A stretch of DNA of 64,000 bases, taken from positions 128,001 to 192,000 of the forward strand of contig CAWDKY010000027.1 in the NCBI GenBank assembly GCA_963802945.1, read 5' to 3'. Origin of the DNA: an uncultured delta proteobacterium (GTDB lineage: Bacteria; Desulfobacterota; RBG-13-43-22). Positions 1 through 64,000 of this stretch are shown here, piece after piece. The notes under the pieces are model-generated. The model had not been told where the DNA came from and did not search any database. It saw nothing but the letters and a program-made list of their open reading frames with translations. A program made the translations under genes and the position numbers. Each line of letters starts with the position of its first letter. Position 1 is the first letter of the stretch.

Positions 1-913
1 TGAAGAGCCGCAGAAAAAGGGCGTGTCCAGCCTCTTCGGACAGGTGACTGAAAAAAAGATAATCCCGCACGGGCGGGCATAACCTGCAAGCCGCCAAGGC
101 CCCGGCCGAAGAGATAAATCCATCCACGACCACCGGTACATGAGCTGAAGCCGCACCCAGACAAAGGCCGCAGATCCCGGCAATCTCCAATCCCCCCAAG
201 GCGGCCAGGGTGCTGAGCGGATCGGTCAGTCTGTCCTTATTAACTTTCAACGCCTTTTTAATGACTTCAATTTTTTTGATTAGCCGGATATCATCAATAC
301 CGGTCCCGCGGCCGGTGATATCTTCCACCGGACAAGGAAGTAAAGCGGCAAACAGGGCCGAAGAAGGAGTGGTGTTGGCAATGCCCATTTCTCCGGTCCC
401 CATCAGGGTTACGCCCTCTTGCACCGCAGATTGGGCCAGGTCGATCCCAACTTCTATGGTCTGCGTTGCTTCTGCCAGGGTCATAGCCGACCCTTTGGCG
501 ATATTTGCGGTGCCGGATTTAACCTTGCGGCGAATAAGATTGGGGGCATCGGTCAAAGGATCATCCACCCCAATGTCGATTACAGCAACTTCCGCCCCGG
601 CCTGTTTGGCCAGAACATTGACAGCAGCGCCGCCGGCCAGCATATTTCTGACCATCTGGGGAGTCACCTCTTTAGGATAGGCGGAAACGCCTTCTTCAGC
701 TACCCCGTGATCCCCGGCGAAGGTAAAAATCTTTTTTCGGCCAATAGTTGGCTTGATCGAATTAGTAATCAGACAATATTGAGCCGCCAGGTCTTCGATC
801 CGTCCCAAACTGTTGGGTGGCTTTGTCAATTGATCCAGATGATTCCTTATGGACGGTTCGAGAGATCGATCAACGGGTTTGATGGATTTGATGGTTTGGG
901 TTAGTTTATTCAT
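1..913 (-). CDS. cobT: Nicotinate-nucleotide--dimethylbenzimidazole phosphoribosyltransferase (3' end runs off window)
   Basis: Manual minus-strand translation from ATG at 913 gives [30 protein letters not shown] and VVVDGFIS, all CobT motifs. Absent from the ORF track because no stop lies in the window. Confidence 0.93.
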
Positions 914-1125
914 GCTTTCCTCTAAATAATATTTTTTGCTCTCCCCCCTCCACTGTCTCAGTCAAAGGGTATCGGGCTGGTTTGAAGTTTAATTTATTCC
1001 TTGAAGAAGGAACCTTAGGCGATGTCTGCCTTAAAAAATCCAAAATGGCTCCTGTCCGCAATTGGCTCTCTAATCCACCTCAACTATATATTCACTTTAT
1101 AAAAAAGGGTGCTGAACCTTAAAAG

Positions 1126-1920
1126 TTAACGGCCTTTAAAGTCAGCCAGGCGTTTCTCAAAAAAGGCCTTTACCCCTTCCGAGTGATCCTCGGTTAGGGA
1201 GGCCAGTAATACCTGATCCGAATCCATATGCATTATGGCCTTGTCCAGGGCTGAAGTGATGGCATTCACGCTTCTTTTTATCATCTGAGCGGCCACCGGG
1301 GGCATGGCCGCGTAATTTTCGGCCATTTCCATCGCCCGGTCCATTAGCCTGTCGCTCGGGACAACTTCATCCAAAAAACCCCAATTAAGCAGAGTGGTTG
1401 CATTTTCCTTTTGAGCGAGAATTACAAAACGCTTGGCCCTGGCCGGACCGATCAAGTGCACGCACAGCGGGAGACTGACCCAGCTCAAGGGGATGCCCAG
1501 GGCTCCTTCGGGATAAGCGACAAAACAGTCTTCAGCCCCAATACGGAAATCCAAGGCCGAGACGATACAAGCACCTCCACCCAAGGCCCCACCATTAATC
1601 GCTGCTATGGTGATTTGGTTCATTTCATGGAGTTTCTGAATCATCCTTGGACCCAGATGAAATTGTCGCTGTTTGCTTATTAACGAAGCGCTGGAAGCCG
1701 CTGCTCTTTTGGGGTCCTTCAGGTCAGCCCCAGAACTGAAATGCTTGCCTTGCCCAGTGAAAATCACCACCCGCGTTTCAGTATCTTCCTGGAACTCATC
1801 GGTGACCATTTCAATTTCCCGCATAAGGCTGTTGTTCAAGGCGTTCAACCTGACAGGTCGGTTAAGCTTAACGATTGCGATCCGGCCATTTTTTTCCACA
1901 ATCAGATTTTTATAATTCAT
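1126..1920 (-). CDS. Enoyl-CoA hydratase/isomerase (crotonase) family protein
   Basis: LNRPVRLNAL, FSSGADL and IAAINGGALGGG motifs; C-terminal EGVKAFFEKR. Confidence 0.9.
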   Translation of the reverse strand: MNYKNLIVEKNGRIAIVKLNRPVRLNALNNSLMREIEMVTDEFQEDTETRVVIFTGQGKHFSSGADLKDPKRAAASSASLISKQRQFHLGPRMIQKLHEMNQITIAAINGGALGGGACIVSALDFRIGAEDCFVAYPEGALGIPLSWVSLPLCVHLIGPARAKRFVILAQKENATTLLNWGFLDEVVPSDRLMDRAMEMAENYAAMPPVAAQMIKRSVNAITSALDKAIMHMDSDQVLLASLTEDHSEGVKAFFEKRLADFKGR

Positions 1921-2007
1921 CTTTTTTGGTTCCTTGCCTCTTACTGTTAATTCTAATTATGAGGATCACCCATTCGGTTATGAGATCACGTCTGCCGATA
2001 TTCCCCC

Positions 2008-2833
2008 TTAGGCTTGGGCCTTAGCCGCCATTTTCTTCATGATATTGGCAATAATCAGATCCTGGGCCAACTGCCTGCCGGCAGACATGGCCGGCGAGAA
2101 TCTCCTGATAAAATCGATCTCTTCCGTTGTCGGCGCCTCCGTTTGGCTCAAATCCGCGGCGATCTTCAAATCCCAGGGAACTTCCTTTTGGATATCTTCA
2201 ACCTTTACGCCGGGATGAATTTTAGCCAGATACATCTCTTTGGTTATGCGCATCGAACCTGAAAATCCCCTGGGTGCTGATCAGCATCGACGGCCCCGAT
2301 CCTTTGGGAAAAAGACCGGATCTATCACGGCTGTCGCCGCCGTCCAGATATCCGGGAGAGGTCACGTAATCGAGCTTATTCACGAAAGATCCGCCCCGCA
2401 AAGTCAGGATCGTTTTCTTCGAATAGGAAAGAAAATCGGCCGCGCCGCCCGAACCGGTCAATCGCAATGAAGGTTTGAAGTAGTCGCCGATAGCGGTCGT
2501 ATTGATGTTGCCGTATTTATCAACCTGACCGACGCCGAGAAAACAGGTATCCACAAAACCCCTGTAGGTCATGGTGAAGGCGGTGAAAAGATCCGTGGCG
2601 TAGGAAAACCCTCTTATGCCGCAGGCGTCCGCAATATGGTTCAGAGGCAGCAGGGGCACGAAATCGATCAGACCCGCTTCCATCATGAGAGTGGCGTGCG
2701 GGGCATATAAGGCCTTGGCTACGGCACCGGCCGTAGTCGGCAATCCCACGCCAAGAATGACGTTTTCGTAATCCTTGATTTCTTTGGCAACGGCGATAAT
2801 CAATAATTCATCAAGCGTATAGGGCTTACTCAT
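2008..2833 (-). pseudogene. CoA-transferase beta subunit (glutaconate CoA-transferase GctB-like), split by a +1 frameshift near 2250
   Basis: ORF 2222-2833 has GVGLP, QVDKYGNIN, GSGGAAD and DYVTSPG. ORF 2008-2253 continues with TKEMYLAKIHPGV...VPWDL. May be a sequencing indel. Confidence 0.8.
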
Positions 2834-3873
2834 AAAGTTTCCCTCCCTCTTTCAATTTCGCTTCAAATTCTTCGATGGTTAGGCCCAAGGTCCTGTGCCT
2901 GTTATTTTCATCCCAGGCCGAGGTATAGGCCGAACCATAATTGGCCGGTGCGGAATAGAACGGCCTCGCTTTTATGGCATTCAGCGACTCGATTCCAAAC
3001 TTGGAAATATAATGATCGATATAGGCTGGCGCGGTCTTTACATCCGAAGCACCACTCGTCAAGCCAGGTTTTGATTCCGTCGGCGGTCGTATCGGCCAGG
3101 TTAAACATGGCGTGCATGGGGAAGTCCAGATTGTAACAGCCGATCAATTCCGTGGGGTGGGCGTTCCAGGGTATCTCGATGAGCGCATCCACGCGGAAGG
3201 CCGGTATAATGGTCAGATGCGGACTGGACTGAATCACATCATGCTCGACAATTTCCTCGCAGGAAACGATGATTCTCTTGCTGGCCAGGGATGCGGCGGC
3301 AACACTTCCGAGCGCGCCCCAGTACTGGGCGTTGCCGTATTTATCAGCCCGCTGAACATGCACAATGCAGACGTCAGGATTTAGGGCCGGGACGGTCAAT
3401 ATATCCTTTCCCGTATAGGGGGATTTAATAATACGGTATTTGTTCTCCCCCATAAAAGTGCGTTTCCGAAACAGATCGGTTTCGATCGTTCCTTCCAGCA
3501 CCTGGATGAAATCAAAGCCATGCATGCCCGCAACCATCATGGCATTGTACTGAAAGTTGGTATAATCTTCGATCTCGATGGTTCCGGCCATCAAGGCACG
3601 TTCCAGGGCAGAGCCGCCGGCTTTCCCGCCGGCCCTCATGCAGTAGGTCGTCAATAATCGATCGACGCAGCCGCCGGCTATCAGGCATTCCACGTCCAAA
3701 ATTCCCGATTGGGAATACAAGGTGAGTCCTTTCCTTCCCTGCCGGATCACTTCGAAGACCATGTCCATGCAAGTTCCGACCGTGTAATTGCCGATGACCA
3801 GATGATCACCGTCATGCACAAACTTGCTGATGGCCTCCTTTACGGTCATAATCTTGTTGATTTCTTCTGTCAT
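2826..3873 (-). pseudogene. CoA-transferase alpha subunit (GctA-like), split by a frameshift near 3030
   Basis: EAISKFVHDGD, PALNPDVCIVHVQRADKYGNAQ and AHPT motifs; the C-terminus continues in ORF 2826-3062, which overlaps the beta-subunit start. Confidence 0.8.
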
Positions 3874-3975
3874 ACAGGCCTCCTGTCTTTCTTAGTTTAA
3901 TACTTCTTGATTTTATAGGGACTCATGAAGACACCTTGATGTCTCTGAGTAATCTAAAGGTCTTAAAGACTTATT

Positions 3976-4803
3976 TTACTGTTTTTTTGAAACGGAATTA
4001 TAATAGTTTTCGTCCCTCAGGCCATCGACACATTCAAGGGAATACATGTTCGGGGGCGAAAAGTCAAAGAGCATTTCAAGAATCATCATCACGATTCGGT
4101 AGGTCAACCCCCATAACACCTCGGGAACTTCTTCATCTTCATGGAGGAAACCTGGAAAATCCTGAACGACTTCATCATTACTGCCCGGATAGGCTTCAAA
4201 ACGCATTCGATAGCGGACATAATTTTCGGGCTTCAGAAAATCTTTTATTGGGATGGAAACCACCTTTTCCACTTCCCGGTTGGGAAAGAATCGTTTCTGA
4301 TTCCTGATCCAAACCACCATTGGGTAGATGAATTTTTGAAAAGATTGGAGCGGCTGTGGCGGCATGGGGCCGAGAAACTCGATCCGAAAAGGATTAAGAC
4401 GCATTTCTTCCAGGGATTCTCTCAGACCAGTGGCCAACAAAAGAGAGAGCCGGCCAGCTTCCAGCCTTCTCCGAGTCCGCCATTCCTTCCAATAGGGCCA
4501 GCGGCCCAAAGGGAAAAAGGGGAGTCCCAAAAATTTTGCCACTATGGAATCGATATGATGAACAATGCCTCCGCCCGGAAAACAAAGGTCTCCTGACTGT
4601 CTCACCAGTTGTGATCTTTTATTAAATACAAAACAAAGTTCCTTCTCTGGCTCCTTTTCTTTAAGGCCTTCACTTAAAAGGCAAAGAACAACGGATGAAT
4701 CCGTTGAATCGGAAAGGGTTTCGGGAAAAAGGCAAATTTCCCGGTTTTGTTTGGCCAGTGTTTCCGTAACCTGGGTTATAAATGGTCTGAATTCCTTTGA
4801 CAC
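3976..4803 (-). CDS. Nudix hydrolase, CoA pyrophosphatase-like
   Basis: KRS..VRQSGDLCFPGG, Nudix box GLRESLEE, NREVEKV and LWGLT motifs. Confidence 0.8.
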   Translation of the reverse strand: MSKEFRPFITQVTETLAKQNREICLFPETLSDSTDSSVVLCLLSEGLKEKEPEKELCFVFNKRSQLVRQSGDLCFPGGGIVHHIDSIVAKFLGLPFFPLGRWPYWKEWRTRRRLEAGRLSLLLATGLRESLEEMRLNPFRIEFLGPMPPQPLQSFQKFIYPMVVWIRNQKRFFPNREVEKVVSIPIKDFLKPENYVRYRMRFEAYPGSNDEVVQDFPGFLHEDEEVPEVLWGLTYRIVMMILEMLFDFSPPNMYSLECVDGLRDENYYNSVSKKQ

Positions 4804-4911
4804 CTTTTGTCTTATGCTCTCTTTTCCTATTGAGATTTTATCCGACCTGTTATATCTTTTATCAAATATTGTACGTTTAGGCCAATTATTTCAACGGAAA
4901 GGAACCGGGAC

Positions 4912-5907
4912 ATGACAACAGAAGAATGGACCCCAGGAAAGCTATTGGAAATATCCGGAAATTACTGGGCGGCTTGTGCTGTCCAGGCCGGAGTCAAATT
5001 GGGTATTTTTTCGCACATCAGCAATCAGCCACTCAGCGGACAGGAAATTGCTCACCAACTGAATGGGGATCTGAGGGGCGTCACCATGCTTCTTAACGCT
5101 TTGACGGCCATGAATCTTTTAATGAATAAAGATGGGGTCTATTCTAACACGCCTTTCAGCTCCGCCTTTCTGTCAAAGGAATCCCACCAGTACATAGGCT
5201 ATATGATCATGCATCATCATCATTTAATGGCTTCCTGGTCTCAATTGGACAAAGCGGTATTAACCGGAAAGCCGATTCGAGGCCGGGCCTCTTTTGAGGA
5301 TGAAAAAGTCAGGGAAAGTTTTTTGATGGGCATGTTTAATATGGCCATGATGCTGGCCCCGCGCCTGGCCTTCATTATTGATCTTTCCGGTAAGAGACAT
5401 CTTCTTGACCTGGGCGGCGGCCCTGGAACTTACGCTATTCATTTTTGTCTGAAAAATCCCGGGCTCAAGGCCACAGTCTACGATCTGAAAACTACCCGGC
5501 CTTTCGCTGAAAAAACCATCGCCAGATTCGGCCTTACAGAGAGAATTGCATTCCAGGATGGGGATTATGTCAACAACGATATCCAGGGGACCTTTGATGC
5601 GGCCTGGCTTTCTCAAATCCTTCACGGCGAGGGCCCGGAGGAAGCTCAAAAGATCATCCAAAAAGCGGTCTCGGTCCTTGAGCCCGGGGGGCATATTCTG
5701 ATCCACGAATTCCTTTTGAACAATACCCTGGACGGCCCCCTGCATCCGGCCCTTTTTTCTCTGAATATGCTTCTGGGTACGAACCAGGGCCAATCTTATT
5801 CGGAACAGCAAGTCATGGATATGATGGCCAAGGCCGGGGCCGGAGAAATCCGCCGCCTGCCGATGCAAACCCCCAACGATTCAGGGGTGATCCAGGGGAC
5901 GGTTTAA
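4912..5907 (+). CDS. SAM-dependent O-methyltransferase with dimerisation domain (ASMT/CrtF-like)
   Basis: LDLGGGPGT SAM motif, N-terminal winged-helix dimerisation region, LFSLNML motif. Confidence 0.85.
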   Translation: MTTEEWTPGKLLEISGNYWAACAVQAGVKLGIFSHISNQPLSGQEIAHQLNGDLRGVTMLLNALTAMNLLMNKDGVYSNTPFSSAFLSKESHQYIGYMIMHHHHLMASWSQLDKAVLTGKPIRGRASFEDEKVRESFLMGMFNMAMMLAPRLAFIIDLSGKRHLLDLGGGPGTYAIHFCLKNPGLKATVYDLKTTRPFAEKTIARFGLTERIAFQDGDYVNNDIQGTFDAAWLSQILHGEGPEEAQKIIQKAVSVLEPGGHILIHEFLLNNTLDGPLHPALFSLNMLLGTNQGQSYSEQQVMDMMAKAGAGEIRRLPMQTPNDSGVIQGTV

Positions 5908-6076
5908 TAAGGTCTCGTTGTTTTCCTGATGTCTTAACGAGGGGTTCCCATCAATACTTCTGGGGAGGAAAAACAAACTTCCGGGTTTCAAAAAAAGTTT
6001 GATCGGTTATGGTGAGGAAGGCGGCAAAGAAATAACCTGTTGAAATCGATTAGATTCGCGATGGGGATGGTCTGTC

Positions 6077-6234
6077 TTAACAGGATGCGGAAAAACTCAT
6101 TTTTACAGGTTGCTCAAAAAGGTTCAGATACAAGACGCCCGAAATCCCGAGGAATGAGTCGTACATAGAAGTACGTCGCAATGACGAGGGATGAGGGCAA
6201 CGCAGTAGATGGGCCTTTTTCAGCAACTTGTTAA
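6077..6234. mobile_element. MITE-like non-coding element with terminal inverted repeats
   Basis: Left end TTAACAGGATGCGGAAAAA matches the reverse complement of the right end (TTAACAAGTTGCTGAAAAA) at 16/19. The core GCGTAC/TCGTAC-ATAGAA-GTACG is shared with 48650-48872. Confidence 0.65.
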
Positions 6235-6375
6235 GGTTTCCTCTTTCACCTCCTCTGGTCAGACTTGGCGATGCCGTGGGCTCCGTGAAAAAAATTAAGG
6301 GAGAGCCATAAACCGGATGGAGGGGCAGGGTTATGTCTCTTGTCGGCCAGGGGATGAAGAACCAATCGGTATGGT

Positions 6376-6819
6376 CTATAAGGCCTTTATTTCAGAGGTG
6401 CAACTGGGACACCGTGTGGCCTTGATCGGGATCACGGAAAAACAAAATGGGCATTCTTTGGTGGTCAGTGCGGCAGGTTCCGGTTCCTTTTTAAGTTTGT
6501 TGATCTGGCGGATCGTTAAGAAGATGACGAAGGCGACGATTAAAAAATCAATAATGGTATTGAAAAAAATACCATATTTGATCGTCGCCGCTCCGGCTTT
6601 TTTGGCCCCTTCCAAGGTGGCAAAAGATTGATTGGAAAGGGTTATAAAAAGATTATTGAAATCCACCTTACCCAAAAGTAGACCTATGGGTGGCATCAAG
6701 ACATCATTCACAAAAGAGGTGATAATCTTACCAAAGGCCGCTCCGATAATGATGCCCACGGCCATGTCCATTACATTTCCCCGCATAGCAAATTCTTTAA
6801 ATTCTTTCCACATATTCAA
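6376..6819 (-). CDS. mscL: Large-conductance mechanosensitive channel with C-terminal zinc-ribbon (CPFC...CPSC)
   Basis: [28 protein letters not shown] signature. Confidence 0.96.
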
Positions 6820-6938
6820 TCCTCCTTATAATAAGTTTAAAGATTAACTGCTCAAAACCTTAAAGGGACTGTTGGTTGAGTTATAAAACTCGGTGTAGGC
6901 TTTATTTTGTTTTTCCGGTAACATGATTCCTCCTTTTA

Positions 6939-7487
6939 TCAAATCAACCCAGGGATAAACATCTTGGTGGATTTTCGGTAGCGGGAATATTCGTCCCCGA
7001 ATCTGGCCATGTTCTCCTCTTCTTCCGCCTTAGCCGTAACTATCAGAAAGGCGGATACACCCAGGATCAATGACCCGCTCAACAAGGTCGTGTGTTTTAA
7101 AAAAATCCCCCAACCTAGCAATAACAATGAGGAGTAAAGGGGATGACGGATATATTTGTAGGCCCCGATGGTCACTAAATTAGCGGTATTTTCAAATCCC
7201 AAATCGGAAGAGCCTTGGACAGGGCCCTGGGGTTTTCCGATCTTTCGGAGGAGATAAAATCCATGGATGGCCAGAATAAGGGAAGCCGTCAACAAAGCCC
7301 ATGAAATCAGTTGAAAAACGGAATAAGGATGTTCGATCCAATAACTTATATTGATCAATAAAAGGATCAGTAGCAGCTCAAAGGCAAAAAAGCGGTAAAA
7401 CCCATGGGAGCGAGGCCTGGGTAATGATTGCCGGGAAATAAAAATAATTCCCAAAGAAACAACAGCAAAAATAATCCCTTTGACCAT
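6939..7487 (-). CDS. Isoprenylcysteine carboxyl methyltransferase (ICMT/PEMT) family membrane protein
   Basis: LVTIGAYKYIRHPLYS and EEE...FGDEY..Y motifs; multiple TM segments. Confidence 0.85.
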   Translation of the reverse strand: MVKGIIFAVVSLGIIFISRQSLPRPRSHGFYRFFAFELLLILLLINISYWIEHPYSVFQLISWALLTASLILAIHGFYLLRKIGKPQGPVQGSSDLGFENTANLVTIGAYKYIRHPLYSSLLLLGWGIFLKHTTLLSGSLILGVSAFLIVTAKAEEEENMARFGDEYSRYRKSTKMFIPGLI

Positions 7488-7634
7488 GGTCGGCCCTTCC
7501 TTAATCGGGTAATCAGTGCAGTGTATCTATCTTCCCTTACCATATCTCTTTTATCATAATTCCCGCCAAACCGGAACTCCAGATTGAAAAGACTGGATTC
7601 TGGATCAAGCCTGCCTTAGTGTCTTTTCTTCTTG

Positions 7635-7702
7635 GATTAACGCTGGCTCTCGCCTGTGAGAGCCGCGTAGTGGCCCGAATCCGGTGCAGAAGCAAGTTAG
7701 GC
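7635..7702 (-). repeat. attC site
   Basis: Minus strand GCCTAAC-ttgcttcTGCACcgg...GTTAATC; the stop codon of 7697-8182 lies inside R''. Confidence 0.75.
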
Positions 7703-8182
7703 CATAGGTCTTATCCAACCCAAGGGCAGTATGCACGGCACTTTCTTCTTATATTCACGATATCCGGAACCAAACACGGACTCCAAATAGTTTTCCTCTT
7801 TTTTGACCAATTGACGTAAGATGAGGTACATGAATATCGGTATGGTCAGCGCTATCCAACTGTTTACTAAAAGGGCTATTCCGGGGACAATAAAAACCAC
7901 CCATGATGCATATAACGGATGGCGACAACATCTGTAAATGCCGTTGGTTACAAGCTTATCAGCATTGTAGGCGCGCATAACTGTTTTAGCCGAAATTATA
8001 TAGAATGGTATTCCAATCACTATCAGCGCCATTCCAAGGATAATCAGAAACCGATGAGGTACGAAATCTATTTGGAAGACAGGATGGAAATAGCGGCTTA
8101 TTACGATAGTCACCATTCCGTAGCCGATCGATAGAGCCGCAAATATTGGACCTGAACCCCATCTGCTCATTTTTTCTTCCAT
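7697..8182 (-). CDS. ICMT/PEMT family membrane methyltransferase (gene cassette)
   Basis: LVTNGIYRCCRHPLYAS and EENYLESVFG..Y.EY motifs. Confidence 0.85.
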   Translation of the reverse strand: MEEKMSRWGSGPIFAALSIGYGMVTIVISRYFHPVFQIDFVPHRFLIILGMALIVIGIPFYIISAKTVMRAYNADKLVTNGIYRCCRHPLYASWVVFIVPGIALLVNSWIALTIPIFMYLILRQLVKKEENYLESVFGSGYREYKKKVPCILPLGWIRPMA

Positions 8183-8203
8183 ATCTATTATCCATTCAAA
8201 GTT

Positions 8204-8276
8204 ATTTAACTACCCAGTTGCACCTGACCGCAGGCTTGCGCGCTATCAGTATAATCAATATCAAAAGCCGTTATGG
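8204..8276 (-). repeat. Atypical or hybrid attC-like site
   Basis: CCATAAC (overlapping the stop of 8271-8876) ... GTTAAAT. The arms pair poorly, and the plus strand reads TAAC-tacccagt-TGCACCTGACC like an inverted half-site. Confidence 0.5.
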
Positions 8277-8876
8277 GACTTGCCTTTTCTGCATCAGGCA
8301 CCTCCAGGCCCGGGGTGGATTCGGGTGATGAGATCCGAAATGGCCGGAGGTAAGTGAAAGAACCTCAAAATAAGGCTCCACGGCCAAGACGATATCTCCG
8401 GCGGCCCGTTGAGGTGGACCAGGACCTTGGCGATGCTCATCAGCGTTGCCAACGAGGGTCAGCCACAGGCCGGCTTCTTCCAAATGAGCAGCGACATTTT
8501 TGGCAAAGCTTCTTCGATCATTTTCAGAACCGAAGGAGTGAAAACAGCCCCGGTCAAATACAAAACCAAAAGGAGCACCTTCAATTTTGTTCTTAAGAAA
8601 ATCAACCAGCCTGAAATCGCATTCGACCTTGGCTTCAGCAGCTTTTTCTTTGGCCTTCTCTATAGCAATCTCCGAAGTGTCGGTAGCAATAACCTGAAAG
8701 CGGTTCTGGGCAAGCCAGATGGAATTGTCTCCGGTTCCACAGCCGATATCTAAGACTTTGCAGCTCAGAATAGGTTTTTGGGTCACCACTTCGATAAGAT
8801 TGAAATCCGGCTGGCCAATGTCCCAAGGCGTGTTCCCTGATTGGTATCTTTCTTGGTAACGCTCTTCAACGGTCAT
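8271..8876 (-). CDS. Class I SAM-dependent methyltransferase, thiopurine/tellurite methyltransferase-like (gene cassette)
   Basis: TPWDIGQP, VLDIGCGTG and VFDRGCFH motifs. Confidence 0.85.
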   Translation of the reverse strand: MTVEERYQERYQSGNTPWDIGQPDFNLIEVVTQKPILSCKVLDIGCGTGDNSIWLAQNRFQVIATDTSEIAIEKAKEKAAEAKVECDFRLVDFLKNKIEGAPFGFVFDRGCFHSFGSENDRRSFAKNVAAHLEEAGLWLTLVGNADEHRQGPGPPQRAAGDIVLAVEPYFEVLSLTSGHFGSHHPNPPRAWRCLMQKRQVP

Positions 8877-8966
8877 CTAATCACTCCTCGTCATAAGTTA
8901 GCCATAAGAGTCAAGAGTAGACTCGACCCCATCCTCAAGAACACAAAAAGCTCGGGCAGCGGCCTT

Positions 8967-9374
8967 CTACTCGGAACCGGAGCCATAAACATCAAGATAG
9001 CGCGAAGTTGCTCCCCAGTTCATAAGCCTGGTATAGCCGGCCTGTTCGAGGTCCTTGATGACCATCTGTGCCCTTCCGCCGGTTTCACAGGTCAGTATGA
9101 GATACTGGGTTTTTGGTATCTCACCGAGCCTTTCCATGATCTGGCTCGACGGAAAGCTCTTGGCAGTCGGGATGTGCGACTTTTGATAGGCATCTTCGGG
9201 ACGGACATCGATGATCCAAATGTCTTCCCGCGGTTTTTCTATAAGCTCCTTTAGCTTGGCCGGTTCAAGGTACTTTTTTAATATTCCCCCATCACTACCC
9301 ACATACCCCTCGTAACAACCCGCGAGCAAGGCCACAGAAATCAAAACAATGAACCAGGCGACATGTTTTTTCAT
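8967..9374 (-). CDS. Rhodanese-domain lipoprotein
   Basis: Likely start MKKHV at 9374, lipobox LLAGC, IIDVR...Y...HIPTA, active-site loop CETGGRA. Confidence 0.8.
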   Translation of the reverse strand: MKKHVAWFIVLISVALLAGCYEGYVGSDGGILKKYLEPAKLKELIEKPREDIWIIDVRPEDAYQKSHIPTAKSFPSSQIMERLGEIPKTQYLILTCETGGRAQMVIKDLEQAGYTRLMNWGATSRYLDVYGSGSE

Positions 9375-9643
9375 ATGGTATAATCCCCCCGATAAATGTC
9401 TTTGCGATGGCCGACCTTTACTACCCAAACCGTAAGGTCCTTGTCTTGAATGGAGTATACAATTCGATATCGTCCTTGACGGAGGCGATACCTTTCCTGG
9501 CCGGTCAGCTTTTCACAATCTGATGGCCGGGGATCTTCGGCCAGAGTTCTGATCCGCCGGAGTATCTTCTTCAAATCGCTCTTGGCTATGGCCGCAAAAT
9601 CCTTCTCAACAGATTCTCGGAAAAAGATTTTATATGCGGCCAT
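9371..9643 (-). CDS. RelE/ParE family type II toxin
   Basis: DPRP..CEKL.GQERYRLRQGRYRIVY...VVKVGHRKDIYR. Confidence 0.9.
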   Translation of the reverse strand: MAAYKIFFRESVEKDFAAIAKSDLKKILRRIRTLAEDPRPSDCEKLTGQERYRLRQGRYRIVYSIQDKDLTVWVVKVGHRKDIYRGDYTI

Positions 9644-9866
9644 CTTTTTTCAGTCTTTTTACCATCTCATCATAACGGATCAAAGGCTCTCCCGCCCTCC
9701 CTTCAAGCGCTGCAAAATCCTCGGCGTCTTCCACCAAGGCTTCTCTGACGGCCTTATTGATAAGCTCCGATACGGAGGTTGAGGTCTCAACGGCCTTTAG
9801 TCGCAGGGCTTTATGAAGCTCGGGTTTTAAATAGACCGTAGCTCTCTTGACTTGTGTCGACATCAT
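9630..9866 (-). CDS. CopG/ribbon-helix-helix antitoxin
   Basis: RATVYL..ELHKALRLKA...SVSELIN RHH pattern; overlaps the relE start. Confidence 0.85.
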   Translation of the reverse strand: MMSTQVKRATVYLKPELHKALRLKAVETSTSVSELINKAVREALVEDAEDFAALEGRAGEPLIRYDEMVKRLKKDGRI

Positions 9867-9890
9867 GGCACCTCCAGATGTAGTTAAATA

Positions 9891-9919
9891 ACCATAACAC
9901 TATAACGCTATTATGTCAA
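9891..9919 (-). promoter_or_regulatory. Sigma70 promoter of the TA cassette
   Basis: TTGACA-17 nt-TATGGT upstream of a GGAGG RBS. Confidence 0.7.
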
Positions 9920-9941
9920 TGACGTTACATTAAGTCTTTAA

Positions 9942-10087
9942 AACCAACGACGAAATTCAGGGCGAGGCGGGAGAATCCCACCGATCCTGTGCAATGCAAT
10001 GTTAGGCCGCATATGGGTACTTAGGCTAAGTTAACTTCCATTGGTCTCAAACAAAATTCAAATATCAGGGCTGACCCTGATATTTCT
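9942..10087 (-). repeat. ORF-less module copy 1: GGGTCAGCCCT hairpin + ~55 bp spacer + attC (attC 9942-10007)
   Basis: Near-identical to 11930-12075 and 12550-12695; perfect 11-bp stem AAATATCAGGG/CCCTGATATTT at 10060-10085. Confidence 0.9.
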
Positions 10088-10155
10088 CCACTTCTCCCTC
10101 GATTCATGACATGGTACCAGGCATCCGGATATTCTATTCTCAACGGTCTGGACAT
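10081..10155 (-). pseudogene. 5' remnant of a REP-associated tyrosine (HUH/Y1) transposase (RAYT-like)
   Basis: Translates MSRPLRIEYPDAWYHVMNRGRSGE, the typical RAYT N-terminus, then runs into module copy 1. It is preceded by the motif GGGGGCAAGTCTGCTTTTGAC (10186-10209). Confidence 0.8.
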
Positions 10156-10310
10156 ATTTCAATTCTTATCATAACGTACCAACAAGAGTCAAAAGCAGAC
10201 TTGCCCCCCTCCGACCAATTTGTAATAAATTACAAGACCATGCACACTTACATAAAGCCGCGACGAAAGTCCGGTCGGTGTTTACTGACTTCTTATACCT
10301 GTAGATCATT

Positions 10311-10643
10311 TCATAGTCTTTCAATTAGCTTGTAATAATCCTTGATTGTACGAAGGGATTCCATCATGGTTTGGAACAAGATCCAACTGAGGACAAGGAT
10401 TCCTATGGTTAGTCCAATCTTCCATGCCCGCGTCGTTTGTGGACGCCACCAAATCAGGGGCAACGCCAGAGGTCCCACAGCGCAGACTGCGAAGATAATG
10501 AAGGATTTTCGGAAATACCATGGAGTCTTTTCTTCTGCAAGACGTGAGGGGATGGAGGCATCCAGAAACTCACCACAGTGTTTACATTTTATAGCTTCGT
10601 CTTGAATATCTTCAGCGCAGAAGGGACACTTTTTCATTATCAT
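10311..10643 (-). CDS. Zinc-ribbon membrane protein (gene cassette)
   Basis: [22 protein letters not shown] followed by two TM helices; the true start lies downstream of the attC. Confidence 0.75.
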
Positions 10644-10651
10644 CTCTCTTG

Positions 10652-10715
10652 GTAGAACGTTGCAGGTCACCGGGAGCCCGATTTTTGGGTGATTCGATGG
10701 AGCCAATTGTTAGCG
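10652..10715 (-). repeat. attC site
   Basis: CGCTAAC...cgggctcccggtgacctgcaac-GTTCTAC, immediately after the stop of 10717-11250. Confidence 0.75.
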
Positions 10716-10716
10716 C

Positions 10717-11250
10717 TCACTCGTTCGCTTTGGTTGACCCCGTCTCCCTGATCCAAGGCTTTAGCCTTGGAATCCACATCGGTACATTCCGTCTATAAAC
10801 GAGGTATTCTTCACCAAAACGTCTTACCAATCCTGGCTCTTCTGATAACCGAAAATAGAAGGTATTCCCTATACCAAAGATCAGGGCCCACATGAATAAT
10901 AACCATGATCCAAAAAAAATAGTTTCCCCGATGAGCATAAAAAGAACCCCAGAAATCATAGGATTGCGGACATAGCGGTAGACACCGTCGGTAACGAGCT
11001 TTTGAGTTGGATTCCATGGAGCGAGCGTTCCTCTACCCTTTTTCATGAATAATCGAATCGTGATGACAAGAAGCAAAAGTCCGACGCAAAAGGCAAGGGT
11101 ACCCAGGGGAGCTTGAATAAAGGGAACAGGAAGATAGAGTCTTACCCCGAAAGGATGGAAACGGACGACCTGTAGAAATGGAACGATCACTACAACTGTG
11201 ATCGGCAGAATCAGAGAACAAAGTTGTCGAAGAAGGTTTGTGCCAGCCAT
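10717..11250 (-). CDS. ICMT/PEMT family membrane methyltransferase (gene cassette)
   Basis: GTLAPWNPTQKLVTDGVYRYVRNPM and EEPGL.RRFGEEY..Y motifs. Confidence 0.85.
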   Translation of the reverse strand: MAGTNLLRQLCSLILPITVVVIVPFLQVVRFHPFGVRLYLPVPFIQAPLGTLAFCVGLLLLVITIRLFMKKGRGTLAPWNPTQKLVTDGVYRYVRNPMISGVLFMLIGETIFFGSWLLFMWALIFGIGNTFYFRLSEEPGLVRRFGEEYLVYRRNVPMWIPRLKPWIRETGSTKANE

Positions 11251-11308
11251 AGTAGATCTTCATAGCATAAGAGATTTGTTGCGCCAGGGTTCAACCTCCA
11301 CCTTCGAC

Positions 11309-11386
11309 ATATAACAACCAAACTCAACTGCGGCCCTGGCGAGGCAAAGCGGCGACTGGGCCGTCGGTTGGAGCGCCTTGTTCGGT
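11309..11386 (-). repeat. attC site
   Basis: ACCGAAC-aaggcgctccaaccgacggccc...gggccgcagttgag-GTTATAT. Confidence 0.8.
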
Positions 11387-11533
11387 GCTTATCCCCTGAG
11401 ATAGATATTCAACCTTACCGTTTGTCCAAATTGGTATTTTTAAATTATTCTTCCTTGCATTTTCAGCAACCTTGACGGCGGCACGTTGCAAAGCCTTAAA
11501 TCCTAAGACTGTGTATGGATTATGTACTTTCAT
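11324..11533 (-). CDS. Small protein, probable antitoxin partner of a zeta-toxin-like P-loop kinase
   Basis: KALQRAA..VAE.ARK....IPIW.NGKV; lies directly downstream of a deleted Walker A ORF and reads into the attC. Confidence 0.55.
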   Translation of the reverse strand: MKVHNPYTVLGFKALQRAAVKVAENARKNNLKIPIWTNGKVEYLSQGISTEQGAPTDGPVAALPRQGRS

Positions 11534-11551
11534 TTTCCTGTCTCCGATTCA

Positions 11552-11623
11552 TCAAGAACCACTTGCAAATGTCGTTTTGCCCGAACCATTAGGCCCTGCT
11601 ATTATGTAACATTTTTTTTCCAA
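11552..11623 (-). pseudogene. Internally deleted zeta-toxin-like P-loop ATPase
   Basis: GAGGT RBS and TTG start, then MEKKCYIIAGPNGSGKTTFASGS-stop (Walker A region only). Confidence 0.75.
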
Positions 11624-11643
11624 AGTTAAAATACCTCTCTATC

Positions 11644-11709
11644 ACCAAACGGTGGAACTCACGGCGAGGCGGGAGCATCCCGCCGATCCCGTACAGTGAA
11701 ATGTTAGGC
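11644..11709 (-). repeat. attC site (same family as the module attCs)
   Basis: GCCTAAC-atttcactgtacgggatcggcgggatgctcccgcc...GTTTGGT; the stop of 11704-11913 lies in R''. Confidence 0.85.
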
Positions 11710-11913
11710 AAGTTTTTTTTGTCGTCTGATGATTTCCGCCAATGATCTTAAGGCTTGATTCACTGAGTCATGGTCAGGGAAAACTTTCGCAACGTCCGGC
11801 TCAATGACCACGGTATTTGTTCCCTCTTCGTACATCTTTGAGTATTTTCCCCGAATACCCTTGCTGAAATCGTATTCCTCAAGCATGTCCGGATCTTTTT
11901 GCATTCTCTTCAT
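11704..11913 (-). CDS. BrnA-like antitoxin (orphan, gene cassette)
   Basis: MLEEYDFSKGIRGKY...VVIEPDVAKVFPD..SVNQALRSL. Confidence 0.75.
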   Translation of the reverse strand: MKRMQKDPDMLEEYDFSKGIRGKYSKMYEEGTNTVVIEPDVAKVFPDHDSVNQALRSLAEIIRRQKKLA

Positions 11914-11929
11914 ATTGTTTCCTTATCGT

Positions 11930-12075
11930 GCATAACGACGGAATTCACGGGGAGGCGGGAGAATCCCGCCGATCCCGTGCAGTACAATGTTAGGCAGTAT
12001 ATAAATAATTAGGCTAAGTTAACTTCCATTGGTCTCAACCAAAATTCAGATGTCAAGGGCTGACCCTGATTTCTC
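11930..12075 (-). repeat. ORF-less module copy 2: hairpin motif + spacer + attC (attC 11930-11995)
   Basis: GAGAAATCAGGGTCAGCCCTTGACA...GCCTAAC...GTTATGC. Confidence 0.9.
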
Positions 12076-12102
12076 CGCTTATCCAGCGTGATGTTATATT
12101 TT

Positions 12103-12330
12103 CTACATTAATTCAAGGAAAAGATCGACATCCATCCGAGCTTGCTTTAGAATATGGGAAAGTGTCGAACGTTTGATTGGTCTGTGGGCCGGAATTGTCA
12201 GTTTTAGCACTTCATCGTGGATATGCTTTTGCATTCTGATGTGGCTGCCCTTTTGCCGGACTATCACCCATCCGTCCCGCCGAAGTGCTCGAATTACTTT
12301 GTCATATGCAACGCTTGGGATTTTCGTCAT
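12103..12330 (-). CDS. hicA: HicA family toxin
   Basis: GWVIVRQKGSHIRM...IPAH..IKRSTL..IL. Confidence 0.9.
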   Translation of the reverse strand: MTKIPSVAYDKVIRALRRDGWVIVRQKGSHIRMQKHIHDEVLKLTIPAHRPIKRSTLSHILKQARMDVDLFLELM

Positions 12331-12530
12331 ACTGCGACTTCTAAGATCTCTGTACCCGGGACTATGTTCATGTCGTCAACGACAGGCTCAATGTATAGCT
12401 CAATTGCTTCCTTGATGTTTTCCAAGGCTTCCTCTTTTGTATCTCCCTCGCTAATACAACCAGGAAGGCTTGGAACATAGGCAGTAAACCCACCTTCTTC
12501 GCTTGGCTCAAAGATAATTTTAAGTTTCAT
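12327..12530 (-). CDS. hicB: HicB family antitoxin
   Basis: EEGGFTAYVPSLPGCISEGDTKEEALENIKEAI. Confidence 0.9.
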   Translation of the reverse strand: MKLKIIFEPSEEGGFTAYVPSLPGCISEGDTKEEALENIKEAIELYIEPVVDDMNIVPGTEILEVAV

Positions 12531-12549
12531 TTTTCAATCCTCCATTAAA

Positions 12550-12695
12550 ATATAACGATAGAACTTACGGGGAGGCGGGAGAATCCCGCCGATCCCGTGC
12601 AGTGAAATGTCAGGCCGCATATGGGTACTTAGGCTAATTTAACTTCCCTTGGTCTCAATCATAATTCAAATGTCAAGGGCTGACCCTGATTTCTC
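12550..12695 (-). repeat. ORF-less module copy 3: hairpin motif + spacer + attC (attC 12550-12615)
   Basis: GAGAAATCAGGGTCAGCCCTTGACA...GCCTGAC...GTTATAT. Confidence 0.9.
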
Positions 12696-12725
12696 TCGTG
12701 ACTGATCTGTTTTTCTGGCCCTCTG

Positions 12726-13250
12726 CTACTTGAGAGACTTTAGCCACTTCTTCCGTTCTTTCTCGTCGGGCACTGCGAACTCTTCCAACTTCTGACGCAC
12801 TCTTCCCACTCTTACAGGGTCATACGACTCCAACACAAGCTTCGGCGTCAAGTGCTCCATCTCGAGCACGAGTTTGATGTTGGTCCGAAGATGCTCGACA
12901 GTATTACGTGTTTCATCTCTGGCCCGCTCTGCCTCGACCTTTGCGAGTTTGGCTTCTGCATTGGCCTTCAGTACGCCTTCTCTTGCCGCGGCAGCTTGCC
13001 TCAGAGCATCGCCTGCTGACTGAACAGCCCGGTCCGCTGAATTCCTTTGCCTGGTGGCTTCGTGGAATTGCAGCCAGGATAAGGTAACGAGAGCTATTGA
13101 CAGGATCATGGAGACGACGCTAATGAAACCGGCAACAGACTCCAACTTTGATGAAAAGTAACCTTGAGTTCTCTTACAGTGAAAGCAGACTCTTGCGCCT
13201 TCCGGAATGGACATCCGACAGTGTCGGCAGGGCTTGGTTTTATCGGTCAT
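12726..13250 (-). CDS. Hypothetical protein: zinc ribbon + TM helix + coiled coil (gene cassette)
   Basis: CRHC...CFHC, a hydrophobic segment and an Ala/Glu-rich heptad region. Confidence 0.65.
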   Translation of the reverse strand: MTDKTKPCRHCRMSIPEGARVCFHCKRTQGYFSSKLESVAGFISVVSMILSIALVTLSWLQFHEATRQRNSADRAVQSAGDALRQAAAAREGVLKANAEAKLAKVEAERARDETRNTVEHLRTNIKLVLEMEHLTPKLVLESYDPVRVGRVRQKLEEFAVPDEKERKKWLKSLK

Positions 13251-13278
13251 GCTTCAATCCTTCAGAAACTGTTTCTTT

Positions 13279-13370
13279 AGCGAACGCAATGTATCGGCCG
13301 CACGGGACAACCAGCATGAATGAAAAACAAAGCGGGCTAATATCGTGTCGGCTGGATGTTTTTGTTAGAT
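13279..13370 (-). repeat. attC site
   Basis: ATCTAAC...GTTCGCT; R'' is exactly complementary to this cassette's start, GTTAGAT. Confidence 0.8.
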
Positions 13371-14101
13371 TGCAGGAATGGCTTTAGATTGAGTTTAATA
13401 TTTTCTGCTAATGCATCTATATAGTCATTGCTCATTCTGCCCGGATGGTACGCTTCATAAAAAATCTGTGCCCTGTATTTGTATTTAATTATTCCAGTAT
13501 CAGAAATTTCTTGTCCCCCAGAAAATTTATTTGCCAAAAGCCCATATGTTTTTGTAAAAAATACGTTGATCGGGGCCTTTACGACATCGATTTTTTTGAA
13601 TATATAGTCCATCTTTGTACATTTTTCCCGCAAATTCCATTGATGTTTGGGGTCGTAACATTTGCACGCATTGCTTAACGCCACATAATCCAATAGTTCA
13701 AACCACCAAAGGTCATCTTTCTGGATAGATAGCCGCATGATTTTATATATCCTATTCCAAAAACCCGGCATATATGCCGTTTGGAAAAAACAAAACCAGA
13801 GGGGTTGCGCTATTGTTTTATCTACGCTGAAACGATGCTCATAAGCCCATTCGTAACTTTCTAAACCTACAAAAAAAATCAAAGGGGTTTTACCCACCCA
13901 ATATATCCCCTGCGGCCCATCTATTTCATCGCCAAATTCGGCCATACAGTCTGCCACACACCCAGGCATATTATTTTTGTAAAATGCCCAAATAGCTTCA
14001 TACTTAGTCTGAACAGCCGATACACGTTCCAAAAAATTGCCGCTCATGTCATTTTCAATCTTTTTTAACTTTTCTAAATACTTCGCGATTTCTTCATCCA
14101 T
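13337..14101 (-). CDS. Hypothetical protein, possible uracil-DNA glycosylase superfamily fold (gene cassette)
   Basis: IFFVGLE, FW, ALSNACKC and YHPG motifs in UDG-like order; low GC. Confidence 0.5.
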   Translation of the reverse strand: MDEEIAKYLEKLKKIENDMSGNFLERVSAVQTKYEAIWAFYKNNMPGCVADCMAEFGDEIDGPQGIYWVGKTPLIFFVGLESYEWAYEHRFSVDKTIAQPLWFCFFQTAYMPGFWNRIYKIMRLSIQKDDLWWFELLDYVALSNACKCYDPKHQWNLREKCTKMDYIFKKIDVVKAPINVFFTKTYGLLANKFSGGQEISDTGIIKYKYRAQIFYEAYHPGRMSNDYIDALAENIKLNLKPFLQSNKNIQPTRY

Positions 14102-14113
14102 AATATTATCTCA

Positions 14114-14212
14114 ATCTAACGCAAATTTCACCGGCCGGCGCCGCCAAAGCCAACCGAGCGAAGGCGAGAAGACATACTTCTTACGCCGGTCCGGTGCAAA
14201 TTGTTGTTCGCG
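14114..14212 (-). repeat. attC site
   Basis: CGCGAAC-aacaatttgcaccggaccggcg...cgccggccggtgaaatttgc-GTTAGAT; long paired arms. Confidence 0.85.
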
Positions 14213-14738
14213 GAAACTCGCTGTCTGACGGCTGAGTGCGAAAATATTTTTCAAACGCCAAATACCACTCAAGGTCGGAACCTCGGAGATCTCCTTTCCT
14301 CTGGCCCGCGAGGATCATGAACAGCGAGACAAACCCGTCCCAGTATCGCGGCTCCCCATACTTGCCCCTTACGGGTTTGGCAGGATTGCTCCGGAGATAT
14401 TCCTTTGGGCTCCGATTGCTTTTGGTCATGTTGCACTTATTGCAGGAGGTCACGAAATTTCTCTCGTCGTGCGCGCCACCCGACGAGTGCGGCTCGACGT
14501 GATCTATCACGGCTGCGAGGTGATCCAGCATCGGTGCTGCGTCACGGCGATAACGGAAATCGTAGTACGCCAGCTGACGCGGGTATTTTTGTTCTCGCGC
14601 AAATCCTTCGAGATATTTCAGTGCGGGAGCGAATACCGTTGGCCGTTGGCACCAGTGGCAGAGCCAGCCGTCTCTAAATAGCACACGGACCTGAACGGCA
14701 ATTGGGATCTTTGCTCTGCCTCGACCACGCTTGTCCAT
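14181..14738 (-). CDS. HNH endonuclease (first cassette of array 1)
   Basis: VLFRDGWLCHWC...IDHVEPHSSGG....NFVTSCNKCNMTKS. Confidence 0.85.
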   Translation of the reverse strand: MDKRGRGRAKIPIAVQVRVLFRDGWLCHWCQRPTVFAPALKYLEGFAREQKYPRQLAYYDFRYRRDAAPMLDHLAAVIDHVEPHSSGGAHDERNFVTSCNKCNMTKSNRSPKEYLRSNPAKPVRGKYGEPRYWDGFVSLFMILAGQRKGDLRGSDLEWYLAFEKYFRTQPSDSEFPRTTICTGPA

Positions 14739-14755
14739 GTTTCAGTTCCTCTTAC

Positions 14756-14790
14756 CGCGAACAATTAATATACGAAGTTCATTTTTTACA
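14756..14790 (-). other. Putative attI-like recombination site
   Basis: AT-rich non-palindromic sequence ending ...TATATTAATTG|TTCGCG. TTCGCG is complementary to the R'' (CGCGAAC) of the HNH cassette, and there is no upstream attC arm. Confidence 0.6.
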
Positions 14791-15084
14791 ATTTTTCTCG
14801 ATATTATAACACCCCATCATATTTAAAAAAAGGTAAAATTTACATAATAATCAATAGATACATATTGATTTGATGAAGCGGAGGACTTCTGGACCAAATG
14901 GTTGTTCAATCCGACGGCAAATCCGGGGTAACCAAATGGAATAGGGGACAAAAACAAAAAAATATTGACTTTGTCCCCCCTCCCATGTTAGACAAATGCG
15001 GTCAATATTATAACCCGAGGATTATTAAAAAAATAAACGGGTTGGGAAGCCCGCCGTAACATTTTTGTGTCGGGTTGAGGCTTC

Positions 15085-15309
15085 GTGCAGGAAGATACCA
15101 GAAAATACATTAAGTTGCTGGCCTTAGTCAGTACCATGGGAATATCCATGGGCCTGGCTCTAGTAATTGCCATTGTCGTGGGTTATTATCTGGATAAATG
15201 GTTTAAAACCAGCCCGGTTTTCTTTCTAATATTTATGGTCTTGGGGATAGTAGCCGGATTTAGAAATATCTACGTGATTATGAAAAGGACTGAAAAAGAT
15301 TTTAAATGA
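15085..15309 (+). CDS. atpZ: AtpZ/AtpI family F0 accessory protein
   Basis: GYYLDKWFKTSPVFFLIFMVLGIVAGFRN; first gene of the F0 operon. Confidence 0.85.
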   Translation: MQEDTRKYIKLLALVSTMGISMGLALVIAIVVGYYLDKWFKTSPVFFLIFMVLGIVAGFRNIYVIMKRTEKDFK

Positions 15310-15734
15310 ACAGGGGGTTGTCTATTTGGAAAGAAGGATCGGTCGAAGATCCTTTTCTTAACAAAGTCCGGTTTATGAACGGGGTGATTTTTGCCCTGTT
15401 ACTGCTGGGCAGTATGATTCTGATGCCCCCCTTTTTTGCTCTTGGTGTCAGTATTGGTGGTTTGATCATTCTGGTCAATTTTCATCTCCTGTCCCGGATT
15501 TTAAGAAAAGCCTTTATCCCCGATCACCTGGCCAGCCCCAAGTCGGTTATTGTTAAATACTATCTACGGTTGTTGGGCACCGGCATCGTGTTGTATTTTT
15601 TAATTGCCAAAAGGCTGGTCGATCCCCTGGGCTTGGTGGTCGGATTGTCGGTGGTCGTCATCAGCCTGACCCTTCTGGGGTTTAATGAAATGCGAAAAAT
15701 CCTTTTTAAACCGTCATGCCCCCCAGGGGCGTGA
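15306..15734 (+). CDS. atpI: ATP synthase subunit I
   Basis: Four TM helices, located between atpZ and atpB. Confidence 0.8.
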   Translation: MNRGLSIWKEGSVEDPFLNKVRFMNGVIFALLLLGSMILMPPFFALGVSIGGLIILVNFHLLSRILRKAFIPDHLASPKSVIVKYYLRLLGTGIVLYFLIAKRLVDPLGLVVGLSVVVISLTLLGFNEMRKILFKPSCPPGA

Positions 15735-15816
15735 CACCACGCAGCTTGTAAATAGGCTTTTAGGAGTTTGGGCGTTATTTCGCACTAAAGTTATTATTAA
15801 GGAGGCCAATTAATTC

Positions 15817-16509
15817 ATGGAGCACCCCATTTTTTTTCTTACTAAACTATTAGAATCCATAGGGTTGGGGCATTTCGCTCATGCCTATCCCCATGTGACC
15901 TATACCTGGCTGATCATGCTGCTGTTAATCGTTTTTTCCCTCCTGGCCGTAAAATCGATGAAGATGATCCCGTCCGGCGGACAGAATTTTTTTGAAATGG
16001 TTATCTCAGGCATTGAAAACTTTCAGGTGGAAACCATGGGAGAGAAAGGGCGAGTGTTTTTCCCTGTACTCGCCACGTTGGGCTTATTTATTTTCCTCTC
16101 CAATATGTTGGGCTTGATCCCGGGTTTCTATTCACCTACAGCCAGTATCAACACCACCCTGGCCTGTGCCTTGATTGTTTTCGTGATTACCCATATCATC
16201 GGGATAAAGGTTCACGGCTTTAAGTATATCAAACAATTCCTCGGACCTATCTGGTGGCTGGCCCCGCTGATGTTTCCTATTGAAATCATCAGCCATCTTT
16301 CCCGTGTGCTTTCCCTGACCCTGCGGTTGTTTGGAAATATCTTTGGAGAGGACCTGGTTTTGGCCATCCTCCTTTTGCTGGCCGGTAAATTTTTGGCCCC
16401 GGCGGTGGTGATGATGTTTCTGGCCTTGTTCACCAGTTTCATCCAGGCTTTTGTCTTTGTCTTGTTGTCCATGATTTATTTTTCTACGGCCCTGGAGGAA
16501 GCACACTAA
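15817..16509 (+). CDS. atpB: ATP synthase F0 subunit a
   Basis: [10 protein letters not shown] with the conserved Arg; IQAFVF.LLS..Y. Confidence 0.97.
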
Positions 16510-16513
16510 ACAA

Positions 16514-16650
16514 TTTCGGATTGTGGATTTCGGATTTCGGAATAATGAGGAAATAAACTAAAGAATTGCGGATTTTAGAATTCGGATTGTGGAATAAAGA
16601 AGCAATCAGATTGATCCAGTATCGAGAATCCAGAATCCAGTATCGGATTT
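16514..16650. repeat. Imperfect heptanucleotide repeat tract (TTCGGAT/TGTGGAT and ATCCAGT/ATCCAGA)
   Basis: Tandem 7-mer variants in the atpB-atpE spacer. Confidence 0.7.
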
Positions 16651-16700
16651 TTAAGTTTTAGGAAGAAGGCGAATCTTTATATAGAAAGGAGAATGATTCA

Positions 16701-17069
16701 ATGGTAAAAAAAGTAGCTCTATTGACAATGACCGCCCTGCTCAGTATGGTGGCCATGGCCTTTGCCGAAAGCAATCCTCAGGTGGCGGCTGCCGGGCTTA
16801 ACGTCTATTTTGGCGTGGTCCTGGCCGCAGGTCTGGGAATTGGGATTGCTGCCCTGGGAACAGGTATCGGTCAGGGCTTGGGCTTGAAGGGCGCGGTTGA
16901 AGGCGTTGCCAGGAATCCTGAGGCTTCAGGTAAGATCACGGTGACCATGATTATCGGTTTAGCCATGATCGAGTCCCTTTGTATTTATGCACTGGTTGTC
17001 TCTCTGATCCTGTTGTATGCCTATCCTATGGCCACACCGATTGCCAAGATGGTCGGTCTGCCCATGTAA
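16701..17069 (+). CDS. atpE: ATP synthase F0 subunit c with N-terminal extension
   Basis: [12 protein letters not shown]...ARNPE...IGLAMIES with the carboxylate Glu. Confidence 0.97.
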
Positions 17070-17100
17070 TTCATTATACCAACATTTATACCAAAGGATA

Positions 17101-17141
17101 AAAAAAGGGCTGTTGGCGAGAAACCAACAGCCCTTTTTTTT
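17101..17141. terminator. Bidirectional rho-independent terminator
   Basis: AAAAAAGGGCTGTTGG-loop-CCAACAGCCCTTTTTTT between convergent atpE and uvrA. Confidence 0.85.
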
Positions 17142-17190
17142 ATCCTGTATCGGGTTTCATAAATTGTTAAACACGGTATCCTTAAATTTT

Positions 17191-20028
17191 TCACCCAGTA
17201 GACGTCCCTGAATTTCCAAGCACCTGTTTTAAAAATCGTCCGGTGTAGGATTTGGGGTTTTCAGCCATGGCCTCAGGGATTCCGACTCCGATAACTTGAC
17301 CCCCCTCATCCCCGCCCTCCGGACCCAGGTCGATGATATAATCAGCGGTCTTGATGACGTCCAGATTGTGTTCGATCACCACCACGCTATTGCCCATATC
17401 CACCAGGCGGTTAAGGACCTCCAATAATTTTTGTATGTCGGAAAAATGCAGGCCGGTAGTGGGTTCGTCAAGAATATAAAGGGTCTTTCCGGTCGATCGT
17501 TTGCTCAATTCCCTGGACAGCTTGATTCGCTGAGCCTCTCCGCCGGAAAGGGTGGTGGCCGGTTGCCCTAATCGGATATAACCCAATCCTACCTGCATTA
17601 AGGTTTCCAGCTTTTCCCGAATGATCGGGATGGCCTCGAAGATCTTCAGGGCCTGATCGACCGTCAGGTCCAGGACCTGGGCGATGTTCATCCCTTTATA
17701 AAGGACTTCCAGGGTGTCCCGATTATAACGGCTGCCCTGACAGACCTCACAGGTGACATAGACATCCGGAAGGAAATGCATTTCTATCTTCATCAGTCCG
17801 TCCCCGTTGCAGGCCGGACAACGCCCTCCGCGGACATTAAAACTGAATCGGCCGGGCTTATAGCCTCGCGACCGGGCCTCCGGCGTCCTGGCAAACAGAT
17901 CCCGGATGGTGGTAAAGAGCCCGGTGTAGGTGGCCGGATTGGACCTGGGGGTACGGCCGATCGGCGATTGATCGATGTTGATGACCTTGTCGATCAACCG
18001 GACCCCTTTCATCTCCTGGACCCGGCCGGCCCGTTGTTTGGAGCGGTAAAGACGCTGGGCCAGGGTCTGATAAAGGGTGTCGATAATGAGAGTGCTTTTC
18101 CCTGAACCGGAGACGCCGGTTACACAGGTGAAGACCCCCAGAGGGATCGAGACATCGATCTGTTTAAGATTGTTTTCCGAGGCCCCTTTGATCTGGATAT
18201 AACCTTTCTTTTGACCACGTCGCCGGGAAGGAACAGGGATGGTCCGCCGGCCTGACAGATATTGTCCGGTCAAGGACTCGGGGTCTTTGAGCAATGCTTC
18301 GGGGGTGCCGCTGAACACCACTTGCCCTCCGTTTTCTCCTGCCCCGGGCCCCATATCAATGACGTAATCGGAAGAAAGGATGGTGTTGGCATCGTGTTCA
18401 ACGACCAAAACCGTGTTGCCGAGATCCCGCAGGGTCTTCAAGGTCTGCAGAAGCCGGAGATTGTCCCGGGGATGAAGCCCGATACTTGGTTCATCCAGGA
18501 CATAAAGGACCCCCATCAAATGGGAACCGATCTGAGTGGCCAGCCGGATGCGCTGTCCTTCACCGCCGGACAAGGTGGCTGAAGTCCGATTGATGGTCAG
18601 GTAATCCAGTCCCACATTGGCCAGAAATACCAGGCGGTCATTGATCTCTTTCAATATCCGACGGCCGATCTGGGCTTGCCTGGTAGTGAGCTTTAAGGTA
18701 TTAAACCAGACCCCGGCCTCCTTCACCGAAAAGGAGGTGACTTCATGAATGGAAAGTCCCTGGATCTTGACGGCCAGGCTTTCCTTTTTTAACCGCGTCC
18801 CCTTACATGTGGGGCAGGGTCGGACGTTCATGAAACGCTCCAGTTCCTCCCGGATCATGGAGGAATCGGTTTCTTTGTAACGCCGGTCCAGATTGGGGAT
18901 GACCCCCTCAAACGGTCGTTCATAAAAATGTTTCCGGCCTTCTTTTTCAAAATAAAAACGAATTGGCTCATTGCCGGAACCGTGCAATAGGACTTCTCTT
19001 ACCTTGGCCGGCAGATCCTTAAAAGGGGTATAGAGGTCAAAATGATAATGGCTGAACAGGGCATCGAGCGTCTGTTGAAAATAAACGGAAGACCGGTTTT
19101 CCCAGGGGACAATGGCCCCTTCACGAAGATTCAGATTGGGATTGGGCACAATCAGGTCGGGATCAAAGTACATTTTAGTCCCCAGACCGTCACAGGTCGG
19201 ACAGGCCCCCTGGGGATTATTAAAGGAAAAGAGCTGGGGAGTCAGCTCAGGCAAACTGATGTCGCAGCGGTCGCAAGAGAAACGTTCGCTGAAGAGGACC
19301 TCCTCCCCGTTCCCCAAAAGGACCCGCAGGAACCCCTGAGAGAGCTTAAGGGCCAGTTCGGCCGAATCGGTCAGGCGGCGCTGCAGTCCTTCTTTGACCA
19401 CCAGGCGGTCCACCACGGCTTCGATGGTGTGCTTCTTTTTCTTGTCCAGGACGATGTCTTCTTCCAGTTCCCGAAATGCGCCGTTAATCCGGGCCCGGAC
19501 AAACCCTTCTCGTTTTAGTTGATCCAGAAGTTTTTGATGCTCCCCTTTGCGGCCGGTGACCAAAGGGGCCAGGAGCTGAATCCTGGTCCCGGCCGGGAAG
19601 GCCATCAACTGGTCGACGATTTCCTGCACCGACTGAGAGGAGATTTTTTGCCCGCACTGCCAGCAATAGGGTTCTCCGATCCGGGCAAAGAGGACCCGGA
19701 GAAAATCGTATATCTCCGTCACCGTCCCCACAGTGGAACGGGGATTTTTACTGGCCGTTTTCTGTTCTATGGAGATGGCCGGGGAGAGCCCTTCGATATA
19801 ATCCACATCGGGCTTGTCCATCTGTTCCAGAAACTGGCGGGCATAAGCCGATAGGGATTCCACATATCGCCGCTGTCCTTCGGCGTAGATGGTGTCGAAG
19901 GCCAGGGTGGATTTCCCGGACCCGGAAAGGCCGGTGATAACCACCAGTTTATCGCGGGGGATGACCACATCAATATTTTTCAGATTATGTTCCCTGGCCC
20001 CTTTGACCAGGATTTCATTTAAAGCCAT
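17191..20028 (-). CDS. uvrA: Excinuclease ABC subunit A
   Basis: [17 protein letters not shown], zinc fingers, two LSGGE ABC signatures. Confidence 0.99.
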
Positions 20029-20187
20029 ATGTTATTCCAATGTTACTTAAAATTTTTCATAATATAGGAGAAAAGTATCAATTATGAGGGATCAATCATG
20101 CTATTGGTATAAGGTCCACGGTATAAGGTTTTCCTTGAACCTCCTGCCCCTGCTGGCCTGCAGGCGCAGGCCTCAAACCTTGAACCG

Positions 20188-21189
20188 TCATTTATGCCTC
20201 ATCTGGGCAAAGGCGGCGGCCAGAAGAATGGCCTGCGTCAGGCTTTCCGGGTTGGCAAGGCCTTTCCCGGCGATATCAAAGGCCGTTCCGTGGTCCACTG
20301 AAGTACGAATAAAAGGCAGTCCCATGGTGATATTGACGGCCGTATCGAAATGGAGAAGCTTTAAGGGAATGAGCCCCTGATCGTGATACAAGGCCACCAC
20401 TGCATCATAGCGGCCTTGAGCCGCCCAATAAAAAAGGGTATCCGGCGGATAAGGACCGGAGATGCGCATTCCCTGCCCCTGGGCCGCTTGGATGGCCGGG
20501 ACAATGATTGTTTTTTCTTCCGAACCGAAGGCTCCCTGTTCCCCGGCATGGGGATTGAGTCCGGCCACGGCAATATGCGGTTCTTTAATTCCGAACCAGC
20601 GGGTCATGGTTTGATGAGTCAATTCAATGGTAGTGAGAATTTTTTTGATATCCAGTATCCGGAGGGCCTTTTTAAGGGAGAGGTGGATGGTCACCAGACT
20701 GACCTTTAACCGCTGTCCGGCCAGCATCATGCCGAAGGACCGGGTTTTGGACAGGTGGGCCAAATACTCGGTATGGCCGGTGAAGGTAGGACGTAAGTTT
20801 CGGATCATTTCCTTGCTGATGGGACAGGTGACCATAGCCTCCACCTGGCCTTTTAAGGCCGCCTTTGCGGCCAGACGGATATAGTCTAAGGTCGAAGAGC
20901 CCCACTGGGGGTCAGGTCGTCCGGGAACGACCTGATCGACAGGCAAGTTGGAGGCCTCATACAACCAGACCGATTCCTTAAAGTCTTCTGCCCGGCTGAT
21001 TCTTCGAATCGATTTAATATGAAATGATTTTCCCATCCTTCGGGCGGCTGCTTCCAGGACTTGCCGATCCCCGACGATCAGAGACCGGCAGGCTTGTTCG
21101 ATCTGAGGATTGTCCAGGGCCTTGATGAGAATTTCCGGTCCGATTCCGGCCGGATCTCCCATGGTGACGGCAATAAGGGGTTTATTCAT
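20188..21189 (-). CDS. pdxA: 4-hydroxythreonine-4-phosphate dehydrogenase
   Basis: MGDPAGIGPE, GHTE, NPHAGE, YHDQG and RTSVDHGTA motifs. Confidence 0.96.
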   Translation of the reverse strand: MNKPLIAVTMGDPAGIGPEILIKALDNPQIEQACRSLIVGDRQVLEAAARRMGKSFHIKSIRRISRAEDFKESVWLYEASNLPVDQVVPGRPDPQWGSSTLDYIRLAAKAALKGQVEAMVTCPISKEMIRNLRPTFTGHTEYLAHLSKTRSFGMMLAGQRLKVSLVTIHLSLKKALRILDIKKILTTIELTHQTMTRWFGIKEPHIAVAGLNPHAGEQGAFGSEEKTIIVPAIQAAQGQGMRISGPYPPDTLFYWAAQGRYDAVVALYHDQGLIPLKLLHFDTAVNITMGLPFIRTSVDHGTAFDIAGKGLANPESLTQAILLAAAFAQMRHK

Positions 21190-21722
21190 TTTGGGTTCTT
21201 TGGGTTAAAAAATTGAATTTTTAATTATAATCGGAAAATCCTTTTTTCACAAGTGCAATTTAAAAATCCCTGGAAGTATGATATTATTAAACAGAGGGTA
21301 AGATGGATTGCATTCAATACAGTAATTTGTGAAAATCAGGATTTGGGGGTACAGACATTGTCAAGTGTGATGAGGGCTTCTTCCTGATATCCTCGACTTG
21401 CCATTTTTAAAAAAAGACAAGATTTCAAACGGTAATAGAGATAAATGGGCCCAAAAGTCTTTATGACCCCTCCTTTACCCCTTTTTTCTCCTTGACCGCT
21501 CTTATTTCTCATTTTATACTATTACAACTCAAAACAAAAATCTTATCAAATAAGAGAAGTAATAGAGTAGGGCGAATGGGATCGGATATCGCATGATGAT
21601 ACCGAGGAGATTTGTCCTTACCCTTCCACCATTGAAAATACCATATGGTTTTTTATTAGCTCTTTTTTAATACCTGGGAATAAATGATCCTATAATACAA
21701 TGACAAGAAGGAGGTTGAGAAC

Positions 21723-22370
21723 ATGTTAGTCCGCGACATTATGACGAACAATGTTATTAGTATCCCCAGTGATACCCTGATGTTTGAAGCCGAGAAGATT
21801 ATGGAGTTTCACAAAATCGAACGCCTTCCCGTCGTCGATAAGGGTAAACTGGTGGGGTTGGTGACCAAGGATATCCTTTTGAAGGCCGGCCCTTCGAAAG
21901 CTACCAGCTTTAGCCGCGGGGAAATCTACTATCTCCTGTCTAAGCTGATGGTCAAGGAAATCATGGTAACGGATGTGGTGACAGTCTCCCCTGATACTAC
22001 CGTTGAGCAGGCAGCAACCAAGGCTCAGAAAAACAAAGTGGGTTGTCTGCCGGTCTTGGAAGATAATAAGGTAGTTGGGATAGTAACTACCAATGACTTC
22101 TTTTATAAGATACTGAATCCGCTTTTAGGAATTGGTGAGGGGGGCAAGCGGATAATCGTCCAGGGAGTTGGTGATCCAGAGGGGATGCAAAAGGTGCTCG
22201 AAACCGTGCGGAAAGGTGACATTGAGATAAAGAACTTCTGTTCCCTTTCGTCAAGCGGAGCTGGGAAAAATGATTTTGTTCTTCATCTGAACACCAATGA
22301 TGTTGCCACCGTACTTAAACAACTTAAGGAGATGGGATTCAAGGCAGAAGAAAGGCCACATACGATCTAA
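21723..22370 (+). CDS. CBS-pair + ACT-like domain protein (AcuB-like)
   Basis: Two CBS repeats (LPVVDKGKLVG, LPVLEDNKVVGIVT) plus a C-terminal ACT-like segment. Confidence 0.8.
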   Translation: MLVRDIMTNNVISIPSDTLMFEAEKIMEFHKIERLPVVDKGKLVGLVTKDILLKAGPSKATSFSRGEIYYLLSKLMVKEIMVTDVVTVSPDTTVEQAATKAQKNKVGCLPVLEDNKVVGIVTTNDFFYKILNPLLGIGEGGKRIIVQGVGDPEGMQKVLETVRKGDIEIKNFCSLSSSGAGKNDFVLHLNTNDVATVLKQLKEMGFKAEERPHTI

Positions 22371-22838
22371 GTTTCGGTTACAGGCGAGGAAAGGGGTCAG
22401 ATCTCCGGTTGAATTATTGTCAAGGCTTTCCTTAAGATCGCATATCGCTCTTGCAGCCAACGATTAAATGATTTGATATATGGTTTCTATAGTCTCCCGA
22501 GGACTTCGTCAAAAAGAAAATATGGAAATACTCTCCAAGCCGCCTCATCTGGCCGTGGGGCGGATTAAATATTTCAAATAGTAAATGTTAATTTTCGGAA
22601 CAATCGCTTTAGAAGAGTTATAGGTGTATCGTTGAATTCAGTCCGGTGAGACCATTTTTAAAGAAATTTGAGGGCTTCTTCTGAAAAACCTTATTTCAAA
22701 TAGTCCGGAAATTGTGTATATTAATAATAGTAGTCAATATTAAGGGGTAAAGCAGATAAGGATATTTATTGGAAGATAAAAAAATAGGTTAACTTAATCT
22801 TTTAATTATAAAATAGGTCAAGGGGAAGGCAGGTAATT

Positions 22839-23036
22839 ATGCTCGGTATAAATCAAGATTTGTTGGTTATTTTGATAATAGCCGCTTTTATCTTTGGGGC
22901 CAAAAAATTGCCTGAAATAGGTAAAGGCTTGGGGAAAGGAATCCAGGAGTTTAAAAAGGGTATCTCAGGACAAGAAGAAGAGCCAGCACCTAAACCCAAA
23001 GAAATTGAAAAAGACACGACTGATAAAAATGAATAG
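22839..23036 (+). CDS. tatA: Twin-arginine translocase TatA/TatE
   Basis: IFGAKKLPEIGKGLGKGIQEFKK. Confidence 0.92.
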   Translation: MLGINQDLLVILIIAAFIFGAKKLPEIGKGLGKGIQEFKKGISGQEEEPAPKPKEIEKDTTDKNE

Positions 23037-23224
23037 GATAAGCATTGATTCAGTTTCTCCAATAGCAATAGGAATTAAATCGATCTGAAGTGCCTAATAC
23101 TCGTTAGGAAAAAGTTATCTAGATTTTGGATAGACTCAAGATTATTATAGGTCTCCGAATACCGAGGTAAAATAACCCTTCAGTCATGGCTAATATAATA
23201 ATAGCATAACGGTGATTTGAAATA

Positions 23225-24031
23225 ATGGATCAAAGAATAATAGGGTGGAAAATAGGGATCAAAATCTTTTTTGTTATTGGAATTTTGTCTATAGGAATCT
23301 CGGCCTTTACCGGTGAACCGGCGCCGATTTCCCAACCTATACCCGGAAAGGGAAAGGTTTTCAATTTCACAGCGACCAAGTTAGGTATTCCATTTCTCAG
23401 GGCTACCATTAAGATTATTGAGGAATCGTCCTTAAAAAAAGATAAGCCTTTGGTTAAGATCCAGGCCATCTTCCAATCGTGTCCTTCCCTTGAATTACTA
23501 TTTCGAATGAACAACCATTTCACCTCAACCCTGGAAAGTGGGACCTACACCCCGGTGACTAACGTGAAAGAGATTGATCAGGGGGGGCTTTTAATTAAAA
23601 AGAAAAACTCTTTTCAGACCTTTACCTTCGATCCCCTTCATCAAAAGGTAGTGGTGGAAAGCAAAGAGAAAAAAGAGAGACAAGAGATAGCTCTTCCGCC
23701 TGATACCTATGATCCATTGTCCATGTTGGCCCGTTTCTATTTAAAAGAGGATTTGATTCCAGGGCAGGATATCACAATGTCTATTTTTGATGGCGAGAGA
23801 TTGAGACAGCTCGTCTTCCATTCCAATAAGGAGAAGATTAAATCGAAAATGTATGGAGAGGTGGAGACTGTTCGGCTAGTATTAAAAACTTTTTTCTCAA
23901 CCTTTCGAAATCAAGAGGGGACGATACGCATCTGGTTTACAACCGATGGAAGTAAGACCCCGATTTTAATCGAAGAGTATCTTCCTGTTGGCAGGATCAG
24001 GTTTGAATTGGAGTCCGTCGAGGGGACCTGA
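23225..24031 (+). CDS. DUF3108-like exported protein
   Basis: Signal peptide, TYDPLS and IRIWFTTDG..TP motifs. Confidence 0.6.
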   Translation: MDQRIIGWKIGIKIFFVIGILSIGISAFTGEPAPISQPIPGKGKVFNFTATKLGIPFLRATIKIIEESSLKKDKPLVKIQAIFQSCPSLELLFRMNNHFTSTLESGTYTPVTNVKEIDQGGLLIKKKNSFQTFTFDPLHQKVVVESKEKKERQEIALPPDTYDPLSMLARFYLKEDLIPGQDITMSIFDGERLRQLVFHSNKEKIKSKMYGEVETVRLVLKTFFSTFRNQEGTIRIWFTTDGSKTPILIEEYLPVGRIRFELESVEGT

Positions 24032-24219
24032 ATTCGATCGAAGAAAATTGTTCCGCTTCAATCTATCTTTTTCCCGGTAGTCGCTAAGTTGCAGGATTAT
24101 TTTTTTGAAGACTTGAAGATGATCATTGAAATCGGTCTAGGGGGAAATTTTTATTGAATTTGAGGATTACTTCCTGTATTCCTCAAGCTACCATTTTGAA
24201 AAAAAGGGGACATCCTTTT

Positions 24220-25311
24220 TTACAGAAGTTTGGTCCGTATCTCCCGCCGACGATCCCTGGAAATGGTCACAACCACCTCGGTCCCTTTGCCGGGTTCGCT
24301 GTCTACCTCAATTCGGCCTTTATGGTCGGTGATGATCCTTTTAGCCATGGTCAGCCCCAATCCCAAATAATTAAACTTGGTGGTAAAAAAGGGATCGAAA
24401 ATGAGAGGCAGGTTTTCGGCTGGAATTCCTTCCCCATTATCTTTAATTCGAAAAGTCACCTGATCGCCTTTAATTTCTCCGAATAATGCCACTTCCTTCT
24501 GGAAGGAAACGGCCTCCAGAGCGTTTTGGATGATGCACTCCAATGCCCGGACGAGAAGAGCCAGATCTCCATAAAAATGGATCGGCGAGAGAGTCTCCAA
24601 AGAAGGAAACCTGATCTTAAACGGATTGGCCTCTAATAGGGCCTGAAAAGACTTTTGGGTCTCTTTAAAAATCAAAGACAGGGTGAGGGCATCGTAGCGG
24701 GCCAACGGTACTTGGGTGAATTCTGCCAATCGGTCAATGATGTATTCCAGATGCTTGGCCTCGTTTTGAATGATCTCGGTATAACGGGAGTACTCTTCTA
24801 ATGTTCTCTGTTCTTTGGCCAGCCTGAGGGCAAAACCTCCTATCGAGGCAATAGGGTTCCGAATCTGATGGGCGATCTGGTCGGTCATTTTCCCCAAACC
24901 GGCAAAACGCTCTGAATCCAGATAGTCCTTTTCCAACTTTTTCAGTTGGGTGAGGTCTTGGAGGGTAAAAATTATCAGTTCCCGGTTTGAGACCTCTTCC
25001 TTGTATAGGGCAGTGGAAAGATTAATGAAAATGGGATCCCCATTCTTCCGGCCCAAAAGCGCCTCTCCTTCAAAACCAAGGCCGGACCTGGTTATTTTTA
25101 AAATATTGGGGAGAAAGACCCGGATGTCTTCGGGAAAAAAGAGGACCTCTACATTCTGTCCGATTAAAAGTCCCTTAGAATAACCCAATAATTCTTCCGC
25201 CCATTCGTTGATTAAAAGGATTATCCCTTGCTGATCAAGGAGCAGGATGCCGGTCTTGACGATCTCAACCAATCTGTTGAGCAATTTTTGAGTCCAGGGT
25301 ATATACTCCAT
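24220..25311 (-). CDS. PAS-domain sensor histidine kinase
   Basis: H-box AHQIRNP, N-box NALEA, DNGEGI, FDPFFTTK and GLGL. Confidence 0.9.
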   Translation of the reverse strand: MEYIPWTQKLLNRLVEIVKTGILLLDQQGIILLINEWAEELLGYSKGLLIGQNVEVLFFPEDIRVFLPNILKITRSGLGFEGEALLGRKNGDPIFINLSTALYKEEVSNRELIIFTLQDLTQLKKLEKDYLDSERFAGLGKMTDQIAHQIRNPIASIGGFALRLAKEQRTLEEYSRYTEIIQNEAKHLEYIIDRLAEFTQVPLARYDALTLSLIFKETQKSFQALLEANPFKIRFPSLETLSPIHFYGDLALLVRALECIIQNALEAVSFQKEVALFGEIKGDQVTFRIKDNGEGIPAENLPLIFDPFFTTKFNYLGLGLTMAKRIITDHKGRIEVDSEPGKGTEVVVTISRDRRREIRTKLL

Positions 25312-25363
25312 GGGCTATCTCCTGTGTTTTATCTTTTATCTTGCGCCGAACTCCTATTTCTTG

Positions 25364-25933
25364 TTAAGCCGTCGCCTTCATGGGAAAAGCCTTTAAAAAA
25401 AGGCTGTTTTCTTCCTGGCGTAAAAAATTCAACAGCCATTTCCGCACTTTGGGGTGAGTTATGGGGATGCCCTCCAACTCCTTGCGAATTTCAGAGGAGT
25501 CCAGTCGAAATTCCTCTTCGTTGACTCTGTGGATATAGAGCCAATCCACTGGATTTTCAGCTAGAAGCACAGTCAGAAGGACTGAAGGTATATCGCCCAG
25601 GGGCGCCCGATCGATGTGACTATGACGAAAGGTGGCTTGAACTGTCGTCCCTTTCCCCGGCTTGGAAAAAATTTTCAGATCCCCTTCACAACGGCGGCAG
25701 GCTTCCAAAAACAAAGGAATCCCCAGGCCGATATGACGGGTTTTCCGGGTGGTATAAAAAGGGTCCAGGACTTTGGCCACCTGATCCTCGGACATGCCTC
25801 TCCCATTATCTCTGATTTCGATGAGCAATTGGTCTGCTTTCAAATTCTCATCGATGATGATATCAATCTTGGACGCACCGGCCTCAATTGAATTTTGAAC
25901 GATGTCCAGGAGGTGCAGGGAAAGTTCTAACAA
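25364..25933 (-). CDS. HATPase_c (histidine kinase-like ATPase) protein
   Basis: SLHLLDIVQNSIEAGA, DNGRGM, DPFYTTR, GLGIP and HIDRAPLGD. Confidence 0.85.
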   Translation of the reverse strand: MLELSLHLLDIVQNSIEAGASKIDIIIDENLKADQLLIEIRDNGRGMSEDQVAKVLDPFYTTRKTRHIGLGIPLFLEACRRCEGDLKIFSKPGKGTTVQATFRHSHIDRAPLGDIPSVLLTVLLAENPVDWLYIHRVNEEEFRLDSSEIRKELEGIPITHPKVRKWLLNFLRQEENSLFLKAFPMKATA

Positions 25934-25975
25934 GGGATTTCAGATCTCCTTAAAACTGTTTAAACCCTTGGGGGA

Positions 25976-26767
25976 TCATTGATCAGGCCACTTTACCAGG
26001 ACCTGCCTTCCTTCCTGACCCTCGAAAGCCAGGGTCATCTCTTTGATACCCGGATGGGCCATCTTAAACTGGGTCCGATTTTGAATCTCGACCAGCCGAT
26101 GGGCATCTCCATTGACAACGAGGCACCAATTCTTCAATTGGGGCCACTCCAAGAAGTCCTTTGGGGGATTAAAATAAGGAGTAACCTCCAGAGCCTTTAC
26201 GGGAAGGGTTTCGGGGATAAACCCGAGATTGGATAATAAACTGAAGGAAGGCCGGTTCACATGGGCCGGGATAGCCATGCCCCCAAGAGCGGCCACTTGA
26301 TCTACAACCTCCTCCAGGGCCATGTCGGCCGCTTGGGCCAGTAACCGGTCTTCGGTTCGAAGCAATTCCCCGGCGGCATTGACTACATATTGCGGACCGA
26401 ACAATGCCTCTTTGTTGGCCAAGGGGGACAATTTTTGAAAAACCTTTTCCTGCCACTGTTTACACGAATCAACCGTATCGAACAGGCAAAGAATGTGAAC
26501 TTCCTCTCTGGACTGTAGTTCCATCCCCGGCAAAACATGGATGTTGGTCCCGACCGCCGCTTCCATAACCGCTTCCGCATTATAACAGGCATTATGATCG
26601 GTAATCGCGATGAGGTTTAAACCTTGCCTTTCTGCCTGCCACAGGATCAAGGAAGGAATCATCTCAATTTCCGCACACCCCGACAGCACGGTATGAATAT
26701 GGAGATCGGCCTTAAAAAGCTTCAATCCATCCGGATTATGAAGGGAGCTTTCCGGATCCTTATTCAC
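25976..26767 (-). CDS. PHP-domain phosphoesterase
   Basis: DLHIHT, AITDHN, PAH and DAH metal-binding motifs. Confidence 0.9.
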   Translation of the reverse strand: MNKDPESSLHNPDGLKLFKADLHIHTVLSGCAEIEMIPSLILWQAERQGLNLIAITDHNACYNAEAVMEAAVGTNIHVLPGMELQSREEVHILCLFDTVDSCKQWQEKVFQKLSPLANKEALFGPQYVVNAAGELLRTEDRLLAQAADMALEEVVDQVAALGGMAIPAHVNRPSFSLLSNLGFIPETLPVKALEVTPYFNPPKDFLEWPQLKNWCLVVNGDAHRLVEIQNRTQFKMAHPGIKEMTLAFEGQEGRQVLVKWPDQ

Positions 26768-27146
26768 CGCTGATCCCCAGAGAAACCAGTTGCCCGATAA
26801 CAGAAAAGGTATTTTTAGGAGTAAGCAGCAAGATCACCTTTTCTTTTTCAGCTTGGGCGATGGTCTCGGGGGCAGGCTGGTTTCCTTCGGTAATGATGAT
26901 ACCGGCCAGATTGAGCAGACTGGCTATCGCTACCACATTGACGTGAGACTGAAGGGTAACCCAGAGAAAGTCTTTTCTCGCCCCACGCATAACACAACTC
27001 AGGAGGTCCGAGGCATATCCTCCCTCCACCGGACGATCCAACAACTCGCCTGAAGTGATCACCTTTAAGTTCAATTGTTCAATAACAGTCTGAAGGTTGA
27101 TCATGGTATTTTTTCGGATTTTCCGCTCCTTTTTTTGGTTTTTCAA
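26760..27146 (-). CDS. DRTGG-domain protein
   Basis: GGYASDLLS.VM...LWVTLQSHVNVVAIA; true start probably MINLQ. Confidence 0.75.
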   Translation of the reverse strand: MKNQKKERKIRKNTMINLQTVIEQLNLKVITSGELLDRPVEGGYASDLLSCVMRGARKDFLWVTLQSHVNVVAIASLLNLAGIIITEGNQPAPETIAQAEKEKVILLLTPKNTFSVIGQLVSLGISGE

Positions 27147-27239
27147 AATTAAAAAGCCAGGACTTTACCGCTTTTCTTTAAGCTTGGGTTCGATCATTTT
27201 TACTCTCAGAAAAAACCGGCAGGTCTTTTAGGAATACGA

Positions 27240-28139
27240 TTATAGCTTTATCAGAATATCCAATTGGGTCCCATTGTCCGGTTTTGATTCAATGGTAAAG
27301 GAATCAGCGCACTTTTGTATATTGGCCAAACCCATGCCCGCCCCAAAACCCAACTCCTGAATCCAGGCCGGGGCGGTTGAATATCCCGGGGCCATAGCCC
27401 GTTCCACATCGACGATTCCCGGCCCATGATCCGTAACCGTCATATGAATCAAATCAGGCTGAATTTCAGTAACCAATTCTCCACCTTGGTCGGTATGGAT
27501 AATAAGATTCATTTCAGCTTCATAGGCACAAATGGCCACCCGTCGCAATATGGATGGGGGTATCCCCAGTTGCTCAAAAGCCTGTTTGATCTTGCTTGAG
27601 GCACTCCCGCCACTCTTGAAATCTTTCTCTTTGATATGATACCTGAGAATCAGGCTGGTCTGGTCCGAGACAATATATTCCTGATAATTTATCCGGGGTT
27701 CTCGTTTCACCTCGTCATTATGATAATGCAGACTGATGGCCTCCAACAACCCCCTGGTGATATCGCTCCCGGTCAAAATGCCGGTCAAGTCCCCTTGCTC
27801 ATTAATGACCAGAAGTCGACCAACTTGAAATTGAGAGAATTTTTTTATGGCCTCAACGATAGATTCTTTTTCCATAACCGTAATCAACTTCCTGGTCATT
27901 CTTTGACTGACGGGCACGTTAAGCTCACCGGCTTCCAGGGCTTTGATCAGATCCTCCATAGAGGCCACTCCGACCAGATGACCGCTATCCAACACCGGGA
28001 CACCGGATATCCGATTGGTCTTCATAATTTCCTTCAATTCCTTGATAGTAGTACCCGGCGAAACGGTTATGACCTTTTTCCGCATGACGTTTTCGATGGG
28101 CAAATTATAAATAAGTTCTTGTTTTTTTGTGAATTCCAA
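27240..28139 (-). CDS. CBS-pair + anti-sigma-factor-type Ser/Thr kinase (RsbT-like HATPase)
   Basis: Two CBS domains, then YEAEMNLIIH, DHGPGI and GFGAGMGLAN. Confidence 0.85.
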   Translation of the reverse strand: MEFTKKQELIYNLPIENVMRKKVITVSPGTTIKELKEIMKTNRISGVPVLDSGHLVGVASMEDLIKALEAGELNVPVSQRMTRKLITVMEKESIVEAIKKFSQFQVGRLLVINEQGDLTGILTGSDITRGLLEAISLHYHNDEVKREPRINYQEYIVSDQTSLILRYHIKEKDFKSGGSASSKIKQAFEQLGIPPSILRRVAICAYEAEMNLIIHTDQGGELVTEIQPDLIHMTVTDHGPGIVDVERAMAPGYSTAPAWIQELGFGAGMGLANIQKCADSFTIESKPDNGTQLDILIKL

Positions 28140-28222
28140 TGGGAAGTACCCTCATTTAATTGGCTTAAGATGAAAAAAGAGTTATGTCCTCCAAGGCGGT
28201 CTAAATATTTCCTTTAACAAAA

Positions 28223-28579
28223 TCAAAGAGGCGTTAAGGGGACAGAAGCTACGCCCGCTTTATAGAGCATCCCACAGGATTCATACATACTGAAATTCGT
28301 GGTGATTAGAGGGATGCCCAGTTGTTCGGCCAACCGAACAGCCTCCGGGTCGGGGACCTTTCCCCGTACAAAGATAATAGCGGTTACATAGGCCATTTCC
28401 GCTGTTCTTACGGCTTGAAGATTTTTCAATCCGGTGAGAAGCACGGAGCCGGGAATCATATAAGCCAGGGCGTCGCTCATCAAATCCGTCGCCCCGCAAA
28501 ATTTGATCTCTTTTTCCGGAATAGCCTTTTGCGTTACGACGGTCCCTTTCAAAATTTCAATAATTTTTTTTAGTTTCAC
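28223..28579 (-). CDS. DRTGG-domain protein
   Basis: DLMSDAL...LLTGL...AVRTAEM...FVRGK.P. Confidence 0.75.
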   Translation of the reverse strand: MKLKKIIEILKGTVVTQKAIPEKEIKFCGATDLMSDALAYMIPGSVLLTGLKNLQAVRTAEMAYVTAIIFVRGKVPDPEAVRLAEQLGIPLITTNFSMYESCGMLYKAGVASVPLTPL

Positions 28580-28887
28580 CAGTCTACATCCTTGAATAAT
28601 TTATATTTTTTTAATCATATCAATATACCACACCCCTTCCAAATGATCAAAAGGAAAATCAAATGATTCCTGAAATGAAATAACTTTCATAAATAACCGC
28701 CCCTTCTTTTTACTATAATAATTATTGCTGACATATCCTGCTAAAAATGATATAATAAAACTTAAAAAAGACCTGGGGATGCCGATAAAGAACCCGGGAT
28801 AAATATTTTTCAGGGAACTGCTCCCTGTTTCTAAAATACTTGCTTTGTTTTGCCAATCCAACAGAAACATGATGACAGGAGGTTGGA

Positions 28888-29475
28888 ATGAAAAAATTTT
28901 TATTGATCGGATTGATTTTTTCTCTGTGGGTTCTGAACTTGTCCGGATGCGGCTATAACACCATCCAGACCAATGAAGAAGCGGTCAAAGCCGCCTGGGG
29001 AGATGTTGAGTCGTCTTATCAAAGAAGAAACGACCTGATCCCCAACCTGGTCGAAGTGGTCAAGGGCTATGCCAAACATGAAAAGGAAACCCTGACGGCC
29101 GTTACCGAGGCCAGGGCCAAAGTGGGATCGATTCAAATGAGCAAGGATATGTTGAACGACCCTAATGCCTTCAGCCAGTTTCAAAAGGCCCAGGGGGATA
29201 TGAGCAGTGCCCTGTCCAAACTGATGGTCGTGGTGGAAAAATATCCGGACCTCAAGGCCAACCAGAATTTTCAAGACCTGCAACACCAACTGGAAGGGAC
29301 AGAAAATCGAATTAATGTGGCCAGGGACCGCTTCAATAAGAAGGTTGCGGTTTTTAACAGCTCCATTCGTATCTTTCCCAATAATCTGACCAATAAATTT
29401 TTATTGGGCTTAAAACTCAAAGAGCCTTTTAAGGCCGAAGCCGGGGCTGAAAAAGCGCCAACAGTAAAATTTTAA
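28888..29475 (+). CDS. lemA: LemA family protein
   Basis: [25 protein letters not shown] and LEGTENRI. Confidence 0.93.
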
Positions 29476-29602
29476 AAACAAAAGGGTTCAAGGGATCCGA
29501 AATTTTAGGATTCAAGCTGAAAGACTTTAGAAACCCCTTGAACCCTGGCCGCTGAGGCAGATGCGAATCCTTATTTATATTTTTGAAAAGAATGGTTAAA
29601 AA

Positions 29603-30475
29603 ATGAAAAAAGTCGCTCTGGTCTTGTCTTTTTTTCTATACGTCCTTCCCTCCCTGGTACAGGCCCTGGAGGTCCCCAGACTGCAGGACTATATCAATGA
29701 TTATGCCTCCATGATCTCTCCGGCGGCCAAGTCCCAGCTGGAGAGCGAGTTAAAAGCCTTCGAACAATCCGATTCCACCCAGTTGGTCGTTTTAACAATT
29801 CCCTCGTTGGAGGGCGATACGATCGAAGGGTTCGGTATCAAGGTGGGCGATGTCTGGAAGATCGGCCAAAAAAACAAGGACAACGGAATCATCGTTGTCG
29901 TTGCCAAACAGGAACACAAGATACGAATTGAGGTCGGCCGAGGTCTGGAAGGCCGTTTGACGGATCTGTTGGCCGGAAGGATAGTGGACTTGGTCATAAC
30001 ACCCAGGTTCAAAAGAGGAGACTATGACGGCGGATTCCAGGCCGGAGTTTCCGCCCTCATCGACGCCACCCGAGGGGAATTTAAAGCCGACGAAGGGCAT
30101 CCGGCAACTCAAAATAAGGGCGCCCCTTCATTCTTGACTTTTCTTATTGCCGGTTTTGTCGCCCTTTTATTCATTGGCAGCCTTTCCCGTATTTTGGGAG
30201 GTATTGCCGGAACCGTTGGTTTACCGGCCTTGCTTCATTTCGGTCTTTTCCCCTTGGGAATAGTTTCGTTGATCCTTTCCGCCCTGGCCGGATTCGGGTT
30301 AGGGATGTTTTTGCCGTCTCTTTTTTCCAGTACCGGAATGGGGAAGGGAGGCGGATTTTGGCCTGGCGGATTTTTCCCAACCGGCGGTGGCGGCTGGGGC
30401 GGAGGGGACTCGGGGGGAGGTTTCTTCGGTGGTGGTGGGGGCTTCGGCGGCGGCGGGGCCTCCGGGGATTGGTGA
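29603..30475 (+). CDS. TPM-domain (YgcG-like) membrane protein
   Basis: RIEVGRGLEG.LTD and a Gly-rich tail GGGGASGDW. Confidence 0.88.
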   Translation: MKKVALVLSFFLYVLPSLVQALEVPRLQDYINDYASMISPAAKSQLESELKAFEQSDSTQLVVLTIPSLEGDTIEGFGIKVGDVWKIGQKNKDNGIIVVVAKQEHKIRIEVGRGLEGRLTDLLAGRIVDLVITPRFKRGDYDGGFQAGVSALIDATRGEFKADEGHPATQNKGAPSFLTFLIAGFVALLFIGSLSRILGGIAGTVGLPALLHFGLFPLGIVSLILSALAGFGLGMFLPSLFSSTGMGKGGGFWPGGFFPTGGGGWGGGDSGGGFFGGGGGFGGGGASGDW

Positions 30476-30537
30476 GATCGAATTAAAGTTCAAGGTTCAA
30501 GGTGTGATAAAAAAACAAAATAATTCGGGTTGAGGAA

Positions 30538-31170
30538 ATGAAATCGGCTGCAACTTTTTTTACCGAGGAAGAGAAAACCAAAATCAAGGAAACGACCCAG
30601 ACCATTGAATTGAAAACTGATGGAGAGATCGCGGTGATGGTAGTGGACAACAGCGATCATTATCTGGAAGCTGAGGTCTTGGGAGGAATTGTTTTCGCGA
30701 GTCTTCTAGCCTTAGCCGCTTCGGTTCTATTTTTCCATGAATCCCTTTATGCTTATATCCCTTTAAGCTTTGTCCTCTTTTTCCCTTTTCGATGGATCGG
30801 AGCCAAATTCTCTCGTCTGAAATTGGTTTTTATCGGACATCATCGGAAAGTAGCGACTGTTCATCATAGGGCACTTCGAGCCTTTTACGAAAAAAGGCTT
30901 GATCAAACTAAATATCATACCGGGGTTTTGTTTTTCATTTCTTTGCTGGAGCGAAAAGTCTGGGTTCTGGCTGATAAGGGCATTCATAAAAAGATGGAGC
31001 AAGAAACCCTCAATCAGTTTGCTAAGATGGTTTCTCGGGGAATCAAAGAAGACCGGGCCTGTGAGTCCCTCTGTCAGGCCATCGAGGGCATCGGACGATT
31101 ACTGGCTGAACATTTTCCTCTCACCCCTGGTCATAAAGACGAATTGCCCGCCGAAGTAATGACCGAATAA
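30538..31170 (+). CDS. TPM-domain membrane protein (LemA operon third gene)
   Basis: TDGEI, TGVLFFISLLERKV.VLADKGI and DELP motifs. Confidence 0.82.
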   Translation: MKSAATFFTEEEKTKIKETTQTIELKTDGEIAVMVVDNSDHYLEAEVLGGIVFASLLALAASVLFFHESLYAYIPLSFVLFFPFRWIGAKFSRLKLVFIGHHRKVATVHHRALRAFYEKRLDQTKYHTGVLFFISLLERKVWVLADKGIHKKMEQETLNQFAKMVSRGIKEDRACESLCQAIEGIGRLLAEHFPLTPGHKDELPAEVMTE

Positions 31171-31191
31171 GAATAACTTCAAGGAGGATGT

Positions 31192-31608
31192 ATGGATTAT
31201 TTACAAATGACCTCACCCTGCGGTTTGGATTGTTTTAATTGCACCATGTCTCAGACCAAAGACAATCCGAACCTGCGGATAAAAATTGCTAAAAATTTGG
31301 AGATTCCCGAGGAAAAGGCTACCTGCCAGGGATGCCGCGGGGAGAATGGGACGATAGCTTTTTTAAACATGACCGAGCCTTGCAGCGTCTATCAATGCAT
31401 CAAGAAAAAAGATATTGATTTTTGCTATGAGTGTTCCGATTTCCCCTGTGACTATCTCCACCCCTTTGCCGACCTGGCCTCGCAGAGGCCGCACAACACC
31501 AAGGTCTTTAATTTGTGCCTGATTAAAAAGATGGGGTTGGAATCGTGGGCCAAGACCAAAGCTAAAAAGGTGAGAGACACTTATTTCCAAGGAAAGTTTA
31601 AGCTCTAA
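31192..31608 (+). CDS. DUF3795-like Cys-rich protein
   Basis: PCGLDCFNC...CQGC...FCYECSDFPC. Confidence 0.75.
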   Translation: MDYLQMTSPCGLDCFNCTMSQTKDNPNLRIKIAKNLEIPEEKATCQGCRGENGTIAFLNMTEPCSVYQCIKKKDIDFCYECSDFPCDYLHPFADLASQRPHNTKVFNLCLIKKMGLESWAKTKAKKVRDTYFQGKFKL

Positions 31609-31644
31609 CCATAATACCGAGGTAAATGCCGGCCAATAATTCAA

Positions 31645-31829
31645 AGCTTGAGTATTATCATTAGCGCGGCACCAACAAGAACGGCAAGCTCAGCATGCAG
31701 TAATGCTTGGGCATGTCAAAAGCGCCAAAGAAGATGAAAAAAAACTGTAAATACTGGGATACCAGCGGCGATGGAGTTATTACCGAAGACGAGTATGTCC
31801 AGCAGTTCAAGAAGATTAAGAGGAAATAA
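31645..31829 (+). pseudogene. Degraded EF-hand protein remnant
   Basis: In-frame TNKNGKLSMQ* ... WDTSGDGVITEDEY with two internal stops. Confidence 0.55.
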
Positions 31830-31968
31830 AGTGTCCTGACCAGTATTTGGGTTGACGGACAGTGTCAAAATAACTCTTCTTGCGACTTTCACCTACAAGT
31901 CTTCTAAGACGATCACTTTCGAAAAATAGCGATTACCATTTGAAATGCGCATGGTGAGTTGAATAACT

Positions 31969-33648
31969 TTAATGCTGTTTGTTCCTCTTCTCCTCGTACA
32001 TCAACGTGTCTGCCTGAGCCATAAGTTCATCGAGAGAAAAGGGTTTTTTAGGGTCATAAGGTGCTATACCTATGCTCAGGGAGAGTGTATAGCTTCTTCC
32101 TTCAAGTCTGTTGTAATCATCAAGATAATTATGTAGACGCTTCATGAGGACTTCTCTGGTTTCATCGGTGGTATCTATTACGAGGATGGCAAATTCATCA
32201 CCCCCCACACGGCCTATGATATCTGATTCCCTGAATACCTCTTTGAGGATAGTTGCAATCTCAACAAGTGCCTTGTCACCCTCCTGGTGACCCAATGTAT
32301 CATTAATCTGCTTCATCTTATCCAGATCAGCAAAGAAGAGGAGCATGTCTTTCTTGGTCCTCTCTGTTACCTTCATCTGCTGCTGGGCAAGGGTGAAGAA
32401 CCCTCGTCTGTTGTTTAAACCCGTAAGGTCATCCATTATTGACATGGTCTGGAGTTTTTCTTCCAGTCGCTTGCGCTTAGTGATGTCCCTGGAAAGACCT
32501 CGGAATCCGACTGGCTTGCCTTCTTTATTTCTTATTAGAGATACCGAAATTTCGTTAAATCCGTTAGTCCCGTCTTTCTTGATAAATTCCCCCTCAAACG
32601 CCCTAATCTGTTCCCCTGTTCTGAATACCCTATTGAAGAGCTCATACATTTTTTTAGCGGCTGTTTCATCGGTATATCGCTTGTAGTTCATCCCGATCAA
32701 TTCTTCCCGGGTATATCCAAGATCGCTACACTCGGCGTCGTTAACAAAGGTAAAATTTCCGGTAAGGTCAACCTCAAAATAACCCTCTTGGGTGTTATCA
32801 AGAATGGTCCGGTATTTCTCCTCACTCTGGATCAGCGCCTCTTCCGCCCGCTTGCGCTCGGTGATGTCAAACATGGTAGACCTGATCATCAAGTAGTGCC
32901 CGGGTGAGTCATAGATGACTGAGGCATTCAATAACACCGGGAACGTTGTACCGTCTTTGCGAATTATTTCTAGTTCTAATTCCCCTACAAATCCTTCGGT
33001 TTTAAGGCGTGAAAAATTTTCCCGGAAGGTTGGCAGGTTCTCTGAGGCGATCAAGTCGGAAAACTTTTTTTTCCCAATCAGCTCGTTCCGGGTATATCCC
33101 AACCATCTAAGTTCAGTATGGTTGATTCGTTGGAATATGCCGTTTTCGTCTAATGAGTGATAGCCACAAGGGGCGTTGTTATATAGATCTTCAATCTCTT
33201 CCGCCGATTTACGCAGTTGGGCCGTTCTTTCCGCCACCTGGATTTCAAGCTTGGTCCGCAACCGACTCAGTTCGAGATGGGTCCTCACTCGCGCCAGGAG
33301 TTCTTCGCGCTGGTAGGGCTTGGAAATAAAATCAACTGCCCCAAGCCCGAATCCTTTCACATTTACATCGAGGTCTGTAAGACCGCTAATAATCATTACA
33401 GGGATATCGCGGCTATCTTCCTGCGCTTTAAGCCGTCGGCAGACTTCGAATCCATCTATGCCCGGCAAGCCGATATCCAGAAAAATCAGCCCGGGCGGCT
33501 CGGACGCCACGGAGCGAAGCGCCAGTTCTCCGCTACCGGCTGAGCGCACCTGGAAGCCCCCAGTCGACAAGATATTCGTAAGCAGCCTCACCGCCAGCGG
33601 ATCGTCGTCGACAATAAGTATTTCATCTTGCTCGGTCATAAACCACAC
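31969..33648 (-). CDS. REC-PAS-PAS diguanylate cyclase
   Basis: Receiver domain, PAS/PAC repeats, intact GGDEF and an RESD I-site. Confidence 0.93.
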   Translation of the reverse strand: MWFMTEQDEILIVDDDPLAVRLLTNILSTGGFQVRSAGSGELALRSVASEPPGLIFLDIGLPGIDGFEVCRRLKAQEDSRDIPVMIISGLTDLDVNVKGFGLGAVDFISKPYQREELLARVRTHLELSRLRTKLEIQVAERTAQLRKSAEEIEDLYNNAPCGYHSLDENGIFQRINHTELRWLGYTRNELIGKKKFSDLIASENLPTFRENFSRLKTEGFVGELELEIIRKDGTTFPVLLNASVIYDSPGHYLMIRSTMFDITERKRAEEALIQSEEKYRTILDNTQEGYFEVDLTGNFTFVNDAECSDLGYTREELIGMNYKRYTDETAAKKMYELFNRVFRTGEQIRAFEGEFIKKDGTNGFNEISVSLIRNKEGKPVGFRGLSRDITKRKRLEEKLQTMSIMDDLTGLNNRRGFFTLAQQQMKVTERTKKDMLLFFADLDKMKQINDTLGHQEGDKALVEIATILKEVFRESDIIGRVGGDEFAILVIDTTDETREVLMKRLHNYLDDYNRLEGRSYTLSLSIGIAPYDPKKPFSLDELMAQADTLMYEEKRNKQH

Positions 33649-33688
33649 CCATATCCCAGTTTTGATAATGAAAATCTTTTTACGTTCT
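32836..33688. repeat. 853-bp direct repeat copy 1 (REC + first PAS and upstream region)
   Basis: Nearly identical to 41563-42415 (offset 8727 bp). Confidence 0.95.
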
Positions 33689-33988
33689 ATGCAGTTTTAA
33701 TATCAGACAACCAATAAAAGACCTCACCTCTCTCTTGAGGAACGGGGTCTATTTTTTACATTTTGCTGATTTCCACTTGAACTCTTCTTATTTTTTCAAA
33801 ATCTAATTTTGAAGATTTCAAGGAAGAAATGTTTCAAAATTGAAGGACAAATGCACCCGCCACTCTGATTTTGAAGACTCCACCTACAAGTCCTCAAAAA
33901 ACATAGCCCTATAAATGCACGATTACTGTTTGAAAGCAAGCGATTTAAAGCAAAGAAAATTTATAAATCAGACCTATCATTTTCCGGT

Positions 33989-36900
33989 TTACTCAAACCC
34001 AAACCCTTTCTCCTTGAATAATTTCAGACACACTTCCACTACTTCCGGGTCGTAAAGGATCCCTTTGTTCTTCTCGATCTCCTCCAGAGCGGCATCAATT
34101 CCCAATGCGGGCCGATAAGGCCGATGTGAAGCCATGGCTTCAACAACGTCTGCCACCGTAAGGATCTTAGCTTCAAGAAGAATGTTTTCTCCCACTAGTT
34201 TATTAGGATATCCCGACCCATCCATCTTCTCATGATGCTCCAGAACGATTCTGGCAATAGGCCAGGGGAATTCAATGTCTTTAAGGATTTCATATCCAGA
34301 CTGAGAATGTTCTTGGATTAACTTATATTCAATTTTTTTTAACTTCGTGGATTTGGTGAGAATTTCCGCAGGAACGGCAATCTTGCCAAGATCATGGATG
34401 ACAGCTGCCATTCGGACACCTTCAATTTGATGGATCGGAAGGTCCATTTCTGAAGCAATGGCCTGAGCCAGTGCGGCAACCCGTCTCTGATGTCCCGCCG
34501 TGTAAGGATCACGAGATTCAACCACAGTAGCCATCGCCTTAACCGTTCCAGATAATGCCTGTTGAAGCTGATCAAAACTCTCTTTGAGATTAGCTTCTGC
34601 TTTACGTGATATGATAATTTTGTACAATTCGTTGGCTACGAGTTGCAACTGGTCTACATCATGCTCATTGTATTCTTCTTTCTTGTTCCCCACGCCAAAT
34701 ATCACATGAACATCGTTATCTACTACAACAGGGATGCTCATAAAGCGCTTTAGTGGAGTATGACCTTCCGGAAGGCCCTTCTGGTTGGGAGAGTTAGGGA
34801 AATCATTATAAACAATTGGTTTTTTGTAACGAACGCAGTCAACCCAGTTTCCCGCTTGGTCCAGAGGATAATGATTGTCATAGACAGTGGTGCACGATTT
34901 AAGAGCCTCCGCATTCCAGGTTTTTAGAATAATAGTCTTACTGTTATCAGCAACCTGGTGAAAGAAACCGATTGCACTGTCAGTTAGGTTGACTGCTTTT
35001 TCAAGAACATAATCATAAAGTTCCTTGTCAGTCATGTGGGAAGCAACTAAATAAAGTTCTAGCAAAAGCTTTGTTCTGGCCACTTCTTTATTGATGCGAT
35101 CTTCCGCTAACTTGAGGTCGGTGATGTTCTCAATGGCAGACAGGGTGCATTGTTCCCCGTCGAGTTCGATCAATTCAGCGGAAAACAGGCAGGTGATCAC
35201 CTCGCCGCTCTTGGTGCGAACTTGCACCTCTTCGTTCCGCAATCCGCCATTCGCGAGGAAAATCGGCAACAGGCGTTCGCGATCAGCTCGATTCACCCAC
35301 AGACCCATGTCTATCATTGTGCTGGCAAGCGCTTCCTCGCGCGTGTATCCCATGATCTTTTCAAAGGCTTCGTTTACTTCGATCAATCTCTCATTGACGG
35401 TTGAACTAATGGTAAAAATAATGGGACTTTCCTTAAACGCCTTGGCGAATTTTTCCTCCGATCTGCGCAACAATTCTTCCGCCCGCTTGCGCTCGGTGAT
35501 GTCACTTCCGTAAATGGTAGTGTAACCGGCATCGATAATCGGCGCAATAGTGAACGAGAATGTGCGCTTGTTGTGTTCAAGATCGACCAATAGAACCGAT
35601 CCGCTGTTCATGACCTCAGAGACGACATCTTTCAGTATGGATGGAACGTCCTGGCCTACCTGTAACTGCCACTCCGTCAACTGGCTCATGCCGGCCTGGT
35701 TAATATAGAGCAGCGTGCCATCTCGGCCGATGCGCAAGACTGGGTTAGGATTTTCGGCTGGGAACATGGCCAGGTCATGTATTTCTTTCTCAGCCTGCTT
35801 GCGTTCGGTGATGTCTATGATTGCTCCTCTTATCCCAGTGGCATTATTCTGATGAATAATAGGAGAGGAATAGATAAGTCCGATAAACGTGCTGCCATCT
35901 TTCCTAATAAAGGTATATTCCTGGCCGGGGATTGATGCTCCCCGCATTACCTTCCCCATATTCTCCCCAACTTGTTGCCATTCTTCGGGGGCAAAGAACT
36001 GAAGTACGTTCATATCTTCATTGAAATCTTGATTATTATACCCGAAGGCTTTGAGGGCAGTTTGATTAAAGGAGATAAGACGACCTGTAGCATCAATTTC
36101 AAAAATTGATATTGGTAGGAAATCGGTCGTTTCACGGTATCGCTTTTCACTCACGCGTATCGCCTCTTCGTTCTGCTTGCGCTCGGTGATGTCCCTAATT
36201 GTCCCTAAAATGTGCCACTGTTTGTTTATTAGCACTGTGCTTATGGAAATTGAGATTGTAATAATCTCTCCGCCCTTCTTGTTGCCTTTCAATTCTAAGT
36301 CTTTGATAAAGCCTTTTTCTTTGAGTTCAGAAACCATTCTTGCGCGGTCATCTGGATCATTATAAAGGCCAAGCTCTAATGAGGTTCTGCCGATTACTTC
36401 ATCTCGCGTATATCCATAAACATCTTCAAAAACGGGATTAATATCGATGATTCGACCTTCTTCCAACGTGGCCCAATAAAAAGCATCCAAACCAGTCATG
36501 AATGATAATCTGAATTTTTCTTCACTCAGTTTCAATGATTCTTCTATTTTTTGGCGTTCGGTGATGTCTTCATAGATGCCGACAATGCCATAGGGAGTGT
36601 TGGTAGCATCAATAAGTGGAATTTTGGAGGTATCGATAACGATACGTGAGCCATCGGCTTGTTGGAGGGGCTCTATGATATGCAGTCGGGGTTCGTTAGC
36701 GGAGATGACGGCCAGGTCGTCGGCACGGTAAGCCTCGGCTTCTTGTCGCGGCCACGGAAGATCGAAGTCGGTTTTGCCGACGATAACATTCGGCGTGGCA
36801 AGACCGGCGGCCTTGGCAAAAGGTGCATTGCAGCCAAGGTATCTGCCGTTAAGATCTTTCCAGAAAATGGACTGAGGGATGGTATTAAGAATGGTTGAAT

Positions 36901-37516
36901 GCCGTTTCTCGTTTTCGATCGCGTCTTTGCGGTCGATACTGAGTTTGGTAATCACATTGGTCATGCGTACCAGAAGATCAAGGATGACCGGAATTTTCTC
37001 TTCATCGACAATGGGCACTTCCCGAAGAGCGGCAAGATAATCGGCAATATCAAAATCTAATTCCTCGGCTTGCCTGCGAAACCAAGCTTCGTCGGGTTCT
37101 TTAGTCAGAAATTGTCCGACAAAGACATTGGCGATATGTTTTCCTTCGATGATGATTGGGGAAGCGCAGTCAGTTAAGCCGTTTCTGCAGGCATAGATGG
37201 TATAAGTTTTTCCTTCCTGGAGTTGTGTCGCCAATTGGGTGTCGCTCTCGATACAACGGTCGCACGTTGTGGGATGGACGCGGTGGAACTGGGTGCAAAG
37301 GCGTCGCCATTGGGATGAGAGAAGGACATTGGCATTGAGATCAATGATGGCGACTGGAATATTGATGAGGTTATAATACGACTCAAACAGTTGCTGGATT
37401 TCGGTCGTCTTTAGCAACTCTTCCAACATCGAGGACATGGCGGGAAGATCGCCGCTGTATCGGTATGATGTTGGATCCTTCATATCCACGTAAATCTCAT
37501 AGTTATTGTTCATCAA
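33989..37516 (-). CDS. PocR sensor-multiPAS-GAF-HD-GYP phosphodiesterase
   Basis: N-terminal PocR-like region (YACRNGLTDCASPI), multiple DITERK PAC motifs, a GAF domain, HDLGK...HHEKMDGSGYP. Confidence 0.9.
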   Translation of the reverse strand: MMNNNYEIYVDMKDPTSYRYSGDLPAMSSMLEELLKTTEIQQLFESYYNLINIPVAIIDLNANVLLSSQWRRLCTQFHRVHPTTCDRCIESDTQLATQLQEGKTYTIYACRNGLTDCASPIIIEGKHIANVFVGQFLTKEPDEAWFRRQAEELDFDIADYLAALREVPIVDEEKIPVILDLLVRMTNVITKLSIDRKDAIENEKRHSTILNTIPQSIFWKDLNGRYLGCNAPFAKAAGLATPNVIVGKTDFDLPWPRQEAEAYRADDLAVISANEPRLHIIEPLQQADGSRIVIDTSKIPLIDATNTPYGIVGIYEDITERQKIEESLKLSEEKFRLSFMTGLDAFYWATLEEGRIIDINPVFEDVYGYTRDEVIGRTSLELGLYNDPDDRARMVSELKEKGFIKDLELKGNKKGGEIITISISISTVLINKQWHILGTIRDITERKQNEEAIRVSEKRYRETTDFLPISIFEIDATGRLISFNQTALKAFGYNNQDFNEDMNVLQFFAPEEWQQVGENMGKVMRGASIPGQEYTFIRKDGSTFIGLIYSSPIIHQNNATGIRGAIIDITERKQAEKEIHDLAMFPAENPNPVLRIGRDGTLLYINQAGMSQLTEWQLQVGQDVPSILKDVVSEVMNSGSVLLVDLEHNKRTFSFTIAPIIDAGYTTIYGSDITERKRAEELLRRSEEKFAKAFKESPIIFTISSTVNERLIEVNEAFEKIMGYTREEALASTMIDMGLWVNRADRERLLPIFLANGGLRNEEVQVRTKSGEVITCLFSAELIELDGEQCTLSAIENITDLKLAEDRINKEVARTKLLLELYLVASHMTDKELYDYVLEKAVNLTDSAIGFFHQVADNSKTIILKTWNAEALKSCTTVYDNHYPLDQAGNWVDCVRYKKPIVYNDFPNSPNQKGLPEGHTPLKRFMSIPVVVDNDVHVIFGVGNKKEEYNEHDVDQLQLVANELYKIIISRKAEANLKESFDQLQQALSGTVKAMATVVESRDPYTAGHQRRVAALAQAIASEMDLPIHQIEGVRMAAVIHDLGKIAVPAEILTKSTKLKKIEYKLIQEHSQSGYEILKDIEFPWPIARIVLEHHEKMDGSGYPNKLVGENILLEAKILTVADVVEAMASHRPYRPALGIDAALEEIEKNKGILYDPEVVEVCLKLFKEKGFGFE

Positions 37517-38257
37517 TGCTCCTTTTTTTCAGAAAAAAGGTTATGAAATAGTAGATCAATATACACTCCTTATGTGATTGGTTAATCCTAATGGCTCGAC
37601 TTTAGCGCATGATTCCTCCCGGATTACTCCGGTTGATCCCCTTAGATGCCCATTAAGATCGAGAGCCCCTTTGCCCTTTCAGGTTGTTATCTAGAAAAGT
37701 GTGACCGATTTCGCCAAAAAGGAAGGCTCAATAAAAAAACCTCCAAAGGAAATAGATATCCCTTATGGAGGTTTCGTATCGGTACTTTTTGAGAATCCCA
37801 CTTTATTTCCCGCTCCAAAAAGGTTGGGGTTAAGTTGGAATTTTTTCAATAAATTATAGTAATAATAGAATTATTGCTCCGTTGAGAGAAAAAGTCAATA
37901 GAACAGTGGTGAAATGATGTGACTGCATAGGTTTATAATATGCCTTATTAAGGATTTTCGTTTGAACTCTTGTCTTTTTTCAAAAGAGTAAATTTGAAAG
38001 TTACAAGGAAGAACTCCTCAAGTTTCCCCGACCATGGCCTCCACACTCCAAATTCAAATCTTTCACCTACAAGTCCTTAAAAAACATAGCCCTAAAAATT
38101 AACGATTACGGATAGAAATATGGGAGAGATGATTGGACAACCCTGTCCTTGAACTTGAGGTGTTATCGCTCCTTTTTGGCCATAGTCATCTCCTTCCTTT
38201 GGGCTGACTCAGAGGTTATCATATTGTCCAATTTTTAGGGACCACCTCAATCTGAAC

Positions 38258-39811
38258 TTACTCAAACATAAATCCTTTTTCCCTGAATAGTCTCAAACAC
38301 ACCTCTACTACCTCCGGGTCGTAGAGGATTCCTTTGTTCTTCTCGATCTCCTCAAGTGCGGCATCAATACTCAAAGCGAAACGATAAGGCCGATTAGAGA
38401 CCATGGCCTCCACCACATCGGCCACCATAAGGATACGCGCTTCCAGGGAGATTGATTCTCCCTTGAGCCCCCGGGGATACCCCGAACCATTCAGCCGTTC
38501 ATGGTGCTGATAGACAATTTCTGACAGAGGCCACGGAGAATCCACATCTTTCAGAAGTTCGTATCCTTTCTGGGAGTGTGTCTTCATCATAGAAAATTCG
38601 ACTGCGCTCATCTTTGAGGGCTTGCTCCAGATTTCCGTGGGAGTGGAAATTTTGCCGATCTCATAGATAGACGCAACCAGGCGGACACAATCAACCATTT
38701 CTTGGGGAAGACCCATTTCCTCCGCAATCGCCCCAGACAGGATGGAGACTCTTTGTTGGTGTCCGGCTGCATAGGGATCTTTGGTCTCTACGGCCATGAC
38801 CAGCGCCCGAAGGGTTACCCTTACTGCCTTGCGTAATTTCTCTTCGCTCTCACGCAGTTTCCCCTCCGCCTTTTTACGATCGGTTATGTCACATAGAAAA
38901 TTCAAAGTAGCCGGTTTCTCCTTCCATGGGACAACAACTGTCTTAGCCTCAACCCACCTGACCACGCCATCCCTTCTGATAACCCTAAAAGGATAAACCA
39001 GGGGGACTTCTTCACCTCTCATTCTCTTGACATTATTATCCATTACCATTTCACGATCATCAGGGTGGATAAACTCAATAAAAGGCTTTGAGGTTAACAC
39101 CTCCGGAGGGTATCCAAGTATTTTAACACCTCCAGGATTGACAAATTTTATCCTTCCCTCTTGGGTAATAGAAATCGATTCTGTCGCATTCTCAGCAATA
39201 AGACGATATTCCTCTTCCCTTGCCTTAAGATACTCCTCTGCTTGCTTGCGCTCGGTAATACGGGCGACGGAAATTATGCCGATAATCTTGCCTTGGCGCA
39301 TTAATGGAGATCCACTGATTTCACCATACTTTATGGTTCCATCCTTGGCGATAAACCGATAAGTTGTCGTCGAAGTTATTTTACCCTTTAAGACCAAACT
39401 TATATCAGCGATAGCCTGCTCAAAAGATTCCGGCGTAAGGATATATTCTAACTCGGAAACAAATCGGCCAACGAAATCTTTTGGTTTATACCCCAATATT
39501 TTCTCCACGCTTGGAGACATACTTAAAAAATTGAGATTGGTGTCAATTGTAAAAATAACATCGCTTACATTCTCAAAACTCATCCGACACTGCTCCTCCA
39601 ATATCTTCAACTTTTGATTAGCAATTTCTAGGTCTGACATTTTCTTTTCAAGTTTTTTAAAAAGGCCTTCATTGTGCCGCCGGAGGAACTCCATTTCTTC
39701 ACCGAGAGGCTTGGTCACTTCTTGCTTTACCGTATATTTTTCTTCCAACATCTCTTTTAACATATTCATAAAAATATCCGGTTCCTGGGGTTTAATAATG
39801 AATCGATCCAT
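38258..39811 (-). CDS. PAS-PAS-HD-GYP protein with degenerate HD motif and truncated REC
   Basis: HD is replaced by YE (SIYEIGK) while GYP is intact. The N-terminus DRFIIKP is the end of a receiver domain. Confidence 0.8.
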   Translation of the reverse strand: MDRFIIKPQEPDIFMNMLKEMLEEKYTVKQEVTKPLGEEMEFLRRHNEGLFKKLEKKMSDLEIANQKLKILEEQCRMSFENVSDVIFTIDTNLNFLSMSPSVEKILGYKPKDFVGRFVSELEYILTPESFEQAIADISLVLKGKITSTTTYRFIAKDGTIKYGEISGSPLMRQGKIIGIISVARITERKQAEEYLKAREEEYRLIAENATESISITQEGRIKFVNPGGVKILGYPPEVLTSKPFIEFIHPDDREMVMDNNVKRMRGEEVPLVYPFRVIRRDGVVRWVEAKTVVVPWKEKPATLNFLCDITDRKKAEGKLRESEEKLRKAVRVTLRALVMAVETKDPYAAGHQQRVSILSGAIAEEMGLPQEMVDCVRLVASIYEIGKISTPTEIWSKPSKMSAVEFSMMKTHSQKGYELLKDVDSPWPLSEIVYQHHERLNGSGYPRGLKGESISLEARILMVADVVEAMVSNRPYRFALSIDAALEEIEKNKGILYDPEVVEVCLRLFREKGFMFE

Positions 39812-39822
39812 CGTTTTCCGGT

Positions 39823-42366
39823 TTACTTAAACTTATACCCCTTTTCCCTGAAAAGCCTCAGGCAGGCATCGACCGCGGCCGGGTTGTATAATTTTCCTTT
39901 GTTTTTTGAAATCTCATCCAGGGCTACCTCAATCCCCTGGGCAGGCCGGTAAGGCCGATGAGAGGCAATGGCCTCGACCACATCGGCCACCATCAGGATC
40001 TGGGCCTCGATCAAGATTTGATCCCCTTTAAGTCCCGAAGGATACCCGGAACCATCCATCCGTTCGTGATGCTGGAGGGCGATCTCGGCAATAGGCCAGG
40101 GAAACTCTATATCCTTCAGGATATCATAACTGGTTTGCGAGTGCCCCTTGATCAGGCTGAATTCAACATCAGAAAGCTTGGTCGGTTTACTTAAGATTTC
40201 GGCCGGCAACGATATCTTGCCCAGATCATGGACTACGCCGGCCATGCGGATAGCCTCAATCTGGTCTTTAGAAAGGCCCATTTCCTGGGCGATAGTCCGC
40301 GCCAGGCTGGAGACCCGTTGTTGATGCCCGGCGGTGTAAGGGTCCTTGCTTTCCACGGTTAAGGCCATGGCCTGGATGATCCCCCCCATGGCCTTGTGCA
40401 GCTTGTCTAAACTATTTTTGAGTTCTTCTTCGGCTCTTTTCCGTTCCGTGATGTCGCTCAGGGCACCGATCCATTTAAAGGCCCTCCCATCTTCATTTCT
40501 CAGACACATACCGGCACTGATTATATGGATGAGATCCCCGTCTTTTCCAACCAACCGATATTCTTCCAGATGCGGGTCCCCTTGCTTTAAATGTCTTCTC
40601 ACTGCCTGGGTGATACGTTCAAGGTCTTCAGGATGAATTTTTTTAACAAAGGCGACGCTGGTATTGGGAAGGTCGCCTAACATATCATTAAGTCGTTCAA
40701 CGGCTTTACCAAACCAATCGACTTGACCTGATTCGAGATTCCATTCATAAATAAAATCGTTGGAACTTTCGGCGGCCACGCGAAAACGCTCTTCGCTGGT
40801 TTGTAAGGCCTTCTGGGTCTGTCTGAGTTCCGTAACATCTCGAGCGATGCCCCGGAAACCAATAGGATCACCTGAAGGATCTCTGATCAACGATACGGAA
40901 GTCTCTAAGTTTTTCCTTTCTCCATTCTTAGTAATAATTTCATAATAGATGCCCTTGGAAGATTCTCCGGTTCGATACACCTGATTAAAGGCCTGATAGA
41001 TTATTCTGGCGTTCTGGGCATCGGTATATTGTCGACTATTCATGCCCTGCATTTCAACCCTGGAATATCCATTGATTCGCGACATGGCATCATTAAAATA
41101 GGTCAGGTTGCCGGGCAAGTCCACCTCATAATACCCGTCTTCAATAGTTTCAATAATGGTCCGGTATCGCTCCTCCGATTGCCGCACAATCTCTTCCAAT
41201 CGCTTGCGCTCGGTGATGTCCATGAAAGTGGTTTGATTGAAACCCTCCCCCCCTAAAGATAAATGAGCGTTGGAAGCATGAAGGGTCCTGATCAGCCCAC
41301 CTTTACTAATAATATCGTACTCAAATTCCGGCGGAGGTGTTTTCCCTTCAGTAATCATCTTTATCCGACCGGTGATTAATGCTTTCGAGGATGGCGCAAC
41401 ATGATCCAATAAGGGTATTTTTTTAAATTCCTCAAGATCATCGTAATTGAATAATCCCAATAAAGCATTATTGGCAAATAGGACCTGATTTCCTTTGGAA
41501 ATCCCTATCCCCATAATCGACTGTTCTACAATGTTACGATATCGCTCTTCGCTCTTGCGCAACGCCTCTTCCGCCCGCTTGCGTTCGGTGATGTCAAACA
41601 TGGTAGACCTGATCATCAAGTAGTGCCCGGGTGAGTCATAGATGACTGAGGCATTCAATAACACCGGGAACGTTGTACCGTCTTTGCGAATTATTTCTAG
41701 TTCTAATTCCCCTACAAATCCTTCGGTTTTAAGGCGTGAAAAATTTTCCCGGAAGGTTGGCAGGTTCTCTGAGGCGATCAAGTCGGAAAACTTTTTTTCC
41801 CCAATCAGCTCGTTCCGGGTATATCCCAACCATCTAAGTTCAGTATGGTTGATTCGTTGGAATATGCCGTTTTCGTCTAATGAGTGATAGCCACAAGGGG
41901 CGTTGTTATATAGATCTTCAATCTCTTCCGCCGATTTACGCAGTTGGGCCGTTCTTTCCGCCACCTGGATTTCAAGCTTGGTCCGCAACCGACTCAGTTC
42001 GAGATGGGTCCTCACTCGCGCCAGAAGTTCTTCGCGCTGGTAGGGCTTGGAAATAAAATCAACTGCCCCGAGCCCGAATCCTTTCACATTTACATCGAGG
42101 TCTGTAAGACCGCTAATAATCATTACAGGGATATCGCGGCTATCTTCCTGCGCTTTAAGCCGTCGGCAGACTTCGAATCCATCTATGCCCGGCAAGCCGA
42201 TATCCAGAAAAATCAGCCCGGGCGGCTCGGACGCCACGGAGCGAAGCGCCAGTTCTCCGCTACCGGCTAAGCGCACCTGGAAGCCCCCAGTCGACAAGAT
42301 ATTCGTAAGCAGCCTCACCGCCAGCGGATCGTCGTCGACAATAAGTATTTCATCTTGCTCGGTCAT
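39823..42366 (-). CDS. REC-multiPAS-HD-GYP phosphodiesterase
   Basis: Receiver domain, four PAS domains, VHDLGK...HHERMDGSGYP. Confidence 0.92.
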   Translation of the reverse strand: MTEQDEILIVDDDPLAVRLLTNILSTGGFQVRLAGSGELALRSVASEPPGLIFLDIGLPGIDGFEVCRRLKAQEDSRDIPVMIISGLTDLDVNVKGFGLGAVDFISKPYQREELLARVRTHLELSRLRTKLEIQVAERTAQLRKSAEEIEDLYNNAPCGYHSLDENGIFQRINHTELRWLGYTRNELIGEKKFSDLIASENLPTFRENFSRLKTEGFVGELELEIIRKDGTTFPVLLNASVIYDSPGHYLMIRSTMFDITERKRAEEALRKSEERYRNIVEQSIMGIGISKGNQVLFANNALLGLFNYDDLEEFKKIPLLDHVAPSSKALITGRIKMITEGKTPPPEFEYDIISKGGLIRTLHASNAHLSLGGEGFNQTTFMDITERKRLEEIVRQSEERYRTIIETIEDGYYEVDLPGNLTYFNDAMSRINGYSRVEMQGMNSRQYTDAQNARIIYQAFNQVYRTGESSKGIYYEIITKNGERKNLETSVSLIRDPSGDPIGFRGIARDVTELRQTQKALQTSEERFRVAAESSNDFIYEWNLESGQVDWFGKAVERLNDMLGDLPNTSVAFVKKIHPEDLERITQAVRRHLKQGDPHLEEYRLVGKDGDLIHIISAGMCLRNEDGRAFKWIGALSDITERKRAEEELKNSLDKLHKAMGGIIQAMALTVESKDPYTAGHQQRVSSLARTIAQEMGLSKDQIEAIRMAGVVHDLGKISLPAEILSKPTKLSDVEFSLIKGHSQTSYDILKDIEFPWPIAEIALQHHERMDGSGYPSGLKGDQILIEAQILMVADVVEAIASHRPYRPAQGIEVALDEISKNKGKLYNPAAVDACLRLFREKGYKFK

Positions 42367-42415
42367 AAATCACATCCATATCCCAGTTCTGATAATGAAA
42401 ATCTTTTTACGTTCT
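41563..42415. repeat. 853-bp direct repeat copy 2
   Basis: Matches 32836-33688 with a handful of substitutions. Confidence 0.95.
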
Positions 42416-42536
42416 GTCCAATTATTGGGGACTACCTCAGTATTTTTTGTTCCGAAGCGTTGATCTGATCATCCGGTTGATGAATTCCACCTTCCAGTAC
42501 ACCAGAGAAAAATAAAGGGTTTGAGGTTTGAATAAT

Positions 42537-42594
42537 AAAACCGTTTACAGGCCTCTTGGCCCTCGCGAAAGGGAAAGACCTGTAAACGGTTTTT
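42537..42594 (-). terminator. Hairpin terminator downstream of pilA
   Basis: AAAACCGTTTACAGG...CCTGTAAACGGTTTT inverted repeat. Confidence 0.7.
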
Positions 42595-42624
42595 CTTTAA
42601 TGCCTTTAGAAATTAATTATTTTA

Positions 42625-43005
42625 TTACGGATTTTGACTTAATTGCCCAAGGTTATTCATGGTATACGTTTCAGTCCCAGAGGCATGTTTAGAGGTGCGG
42701 CCAAAACCTGTCTGTGTACCGTCACCCGTGACGGTGACCGTTACGTTCGCTGAGGGGTTATACCCGGTGGTTTGAAGTAACGCCAGGGTTACCACACCAG
42801 CCGGGTTGTCTCCAAAATAGGCTTGACTGGCCGTATAGGCATTTTTGAGGTCCGATAGGGCAGTGGCATTATAAGCTCTTACTCGATATTGTGAAAACTG
42901 TGGGATAGCAATGGCCGCCAAGATGCCGATGATGGCGATGACGATTAACAATTCAACCAGGGTAAAACCTTTTTGATTTCTCTTTTTGGTAATTTTTTTC
43001 ATCAC
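42625..43005 (-). CDS. pilA: Type IV major pilin
   Basis: Basic leader and G|FTLVELLIVIAIIGILAAIAIPQF prepilin motif. Confidence 0.93.
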   Translation of the reverse strand: MMKKITKKRNQKGFTLVELLIVIAIIGILAAIAIPQFSQYRVRAYNATALSDLKNAYTASQAYFGDNPAGVVTLALLQTTGYNPSANVTVTVTGDGTQTGFGRTSKHASGTETYTMNNLGQLSQNP

Positions 43006-43161
43006 GATCTTTTCTCCTTATTTTATTTTTTTATCTAATATAAAATAATAACCTTTTTAACTATAATCCCTCTCACCATTGAGTCTTCGGATTACCACCT
43101 CCTTGTATGATTTTTCAGAATAGCCTGTTTTCATTTTTATCATCTCGTCGCTTTTTAATTA

Positions 43162-43178
43162 TGCAAGATGGATACCAA
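43162..43178 (-). promoter_or_regulatory. Sigma54 (-24/-12) promoter of pilA
   Basis: TTGGTATCCATCTTGCA = GG-N10-GC, upstream of the pilin. Confidence 0.75.
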
Positions 43179-43377
43179 AATTGATTATAATTATTAGAAT
43201 AATATAATTAATAATATCAAGTAATTAAAGAAATGAAAAAAGGAAGGATTAAACTAGACAAGTTTAATTGACAAAAATTGTTTGGAAAGGACAAAAAGGT
43301 GTTAAAAACATGAAGACCATAGAGCCGAGGTTTTGCCAAGACACACAGACTCAAAGGACGCACTAAGGGCAATGTTA

Positions 43378-43774
43378 TTATCGCCCTTGGTCGAGTCGGC
43401 TCTTCTGTTTAATGTTCTTGAGAATTCTTCTGACAAAATTTTCAATCGCTTGTTCCTGTTTTTCTTTTAAATTAAGAAATTTTATGCCCAGTTGATAATT
43501 ATAATCGTCTGTGGCTATATCATAAGGAGTTACTCGAACTATTTGACCTTTTAATCTAATATTATCCGGCGAATTTTTTAACTTGAATGAAATGCTAACC
43601 GCCTCATTGACTTGCACTGGGTCAGGAGAGTAGCATACATGAGAACCCCCCTTTTACTCAGATTTGTCACGTAGCCTTTCTCCGATTTTTTTTGCATAGT
43701 ATAATAGTATAACGGACAATAATCTGCAGTGGCCCCCTTTCGAATATTCTTTTTTCATCGCCCTTCTGCTTCAT
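43378..43774 (-). pseudogene. Frameshifted PilZ-domain protein
   Basis: RIFER (RxxxR) and NLSKRG (NxSxxG) lie in upstream frames, and ORF 43378-43617 has GQIVRV...LGIKF. An 8-bp tandem duplication TTATACTA disrupts the frame. Confidence 0.65.
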
Positions 43775-44053
43775 TACTTAGCCCTTAAAAATTATTATAC
43801 TGATTTCACTTGCTAGTTATGGGGTATTTGATAAAAACTTGCTTTTTACTAAGAGTATAAGGAAATAAAAAAACAGGATCAAGAAGAAAAATAGGGACAA
43901 AGGCAAGGAGACCATGCAGGGCTGGACTTTAAAAATTGATTACCGTTTGAAATGTATTATAAAGAACCAAAATTGAAAATCAACATTTCACAAGTCACCA
44001 TCAAACTTGACAATACCTGTAAAGTCAAATCCTGATTTTCACAAATAAGGGCG

Positions 44054-45901
44054 TTAATAACGAACCATCTCCGGCTTCAAAAGAGGATTGAGTTGTCGAT
44101 AGGCCTTGCGATAGGCCCGGCGGATTTTGTTCGTATTGGAGGAAAATAACAACCCAAAGCGAACACAGGACCGGTAAAGGGATTCTCCTTTGAGATCAAT
44201 GGACAGTTTGATGGGGATAAGACCTTCCGGAAGTTTTTCTTTGATACCGGCAATAAGCTGTTCCCAGGCCGGAGAAAGACGTTTCTCCGCCTCATGAAAA
44301 TAATCAAGAAAAGGCACCACCACCAAATCCACTTTCTTTTTCAAGGGCTGAAAAAACTCCGAATGGTTATTGCCCTGGATGACCTCAACTCCCAGGCGGT
44401 TCAAAAAGCCGGCGATAAACTTCTGATAGGCCTCGGTGGCGTTCCCTGGAAAAAGGGCCACCCTTCGAACACCCTGGAATTTCCAAACCGGGCCGAATTG
44501 TTTCTGGACCTGATCCAGAAAGTTTTCCGACAGCCAACGGCGATGGTCGTCCATGCGATCCTTGGCCCTTTTAAGAAGCCTTCTCCCATAATATCGGATG
44601 TAACTGTAATAAACATCCAGTTTGACCAACCGTTTTAGAATCGCCTTCCAGGAATAAAAAGCAATAAGGGCCTGATAAGCGGCCTTCTGCAATTCTTCTC
44701 CGGTCATCAGACGGGGCTGAAAAACCACATGAGAACCGTCATAGAGTTCCCAGTTTCGGGTCAGAAGGCGGTTTTCCTGCTCTAGAGACTTAAAAGTTTC
44801 CGTACCGGGAAGAGGGGTAAGCATCATAAATTGAGCGGAGTCCACCCGGTTTTTAATGGAGAAGCGGATCGTCTCCCGAATGGTTTCCGGGGTGTCCTCG
44901 TCAGCGCCGACCATAAACATCCCGTGGATATGAATCCCGTGACGATGGAAGGCCTTGATAGCCCGGCGCATGGCGGCCTCGTCCTGCTTTTTTCGATAGG
45001 CCTTCAGAACCTGATCACTGGCACTTTCAAAACCGATATAAACTCCCCAGCAATTAGTCTCTCGGAGAAGCTCCAAAAACTCCGAATCAAAAGCCGATTC
45101 AGCTCTAACCTGGGTACTCCAATTCTGGTGAAAGCCTTCTTCTTTCATTCGTCTGAGGAGATTCTTGGTCCTGGTGGGATTGGCGGCAAAATTGTCATCA
45201 CAGAAAAAAAGATGCCTGGCCTGGCCGGCATTGACCTTGATTTCTTCCATGATCAGATCATTGGAGCGGAATCGATATCCCCGGCCGAACATGGAAACCA
45301 CCGAGCAAAATTTACAGGCATAAGGGCAACCTCTGGAGGTGGCCACCGAGACCATCCCTTGAAGGGGATTCCAGCCTTTGATCAAAGAAAAATCCGGAAT
45401 CGGGAGTGTATTCAGGTCCTGAATTAACGGACGGTCGGAATTATGCTTTGGCTGGCCGTCTTCCCAGTAAGACAGACCTCTTATCCCTTCCACGGGACTC
45501 TGACCCCGCAGTGCAGTTAGGAGTTCAATCAGGGTTTCCTCCCCTTCCCCTCGAACTACAAATTCACCATGAGGCAGGGCTTCATCCGGTAAAAAAGTGA
45601 CATGAGGGCCCCCAAAGACAACCGTTTTTCCCAGATTTCTTGCCTCATCCCCCAGGAGAAAGGCCCGTGGTATGGTACTGGTGATCGAGGAAATACCAAC
45701 CATATCAGCCCAGCGCAAGTCTTCCCCGGTAACCGGTCCCGAGGTCTCTTCGATCAAGACCCGGGCCTCATAACCCTGATTGCGAAGGATAGTTCCCAGA
45801 AGGATAGTGCCAAGACGGGGTATCCTTGCCCGGCTGAACACATGTTCTACCGGAGAACGGGGTTCTATTAAAATGATGCGCTGAGGAACTTTTGATTTCA
45901 T
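44054..45901 (-). CDS. B12-binding radical SAM protein
   Basis: GGPHVT B12 domain, SRGCPYACKFC (CxxxCxxC), DDNF. Confidence 0.9.
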   Translation of the reverse strand: MKSKVPQRIILIEPRSPVEHVFSRARIPRLGTILLGTILRNQGYEARVLIEETSGPVTGEDLRWADMVGISSITSTIPRAFLLGDEARNLGKTVVFGGPHVTFLPDEALPHGEFVVRGEGEETLIELLTALRGQSPVEGIRGLSYWEDGQPKHNSDRPLIQDLNTLPIPDFSLIKGWNPLQGMVSVATSRGCPYACKFCSVVSMFGRGYRFRSNDLIMEEIKVNAGQARHLFFCDDNFAANPTRTKNLLRRMKEEGFHQNWSTQVRAESAFDSEFLELLRETNCWGVYIGFESASDQVLKAYRKKQDEAAMRRAIKAFHRHGIHIHGMFMVGADEDTPETIRETIRFSIKNRVDSAQFMMLTPLPGTETFKSLEQENRLLTRNWELYDGSHVVFQPRLMTGEELQKAAYQALIAFYSWKAILKRLVKLDVYYSYIRYYGRRLLKRAKDRMDDHRRWLSENFLDQVQKQFGPVWKFQGVRRVALFPGNATEAYQKFIAGFLNRLGVEVIQGNNHSEFFQPLKKKVDLVVVPFLDYFHEAEKRLSPAWEQLIAGIKEKLPEGLIPIKLSIDLKGESLYRSCVRFGLLFSSNTNKIRRAYRKAYRQLNPLLKPEMVRY

Positions 45902-46013
45902 AAGGCTCTTTCTGTAGGATTTAATGAAACGTTTATTGCATAATACCCGCCACCCTGGATAAAGTAAAGGGAAAAAGGATTCGGGAGAGGCGGAAGGCTA
46001 TGGAAGCTCGGAG

Positions 46014-47124
46014 GGCAGATTCTACTTGCAAGTGCGCCACATTAGATAACCGCAGGACATGATGGGATTTTCTGGTAGTGTGTGAAGCACGACCAACACG
46101 CACCCCAGAAAGGGACCCATCATGCCCTATACCCATCTTACAGAAAAAGATCGATATGTCATCAGCCATTTGAAGGTGGCCGGTTTTTCGCTACGGGAGA
46201 TTGGACGTCGTCTCGGGCGAGACCATGCCACCATTAGTCGGGAGATCAAACGTAACGGCCCAACCTATCCTGAAGGAATATACTGGTACGATTTCACACA
46301 ACCCCGGGCCATTGAGCGGCGTCATAAAGCCCGGCATTATCGCCGGCATGATCACCGTACGCTGGTTGAATATGTTGAAGCTAAAATCCGTATCGAATGG
46401 CCTCCGGAAGTTATTGCTGCTCACCTAAAGCTTGATCACCCAAACGATAAAACCATGCGTATCTGCCAGGAAACTATTTATCGGTGGATATTTCAAGATG
46501 CTCAACAAGGTGGCGATCTCTACTGCTATCAGAGACGCCGTCACAAAAAACGCCGCAAACAAAGACGCTATGGCTCGGGAAGACGTTTTATCCCTGGGCG
46601 TGTTTCCATTGATCAACGTCCATCCCTGGTTGATTTACGCCAACGGTTTGGGGACTGGGAAGGGGACACGCTGGAAGGTGGAAAAGGAAAAGGGGGCCTG
46701 GCCACTCATGTCGAGCGTAAAGGCCGTTATCTATTGGCAGCCAAGCTCTCGGACAAGACCTCCAACACCATGACTCAGCAAAGCATTAAATCCTTTCGGA
46801 AAGCTCCCCGGACCCTACGCCATACCCTCACCGTTGATAATGGTAAAGAATTTTCTAATTTCAAAGAGCTCGAAAATAAAACCGGGTTAAAAGTCTATTT
46901 CGCAGACCCCTATGCAGCTTGGCAGCGGGGAATCAATGAAAATACAAATGGTCTGTTAAGACAATATTTCCCAAAAGGAACTGATTTCCAAAAGATATCG
47001 GAAAAAGAGATTGCTTTTGTCGTTAAAAAACTAAATAATCGCCCCAGAAAATGTCTCCACTACCAGACCCCTCATGCGGTCTTCTGTCAGGCTCTTAGTG
47101 GTGCACTTTGAAGTAGAATCTGCC
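46014..47124 (+). mobile_element. IS30 family insertion sequence (1111 bp)
   Basis: 27-bp terminal IRs GGCAGATTCTACTTGCAAGTGCGCCAC / GGCAGATTCTACTTCAAAGTGCACCAC (24/27) and a 3-bp target duplication GAG. Confidence 0.95.
46122..47111 (+). CDS. IS30 family transposase
   Basis: [12 protein letters not shown]; DDE motifs GDWEGDT, DNGKEF and [20 protein letters not shown]. Confidence 0.96.
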
Positions 47125-47230
47125 GAGTAATTAGTTCGGAGTTCAGAGTAAAGTCTTGCCATCTCACCTCTCCGAACTCCGGTCTCTAAGCTTGGCTTAC
47201 AGGACCATAGAATCCTTGAATCTTCGACCC

Positions 47231-48598
47231 CTATTTAGTCCCAATTTTTCTCTTGAGCAAATTGGCCGCAATCAGCAATGGATCCCATACCGGGCTGAAA
47301 GGAGGGGCATAGGCCAGGTCCAAACTGGAAATGTCTTCCAGGGTCATTCTCTGATGCAGGGCAACGGCCAGGACATTGATCTTGCGGGCCTCTCCATCCC
47401 AGCCGATCCAATTGCCTCCAAGGAGTCGGCCTGTGGATTGATCGGCCACGATCTTCAATAAAGTGGGCTTTGACCCGGGATAGGATCCCACCCTGGAAGA
47501 GGCTTCCACGACCTGCGAAACCGCCGGAAACCCGTTCCGTTTGGCCTGGGCTTCGCTGATTCCGGCCGTACCGATTTCCAGGTCAAACACCTTCACACAG
47601 CCTGCACCTACGATCCCATGAAATTCCGCTTGTCCTCCAACGGCATTTTCACCGGCTACCCGACCCTCTTTATTGGCCACATCTCCTAAAGGGGCCAATG
47701 TAGTCTGGCCGGTCACCCTCTGAAGCTTCTCACAACAGTCACCGGCCGCCCAGATATTAGGATCGCTGGTCTGCATCAAAGAGTTGACCTGAATCCCTCC
47801 GGATTTTCCAACGGCGATCCCTGCCTCTCGGGCAATCTCAACATTGGGTACAATCCCGGCCCCAACAAAAAAAAGGTCAGCCGAAAAATCACCTTGATCG
47901 GTTATAAGTCTTGAGGCTTTCCCTGCTTCTGTTTCAAAAAAACGGGGTTGGACTTCACCTATATAGCGTACACCATGAGCTTCCAATTCTTTGACGATAA
48001 TCGGCCCCAACTCCGGTTCCAACCCGCTGTAAGGAAATTTACCCCGATATAGGAGGGTAGTTTCAATCCCTCGCTCCCGTAAGGCTTCAGCCACTTCCAA
48101 GGAGATATTACCGGCTCCGACAATCACTACTTTTCGAGGGTTACGTTGATCAATGAAACTTCGAATACCAATACCGTCTGACATTCCTTTTAAACTGAAA
48201 ATATTTTGGGCCTCTTCCCCGGGGATATCCAGTTTTCGGGAACGGGCTCCGGTGGCCAAAACCAGACGATCATAAGGGAGATAAAATTCTTTCCCCTTAT
48301 GCAAATCCAAAACCCGCACCTGTTTTTCCTGGGGGTCAATAGCCAGGACCTGATGTCTAAGCCGGATGTCTATCTGCTGTTTTTCCTTAAATTCCTCGGG
48401 TGTCCTGACAATCAACTCGTTATAATCCTTGATTACATCACCGATGTAATAAGGAAGCGATCAGGCACTATAAGAAATAAAATTTCCCTTCTCTAAGAGG
48501 ATGATCTCGGCCTTGGGATCTTTTCTTTGAGCTGTGCTGGCCGCCGTCGGTCCGGCCGCTGCTCCACCGACGATGACCAAATTGAGGTTATTTTTCAT
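47231..48598 (-). CDS. Selenocysteine-containing CoA-disulfide reductase/NADH oxidase family flavoprotein (Sec46)
   Basis: The two ORF-track pieces are in frame across one TGA (48461-48463) in ISYSA-U-SLPYYIG, where the family has the redox Cys. GGAAAG, ATGA, GAGNI, AGDC and YAPPFSP motifs are present. Confidence 0.88.
48426..48455 (-). promoter_or_regulatory. Bacterial SECIS element
   Basis: TCCTT-ATTACATC-GGT-GATGTAAT-C-AAGGA hairpin; the G-starting apical loop lies 18 nt after the TGA. Confidence 0.8.
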
Positions 48599-48649
48599 CT
48601 TAATGCGCCCCCTTTTCTTTATGATAGTCATATTAAAAATTAAAATTGA

Positions 48650-48872
48650 GATGACTTTGTAAAAACCTCTCCCGCCAAAGGGGGGACTAGGCGCGTAAAC
48701 CGGGACCCACCCTGAAAGGGCGGGACAGAGCGTTTCCATTTTCGCGAAAAAATCCTGAAGGATGAGGCGTACATAGAAGTACGCCACAATAAGCCAGCCC
48801 CGGCGAAGGCCAGGGTAGGTTGCAGTGCAATCCCGCGAAACGCTTGACTGATGGTCTTTTTACGAAGCCATC
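48650..48872. mobile_element. MITE-like non-coding element
   Basis: TIRs GATGACTTTGTAAAAA / TTTTTACGAAGCCATC (14/16); core GAGGCGTACATAGAAGTACGCC shared with 6077-6234. Confidence 0.65.
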
Positions 48873-48873
48873 T

Positions 48874-49779
48874 TTATAATAATTTTGAAAGAGGAACCAA
48901 ACGAACTTTATCCTTCAATTCAGGAAATTTTTTTTTAATAGCCCGCAGGGTCTGGGGATGGGGATGACCGCTGGCCACGGCAAAACCCCGTTCCTGTGCC
49001 AGACGAATCAATAGTTCCAATTGTCCTCGAATGGCATCTTCTTCGATACTGTTATCCAGAAAAATATCCCGTTCAATAGCCTTAACCCCCACCTGGGAAG
49101 CCAGAGGAATAATGACGGAATGAGGGGTAGTCCGACTGTCGAAAAAAAACAGTTTCCTTTCCTTAATCGTCCTTAACACCAAAGTCATTTTATCCCGGTC
49201 TTCGGTAAAACGGGAGCCCATGTGATTATTCACACCGACCACCTGGGGGAATGCTTCCAGATCTTCTTCCAAAATTTTCCGGATTTCCTCATCCGTCATA
49301 CTGGTCAACAGGGCCTTCGGTCCGGGGTTGTTTTGCGGAAAAGCATTGGGTTCCATAGGCAGGTGAAGCAACGTTTCTTTGCCCTTTTGAAATGCCTGTT
49401 GGACCATTTCCTTGGCAAAGGGGGCCTGGGGCAAAAAAGACAAGGTCAGTGGAGCTTCAAAATCGATAAAATCCAAGGCCAATTGCTTTTGGTAACCCAG
49501 GTCATCTATAACAATGGCCACCATCGGTAATCCCTCCACCTGCGGATAGAAACGCTTTTTGAAGGTTTCCGGTTTAGTGGAGGGACTTATTTCTTTTGGA
49601 TTTCTCTCTTCAAAAGGGGGAAGACTTGGAGTTGCTGGCCCTTTTTCCGGCTTCCAGGACCACCATATATACCCCGCCCCGAAGGCCAGGACCAGACCCA
49701 TCACCCATATCCCAATGGCCACCCCACAGCCCCCCCTTTTTTTTGGGCTTAAATATTGCGGGGATTTTCGTCCAGACAC
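48874..49779 (-). CDS. Divergent polysaccharide deacetylase family protein (YibQ-like)
   Basis: AIVIDDLG, LHLPMEP, GVNNHMGS, FFDSRT, DIFLDN and GHPH. Confidence 0.9.
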   Translation of the reverse strand: MSGRKSPQYLSPKKRGGCGVAIGIWVMGLVLAFGAGYIWWSWKPEKGPATPSLPPFEERNPKEISPSTKPETFKKRFYPQVEGLPMVAIVIDDLGYQKQLALDFIDFEAPLTLSFLPQAPFAKEMVQQAFQKGKETLLHLPMEPNAFPQNNPGPKALLTSMTDEEIRKILEEDLEAFPQVVGVNNHMGSRFTEDRDKMTLVLRTIKERKLFFFDSRTTPHSVIIPLASQVGVKAIERDIFLDNSIEEDAIRGQLELLIRLAQERGFAVASGHPHPQTLRAIKKKFPELKDKVRLVPLSKLL

Positions 49780-49787
49780 CGGAAACC

Positions 49788-51125
49788 CTAAGGGGCCACG
49801 TTTTTAAAGATCTGAGAGAAAACACCCCAGCTTTTTAGAAGATGGAGGGCGCTGGCTAATTGAGGATCATCCCCAGTTTCTCCGAATGACTTTTTCTCTT
49901 CAATCTGGAGGGATTCAGGCTCAGACTCTTTCCCTTTCCCTTCATCCTCCATGTGTCTTTCCAGGTCTTTTTCGCGAAGGGCTCTGGTTTCCTTTTCCGG
50001 GGTTTCCCCCTTTCTTAACGGCCTGCCTTTAATGATAATGTCGGGGGTTATCCCTTTGGCTTGGATGGAACGACCGCTGGGGGTAAAATAGCGGGCGGTG
50101 GTCAACTTAAGACCTGAGTTATCCTCCAAAGGAATAATGGTTTGAACCGACCCTTTTCCAAAGGTTTGGGTACCTAAAATAATGGCCCTTTTTTGATCCT
50201 GCAGGGCTCCGGCCACAATTTCCGAAGCGCTGGCACTCCCCTCATTGACCAGGACCACCAATGGATAGCTTCGGACAACCTTATTGGGATGGGCATTAAA
50301 TTTCTGGTTCTGTTCTTTGGTCCGTCCCTGGATGGAAACAATCACACCCGAGTCCAAAAATTCATCGGCTACTTTAATCGCTTCATTCAATAACCCGCCC
50401 GGGTCATTTCGAAGGTCAAGAACCAGACCTTTCAACCCTCCCTTGGTAGTCGAATCTAATTTGTTCAGGGCAGTTTGAAAATCATCACTGGTTTTTTCCT
50501 GAAAGGTACTGATCCGGACATAGCCGTAACCTTCCTCGAGCATCTTTGATTTGACACTCTTGATCGGGATGACATCCCTGACAATAGTATATTTTTTGGG
50601 TTCCTTGGCCCCTTCATGGAGAATAAGCAAGATGACCTTGGTCCCTTTTTGTCCCCGAATCAAACGGACGGCATCATTCAAGGTCATATTCTTAGTGTTT
50701 TTTTCATCAATCTGAAGGATTTTATCTCCTGGGGAAAGACCGGCTTTGTCGGCCGGGGTCTCTTCGATCGGGGAGACTACGGTCAAGACTCCATCCTTTG
50801 AGGTTATTTCGATCCCGATCCCACTGAAAATTCCGGAGGTTTCAATTTCCAATTCTTTGAATTCTTCGGGGGTGAGAAAGGTGGAATGGGGATCCAGGGT
50901 ATTCATCATTCCCCGGATGGCCCCATAAATCAGTTCCTTGGAATCCTTTTCTTCAACATATTTTTTCTGGATTTCATTCAGGGCTTCACTGAACACCTTG
51001 ATCTTTGGGAAGGTCTTCTCCACATCGGCGGCAGTAATACCCTCCCTGTGGATACCCACCAAAAAGAAAAAAACCATCACCAAAACGATCAACCCTAAAT
51101 ACTTTACTTTACAGCTTTTTTTCAT
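49788..51125 (-). CDS. ctpA: Carboxy-terminal processing protease (S41)
   Basis: LDPHS, a PDZ domain, DLRNDPGG, SASASE and TFGKGSVQ. Confidence 0.93.
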   Translation of the reverse strand: MKKSCKVKYLGLIVLVMVFFFLVGIHREGITAADVEKTFPKIKVFSEALNEIQKKYVEEKDSKELIYGAIRGMMNTLDPHSTFLTPEEFKELEIETSGIFSGIGIEITSKDGVLTVVSPIEETPADKAGLSPGDKILQIDEKNTKNMTLNDAVRLIRGQKGTKVILLILHEGAKEPKKYTIVRDVIPIKSVKSKMLEEGYGYVRISTFQEKTSDDFQTALNKLDSTTKGGLKGLVLDLRNDPGGLLNEAIKVADEFLDSGVIVSIQGRTKEQNQKFNAHPNKVVRSYPLVVLVNEGSASASEIVAGALQDQKRAIILGTQTFGKGSVQTIIPLEDNSGLKLTTARYFTPSGRSIQAKGITPDIIIKGRPLRKGETPEKETRALREKDLERHMEDEGKGKESEPESLQIEEKKSFGETGDDPQLASALHLLKSWGVFSQIFKNVAP

Positions 51126-51574
51126 AGTTCCCCCAAACCCTTTAGTTAATTAGCCTTATCTTTCATAAATTGATTGAACCGTATCGATAATTCAAGGGAT
51201 TGAATAATCAAGTTTTTAGTTCAAATTTCGGAGCTTTTAGGGTTTTCTTCCGAACTAATCGCTCCGAACAAAAAACTGCTTCTTCCCTCGAATCCTCCTT
51301 AAGGGTCTTTTCCTGTACTAAGTAACGGGTACGGCCCCATTCCCAACAATTCCATTTCATGGCCGCCGTTACATCAAAGCCCCCTCAAATCGACCAAAAC
51401 CTGACTTAAGTCTTGGCTTTTCTCATTTTTTTCTATTTTTCCACTTTAAAGTTATGAATTATATTCCATCCCTTATTAAGTCAAGCATTTTCTTTGCTTT
51501 TTTTCTAAAATAGGGTCCGGCAATAAATTTTCAACCCAATTTTACTTTTTTTTCTTTTTCAAGTTAAAAAAATC

Positions 51575-51603
51575 TTGACAAGAGTTGATCGAGAGTTTAC
51601 TTT
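51575..51603 (+). promoter_or_regulatory. Sigma70 promoter of the M-box operon
   Basis: TTGACA-17 nt-TACTTT just upstream of the aptamer. Confidence 0.6.
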
Positions 51604-51632
51604 CATTTTGTTTTTAGAATTTATGATGAGTT

Positions 51633-51800
51633 TGTCCTCGGTAGGTGAGGCTCCCGAGTAACACACAGGCCACTGCCCAAAAGCATCCAAAGATGCGGCG
51701 CATTAGGGTAGAACAGGCACTCCCGGATTAAGGGCTTGCTTAAGGTGGCTGAGGCGAAAGTCTCTTACGGTACACGGTGCCAAAGCTTGAACGAGTGGGG
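51633..51800 (+). ncRNA. M-box (ykoK) Mg2+ riboswitch
   Basis: CTCGGTAGGTGAGGCTCC...CTGCCCAAAAG...CCAAAGA...GGGTAGAACAG...TAAGG...GTGCCAAAGCT...ACGAG matches the ykoK consensus; upstream of metal transport genes. Confidence 0.93.
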
Positions 51801-51843
51801 AATTTAGGTTTTTCCGGAGCCTTTACGGCTTTCGAATTGTTTG

Positions 51844-51883
51844 GCCCTTTCTCTGCTCAACGGCTGAGGGAAAGGGCTTTTTT
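51844..51883 (+). terminator. Riboswitch expression-platform terminator
   Basis: GCCCTTTC...GAAAGGGC followed by a T-run. Confidence 0.8.
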
Positions 51884-52339
51884 ATTTTCTCCTCGGCCCT
51901 ATAAGATAACCTTTTTGGAGACAAAAGCTATGAAAGATAACGAAGACCAACCTCCCAGTAGGGGCGAGTCGCACAGTATGTTGTGGGAGTTGCGCCGGTG
52001 ATACGATAGTATCTGCTTTTCTTCCCTATCGCCTCACTCGCCCGCTTCTTCCACGACCTTTAGTGGTGAAAGCTGAGGGTGCAAGGCGGCCTGATTTCTT
52101 CCCAGGATCATCCAAAAAGTACCATTTCTTTCCCCATAATAACCTGTAAATCCTTCGCCTGAGGCTCTTCGTATCTCTTTCTTAGGTATATTTGTTTTTC
52201 GTAAACCGTCTTATAAACAAATGGTCACTCTTTCTTGATAAAACGGGGATGCTATCAGGGCCGGGACGGAAGATCTGGGACAGGCCCCCCAACCACCCCT
52301 TTTGCTTGAATTTGGAATGACTGGTCGGAGATTCTGAGG

Positions 52340-53609
52340 ATGCTTAATTTTTCCAAACTGTATTACATCTTTCGTCGGACATGGAAGGCCATCATGCTTT
52401 ACTTCATCCTTGCTGGTCCGGGGATCGTGGTGATGGTGGCTGATAATGATGCCGGTGGTATTACGACCTACGCCGCCACTGGTGCGAAGTTCGGTTATAA
52501 CCTCATCTGGTTTCTGATTATTCTTGTGCCTGTGGCCTATTACGTGCAGGAAATGACCGTTCGCTTAGGCGCCGTTACCAAACGGGGGCATGCGGAGGCC
52601 ATTTTCGCCGGGTTCGGTTCTTTCTGGGGATGGTTTTCACTTCTCGACCTGATGATGGTCAATTGGCTCACCCTGGTGACCGAGTTTATCGGCATGACCT
52701 CGGCCATGAGGATCTTCGGCATCCCGCCATACCTTACGGTCATAACTGTTAGTGTGGTAATGGGGATCATGGTCCTCCACGGCCGTTACTGGACCTGGGA
52801 AAAAATCGCCCTTTTCTTCTGTGCCATCAATCTTATTTACATACCCGGGGCCTTTCTGGTTAAACCGTCGGTATCGCAGATCATCCATACCGGCCTGATC
52901 CCCAATTTCCCGGGCGGCTTTCCATAATGAGTTGTTCTTTTTCCTAATGGCCAATATTGGGACGACCATCGCTCCCTGGATGCTCTTCTTCCAACAGAGC
53001 GCCGTGGTTGACAAGGCCCTGAAGGAAAAAGATATCCCCTGGGGTAAGCTCGACACCTTTATCGGCTCGATCATGACGGTGTTGGTTGCAATCTTCATCC
53101 TGGTGGTCACCGCCACGGTCTTAAAAGGGGTCAACATCGATGACGCAGCTCAGGCTTCGCAGATACTGATGAAAGGCAATAAGTATGTCGGCACCTTCAT
53201 GGCCATAGGATTATTCGATGCCGGTCTTCTCGGAGCGATCTGCATCTCTCTGGCCAGTTCCTGGGCCTTCGGAGAGGTCTTCGGCTGGGCCCACTCCTTA
53301 AACAACAAGATAAAAGAGGCCCCCTGGTTTTACGCCAACTATTTCTTTACCCTGATAACGGCCGGCCTCGTCGTCTTAATCCCCAATGCGCCGCTGGTGC
53401 TTATCACCTTGTTCGTCCAGGTCATCGCGGTCACGCTCCTACCCGCCGCCTTGGTCTTCCTGATCCTGCTTTTAAACAACAAGAAGATTATGGGAGAGTA
53501 CACCAACAACGTTTGGCAGAACACCGTCACCACGGTGATTGTTGTCATTATCGTCATCTTGTCCACTTTGTACGGAATCAGCACCCTGTTTCCGAACATG
53601 TTCAAATAG
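52340..53609 (+). pseudogene. NRAMP-family divalent cation transporter (Mg-type, NrmT-like), frameshifted near 52922
   Basis: GPG..VMVADNDAGGITTY, QEMTVRLG and ANIGTTIAPWMLFFQQS. One extra C joins the two ORFs, possibly a sequencing error. Confidence 0.8.
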
Positions 53610-53624
53610 GGAAGGAGAATTGTT

Positions 53625-53804
53625 ATGAACCCGATCAGGAATTTTATCAGCCATAATTATGCCAAGGTCCGCGACATAAACAAGAAGTACGCCACCCCCA
53701 ATATAGAAATGTCAGGAGCGGTCAAGTTTTCCCTTCTCTGCCTCCGCTTGTATCTGATCTTTCTCGTTGGTTTATTAATTTATAAATTCATTACCTTGTT
53801 GTAA
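53625..53804 (+). CDS. 59-aa small membrane protein in the M-box operon
   Basis: AGGAG RBS; MNPIRNF...KKYATP...LLCLRLYLIFLVGLLIYKF; below the ORF-track length cut-off. Confidence 0.7.
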   Translation: MNPIRNFISHNYAKVRDINKKYATPNIEMSGAVKFSLLCLRLYLIFLVGLLIYKFITLL

Positions 53805-53819
53805 GAGGGGAGGTCGATC

Positions 53820-55097
53820 ATGAATACCTTTATTTCCAAAGGACTGGAGGCCGATGAATCCGTTTATTTCCTTAGCGATATCATCCATACCAAAGTGATT
53901 TCCAAAGGAAAAAAAATAGGCAAATTGCGGGACATCGCCATTGTCGAGCATGATAAAATTCCCGAAGTGACCCATTTCATCATCAGCCGCCCATTCGGAT
54001 ACAAGCCTTTGTTGGTTCCCTGGGAGAGGATCAGGGAGATCGGCAAGAAATCCGTAACCATCGACATCGAATCACCGGAAAAGTATGAAGGGGAGCCGGA
54101 AGAACATCAGATTCTTCTTAATGACCATATCCTGGACAAGAAGGTGATCGACATGGACGATAAGGAGATCGACGTGGTCTATGACGTCAAGTTAGTACTT
54201 CGTCATGGTCGACTCTATGTAACCGATGTGGACTTCAGCAGGTATGGACTTCTGAAAAGATTGAGGCTGGCTCCAGTAGCCAATATGATATATAGTCTTG
54301 CGGAGATATTCAAAAAAGAAACGCTTTCCTGGGCCTATGTGCAACCTTTACCGGAACACATCGGAAGCTTTAAGGGAAACGTTAAGCTTAACGTCTTGAA
54401 AGAAAAACTTCCGGAGATCCATCCAGTAGATTTGGCGGATATCCTGGAGGAACTGGATGAGGGGCAGCGAACCGCCATCTTTAATGAGTTGGAGATGGAT
54501 CATGCCTCGGACACCCTGGAAGAGATAGAGCCCCGTGTACAGCGAAGCCTTATCTCATCAATGAGCAAAGAGAAAGTAGCCGACCTGATTGATGAAATGA
54601 CGGCGGCCCAAGCTGCCGACGTTCTGTCGGTCCTGCCGGCCTCAGAAGCGGAAGAAATCCTCAACCTGATGGAGCATGAAGAAGCGAAGAAGATTAAATC
54701 ATTGCTTGAAGAACAGAACGATACCATTGCTAATCTGACGACATCCAGCTTCATCTCTTCCCGTCCAACGGACACCATTTCCGAAGTGATTGAACATTAC
54801 CACAAGGTAGCCCCGGAGATGGATGTGACCAATTACGTATTTGTGCTTGATGGGGACAGCAAACTCATCGGAGTTCTCGGCACACAGGATCTCCTGATGG
54901 CCGAACCCTCCGATAAACTGGAAGATGTAATGAACACCGAAGTTATCAGCCTCGACTTCACGGACAGCATTGCCAAAGCGTCGGAGATGTTTACCCGATA
55001 TGGATTCCGGGCCATTCCGGTTACCGATAAAAATGATGTGATCCAAGGGGTCATTCCCTACCGCGATGTAATGAACCTAGAGCACAAATTTTCTTAG
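53820..55097 (+). CDS. Soluble PRC-barrel + MgtE N-terminal + CBS-pair protein
   Basis: IHPVDLADILEEL MgtE_N motif and CBS domains, with no TM domain. Confidence 0.85.
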   Translation: MNTFISKGLEADESVYFLSDIIHTKVISKGKKIGKLRDIAIVEHDKIPEVTHFIISRPFGYKPLLVPWERIREIGKKSVTIDIESPEKYEGEPEEHQILLNDHILDKKVIDMDDKEIDVVYDVKLVLRHGRLYVTDVDFSRYGLLKRLRLAPVANMIYSLAEIFKKETLSWAYVQPLPEHIGSFKGNVKLNVLKEKLPEIHPVDLADILEELDEGQRTAIFNELEMDHASDTLEEIEPRVQRSLISSMSKEKVADLIDEMTAAQAADVLSVLPASEAEEILNLMEHEEAKKIKSLLEEQNDTIANLTTSSFISSRPTDTISEVIEHYHKVAPEMDVTNYVFVLDGDSKLIGVLGTQDLLMAEPSDKLEDVMNTEVISLDFTDSIAKASEMFTRYGFRAIPVTDKNDVIQGVIPYRDVMNLEHKFS

Positions 55098-55132
55098 GGC
55101 GCCGAGAAGGTCAACATGTCAGAGAAATCGAT

Positions 55133-56525
55133 ATGGATAAGTTTCCTAAAAATACTAAAAAAAATAGGGGGGGTACAAAGGTAATCTGGCCTTTTCTCAT
55201 CATCTTCTTGATTGTGGCCCAAGGAACCGCTTATGCGGATGAAGGGCAAGAGAGCTGCTGGCCCGCCTGGTTTCCCCGGTTGCTCGGCGTTCAGTTTACA
55301 GGAATCTATCAAAGGATGCCTGATTTTAATAGCCCCTACATTGGAGATAACAGCCTCAGATTTGACCAAGGTAAAGGACAAAGTTTCACGCAAACCTACG
55401 GCATCTATCTGGGTTCCCGGATCAGCCAATCCTTGCAGATCTATCTTGACGTCGAGATGTTTAAGGGGAGCGGGATAAGCGACGGCCTCGGTCTTGGGGG
55501 CTACATGAATGGGGATTTCATCAGGGCCGGGGCCATGGGTTTGGGACAGGATCCCTACCTGGCCCGTTTTTATGCCCGTTATCTTATCCCACTCTCTTCA
55601 CAATTAACAGAGCCCCAGGAGCGGGCCATGGACCAGCTACCGGGTCCTGAACCGGCCGACCGGATAGAGATAAAGGTGGGTAAGCTCGCCCCACCGGACG
55701 ACTTCGATTTGAACCGTTACGCCAACAACGCCCGCACACAGTTTTTGAATTGTGCCTTCATTGTTAATACGGCCTGGGATTACGCTTCGGATACTAGAGG
55801 TTATACCATAGGCGCTTCCATCGCCCTGGTCCATCCTACTTGGAGGCTCATTTTCGGGAGCTATCAGGTACCGACGACCCGGAACGGGAATGTCCTCGAC
55901 GGCGAAATATACCGGGCCAGGGGGGATAACCTTGAGGCTCACGGTGAAACCGGGAACCAGGGGCACGGTGGTCCGTTTTCTTGCTTACCGCAATGAGGGA
56001 CGCATGGGCGATTTCCAGCAGGCCATTGACATTGGCCGTCAACAAGGAACCGTCCCGGATACTGTGGCGATCGAGAGTCCTGGCCACGTGAAATACGGTT
56101 TCGGCTTAAACTTGGAGCAGCCTATTGCCGATGAAGGAGAGACGGGCCTCTTTGTCAGGCTCGGCTGGGCCGATGGGTCCAACTCCGCCTGGTCCTACAC
56201 GGATGTTGATAGGATCGTATCTGCCGGTATACAGATAAGCGGTCGAAAATGGGGCCGAACCCAAGATCGTCTGGATTTCGCTTTGGCGCTACAAGGATTA
56301 TCCAAGGTCCACAGGGATTACCTGGCGGATGGAGGCATCGGTTTGGACATCGGCGACGGAAAGCTCAACTATGGTTCTGAAAGGATATTCGAAGCTTACT
56401 ATCTGATCCAACTCGGACACTACGTGCAGCTAAGCCCGGATTTCCAGTACATCGAGAACCCTGGGTTTAACCAGGATAGAGGCCCCGTTACCGTTTATTC
56501 CCTACGGTTACGAGTTAACTATTGA
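55133..56525 (+). pseudogene. OprB-family (carbohydrate/metal-selective) porin, frameshifted near 55937
   Basis: AWDYASDTRGY and EAYY...SPDFQYIENPGFNQDRGP; a single extra base splits the ORF. Confidence 0.75.
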
Positions 56526-56655
56526 AGTGAGCTAAAAGCTTATTCAATACGAGGAACTTGAAATTTAAAAGGATAAAAAAATAGCGTCATTATCTACATT
56601 TCTCCCTCGAGTGAAACCTTTGTTCAGAAAACATTAAATGCTTCAAAATAGAGTC

Positions 56656-56862
56656 AACCGTCTCATTATAGTATTGTCCCGGTGAGGCTATATTTTCTTC
56701 CGTCTGTGTCTTTAGAGCTGGCCTTTTCTTCGGACTTATTCACGAGGGATACTTTGCCCTCTCCGCATTCTCGTCCGCCAAGAGACAGCGCCCTTTCGCC
56801 AATGACTCCAGAAAAACCAGCCTCACCTGCCGGGGTCAATTAATTACTATTATGAGACGGTT
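56656..56862. mobile_element. MITE-like element
   Basis: TIRs AACCGTCTCATTATAGTA / TACTATTATGAGACGGTT (17/18) plus an inner GGTGAGGCT/AGCCTCACC pair. Confidence 0.6.
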
Positions 56863-56993
56863 AATCAGTGATAATTTTGTCATCAATGGGGTCAGGCAAT
56901 GGTAATAACGTATTTTTTTAGATTCATTCCCTTGATTTCCCCACTCTTTAAATAGTACAATTGTCCCAATTTTTCCTGAGAAAAGGGCTTAAA

Positions 56994-57769
56994 ATGTCGA
57001 AAATAAAAATTAGCGCTGAATTGTCCCATCTCTGCCCATTAACGGAGATCGTCCAACAGGCCAGGGTTCTTGAAGATAAAGGGTTTTACCGGGTCTGGGT
57101 CCCGGATACGATAGTATCTCCTTGGGAGGCCTGGCTGGCAGCTTCCCTAATCATTCAAAATACCTCCAGGCTGAGAATCGGACTGGGCGTTACCAATCCC
57201 TACACACGACATCCGGTAATTATGGCCCAGATGGCCTGCACCCTTCAGGCCTTGAGCCAAGGAAGATTAACCCTGGCTATCGGCAAGGGTATTGCCCGAT
57301 TCCTCACCAAAGCCGGGATAGGACAACATGAAAAGGCGGTTGAGGAATGCGTGACCATCCTCCGCCCATTGATCAACGGCGAACGATTCAGCTTTGAGGG
57401 GCAGGCTTTTCGATTAGATTCCGTTCAATTGAGGATCGATCCGCCGGAAGAGAACATTCCCATTTATTTGGCGGCTATTGGCCCTTCCGGCTGGGAAAAG
57501 GCCGCCCGCCTGGCCGATGGCGTTTCCACTTTCTGGGGGAAAACATCCAAGAATCGCGTCAGCGATACCTGAACGAGAAGCCTCTCCCAGTGGCTGTCCT
57601 GATTCCCTTTTCCTTAACCCGAACCGATTTTTTCCCGAATACGGTTCATTCCGAAGAAATACTGGCCGAACGGATAAACGAACTGGGAGAGGCGGGATTT
57701 GATGAGATCATCATCGCCTATGCTGAAATGAAGGACCTGGAATTCGTTCCGGGTACGCTCGGACAATAG
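56994..57769 (+). pseudogene. LLM-class flavin-dependent oxidoreductase, frameshifted in a G/A homopolymer near 57540
   Basis: GVTNPYTRHP, LSQGR..LAIGKG and IYLAAIGP; the C-terminus GFDEIII is in a shifted frame. Confidence 0.75.
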
Positions 57770-57965
57770 CGAATTCAGCAGGGACATTTTAACCTTGGAT
57801 GCACCATTCCATTTTTCTTCTTGACCCTCCGACCTTCCTATTTTATATTCTTTCCGGCCTGATGGAATACCTGACTAAAAAGCTCCCTTGCCTTTCTTCA
57901 TGGATAATCAATCGCCCCGACCGCAATTACTTACAAAATAATTGCCCGGAATAAAGAAGGAGAAA

Positions 57966-59228
57966 ATGACCGATCAAAGCGACTTATCTGACCAAACGAT
58001 TATTAGACAAAAGGAGGATCCCTATAAAGTCACTTCCGAACTGTTAGATGACGGCCATACCGAACTGACCTGTTTCTTTTTTCATCATGGGGCTAATTTC
58101 TATGTCTTCAGTTACAAAAGTACAGGGATTAGACGCCACACCTTTATTGATAGCGGAGACCCCAGGTATGAGGATCGAATCCTTTCCATTTTAACAAAGC
58201 ATAAAATCAATCCCGAGCATATTGAACAAATTATTATTACCCACCGGCACTACGATCATTGCGGTCTGGCCGATCTCCTGGCCGAAAGATCCGGAGCAAA
58301 AGTTATGGTCCATACTAACTTCCGGGATTTCATAGAGGGTCCAATTAGCGAAGTGGACCGAATCTGGATAGGAGGGTTTGAGCCTTCACGACTCCGGAAA
58401 TGTCGGATTGAATATCTCTCCCCATCGGAGGGAAGCGGTCCAGTGCCTATCGACGGCTTGGATTTTCCCGCTCTGACCGAATGGATTCCAATCGGCGATT
58501 CAGGCGGTCTAAAGGTCCTAGCCTGCCCGGAAAGCACAATTATGCACAGTCCCGATCAGATCATCGTCCATTACAGACCTAACCATTTTCAGGGACAAGA
58601 TCGACCAACGAGTCATTTCCTCTTCTCAGGGGATCTATGGTTGATGCACGGCCCCCTTTTCTCCAAAGGCTTCAGAGAGTTTTCCCTTCGTCTCAGAATG
58701 GCCTCCTTGCAGGCCAAAGGGATATTGAGCGGAAGAAGGCCGCCCAGAAGGGATCCCCGCCTACAGGATACCGAGGCCAAAGAAGCCCTCAAACATGGAT
58801 TCTGTCTGATCCGGGTCATGCCGGGCCATGGGGAAGATTTTATAGGAACCCGCATGGTCCCCTTATGTTTCCTATGCGACCGTGATCTCCTGGTTGAATT
58901 GGGCTATACTATGAATGATAAAAAAGCTATCTTAAAATCCGACAACCTTGTACAAAAAATCAAAACCATAAGGGAAAAGGCCTATGCCGGCTTTTTGAAA
59001 GAATTACTCCTGTGGCAAGAGGTTGGCTACAGTACAATGGAGATGTCTGATTTGCTGACACGAATCTATAAAGAGCAAAAGGGCGGGGGACCTCTGGTTC
59101 AGGAAGACAGGCGGGAAAGAAGATTAAGGATAAAGGAAACCCTGGACAGGTTAAGGGATGAAGGAACCAATGCTGACGGGTTCAGGGAGTTAGCTGAATC
59201 AACTTTGTCAAAACTTGAGAATATATAA
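57966..59228 (+). CDS. Metallo-beta-lactamase fold hydrolase
   Basis: IDSG, THRHYDH, HSPD, SGD and PGHG motifs. Confidence 0.85.
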   Translation: MTDQSDLSDQTIIRQKEDPYKVTSELLDDGHTELTCFFFHHGANFYVFSYKSTGIRRHTFIDSGDPRYEDRILSILTKHKINPEHIEQIIITHRHYDHCGLADLLAERSGAKVMVHTNFRDFIEGPISEVDRIWIGGFEPSRLRKCRIEYLSPSEGSGPVPIDGLDFPALTEWIPIGDSGGLKVLACPESTIMHSPDQIIVHYRPNHFQGQDRPTSHFLFSGDLWLMHGPLFSKGFREFSLRLRMASLQAKGILSGRRPPRRDPRLQDTEAKEALKHGFCLIRVMPGHGEDFIGTRMVPLCFLCDRDLLVELGYTMNDKKAILKSDNLVQKIKTIREKAYAGFLKELLLWQEVGYSTMEMSDLLTRIYKEQKGGGPLVQEDRRERRLRIKETLDRLRDEGTNADGFRELAESTLSKLENI

Positions 59229-59355
59229 AGAGCCCACCGCACCGAACTCCAAATGTTTTTTTCTTAAATCATTTCAAATCTATCCTTTTTTATTTGATTT
59301 TTTTAAATCAAAAGTACTTACTTTATTATATAAACATAAACAAAAGGATGTCTTT

Positions 59356-59586
59356 ATGAACACCGCAAAATTATTTAAGAACGGAAGCAGCCAAGCAGTT
59401 CGCCTCCCGAAGGAATTCAAATTCCGGGGGGATGAAGTCTATTTAAAAAAAATCGGCAACCTGGTGGTCTTGATCCCCAAAAGTGATCCCTGGGACTCTC
59501 TCATCCGCAGTCTCGATCATTTTTCCGATGATTTCATGAACGAGAGAAATCAATCCGAGTTAGAAAAGTGGAAGACCTTATCATAA
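59356..59586 (+). CDS. vapB: VapB (AbrB/MazE-type) antitoxin
   Basis: MNTAKLFKNGSSQAVRLPKEFKF. Confidence 0.9.
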   Translation: MNTAKLFKNGSSQAVRLPKEFKFRGDEVYLKKIGNLVVLIPKSDPWDSLIRSLDHFSDDFMNERNQSELEKWKTLS

Positions 59587-59980
59587 AATTCCTCCTTGAT
59601 ACCAACATCTGCATTTACATTATTAAAAAGAAACCCCCTCAAGTCTTAAGAAAGTTCAAGACTTTTAAGATCAATGACCTCGGCATATCGTGCATCACCT
59701 TGGCGGAACTGGAATTCGGGGTACACTTCAGCCATTATCCGGGAAAAACCAGGAAGCTTTGAATGAATTTATAAGTCCTCTGGAAATTATCCCTTTTGAT
59801 GATCGGGCGGCTATCAGTTACGGAGAAATTCGGGCTTACCGGCAGAGAAAAGGATTGAAAATAGGGGCCATGGATATGCTGATCGCCGACCAGGCCAAAA
59901 GTCTTTCCATACCTTTAGTAACCAATAATTTAAAAGAATTCAAAAGAATCCCGGGCCTGCAGGCTGAAAATTGGGTATAG
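59583..59980 (+). pseudogene. vapC: VapC PIN-domain toxin, frameshifted, start codon apparently ATA
   Basis: FLLDTNICIY...ELEFG, then a shifted frame with IGAMDMLIA...LVTNN.KEFKRI. Confidence 0.8.
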
Positions 59981-60115
59981 CGGTTTTCTCTTCACGACAT
60001 CTTTTTGAACCCTTTATTTATCTTATTTGGCTTTTGCTGTATTTTTCTGGTAAACTAGTTTAAAGTTGGTTAAAAATCAAACTGAATGTTCATTTTTTGA
60101 ACGGTAAGGGGGAAA

Positions 60116-60382
60116 ATGATACCAATTGAATATGATATCATTGTCTTTAAGGAAGATCACACCTATGTGGCCTATTGTCCCGAACTCGACATTTCAAGCT
60201 GTGGTCAGGATGTTCAACAGGCCAAGGAAATGCTGAAGACAGCGGTCAGGCTTTTTGTAGAAGAAGCGGAAAAAATGGGGACCCTTGAAGACATCCTGGA
60301 AGAATCAAGATATAAGAAAGACCCTGCCGGACGATGGATACCTCCCAAGCTTGTAGCCACAGAATTGGTCAGCGCCTATTAA
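60116..60382 (+). CDS. HicB-like antitoxin, followed by a few codons (MPKIIP) of a truncated partner
   Basis: YVAYCPELDISSCG....A..ML..AVRLF. Confidence 0.75.
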   Translation: MIPIEYDIIVFKEDHTYVAYCPELDISSCGQDVQQAKEMLKTAVRLFVEEAEKMGTLEDILEESRYKKDPAGRWIPPKLVATELVSAY

Positions 60383-61090
60383 TATGCCCAAAATTATTCC
60401 GACTTCCTGTGGGGGCCTTGCACATAGTCTCGGCGGTTGGTCTCAGGTGGCTTCGTTGTCAAAATGAAAATATAATATGAAACATTATGACAAGGTATCC
60501 GATAAAAGTACTTTTTTACCGCATCAATGATTTTATCTTAATCCCTATGAGCTTTGAGCCTTCATCTATGAGCTATCCACATTTGTGAAGTTAACATTTC
60601 CTTGCTTTTTGAATGAAGTTTTCCGGTCAAACAACCGGTTGAATGGATAGCTGAGCAGACAATCAATTTTTTTTATAGTCAAAAATTTAGACTTTTTTAA
60701 AGGACATTCAGTTGAAATTAAATTGGAGAAAAGGTCAAAACCAGACTTGGCCCCCCTTCCCTCAGTTTGGAGATGTTCAACCCTAAAAAGTGCTTCAAGT
60801 TTTGCCCATCATGAGAGAGGAATAGCATGCCCGAAGGATTACCCTATTTCTGTATATTCTGAAAAATGACATGATATACAGAAATAGTAAAATTGACGAA
60901 TAAAAAAGCTACCCCAAAATAATAGTTTATTTTTGGTGAGTTAAGTTGATTATGGTATAGTAAAGATAAACAGGCAATAAAAATCCTCATTGCCTATAGT
61001 CTTTAAGAACCCCTTAGGTTGGGGAGATATACAGAAAAACTTTAGAATAACTTGTTGGCGCCGCTATACTCAAAGATTTAAGGAAACGAA

Positions 61091-62335
61091 ATGGCTAATA
61101 AGAAGCATCTCGAAATATTTATGAAAGGCGTCAAAGTATGGAACAAATGGCGTAAAAGTAATCCTGAGGTGCGCCCAGACTTAAGCGGGGCTAATCTAAC
61201 TAAGGCAGAGTTTAGGGATATTAAGCATAACATTTACGCCGACTTACATAACACAGATTTGCCCAACGCTGATTTGTCTGGCGTTGATCTAATGCATTGC
61301 TATTTTCATGGTAGTGATTTGCGTGGTGTTAAGCTTAAAGGAGCAAGTCTCGTCCGAACAAATCTTACTAAATGCAATCTGAGTGGGGTAGATTTTACGG
61401 GCGCGGAAACACGCAAAGTATTTTTCAGTGAGTCTAACCTTACTTGCGCAAATCTCAGTGGAGCAAACCTACATCGAACATTCCTCGATAAAGCAGATCT
61501 TAGCGGGGCTAATTTGACTAATGTTAGTTTCTACTCGAGTCATGCTAAAGGAGCTAAATTCTTTGGGGCTAATATCCAGGGAATGGATATTAATGAGGAC
61601 GATTTCAGTGACATATTTGCCCTTGCGGAGGCTGATGGACTTGATCAAGTAGCCCCTCAAGGTCGTTATGTTGTTATTGATTATATTAGTAGAGCTTTCG
61701 AAGAAATTTATAAAAAGCGACCAGAAGGGCCGTACGGGCCAGACGGTCAAGACTATTCTCTAGATCGCCTTGATCAGGTCTCAAAGAAATTAAAAATTCT
61801 TCATTCAATTTATAATAATAAAGAAGTCCCTCAACAACTTATAAACGTTGTACAGGTTATTAGCGATGAATTAATCCTCTATCTACAAAAACATCCTTCC
61901 GCAATGTTTGAAATCAAGCCGAGACAATTTGAAGAACTGGTTGCTGAACTATTGGCCCACTTTGGATGGGAAGTTAATCTCACTCCAGCTACAAAAGATG
62001 GCGGTTACGACATATTTGCTATCTCTAAAGATATATCTGGCTTGCAAACTTCTTGGATTATCGAATGTAAAAAGTACAAGCCGGAGTTGAAAGTGGGTGT
62101 CGATATCGCTCGGGCCCTCTATGCAGTAAAAGGTGACTATCGTGTAGCAAATGCAATGCTTGCTACTACTTCTCATTTTTCAGCAGGAGTACACGCTTTT
62201 AAGTCTTCGCGCTATGACTTTGAACTTCGTGACTACGAAGCCATTCTCTCTTGGATAAATGAGTACCATCCCCGCCCGGAAAGTAAGATTTATGTAAAAG
62301 AGAACAGATTAATAACGCCCGATAGCAAAGACTGA
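61091..62335 (+). CDS. Pentapeptide-repeat + Mrr-like PD-(D/E)xK restriction endonuclease
   Basis: WNKWR...DLSGANL repeats; C-terminal PRQFEELVAELL...DGGYDI...IECKKY...TTS.FS. Confidence 0.85.
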   Translation: MANKKHLEIFMKGVKVWNKWRKSNPEVRPDLSGANLTKAEFRDIKHNIYADLHNTDLPNADLSGVDLMHCYFHGSDLRGVKLKGASLVRTNLTKCNLSGVDFTGAETRKVFFSESNLTCANLSGANLHRTFLDKADLSGANLTNVSFYSSHAKGAKFFGANIQGMDINEDDFSDIFALAEADGLDQVAPQGRYVVIDYISRAFEEIYKKRPEGPYGPDGQDYSLDRLDQVSKKLKILHSIYNNKEVPQQLINVVQVISDELILYLQKHPSAMFEIKPRQFEELVAELLAHFGWEVNLTPATKDGGYDIFAISKDISGLQTSWIIECKKYKPELKVGVDIARALYAVKGDYRVANAMLATTSHFSAGVHAFKSSRYDFELRDYEAILSWINEYHPRPESKIYVKENRLITPDSKD

Positions 62336-62646
62336 TTTGTAGAAGTTTCTTCACTATGCCCCGGCTTCACGGTCCAACCCTTATAAGGGGATCATTGGGG
62401 GGGTGAAGTATTGACATTTAGCAGAGAATAGGCAAAAATCATGGGGTCACCCATTAAAAAGCCACTGTCAAGAGGAAAAGGATCTCCGTATGCAAGAATG
62501 AGCAATTTTTTTCTTGCAGTGAAAAGACGTGATAGAACCGCCCGTAGGTTTTCAACGTCTTTACCCTTGCTGAAATTTCAAAGGTTGATGTGTCAGCAAG
62601 TATTTCACTGCACCAGTCACCCATCAGGATCAAGGTCATTGCGCAC

Positions 62647-62713
62647 GAATTCGGGGGACACAATACCAATTATCAATTATTTTTTTAAAAATTAGTATTG
62701 TGTCCCTGGATTC
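62647..62713. repeat. Short inverted-repeat element with 5-bp flanking direct repeat
   Basis: GGGACACAATACCAATT...AATTAGTATTGTGTCCC flanked by CGCAC on both sides. Confidence 0.65.
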
Positions 62714-62936
62714 CGCACCAGAATTGAGTAAAACGGTAATTGAAGGTTTCCCAAGTTTGCGTCTCGATCAGTTAACAACCGACTTTCAGAAAAAACTTTT
62801 TTGGCCGAGAAATCGGATTTTGCATTTAGCTGATTCGTCATTCAAATATGAAGATGCACTTCGTTGTTCCAATATTTCAACATTAGGAATCAAAATTCTT
62901 GAAGACATGGATACAGCCAAGCGCAATACTGGCTAA
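62714..62936 (+). pseudogene. 3' remnant of a cassette gene with an RxxxxH (HEPN-like) motif
   Basis: RNRILH; its stop overlaps the R'' of an attC and the 5' part is missing. Confidence 0.5.
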
Positions 62937-63027
62937 CCATCAGATCAAGCCGATCATCCCCTCAGCACTCGCCGTCCTACGGCGGCTCGTGGCTTTGGGT
63001 CTGTCGGCTTATCCTCATCCGTTGGAT
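62931..63027 (+). repeat. attC site
   Basis: GGCTAAC-catcagatcaagccga...tcggcttatcctcatcc-GTTGGAT. Confidence 0.85.
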
Positions 63028-63032
63028 GACAA

Positions 63033-63590
63033 GTGACAAGAGAAATGAAGGACTATACATCTAGACCAATTGATCGTTTCGCCTTTCGGTTCAAGAATTA
63101 CACTTATCGTCCTATTCGTTTATGCCTGGAGGATGGGCAAGGCCTAGCTGCGACGATCCTTCTGTGTTGCGCGATTGACTTGCTTGCAAAATTCAGCTCT
63201 GGCAACCCGAAGAACTCCGGAAATCGTCTAAAGTACGTCGCCTTCCTCAAACAGTATTTTCCGTCGGCTTATGATCCCGATACCTTTTACGAATTCGTGC
63301 GGTGCGGGCTTGTTCATAGCTACTCTATGGAAGACCAATACACAATCCTCTGCCGAGACGAACCGTGGGCGTGTCAGGTTCACCTACGTAATGATACGAA
63401 AACGGGGAAGATGGTAATAAACCCTTTCCAAATCCTCGCGGATCTTCAAAGGGCAGTCCGGCACTATGTCGAAGATGTCAAGGCCAGTGAAGTTAAAGCC
63501 GAGGCGTTTCTCCGTGTACACAAGACAATTCCTTTGAGACAGCAGGTATCGAGATGGAAGAAGCTCAAATATCTTGCAGTTGATAAATGA
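63033..63590 (+). CDS. Hypothetical HEPN-like protein (gene cassette)
   Basis: Helical pattern ATILLCCAIDLLA...F..Y...VRCGLVH (Rx4H). The cassette start GTTGGAT is complementary to its end ATCCAAC. Confidence 0.6.
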   Translation: MTREMKDYTSRPIDRFAFRFKNYTYRPIRLCLEDGQGLAATILLCCAIDLLAKFSSGNPKNSGNRLKYVAFLKQYFPSAYDPDTFYEFVRCGLVHSYSMEDQYTILCRDEPWACQVHLRNDTKTGKMVINPFQILADLQRAVRHYVEDVKASEVKAEAFLRVHKTIPLRQQVSRWKKLKYLAVDK

Positions 63591-63595
63591 AGATC

Positions 63596-63655
63596 ATCCA
63601 ACGAGGCGGTGCACCGGATCGCCGAAAAAACCGGCTCCCGGTGACCTCGTTGCCG
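63596..63655 (+). repeat. attC site (shortened right arm)
   Basis: ATCCAAC-gaggcggTGCACcggatcgccg...cggctcccggtgacc-GTTGCCG. Confidence 0.7.
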
Positions 63656-63682
63656 TGCAAGGAAATATCAGGGAGGTCTGAT

Positions 63683-64000
63683 ATGGAAAGAGATTTCAGC
63701 TTCTACGATGATGTGACGGGTTTCGAGCGATATCTCAATCTTCCACCGGGATCCCTGCGAAACATACCAATTTACGCGCGCAAACCAGCAATTGACGCCA
63801 TAATGAAAGTGCGAGAAATGGAGAAAGCTAGCCTCTTCCGTCCAGGTCTCTACTACATTGTACTTGCGGACCTCTGCGCCAACACTGCGTTTAACGCAAA
63901 ATACGGTGATGCCGAGGGTGACGTGAGGATTGAGTGGTTTCAGACGGCGGCCATTCAGTCTATAGGCGAAATCGAAGTCCGAAACTACGTCGCGTTTAGC
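63683..64000 (+). CDS. Partial ORF, possible class III nucleotidyl cyclase (gene cassette)
   Basis: GGAGG RBS; YIVLADLCANTAF...YGD resembles the first cyclase Asp motif; runs off the window. Confidence 0.45.
   Translation, partial: MERDFSFYDDVTGFERYLNLPPGSLRNIPIYARKPAIDAIMKVREMEKASLFRPGLYYIVLADLCANTAFNAKYGDAEGDVRIEWFQTAAIQSIGEIEVRNYVAFS

Follow-up and report, generated by a model that had tools for sequence, protein, structure and literature searches.

The window analysed here is a 64,000-nt stretch of the 4.37-Mb draft genome G000 of an uncultured delta proteobacterium (assembly GCA_963802945.1, contig CAWDKY010000027.1, positions 128,001 to 192,000). It carries an attC cassette array with co-oriented ORFs, toxin-antitoxin cassettes among them. 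The chromosomal flanks are 92–94% identical on both sides to contig C18 of G005, a congeneric genome assembled independently; the cassette content differs. Seven sites in the array matched the attC covariance model built here (9942-10007, 10652-10715, 11644-11709, 11930-11995, 12550-12615, 13279-13370, and 14114-14212), all of which were also among the sequences that trained it. With these seven matches lying within 9942-14212 and intI absent nearby, the array is a CALIN. No integron integrase scored over the cut-off in G000 (best TIGR02249 score 79.6 bits vs. 265), a 72-contig draft in which intI could still be hidden, or in G005; G021 does encode one (442.5 bits). RAYT-type ends are crowded in the array, with five in 8.8 kb vs. 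about 15 in the rest of the genome. An Rfam search of 5500-15500 returned nothing beyond two chance-level matches. The features discussed below are as follows:

5956-14757, minus strand: attC cassette array (CALIN) with conserved chromosomal flanks; ORFs and attC sites read on this strand
8906-8930, minus strand: solo end of a second RAYT-like family, resembling the flanks of the RAYT-like gene on contig C32
9942-10093, minus strand: module copy 1 (leader 10093→10078, core 10077→10055, spacer 10054→10008, attC 10007→9942)
10094-10213, minus strand: truncated RAYT-like element (inverted-repeat end 10209→10183, 5' leader, ORF start 10155→10094)
10211-10287, minus strand: partial attC of the zinc-ribbon cassette, read from the sequence (first box and both inner arms)
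11644-11709, minus strand: module-less attC of the same type, the control copy (model 56.6 bits)
11930-12080, minus strand: module copy 2 (leader 12080→12067, core 12066→12043, spacer 12042→11996, attC 11995→11930)
12081-12099, minus strand: left half of the HicBA cassette's own attC (first box, short arm, then module)
12550-12697, minus strand: module copy 3 (leader about 12697→12687, core 12686→12663, spacer 12662→12616, attC 12615→12550)

The module is about 150 nt long, contains no ORF, and forms the 3' ends of three cassettes, all on the minus strand. It consists, in order, of a purine-rich leader (10–16 nt), a core of 23–24 nt, a spacer, and a 66-nt attC. An initial reading of the DNA made from its letters alone (the sequence-only reading) had described three near-identical modules, which a repeat search recovered as one 144-nt family (9944-10087, 11932-12075, and 12552-12695; 78–88% identity to the reference copy), along with a 63-nt family that adds a fourth, module-less copy at 11648-11710. 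The same three copies and the fourth attC were the only matches when each module was compared by blastn with the whole 4.37-Mb assembly, and pairwise identities of 88–91% over 119–137 nt (E values 1e-31 to 1e-35) are far beyond chance. The spacer measured 46–47 nt rather than the ~55 bp first given. A perfect −35 hexamer lies within the core, as does a small palindrome. The hairpin ascribed to every copy is strong in copy 1, where a 1-nt deletion leaves a 23-nt core and creates an 11-bp perfect stem (DNA fold −10.2 kcal/mol, z −5.4), but weak in copies 2 and 3 (z −1.8 and −0.65, respectively).

Each module does, as proposed, contain a full attC: outer inverted boxes (AAC end, GTT start), inner arms, and an imperfect hairpin of the size usual for attC (about 55–140 nt) are visible, the site lies 3' of co-oriented ORFs, and similarity between copies stops at the GTT crossover. 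The model, with 14 pairs, gave the four same-type attCs 54.9–59.7 bits (54.9, 59.7, and 54.9 for copies 1, 2, and 3), and RNAalifold found compensatory changes in five of the six predicted consensus stem pairs. The first box of the control attC overlaps the stop codon of a 69-aa ORF (11913→11704). Intact cassettes have complementary start and end boxes (GTTAGAT/ATCTAAC, GTTCGCG/CGCGAAC) whereas the module-closed ones are mismatched (GTTCGCT vs. GCCTGAC; GTTATAT vs. GCCTAAC), just as the sequence-only reading had noted. The first box of the half-site at 12081-12099 is exactly complementary to the HicBA cassette start box at 12550-12555, and the match to a HicBA homologue in G053 begins at the cassette's first base and extends to that same first box. 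The attC of the zinc-ribbon cassette is only partial: the truncated RAYT-like element cuts it, contigs of relatives diverge at 10214, the GTT box is missing, and the site did not match the attC model.

Two metagenome contigs, L037 and L048, revealed the identity of the core, carrying the identical 24 nt as inverted terminal repeats around a RAYT ORF (L037: direct copy at 260, inverted at 1297, ORF of 322 aa; L048: 231, 1261, and 319 aa). Both proteins contain Y1_Tnp and Bac_DnaA_C domains and exceed the cut-off of 80 bits for NF047646 (REP-associated tyrosine transposase) with 89.6 and 86.0 bits, respectively, and in both the stop codon falls within the right repeat. The −35 hexamer of the core lies 56–60 nt before the RAYT start in these complete elements, with acceptable −10 hexamers 17–18 nt further on. 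Because the same 24 nt flank these two ORFs, the "hairpin" of the module is read as the end of a RAYT element, and we are highly confident that the module joins a RAYT-element terminal repeat to an integron attC. The earlier assignment of the hairpin to a RAYT thus gains a matching element, but no RAYT with this core end was found in G000 or G005; the RAYT-like proteins of G000 are 33–43% identical to the cognate proteins of the two contigs. Eight copies of the core occur in G000, and contig C14 carries two inverted doublets. The RAYT-like genes of G000 on C16, C33, and C32 have related inverted flanks. A search for a second inverted end beside the attC found none, with alignment scores averaging 5.8 vs. 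5.5 for control attCs.

The RAYT remnant adjacent to copy 1 belongs to a different end family. Its ORF, truncated to 20 codons plus 2 nt, aligns together with its 5' flank to an intact gene (G000:C32:110202-111179) at 86% DNA identity over 106 nt, with 87.5% amino-acid identity over 24 residues; the intact gene encodes 326 aa with Y1_Tnp and Bac_DnaA_C domains. The left limit of the remnant was placed near 10213, since contigs of runs X3 and X5 continue differently there. The end of this second family is present in 10 copies in G000, including the solo end just upstream of a methyltransferase ORF (8876→8271).

The two sides of the module behave differently. On the right, every copy is bounded exactly by the attC's GTT, where IntI crosses over. 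On the left, the common sequence extends 16, 14, and 10–11 nt upstream of the core (copies 1, 2, and 3, respectively), and unrelated DNA lies upstream of each, as had been reported. Copy 1 follows the first 20 codons of the RAYT-like ORF (10155→10094), a junction fixed at 10093/10094 by contigs of runs X2 and X3 in which that ORF continues, and copy 2 follows 19 nt (12099→12081) of the HicBA attC. Both identifications agree with the sequence-only reading, but the ORF before copy 3 is not the zinc-ribbon gene named there; it encodes 174 aa with no Pfam match, and its stop lies ~28 nt before the module. The zinc-ribbon gene instead precedes copy 1, and the ParE cassette that follows copy 1 has a promoter-like site of its own (9919-9891). 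In G005b the left junction falls inside a methyltransferase ORF, which then reads into the core. Neither the RAYT ORF, the attC, nor the methyltransferase ORF, cut by copies 1, 2, and G005b, respectively, resumes past the module.

A constant GAGAA boundary had been claimed, and comparison with the whole genome and relatives was proposed as its check. The variable upstream DNA was borne out; in place of a constant GAGAA we found a zone 8–16 nt from the core (spread about 8 nt) across the copies, G005, and the contigs compared, and the intact cognate RAYT expected elsewhere was missing from G000 and G005. No GTT-type crossover box was found at the left junctions. None of them shows the CT dinucleotide that E. 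coli TnpA-REP uses as its cleavage site (in the accessible portion of PMC8266576), and no constant target tetranucleotide was seen, the bases outside five junctions being different. With junctions spread over ~8 nt and no CT, precise HUH chemistry is not evident. Independent junctions are few (close family, five; L041/L050 family, three), and the same four-base purine motif was read by eye in the leader at only 9 of 28 core sites.

These 28 distinct core sites were collected with an exact 20–24-nt pattern, so the sample is biased towards this core variant. At 16 of them an attC hairpin follows 45–62 nt downstream (29 nt in one case), always in the same orientation (16/16), with the outer end of the repeat facing away from the attC. 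The others comprise the two complete RAYT elements, eight sites without attC, one with a first box only, and one cut by a contig end. Outside the window, attC calls came from a folding heuristic made here and from sequences that also trained the model. The arrangement recurs in other Desulfobacterota with several unrelated spacer and attC types, and G005 has two modules at the syntenic locus in other positions. L031/L044 and L047 share an upstream gene and core, but the spacer-attC unit that follows is not the same in both, a sign of exchange within the core. The distal spacer never occurs apart from the core in G000 or G005.

The composite is real and unreported: its parts are individually known, but are not known to occur together. 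No coupling of a RAYT repeat to attC was found in the literature searched, and attC appears only as an analogy in the accessible portion of PMC8266576. For the origin of the junctions, we give a probability of roughly one half to the following account. The module would be an old, non-autonomous RAYT derivative, a solo left end since coupled to an attC, the two being inherited as one unit. Its right side would have been reshuffled by integrase crossovers, and its left side joined to new DNA by a process other than IntI, centred on the element end. That joining may have been (a) the work of a RAYT supplied in trans, through cleavage and strand transfer, or (b) illegitimate recombination via the small hairpin of the end and purine-rich microhomology. 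Cassettes would thereby have lost their own attC or ORF tail and been closed by the attC of the module. Since G000 has neither a cognate RAYT nor IntI, the present copies are probably fossils.

An alternative that we consider unlikely is that the module was kept for transcription, its core serving either as a promoter that reads across the attC into the following cassette or as a terminator or stabiliser for the upstream cassette; decay deletions would be tolerated only up to the module edge, hence the clustered left junctions. The perfect −35 hexamer, the acceptable −10 hexamers of the complete elements, good −10 hexamers read by eye in some attC-linked families (G021 and L039), and the constant orientation of the core towards the attC are consistent with such a role, and a terminator scan did list the hairpins of copies 1 and 3. 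Terminator-like sites are nevertheless at chance level (4 vs. 4.4 expected), a promoter scan of 9300-13400 gave seven sites vs. 5.9 expected, all of them outside the module cores, position 2 of the −10 candidates is not A in any of the three copies, and the ParE cassette already has a promoter-like site. A separate deletion ending ≤16 nt from the core would, moreover, be needed for every copy (five of five).

Distinctly unlikely, in our view, is the excision and insertion by the RAYT of the whole unit from end hairpin to attC, with the attC as the other end, which would graft a recombination site onto arbitrary DNA and make cassettes without IntI; the DNA downstream of the new attC would later be removed by IntI as a cassette. 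The genuine RAYT end, the attC on its inner side at 16 of 16 sites, junctions that cut an ORF and an attC, module-closed cassettes with non-matching boxes, and near-identical attCs in two genomes without IntI all fit. Against it, there is no second RAYT-type end at or near the attC and no sign that RAYTs recognise attC hairpins, the similarity ends on the right exactly at the IntI crossover, and the left limit shifts over 8 nt. Cores also occur free of attC and swapped between attC types, the cognate RAYT is absent from G000 and G005, and RAYT activity as described in the accessible portion of PMC8266576 is in vitro cleavage and strand transfer, not transposition. The absent second end, the IntI crossover on the right, and the attC-free cores likewise count against the proposal in the sequence-only reading that a RAYT grafts the attC independently of IntI; that interpretation is, overall, partly supported. 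That the module is a mobile attC donor, whose left end a RAYT-type enzyme joins to arbitrary DNA so that ordinary genes acquire a functional attC, usable by an integrase as a cassette boundary, has to our minds only a small probability.

We regard as improbable the preferential insertion, on the 5' side of attC hairpins already in place, of a REP-like element of 60–90 nt that comprises the leader, the core, and some of the spacer but not the attC. The core-attC distance varies little from one attC type to another, the array is dense in RAYT-type ends, and IS1111-attC elements and group IIC-attC introns also target attC sites, yet copies 1, 2, and G005b are not simple insertions, since the interrupted features never resume, and the distal spacer is tied to the core in G000 and G005. 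Duplication by IntI of the 3' end of one common cassette would account for right boundaries at IntI crossovers and for the alike attCs expected within one array, but is rejected as very improbable because similarity stops 10–16 nt before the core rather than at a cassette start, the left limits have no GTT-type box, the boxes do not match, and the three upstream parts are unrelated, two of them truncated features. Despite a metagenome-assembled draft of 72 contigs with 6.7% contamination, the chance of an assembly artefact, a possible refutation named in the sequence-only reading, is negligible: the copies differ by 9–22%, G005 independently carries the same composite at the syntenic locus, and contigs of run X1, possibly from the source sample itself, match 9897-10077 and 12667-12817 (copy 1 and the left junction of copy 3) without difference.

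The pairing may bear on an open question of integron biology, how cassettes come by their attC sites. In it, a second single-strand-DNA system is coupled, a RAYT-type HUH element, repeatedly and physically to attC, with junctions not made by the integrase and a core-attC geometry fixed across several lineages. If the attC-donor reading were true, cassettes could arise without reverse transcription, and homogeneous attCs in IntI-less genomes would be explained. Even as fossils, the modules offer a concrete substrate pair (leader plus core, and attC) for a RAYT of the L037/L048 type and an IntI of the G021 type. Should they be only retained promoters or decayed insertions, the accumulation of RAYT-type ends in Desulfobacterota attC arrays would still be a useful annotation.

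Among known systems, the module end resembles REP/RAYT in its cognate Y1 HUH protein over the NCBIfam cut-off, flanked by short inverted palindromic repeats (the gene lies between them in L037 and L048), and in the solo copies and inverted doublets scattered in the genome. It differs in copy number (eight cores and 10 second-family ends in G000, rather than tens to hundreds of extragenic copies), in having several RAYT-like genes in one genome, with a separate end family for each, and in a protein with an extra DnaA-C-like helix-turn-helix domain and an ORF that ends inside the right repeat. The conserved GTAG (or CGTC) tag 5' of the REP palindrome, described in the accessible portion of PMC8266576, has no counterpart 5' of the core palindrome, where GTAG is absent and the bases are purine-rich. 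IS200/IS605 elements share the enzyme class, and their ends are recognised as folded single strands and cleaved some distance 5' of the hairpin (same portion of PMC8266576). Their hairpins are subterminal and their ends are not inverted repeats, unlike those here, and membership was rejected on this ground, on NF033573 scores of 16.1 and 19.7 bits (cut-off 55), and on the lack of a fixed tetra- or pentanucleotide target motif.

Sedentary arrays and CALINs share with this locus the inverted boxes, inner arms, imperfect hairpins of 60–100 nt, near-identical attCs, co-oriented ORFs, toxin-antitoxin cassettes, and the absence of an integrase nearby. Ordinary CALINs differ in that here three attCs carry a fixed 85-nt 5' extension derived from a transposase element and modules with non-matching boxes close the cassettes. 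The IS1111-attC group and group IIC-attC introns, like the module, place mobile DNA specifically at attC sites. They insert inside attC and encode either a DEDD transposase or a reverse transcriptase, whereas here the attC is intact, no such gene is present, and the RAYT end lies 46 nt outside the attC; membership was rejected for the intact attC, the ORF-less module, and the absence of an Rfam match. An attC-targeting element has been proposed as a route of cassette formation (accessible portions of PMC3001079 and PMC7923331), and group IIC-attC introns were the only mechanistic proposal for attC acquisition found in the literature search, as far as the accessible text of its sources goes. 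A last comparison is with ISCR/IS91. These Y2 enzymes act in one-ended rolling-circle capture next to class 1 integrons; the elements include their transposase gene and capture whole resistance regions, not attC. What they have in common with the module is a constant HUH end next to which the captured DNA varies, again in the context of integrons.

The window corresponds to positions 128001–192000 of contig C27 in the source assembly G000. The three modules lie in a series of minus-strand ORFs running from ~14738 down to ~6376, with attC-like sites between them. ORFs with Pfam matches encode an HNH protein, a HicB and HicA pair, a PEMT-type methyltransferase, a zinc-ribbon protein, an RHH antitoxin with a ParE toxin, a rhodanese, a SAM methyltransferase, and ICMT-like proteins. 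Seven array sites scored 29–60 bits on a covariance model trained on 18 attCs, taken from the window and from related loci; as all seven were in the model's training set, these scores measure consistency and not discovery. RNAalifold predicted six stem pairs from the attC alignment, five of them with compensatory changes. No integron integrase was found in the source assembly G000 (best genome-wide model match 79.6 bits vs. a cut-off of 265) or in the same-genus genome G005, and the modules thus belong to a cassette array that lacks an integrase; the genome G021, from another family, gave an integrase match of 442.5 bits. The array flanks are conserved in G005 at 92–94% identity (an ATP-synthase/UvrA side and an O-methyltransferase side), and at this syntenic locus G005 has a different cassette order and two modules of its own, G005a and G005b. 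An order-level search, the order comprising 21 genomes only, recovered the module in G000 and G005 only, and homologues of the 174-aa cassette were absent from 61 relatives, G000 itself apart. At least 16 attC-model matches with E below 1e-5 occur in G000, three of which carry the module; 150 of 1192 candidates were scored genome-wide, so attC counts for this genome are lower bounds.

A further attC-model match lies at the window end (63596–63655, plus strand, 44.1 bits) and two or three more lie just beyond it (G000:C27:192457–193364); together they form another small attC cluster, on the opposite strand. Elsewhere in the window, a ~158-nt repeat with a very strong fold (−58.8 kcal/mol) at 6077–6234 has 94–97% identical copies on two G005 contigs, and 41 nt of it are found again at 48750–48790. 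Several families of repeated coding segments at 32734–41824 (59–300 nt, 64–95% identity, one strand) resemble domain repeats of large paralogs.

A repeat search recovered the modules as a 144-nt family of three copies (9944–10087, 11932–12075, and 12552–12695; 78–88% identity to the reference copy), to which a 63-nt family added a fourth, shorter copy at 11648–11710. Across the 4.37-Mb, 72-contig assembly, the modules match only one another (88–91% over 119–137 nt, E 1e-31 to 1e-35) and the fourth attC. Minus-strand alignment resolved each copy into four parts whose identity is well supported, namely a purine-rich leader, a 23–24-nt core, a 46–47-nt spacer, and a 66-nt attC.

Module copies, placed by alignment
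Copy 1, minus strand: leader 10093→10078, core 10077→10055, attC 10007→9942
Copy 2, minus strand: leader 12080→12067, core 12066→12043, attC 11995→11930
Copy 3, minus strand: leader ~12697→12687, core 12686→12663, attC 12615→12550

A hairpin had been read in every copy from the sequence; the long perfect stem is present in copy 1 only, by way of a 1-nt deletion (−10.2 kcal/mol, z −5.4), and is not found in copies 2 and 3 (z −1.8 and −0.65). An Rfam search of 5500–15500 returned two chance-level matches only (E 0.12 and 0.54).

Exact-pattern scans of species genomes and metagenome contigs recovered the core in four species-genome stretches (G005 and G021) and 21 metagenome contigs. Two of these metagenome contigs, L037 and L048, have identical copies of the 24 nt in inverted orientation, ~1,040 nt apart, on either side of a single ORF (322 and 319 aa, respectively), the stop codon falling inside the right-hand repeat. 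Both proteins carry Y1_Tnp and Bac_DnaA_C domains and match NF047646 (REP-associated tyrosine transposase) with 89.6 and 86.0 bits against a cut-off of 80. The identical inverted sequence around these RAYT ORFs identifies the core as the repeat that ends a RAYT-type element on both sides. Ten Y1_Tnp matches occur in G000; the inverted flanks of its long RAYT-like genes are related to the core and specific to each family, sharing its small palindrome and varying in the loop, none of its RAYT-like genes carries this core, and the proteins are only 33–43% identical to those of L037 and L048. The core itself occurs eight times in G000, in the three modules, in two inverted doublets on contig C14, and as a near-copy on C25. 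The C14 doublets (G000:C14:141480–141560 and 143800–143871), with arms 42–47 nt apart and each lying past the end of paralogous genes, look like miniature RAYT-element derivatives that kept both ends.

With four duplicate rows left out (L031, L044, L038, and L042), there were 28 distinct core sites, a sample biased by the exact pattern used, and attC assignments outside the window relied on a folding heuristic and visual inspection. An attC hairpin follows the core at 16 of the 28 sites; two are complete RAYT elements, eight have no attC, one has the first box only, and one is cut by a contig end. At the 16 linked sites the first box begins 45–62 nt past the core (29 nt in one), and the outer end of the repeat faces away from the attC in all 16. 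These sites represent about six spacer/attC types and hence not 16 independent events; within this biased sample, coupling of the core to attC is general. Loci L031/L044 and L047 have in common the methyltransferase gene upstream and ~46 nt counted from the core start; beyond this their spacers and attC types differ, a sign of exchange within the core. At L029/L070 (G005:C94), L032, and L046, a conserved ~130-nt segment ending at a ribosome-binding site and short ORF start follows the core instead of an attC, and two of these sites have an attC left half 30–55 nt upstream of the core. A general location of RAYT-like genes inside attC arrays was rejected because the attC model gave one match, L013, among six RAYT-like loci of G000 (~1.5 kb either side).

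On the right, similarity between copies ends at the attC GTT, the IntI crossover; on the left, the modules have no GTT-type crossover box.

Left starts of the shared sequence
Copy 1: 16 nt before the core, inside a RAYT ORF
Copy 2: 14 nt before the core, inside another attC
G005a: about 12–14 nt before the core, directly after a stop codon
Copy 3: 10–11 nt before the core, ~28 nt past an ORF stop
G005b: at most 8 nt before the core, inside a methyltransferase ORF

The RAYT ORF runs on past 10094 in contigs from public sequencing runs X2 and X3 (the public runs listed as carrying the sequence included no RNA run, and the DNA runs, with small shares of 0.17 or less, were compared as contigs), placing the copy 1 junction at 10093/10094. 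A G000 homologue (8876→8271) places the G005b junction inside the methyltransferase ORF, which then reads into the core. The L041/L050 family follows the same pattern, with starts 18, 18, and about 10 nt before the core. The constant GAGAA boundary proposed in the sequence-only reading did not hold, as the left starts vary 8–16 nt before the core and have no common flanking motif; the left junctions cluster tightly along the element end's outer edge and do not fall at one bond.

That reading's account of the upstream DNA was largely borne out. The quoted start and end boxes were correct, being complementary in the HNH and 254-aa cassettes and not complementary in those closed by copies 3 and 2. 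Copy 2 is indeed fused to half of the HicBA attC, the 19 nt (12099→12081) opening on a box that complements the HicBA start box exactly. A HicBA homologue in the related genome G053 matches the cassette from its first base to that attC box, with no attC found there; this pair (L060 1477–1942) lies between two direct ~100-nt copies of the neighboring gene's 3' end. Copy 1 is preceded, as claimed, by a RAYT-like ORF start and 5' flank, which align over 106 nt at 86% identity with an intact C32 gene encoding Y1_Tnp and a DnaA-C-like helix-turn-helix domain; the remnant belongs to the C32 end family and not to that of the core. This truncated RAYT-like element lies inside the zinc-ribbon cassette's attC, past the second inner arm (10183–10287, minus strand); this attC has no GTT box, and contigs of other runs diverge from 10214. 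A solo inverted-repeat end of the C32 family (8906–8930, minus strand) stands 1–2 nt before a box resembling a first attC box and 30 nt before a methyltransferase ORF; no attC hairpin was found between that ORF and the rhodanese ORF upstream.

We consider it about an even chance (roughly 0.5) that the copies derive from an old unit in which a solo RAYT end was coupled to an attC. Integrase would have reshuffled the right side of this unit, and on the left an event centered on the element end would have attached new DNA; that event may have been the work of a trans-acting RAYT or an illegitimate recombination aided by the small hairpin and by microhomology of purine-rich sequence. The main rival, a transcriptional role of the module, draws on the perfect −35 hexamer in the core and on the core being the promoter region in complete RAYT elements, but a sigma-70 promoter scan returned no site in any of the three module cores, and we regard it as unlikely. 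More doubtful still is the sequence-only model that has a RAYT carry the hairpin and the attC along as one unit, building cassettes independently of IntI: local alignment for an inverted second end near the attC gave means of 5.8 in module flanks vs. 5.5 in attCs without a core, with shuffles in the same range, and the model has neither a cognate enzyme in these genomes nor a precedent. A cassette duplicated by IntI would share sequence up to the cassette start, and after a plain insertion the interrupted RAYT ORF, attC, or methyltransferase ORF would resume past the module; both fail here.

Full-text searches of literature outside subscription journals found no publication that connects attC to either RAYT or REP sequences. 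In PMC8266576, a GTAG tag directs cleavage to a CT close to the repeat, and attC figures only as another folded single-strand substrate; unlike the system described there, the module ends have neither the CT cleavage site nor the GTAG tag. Group IIC-attC introns are a proposed route to cassette formation.
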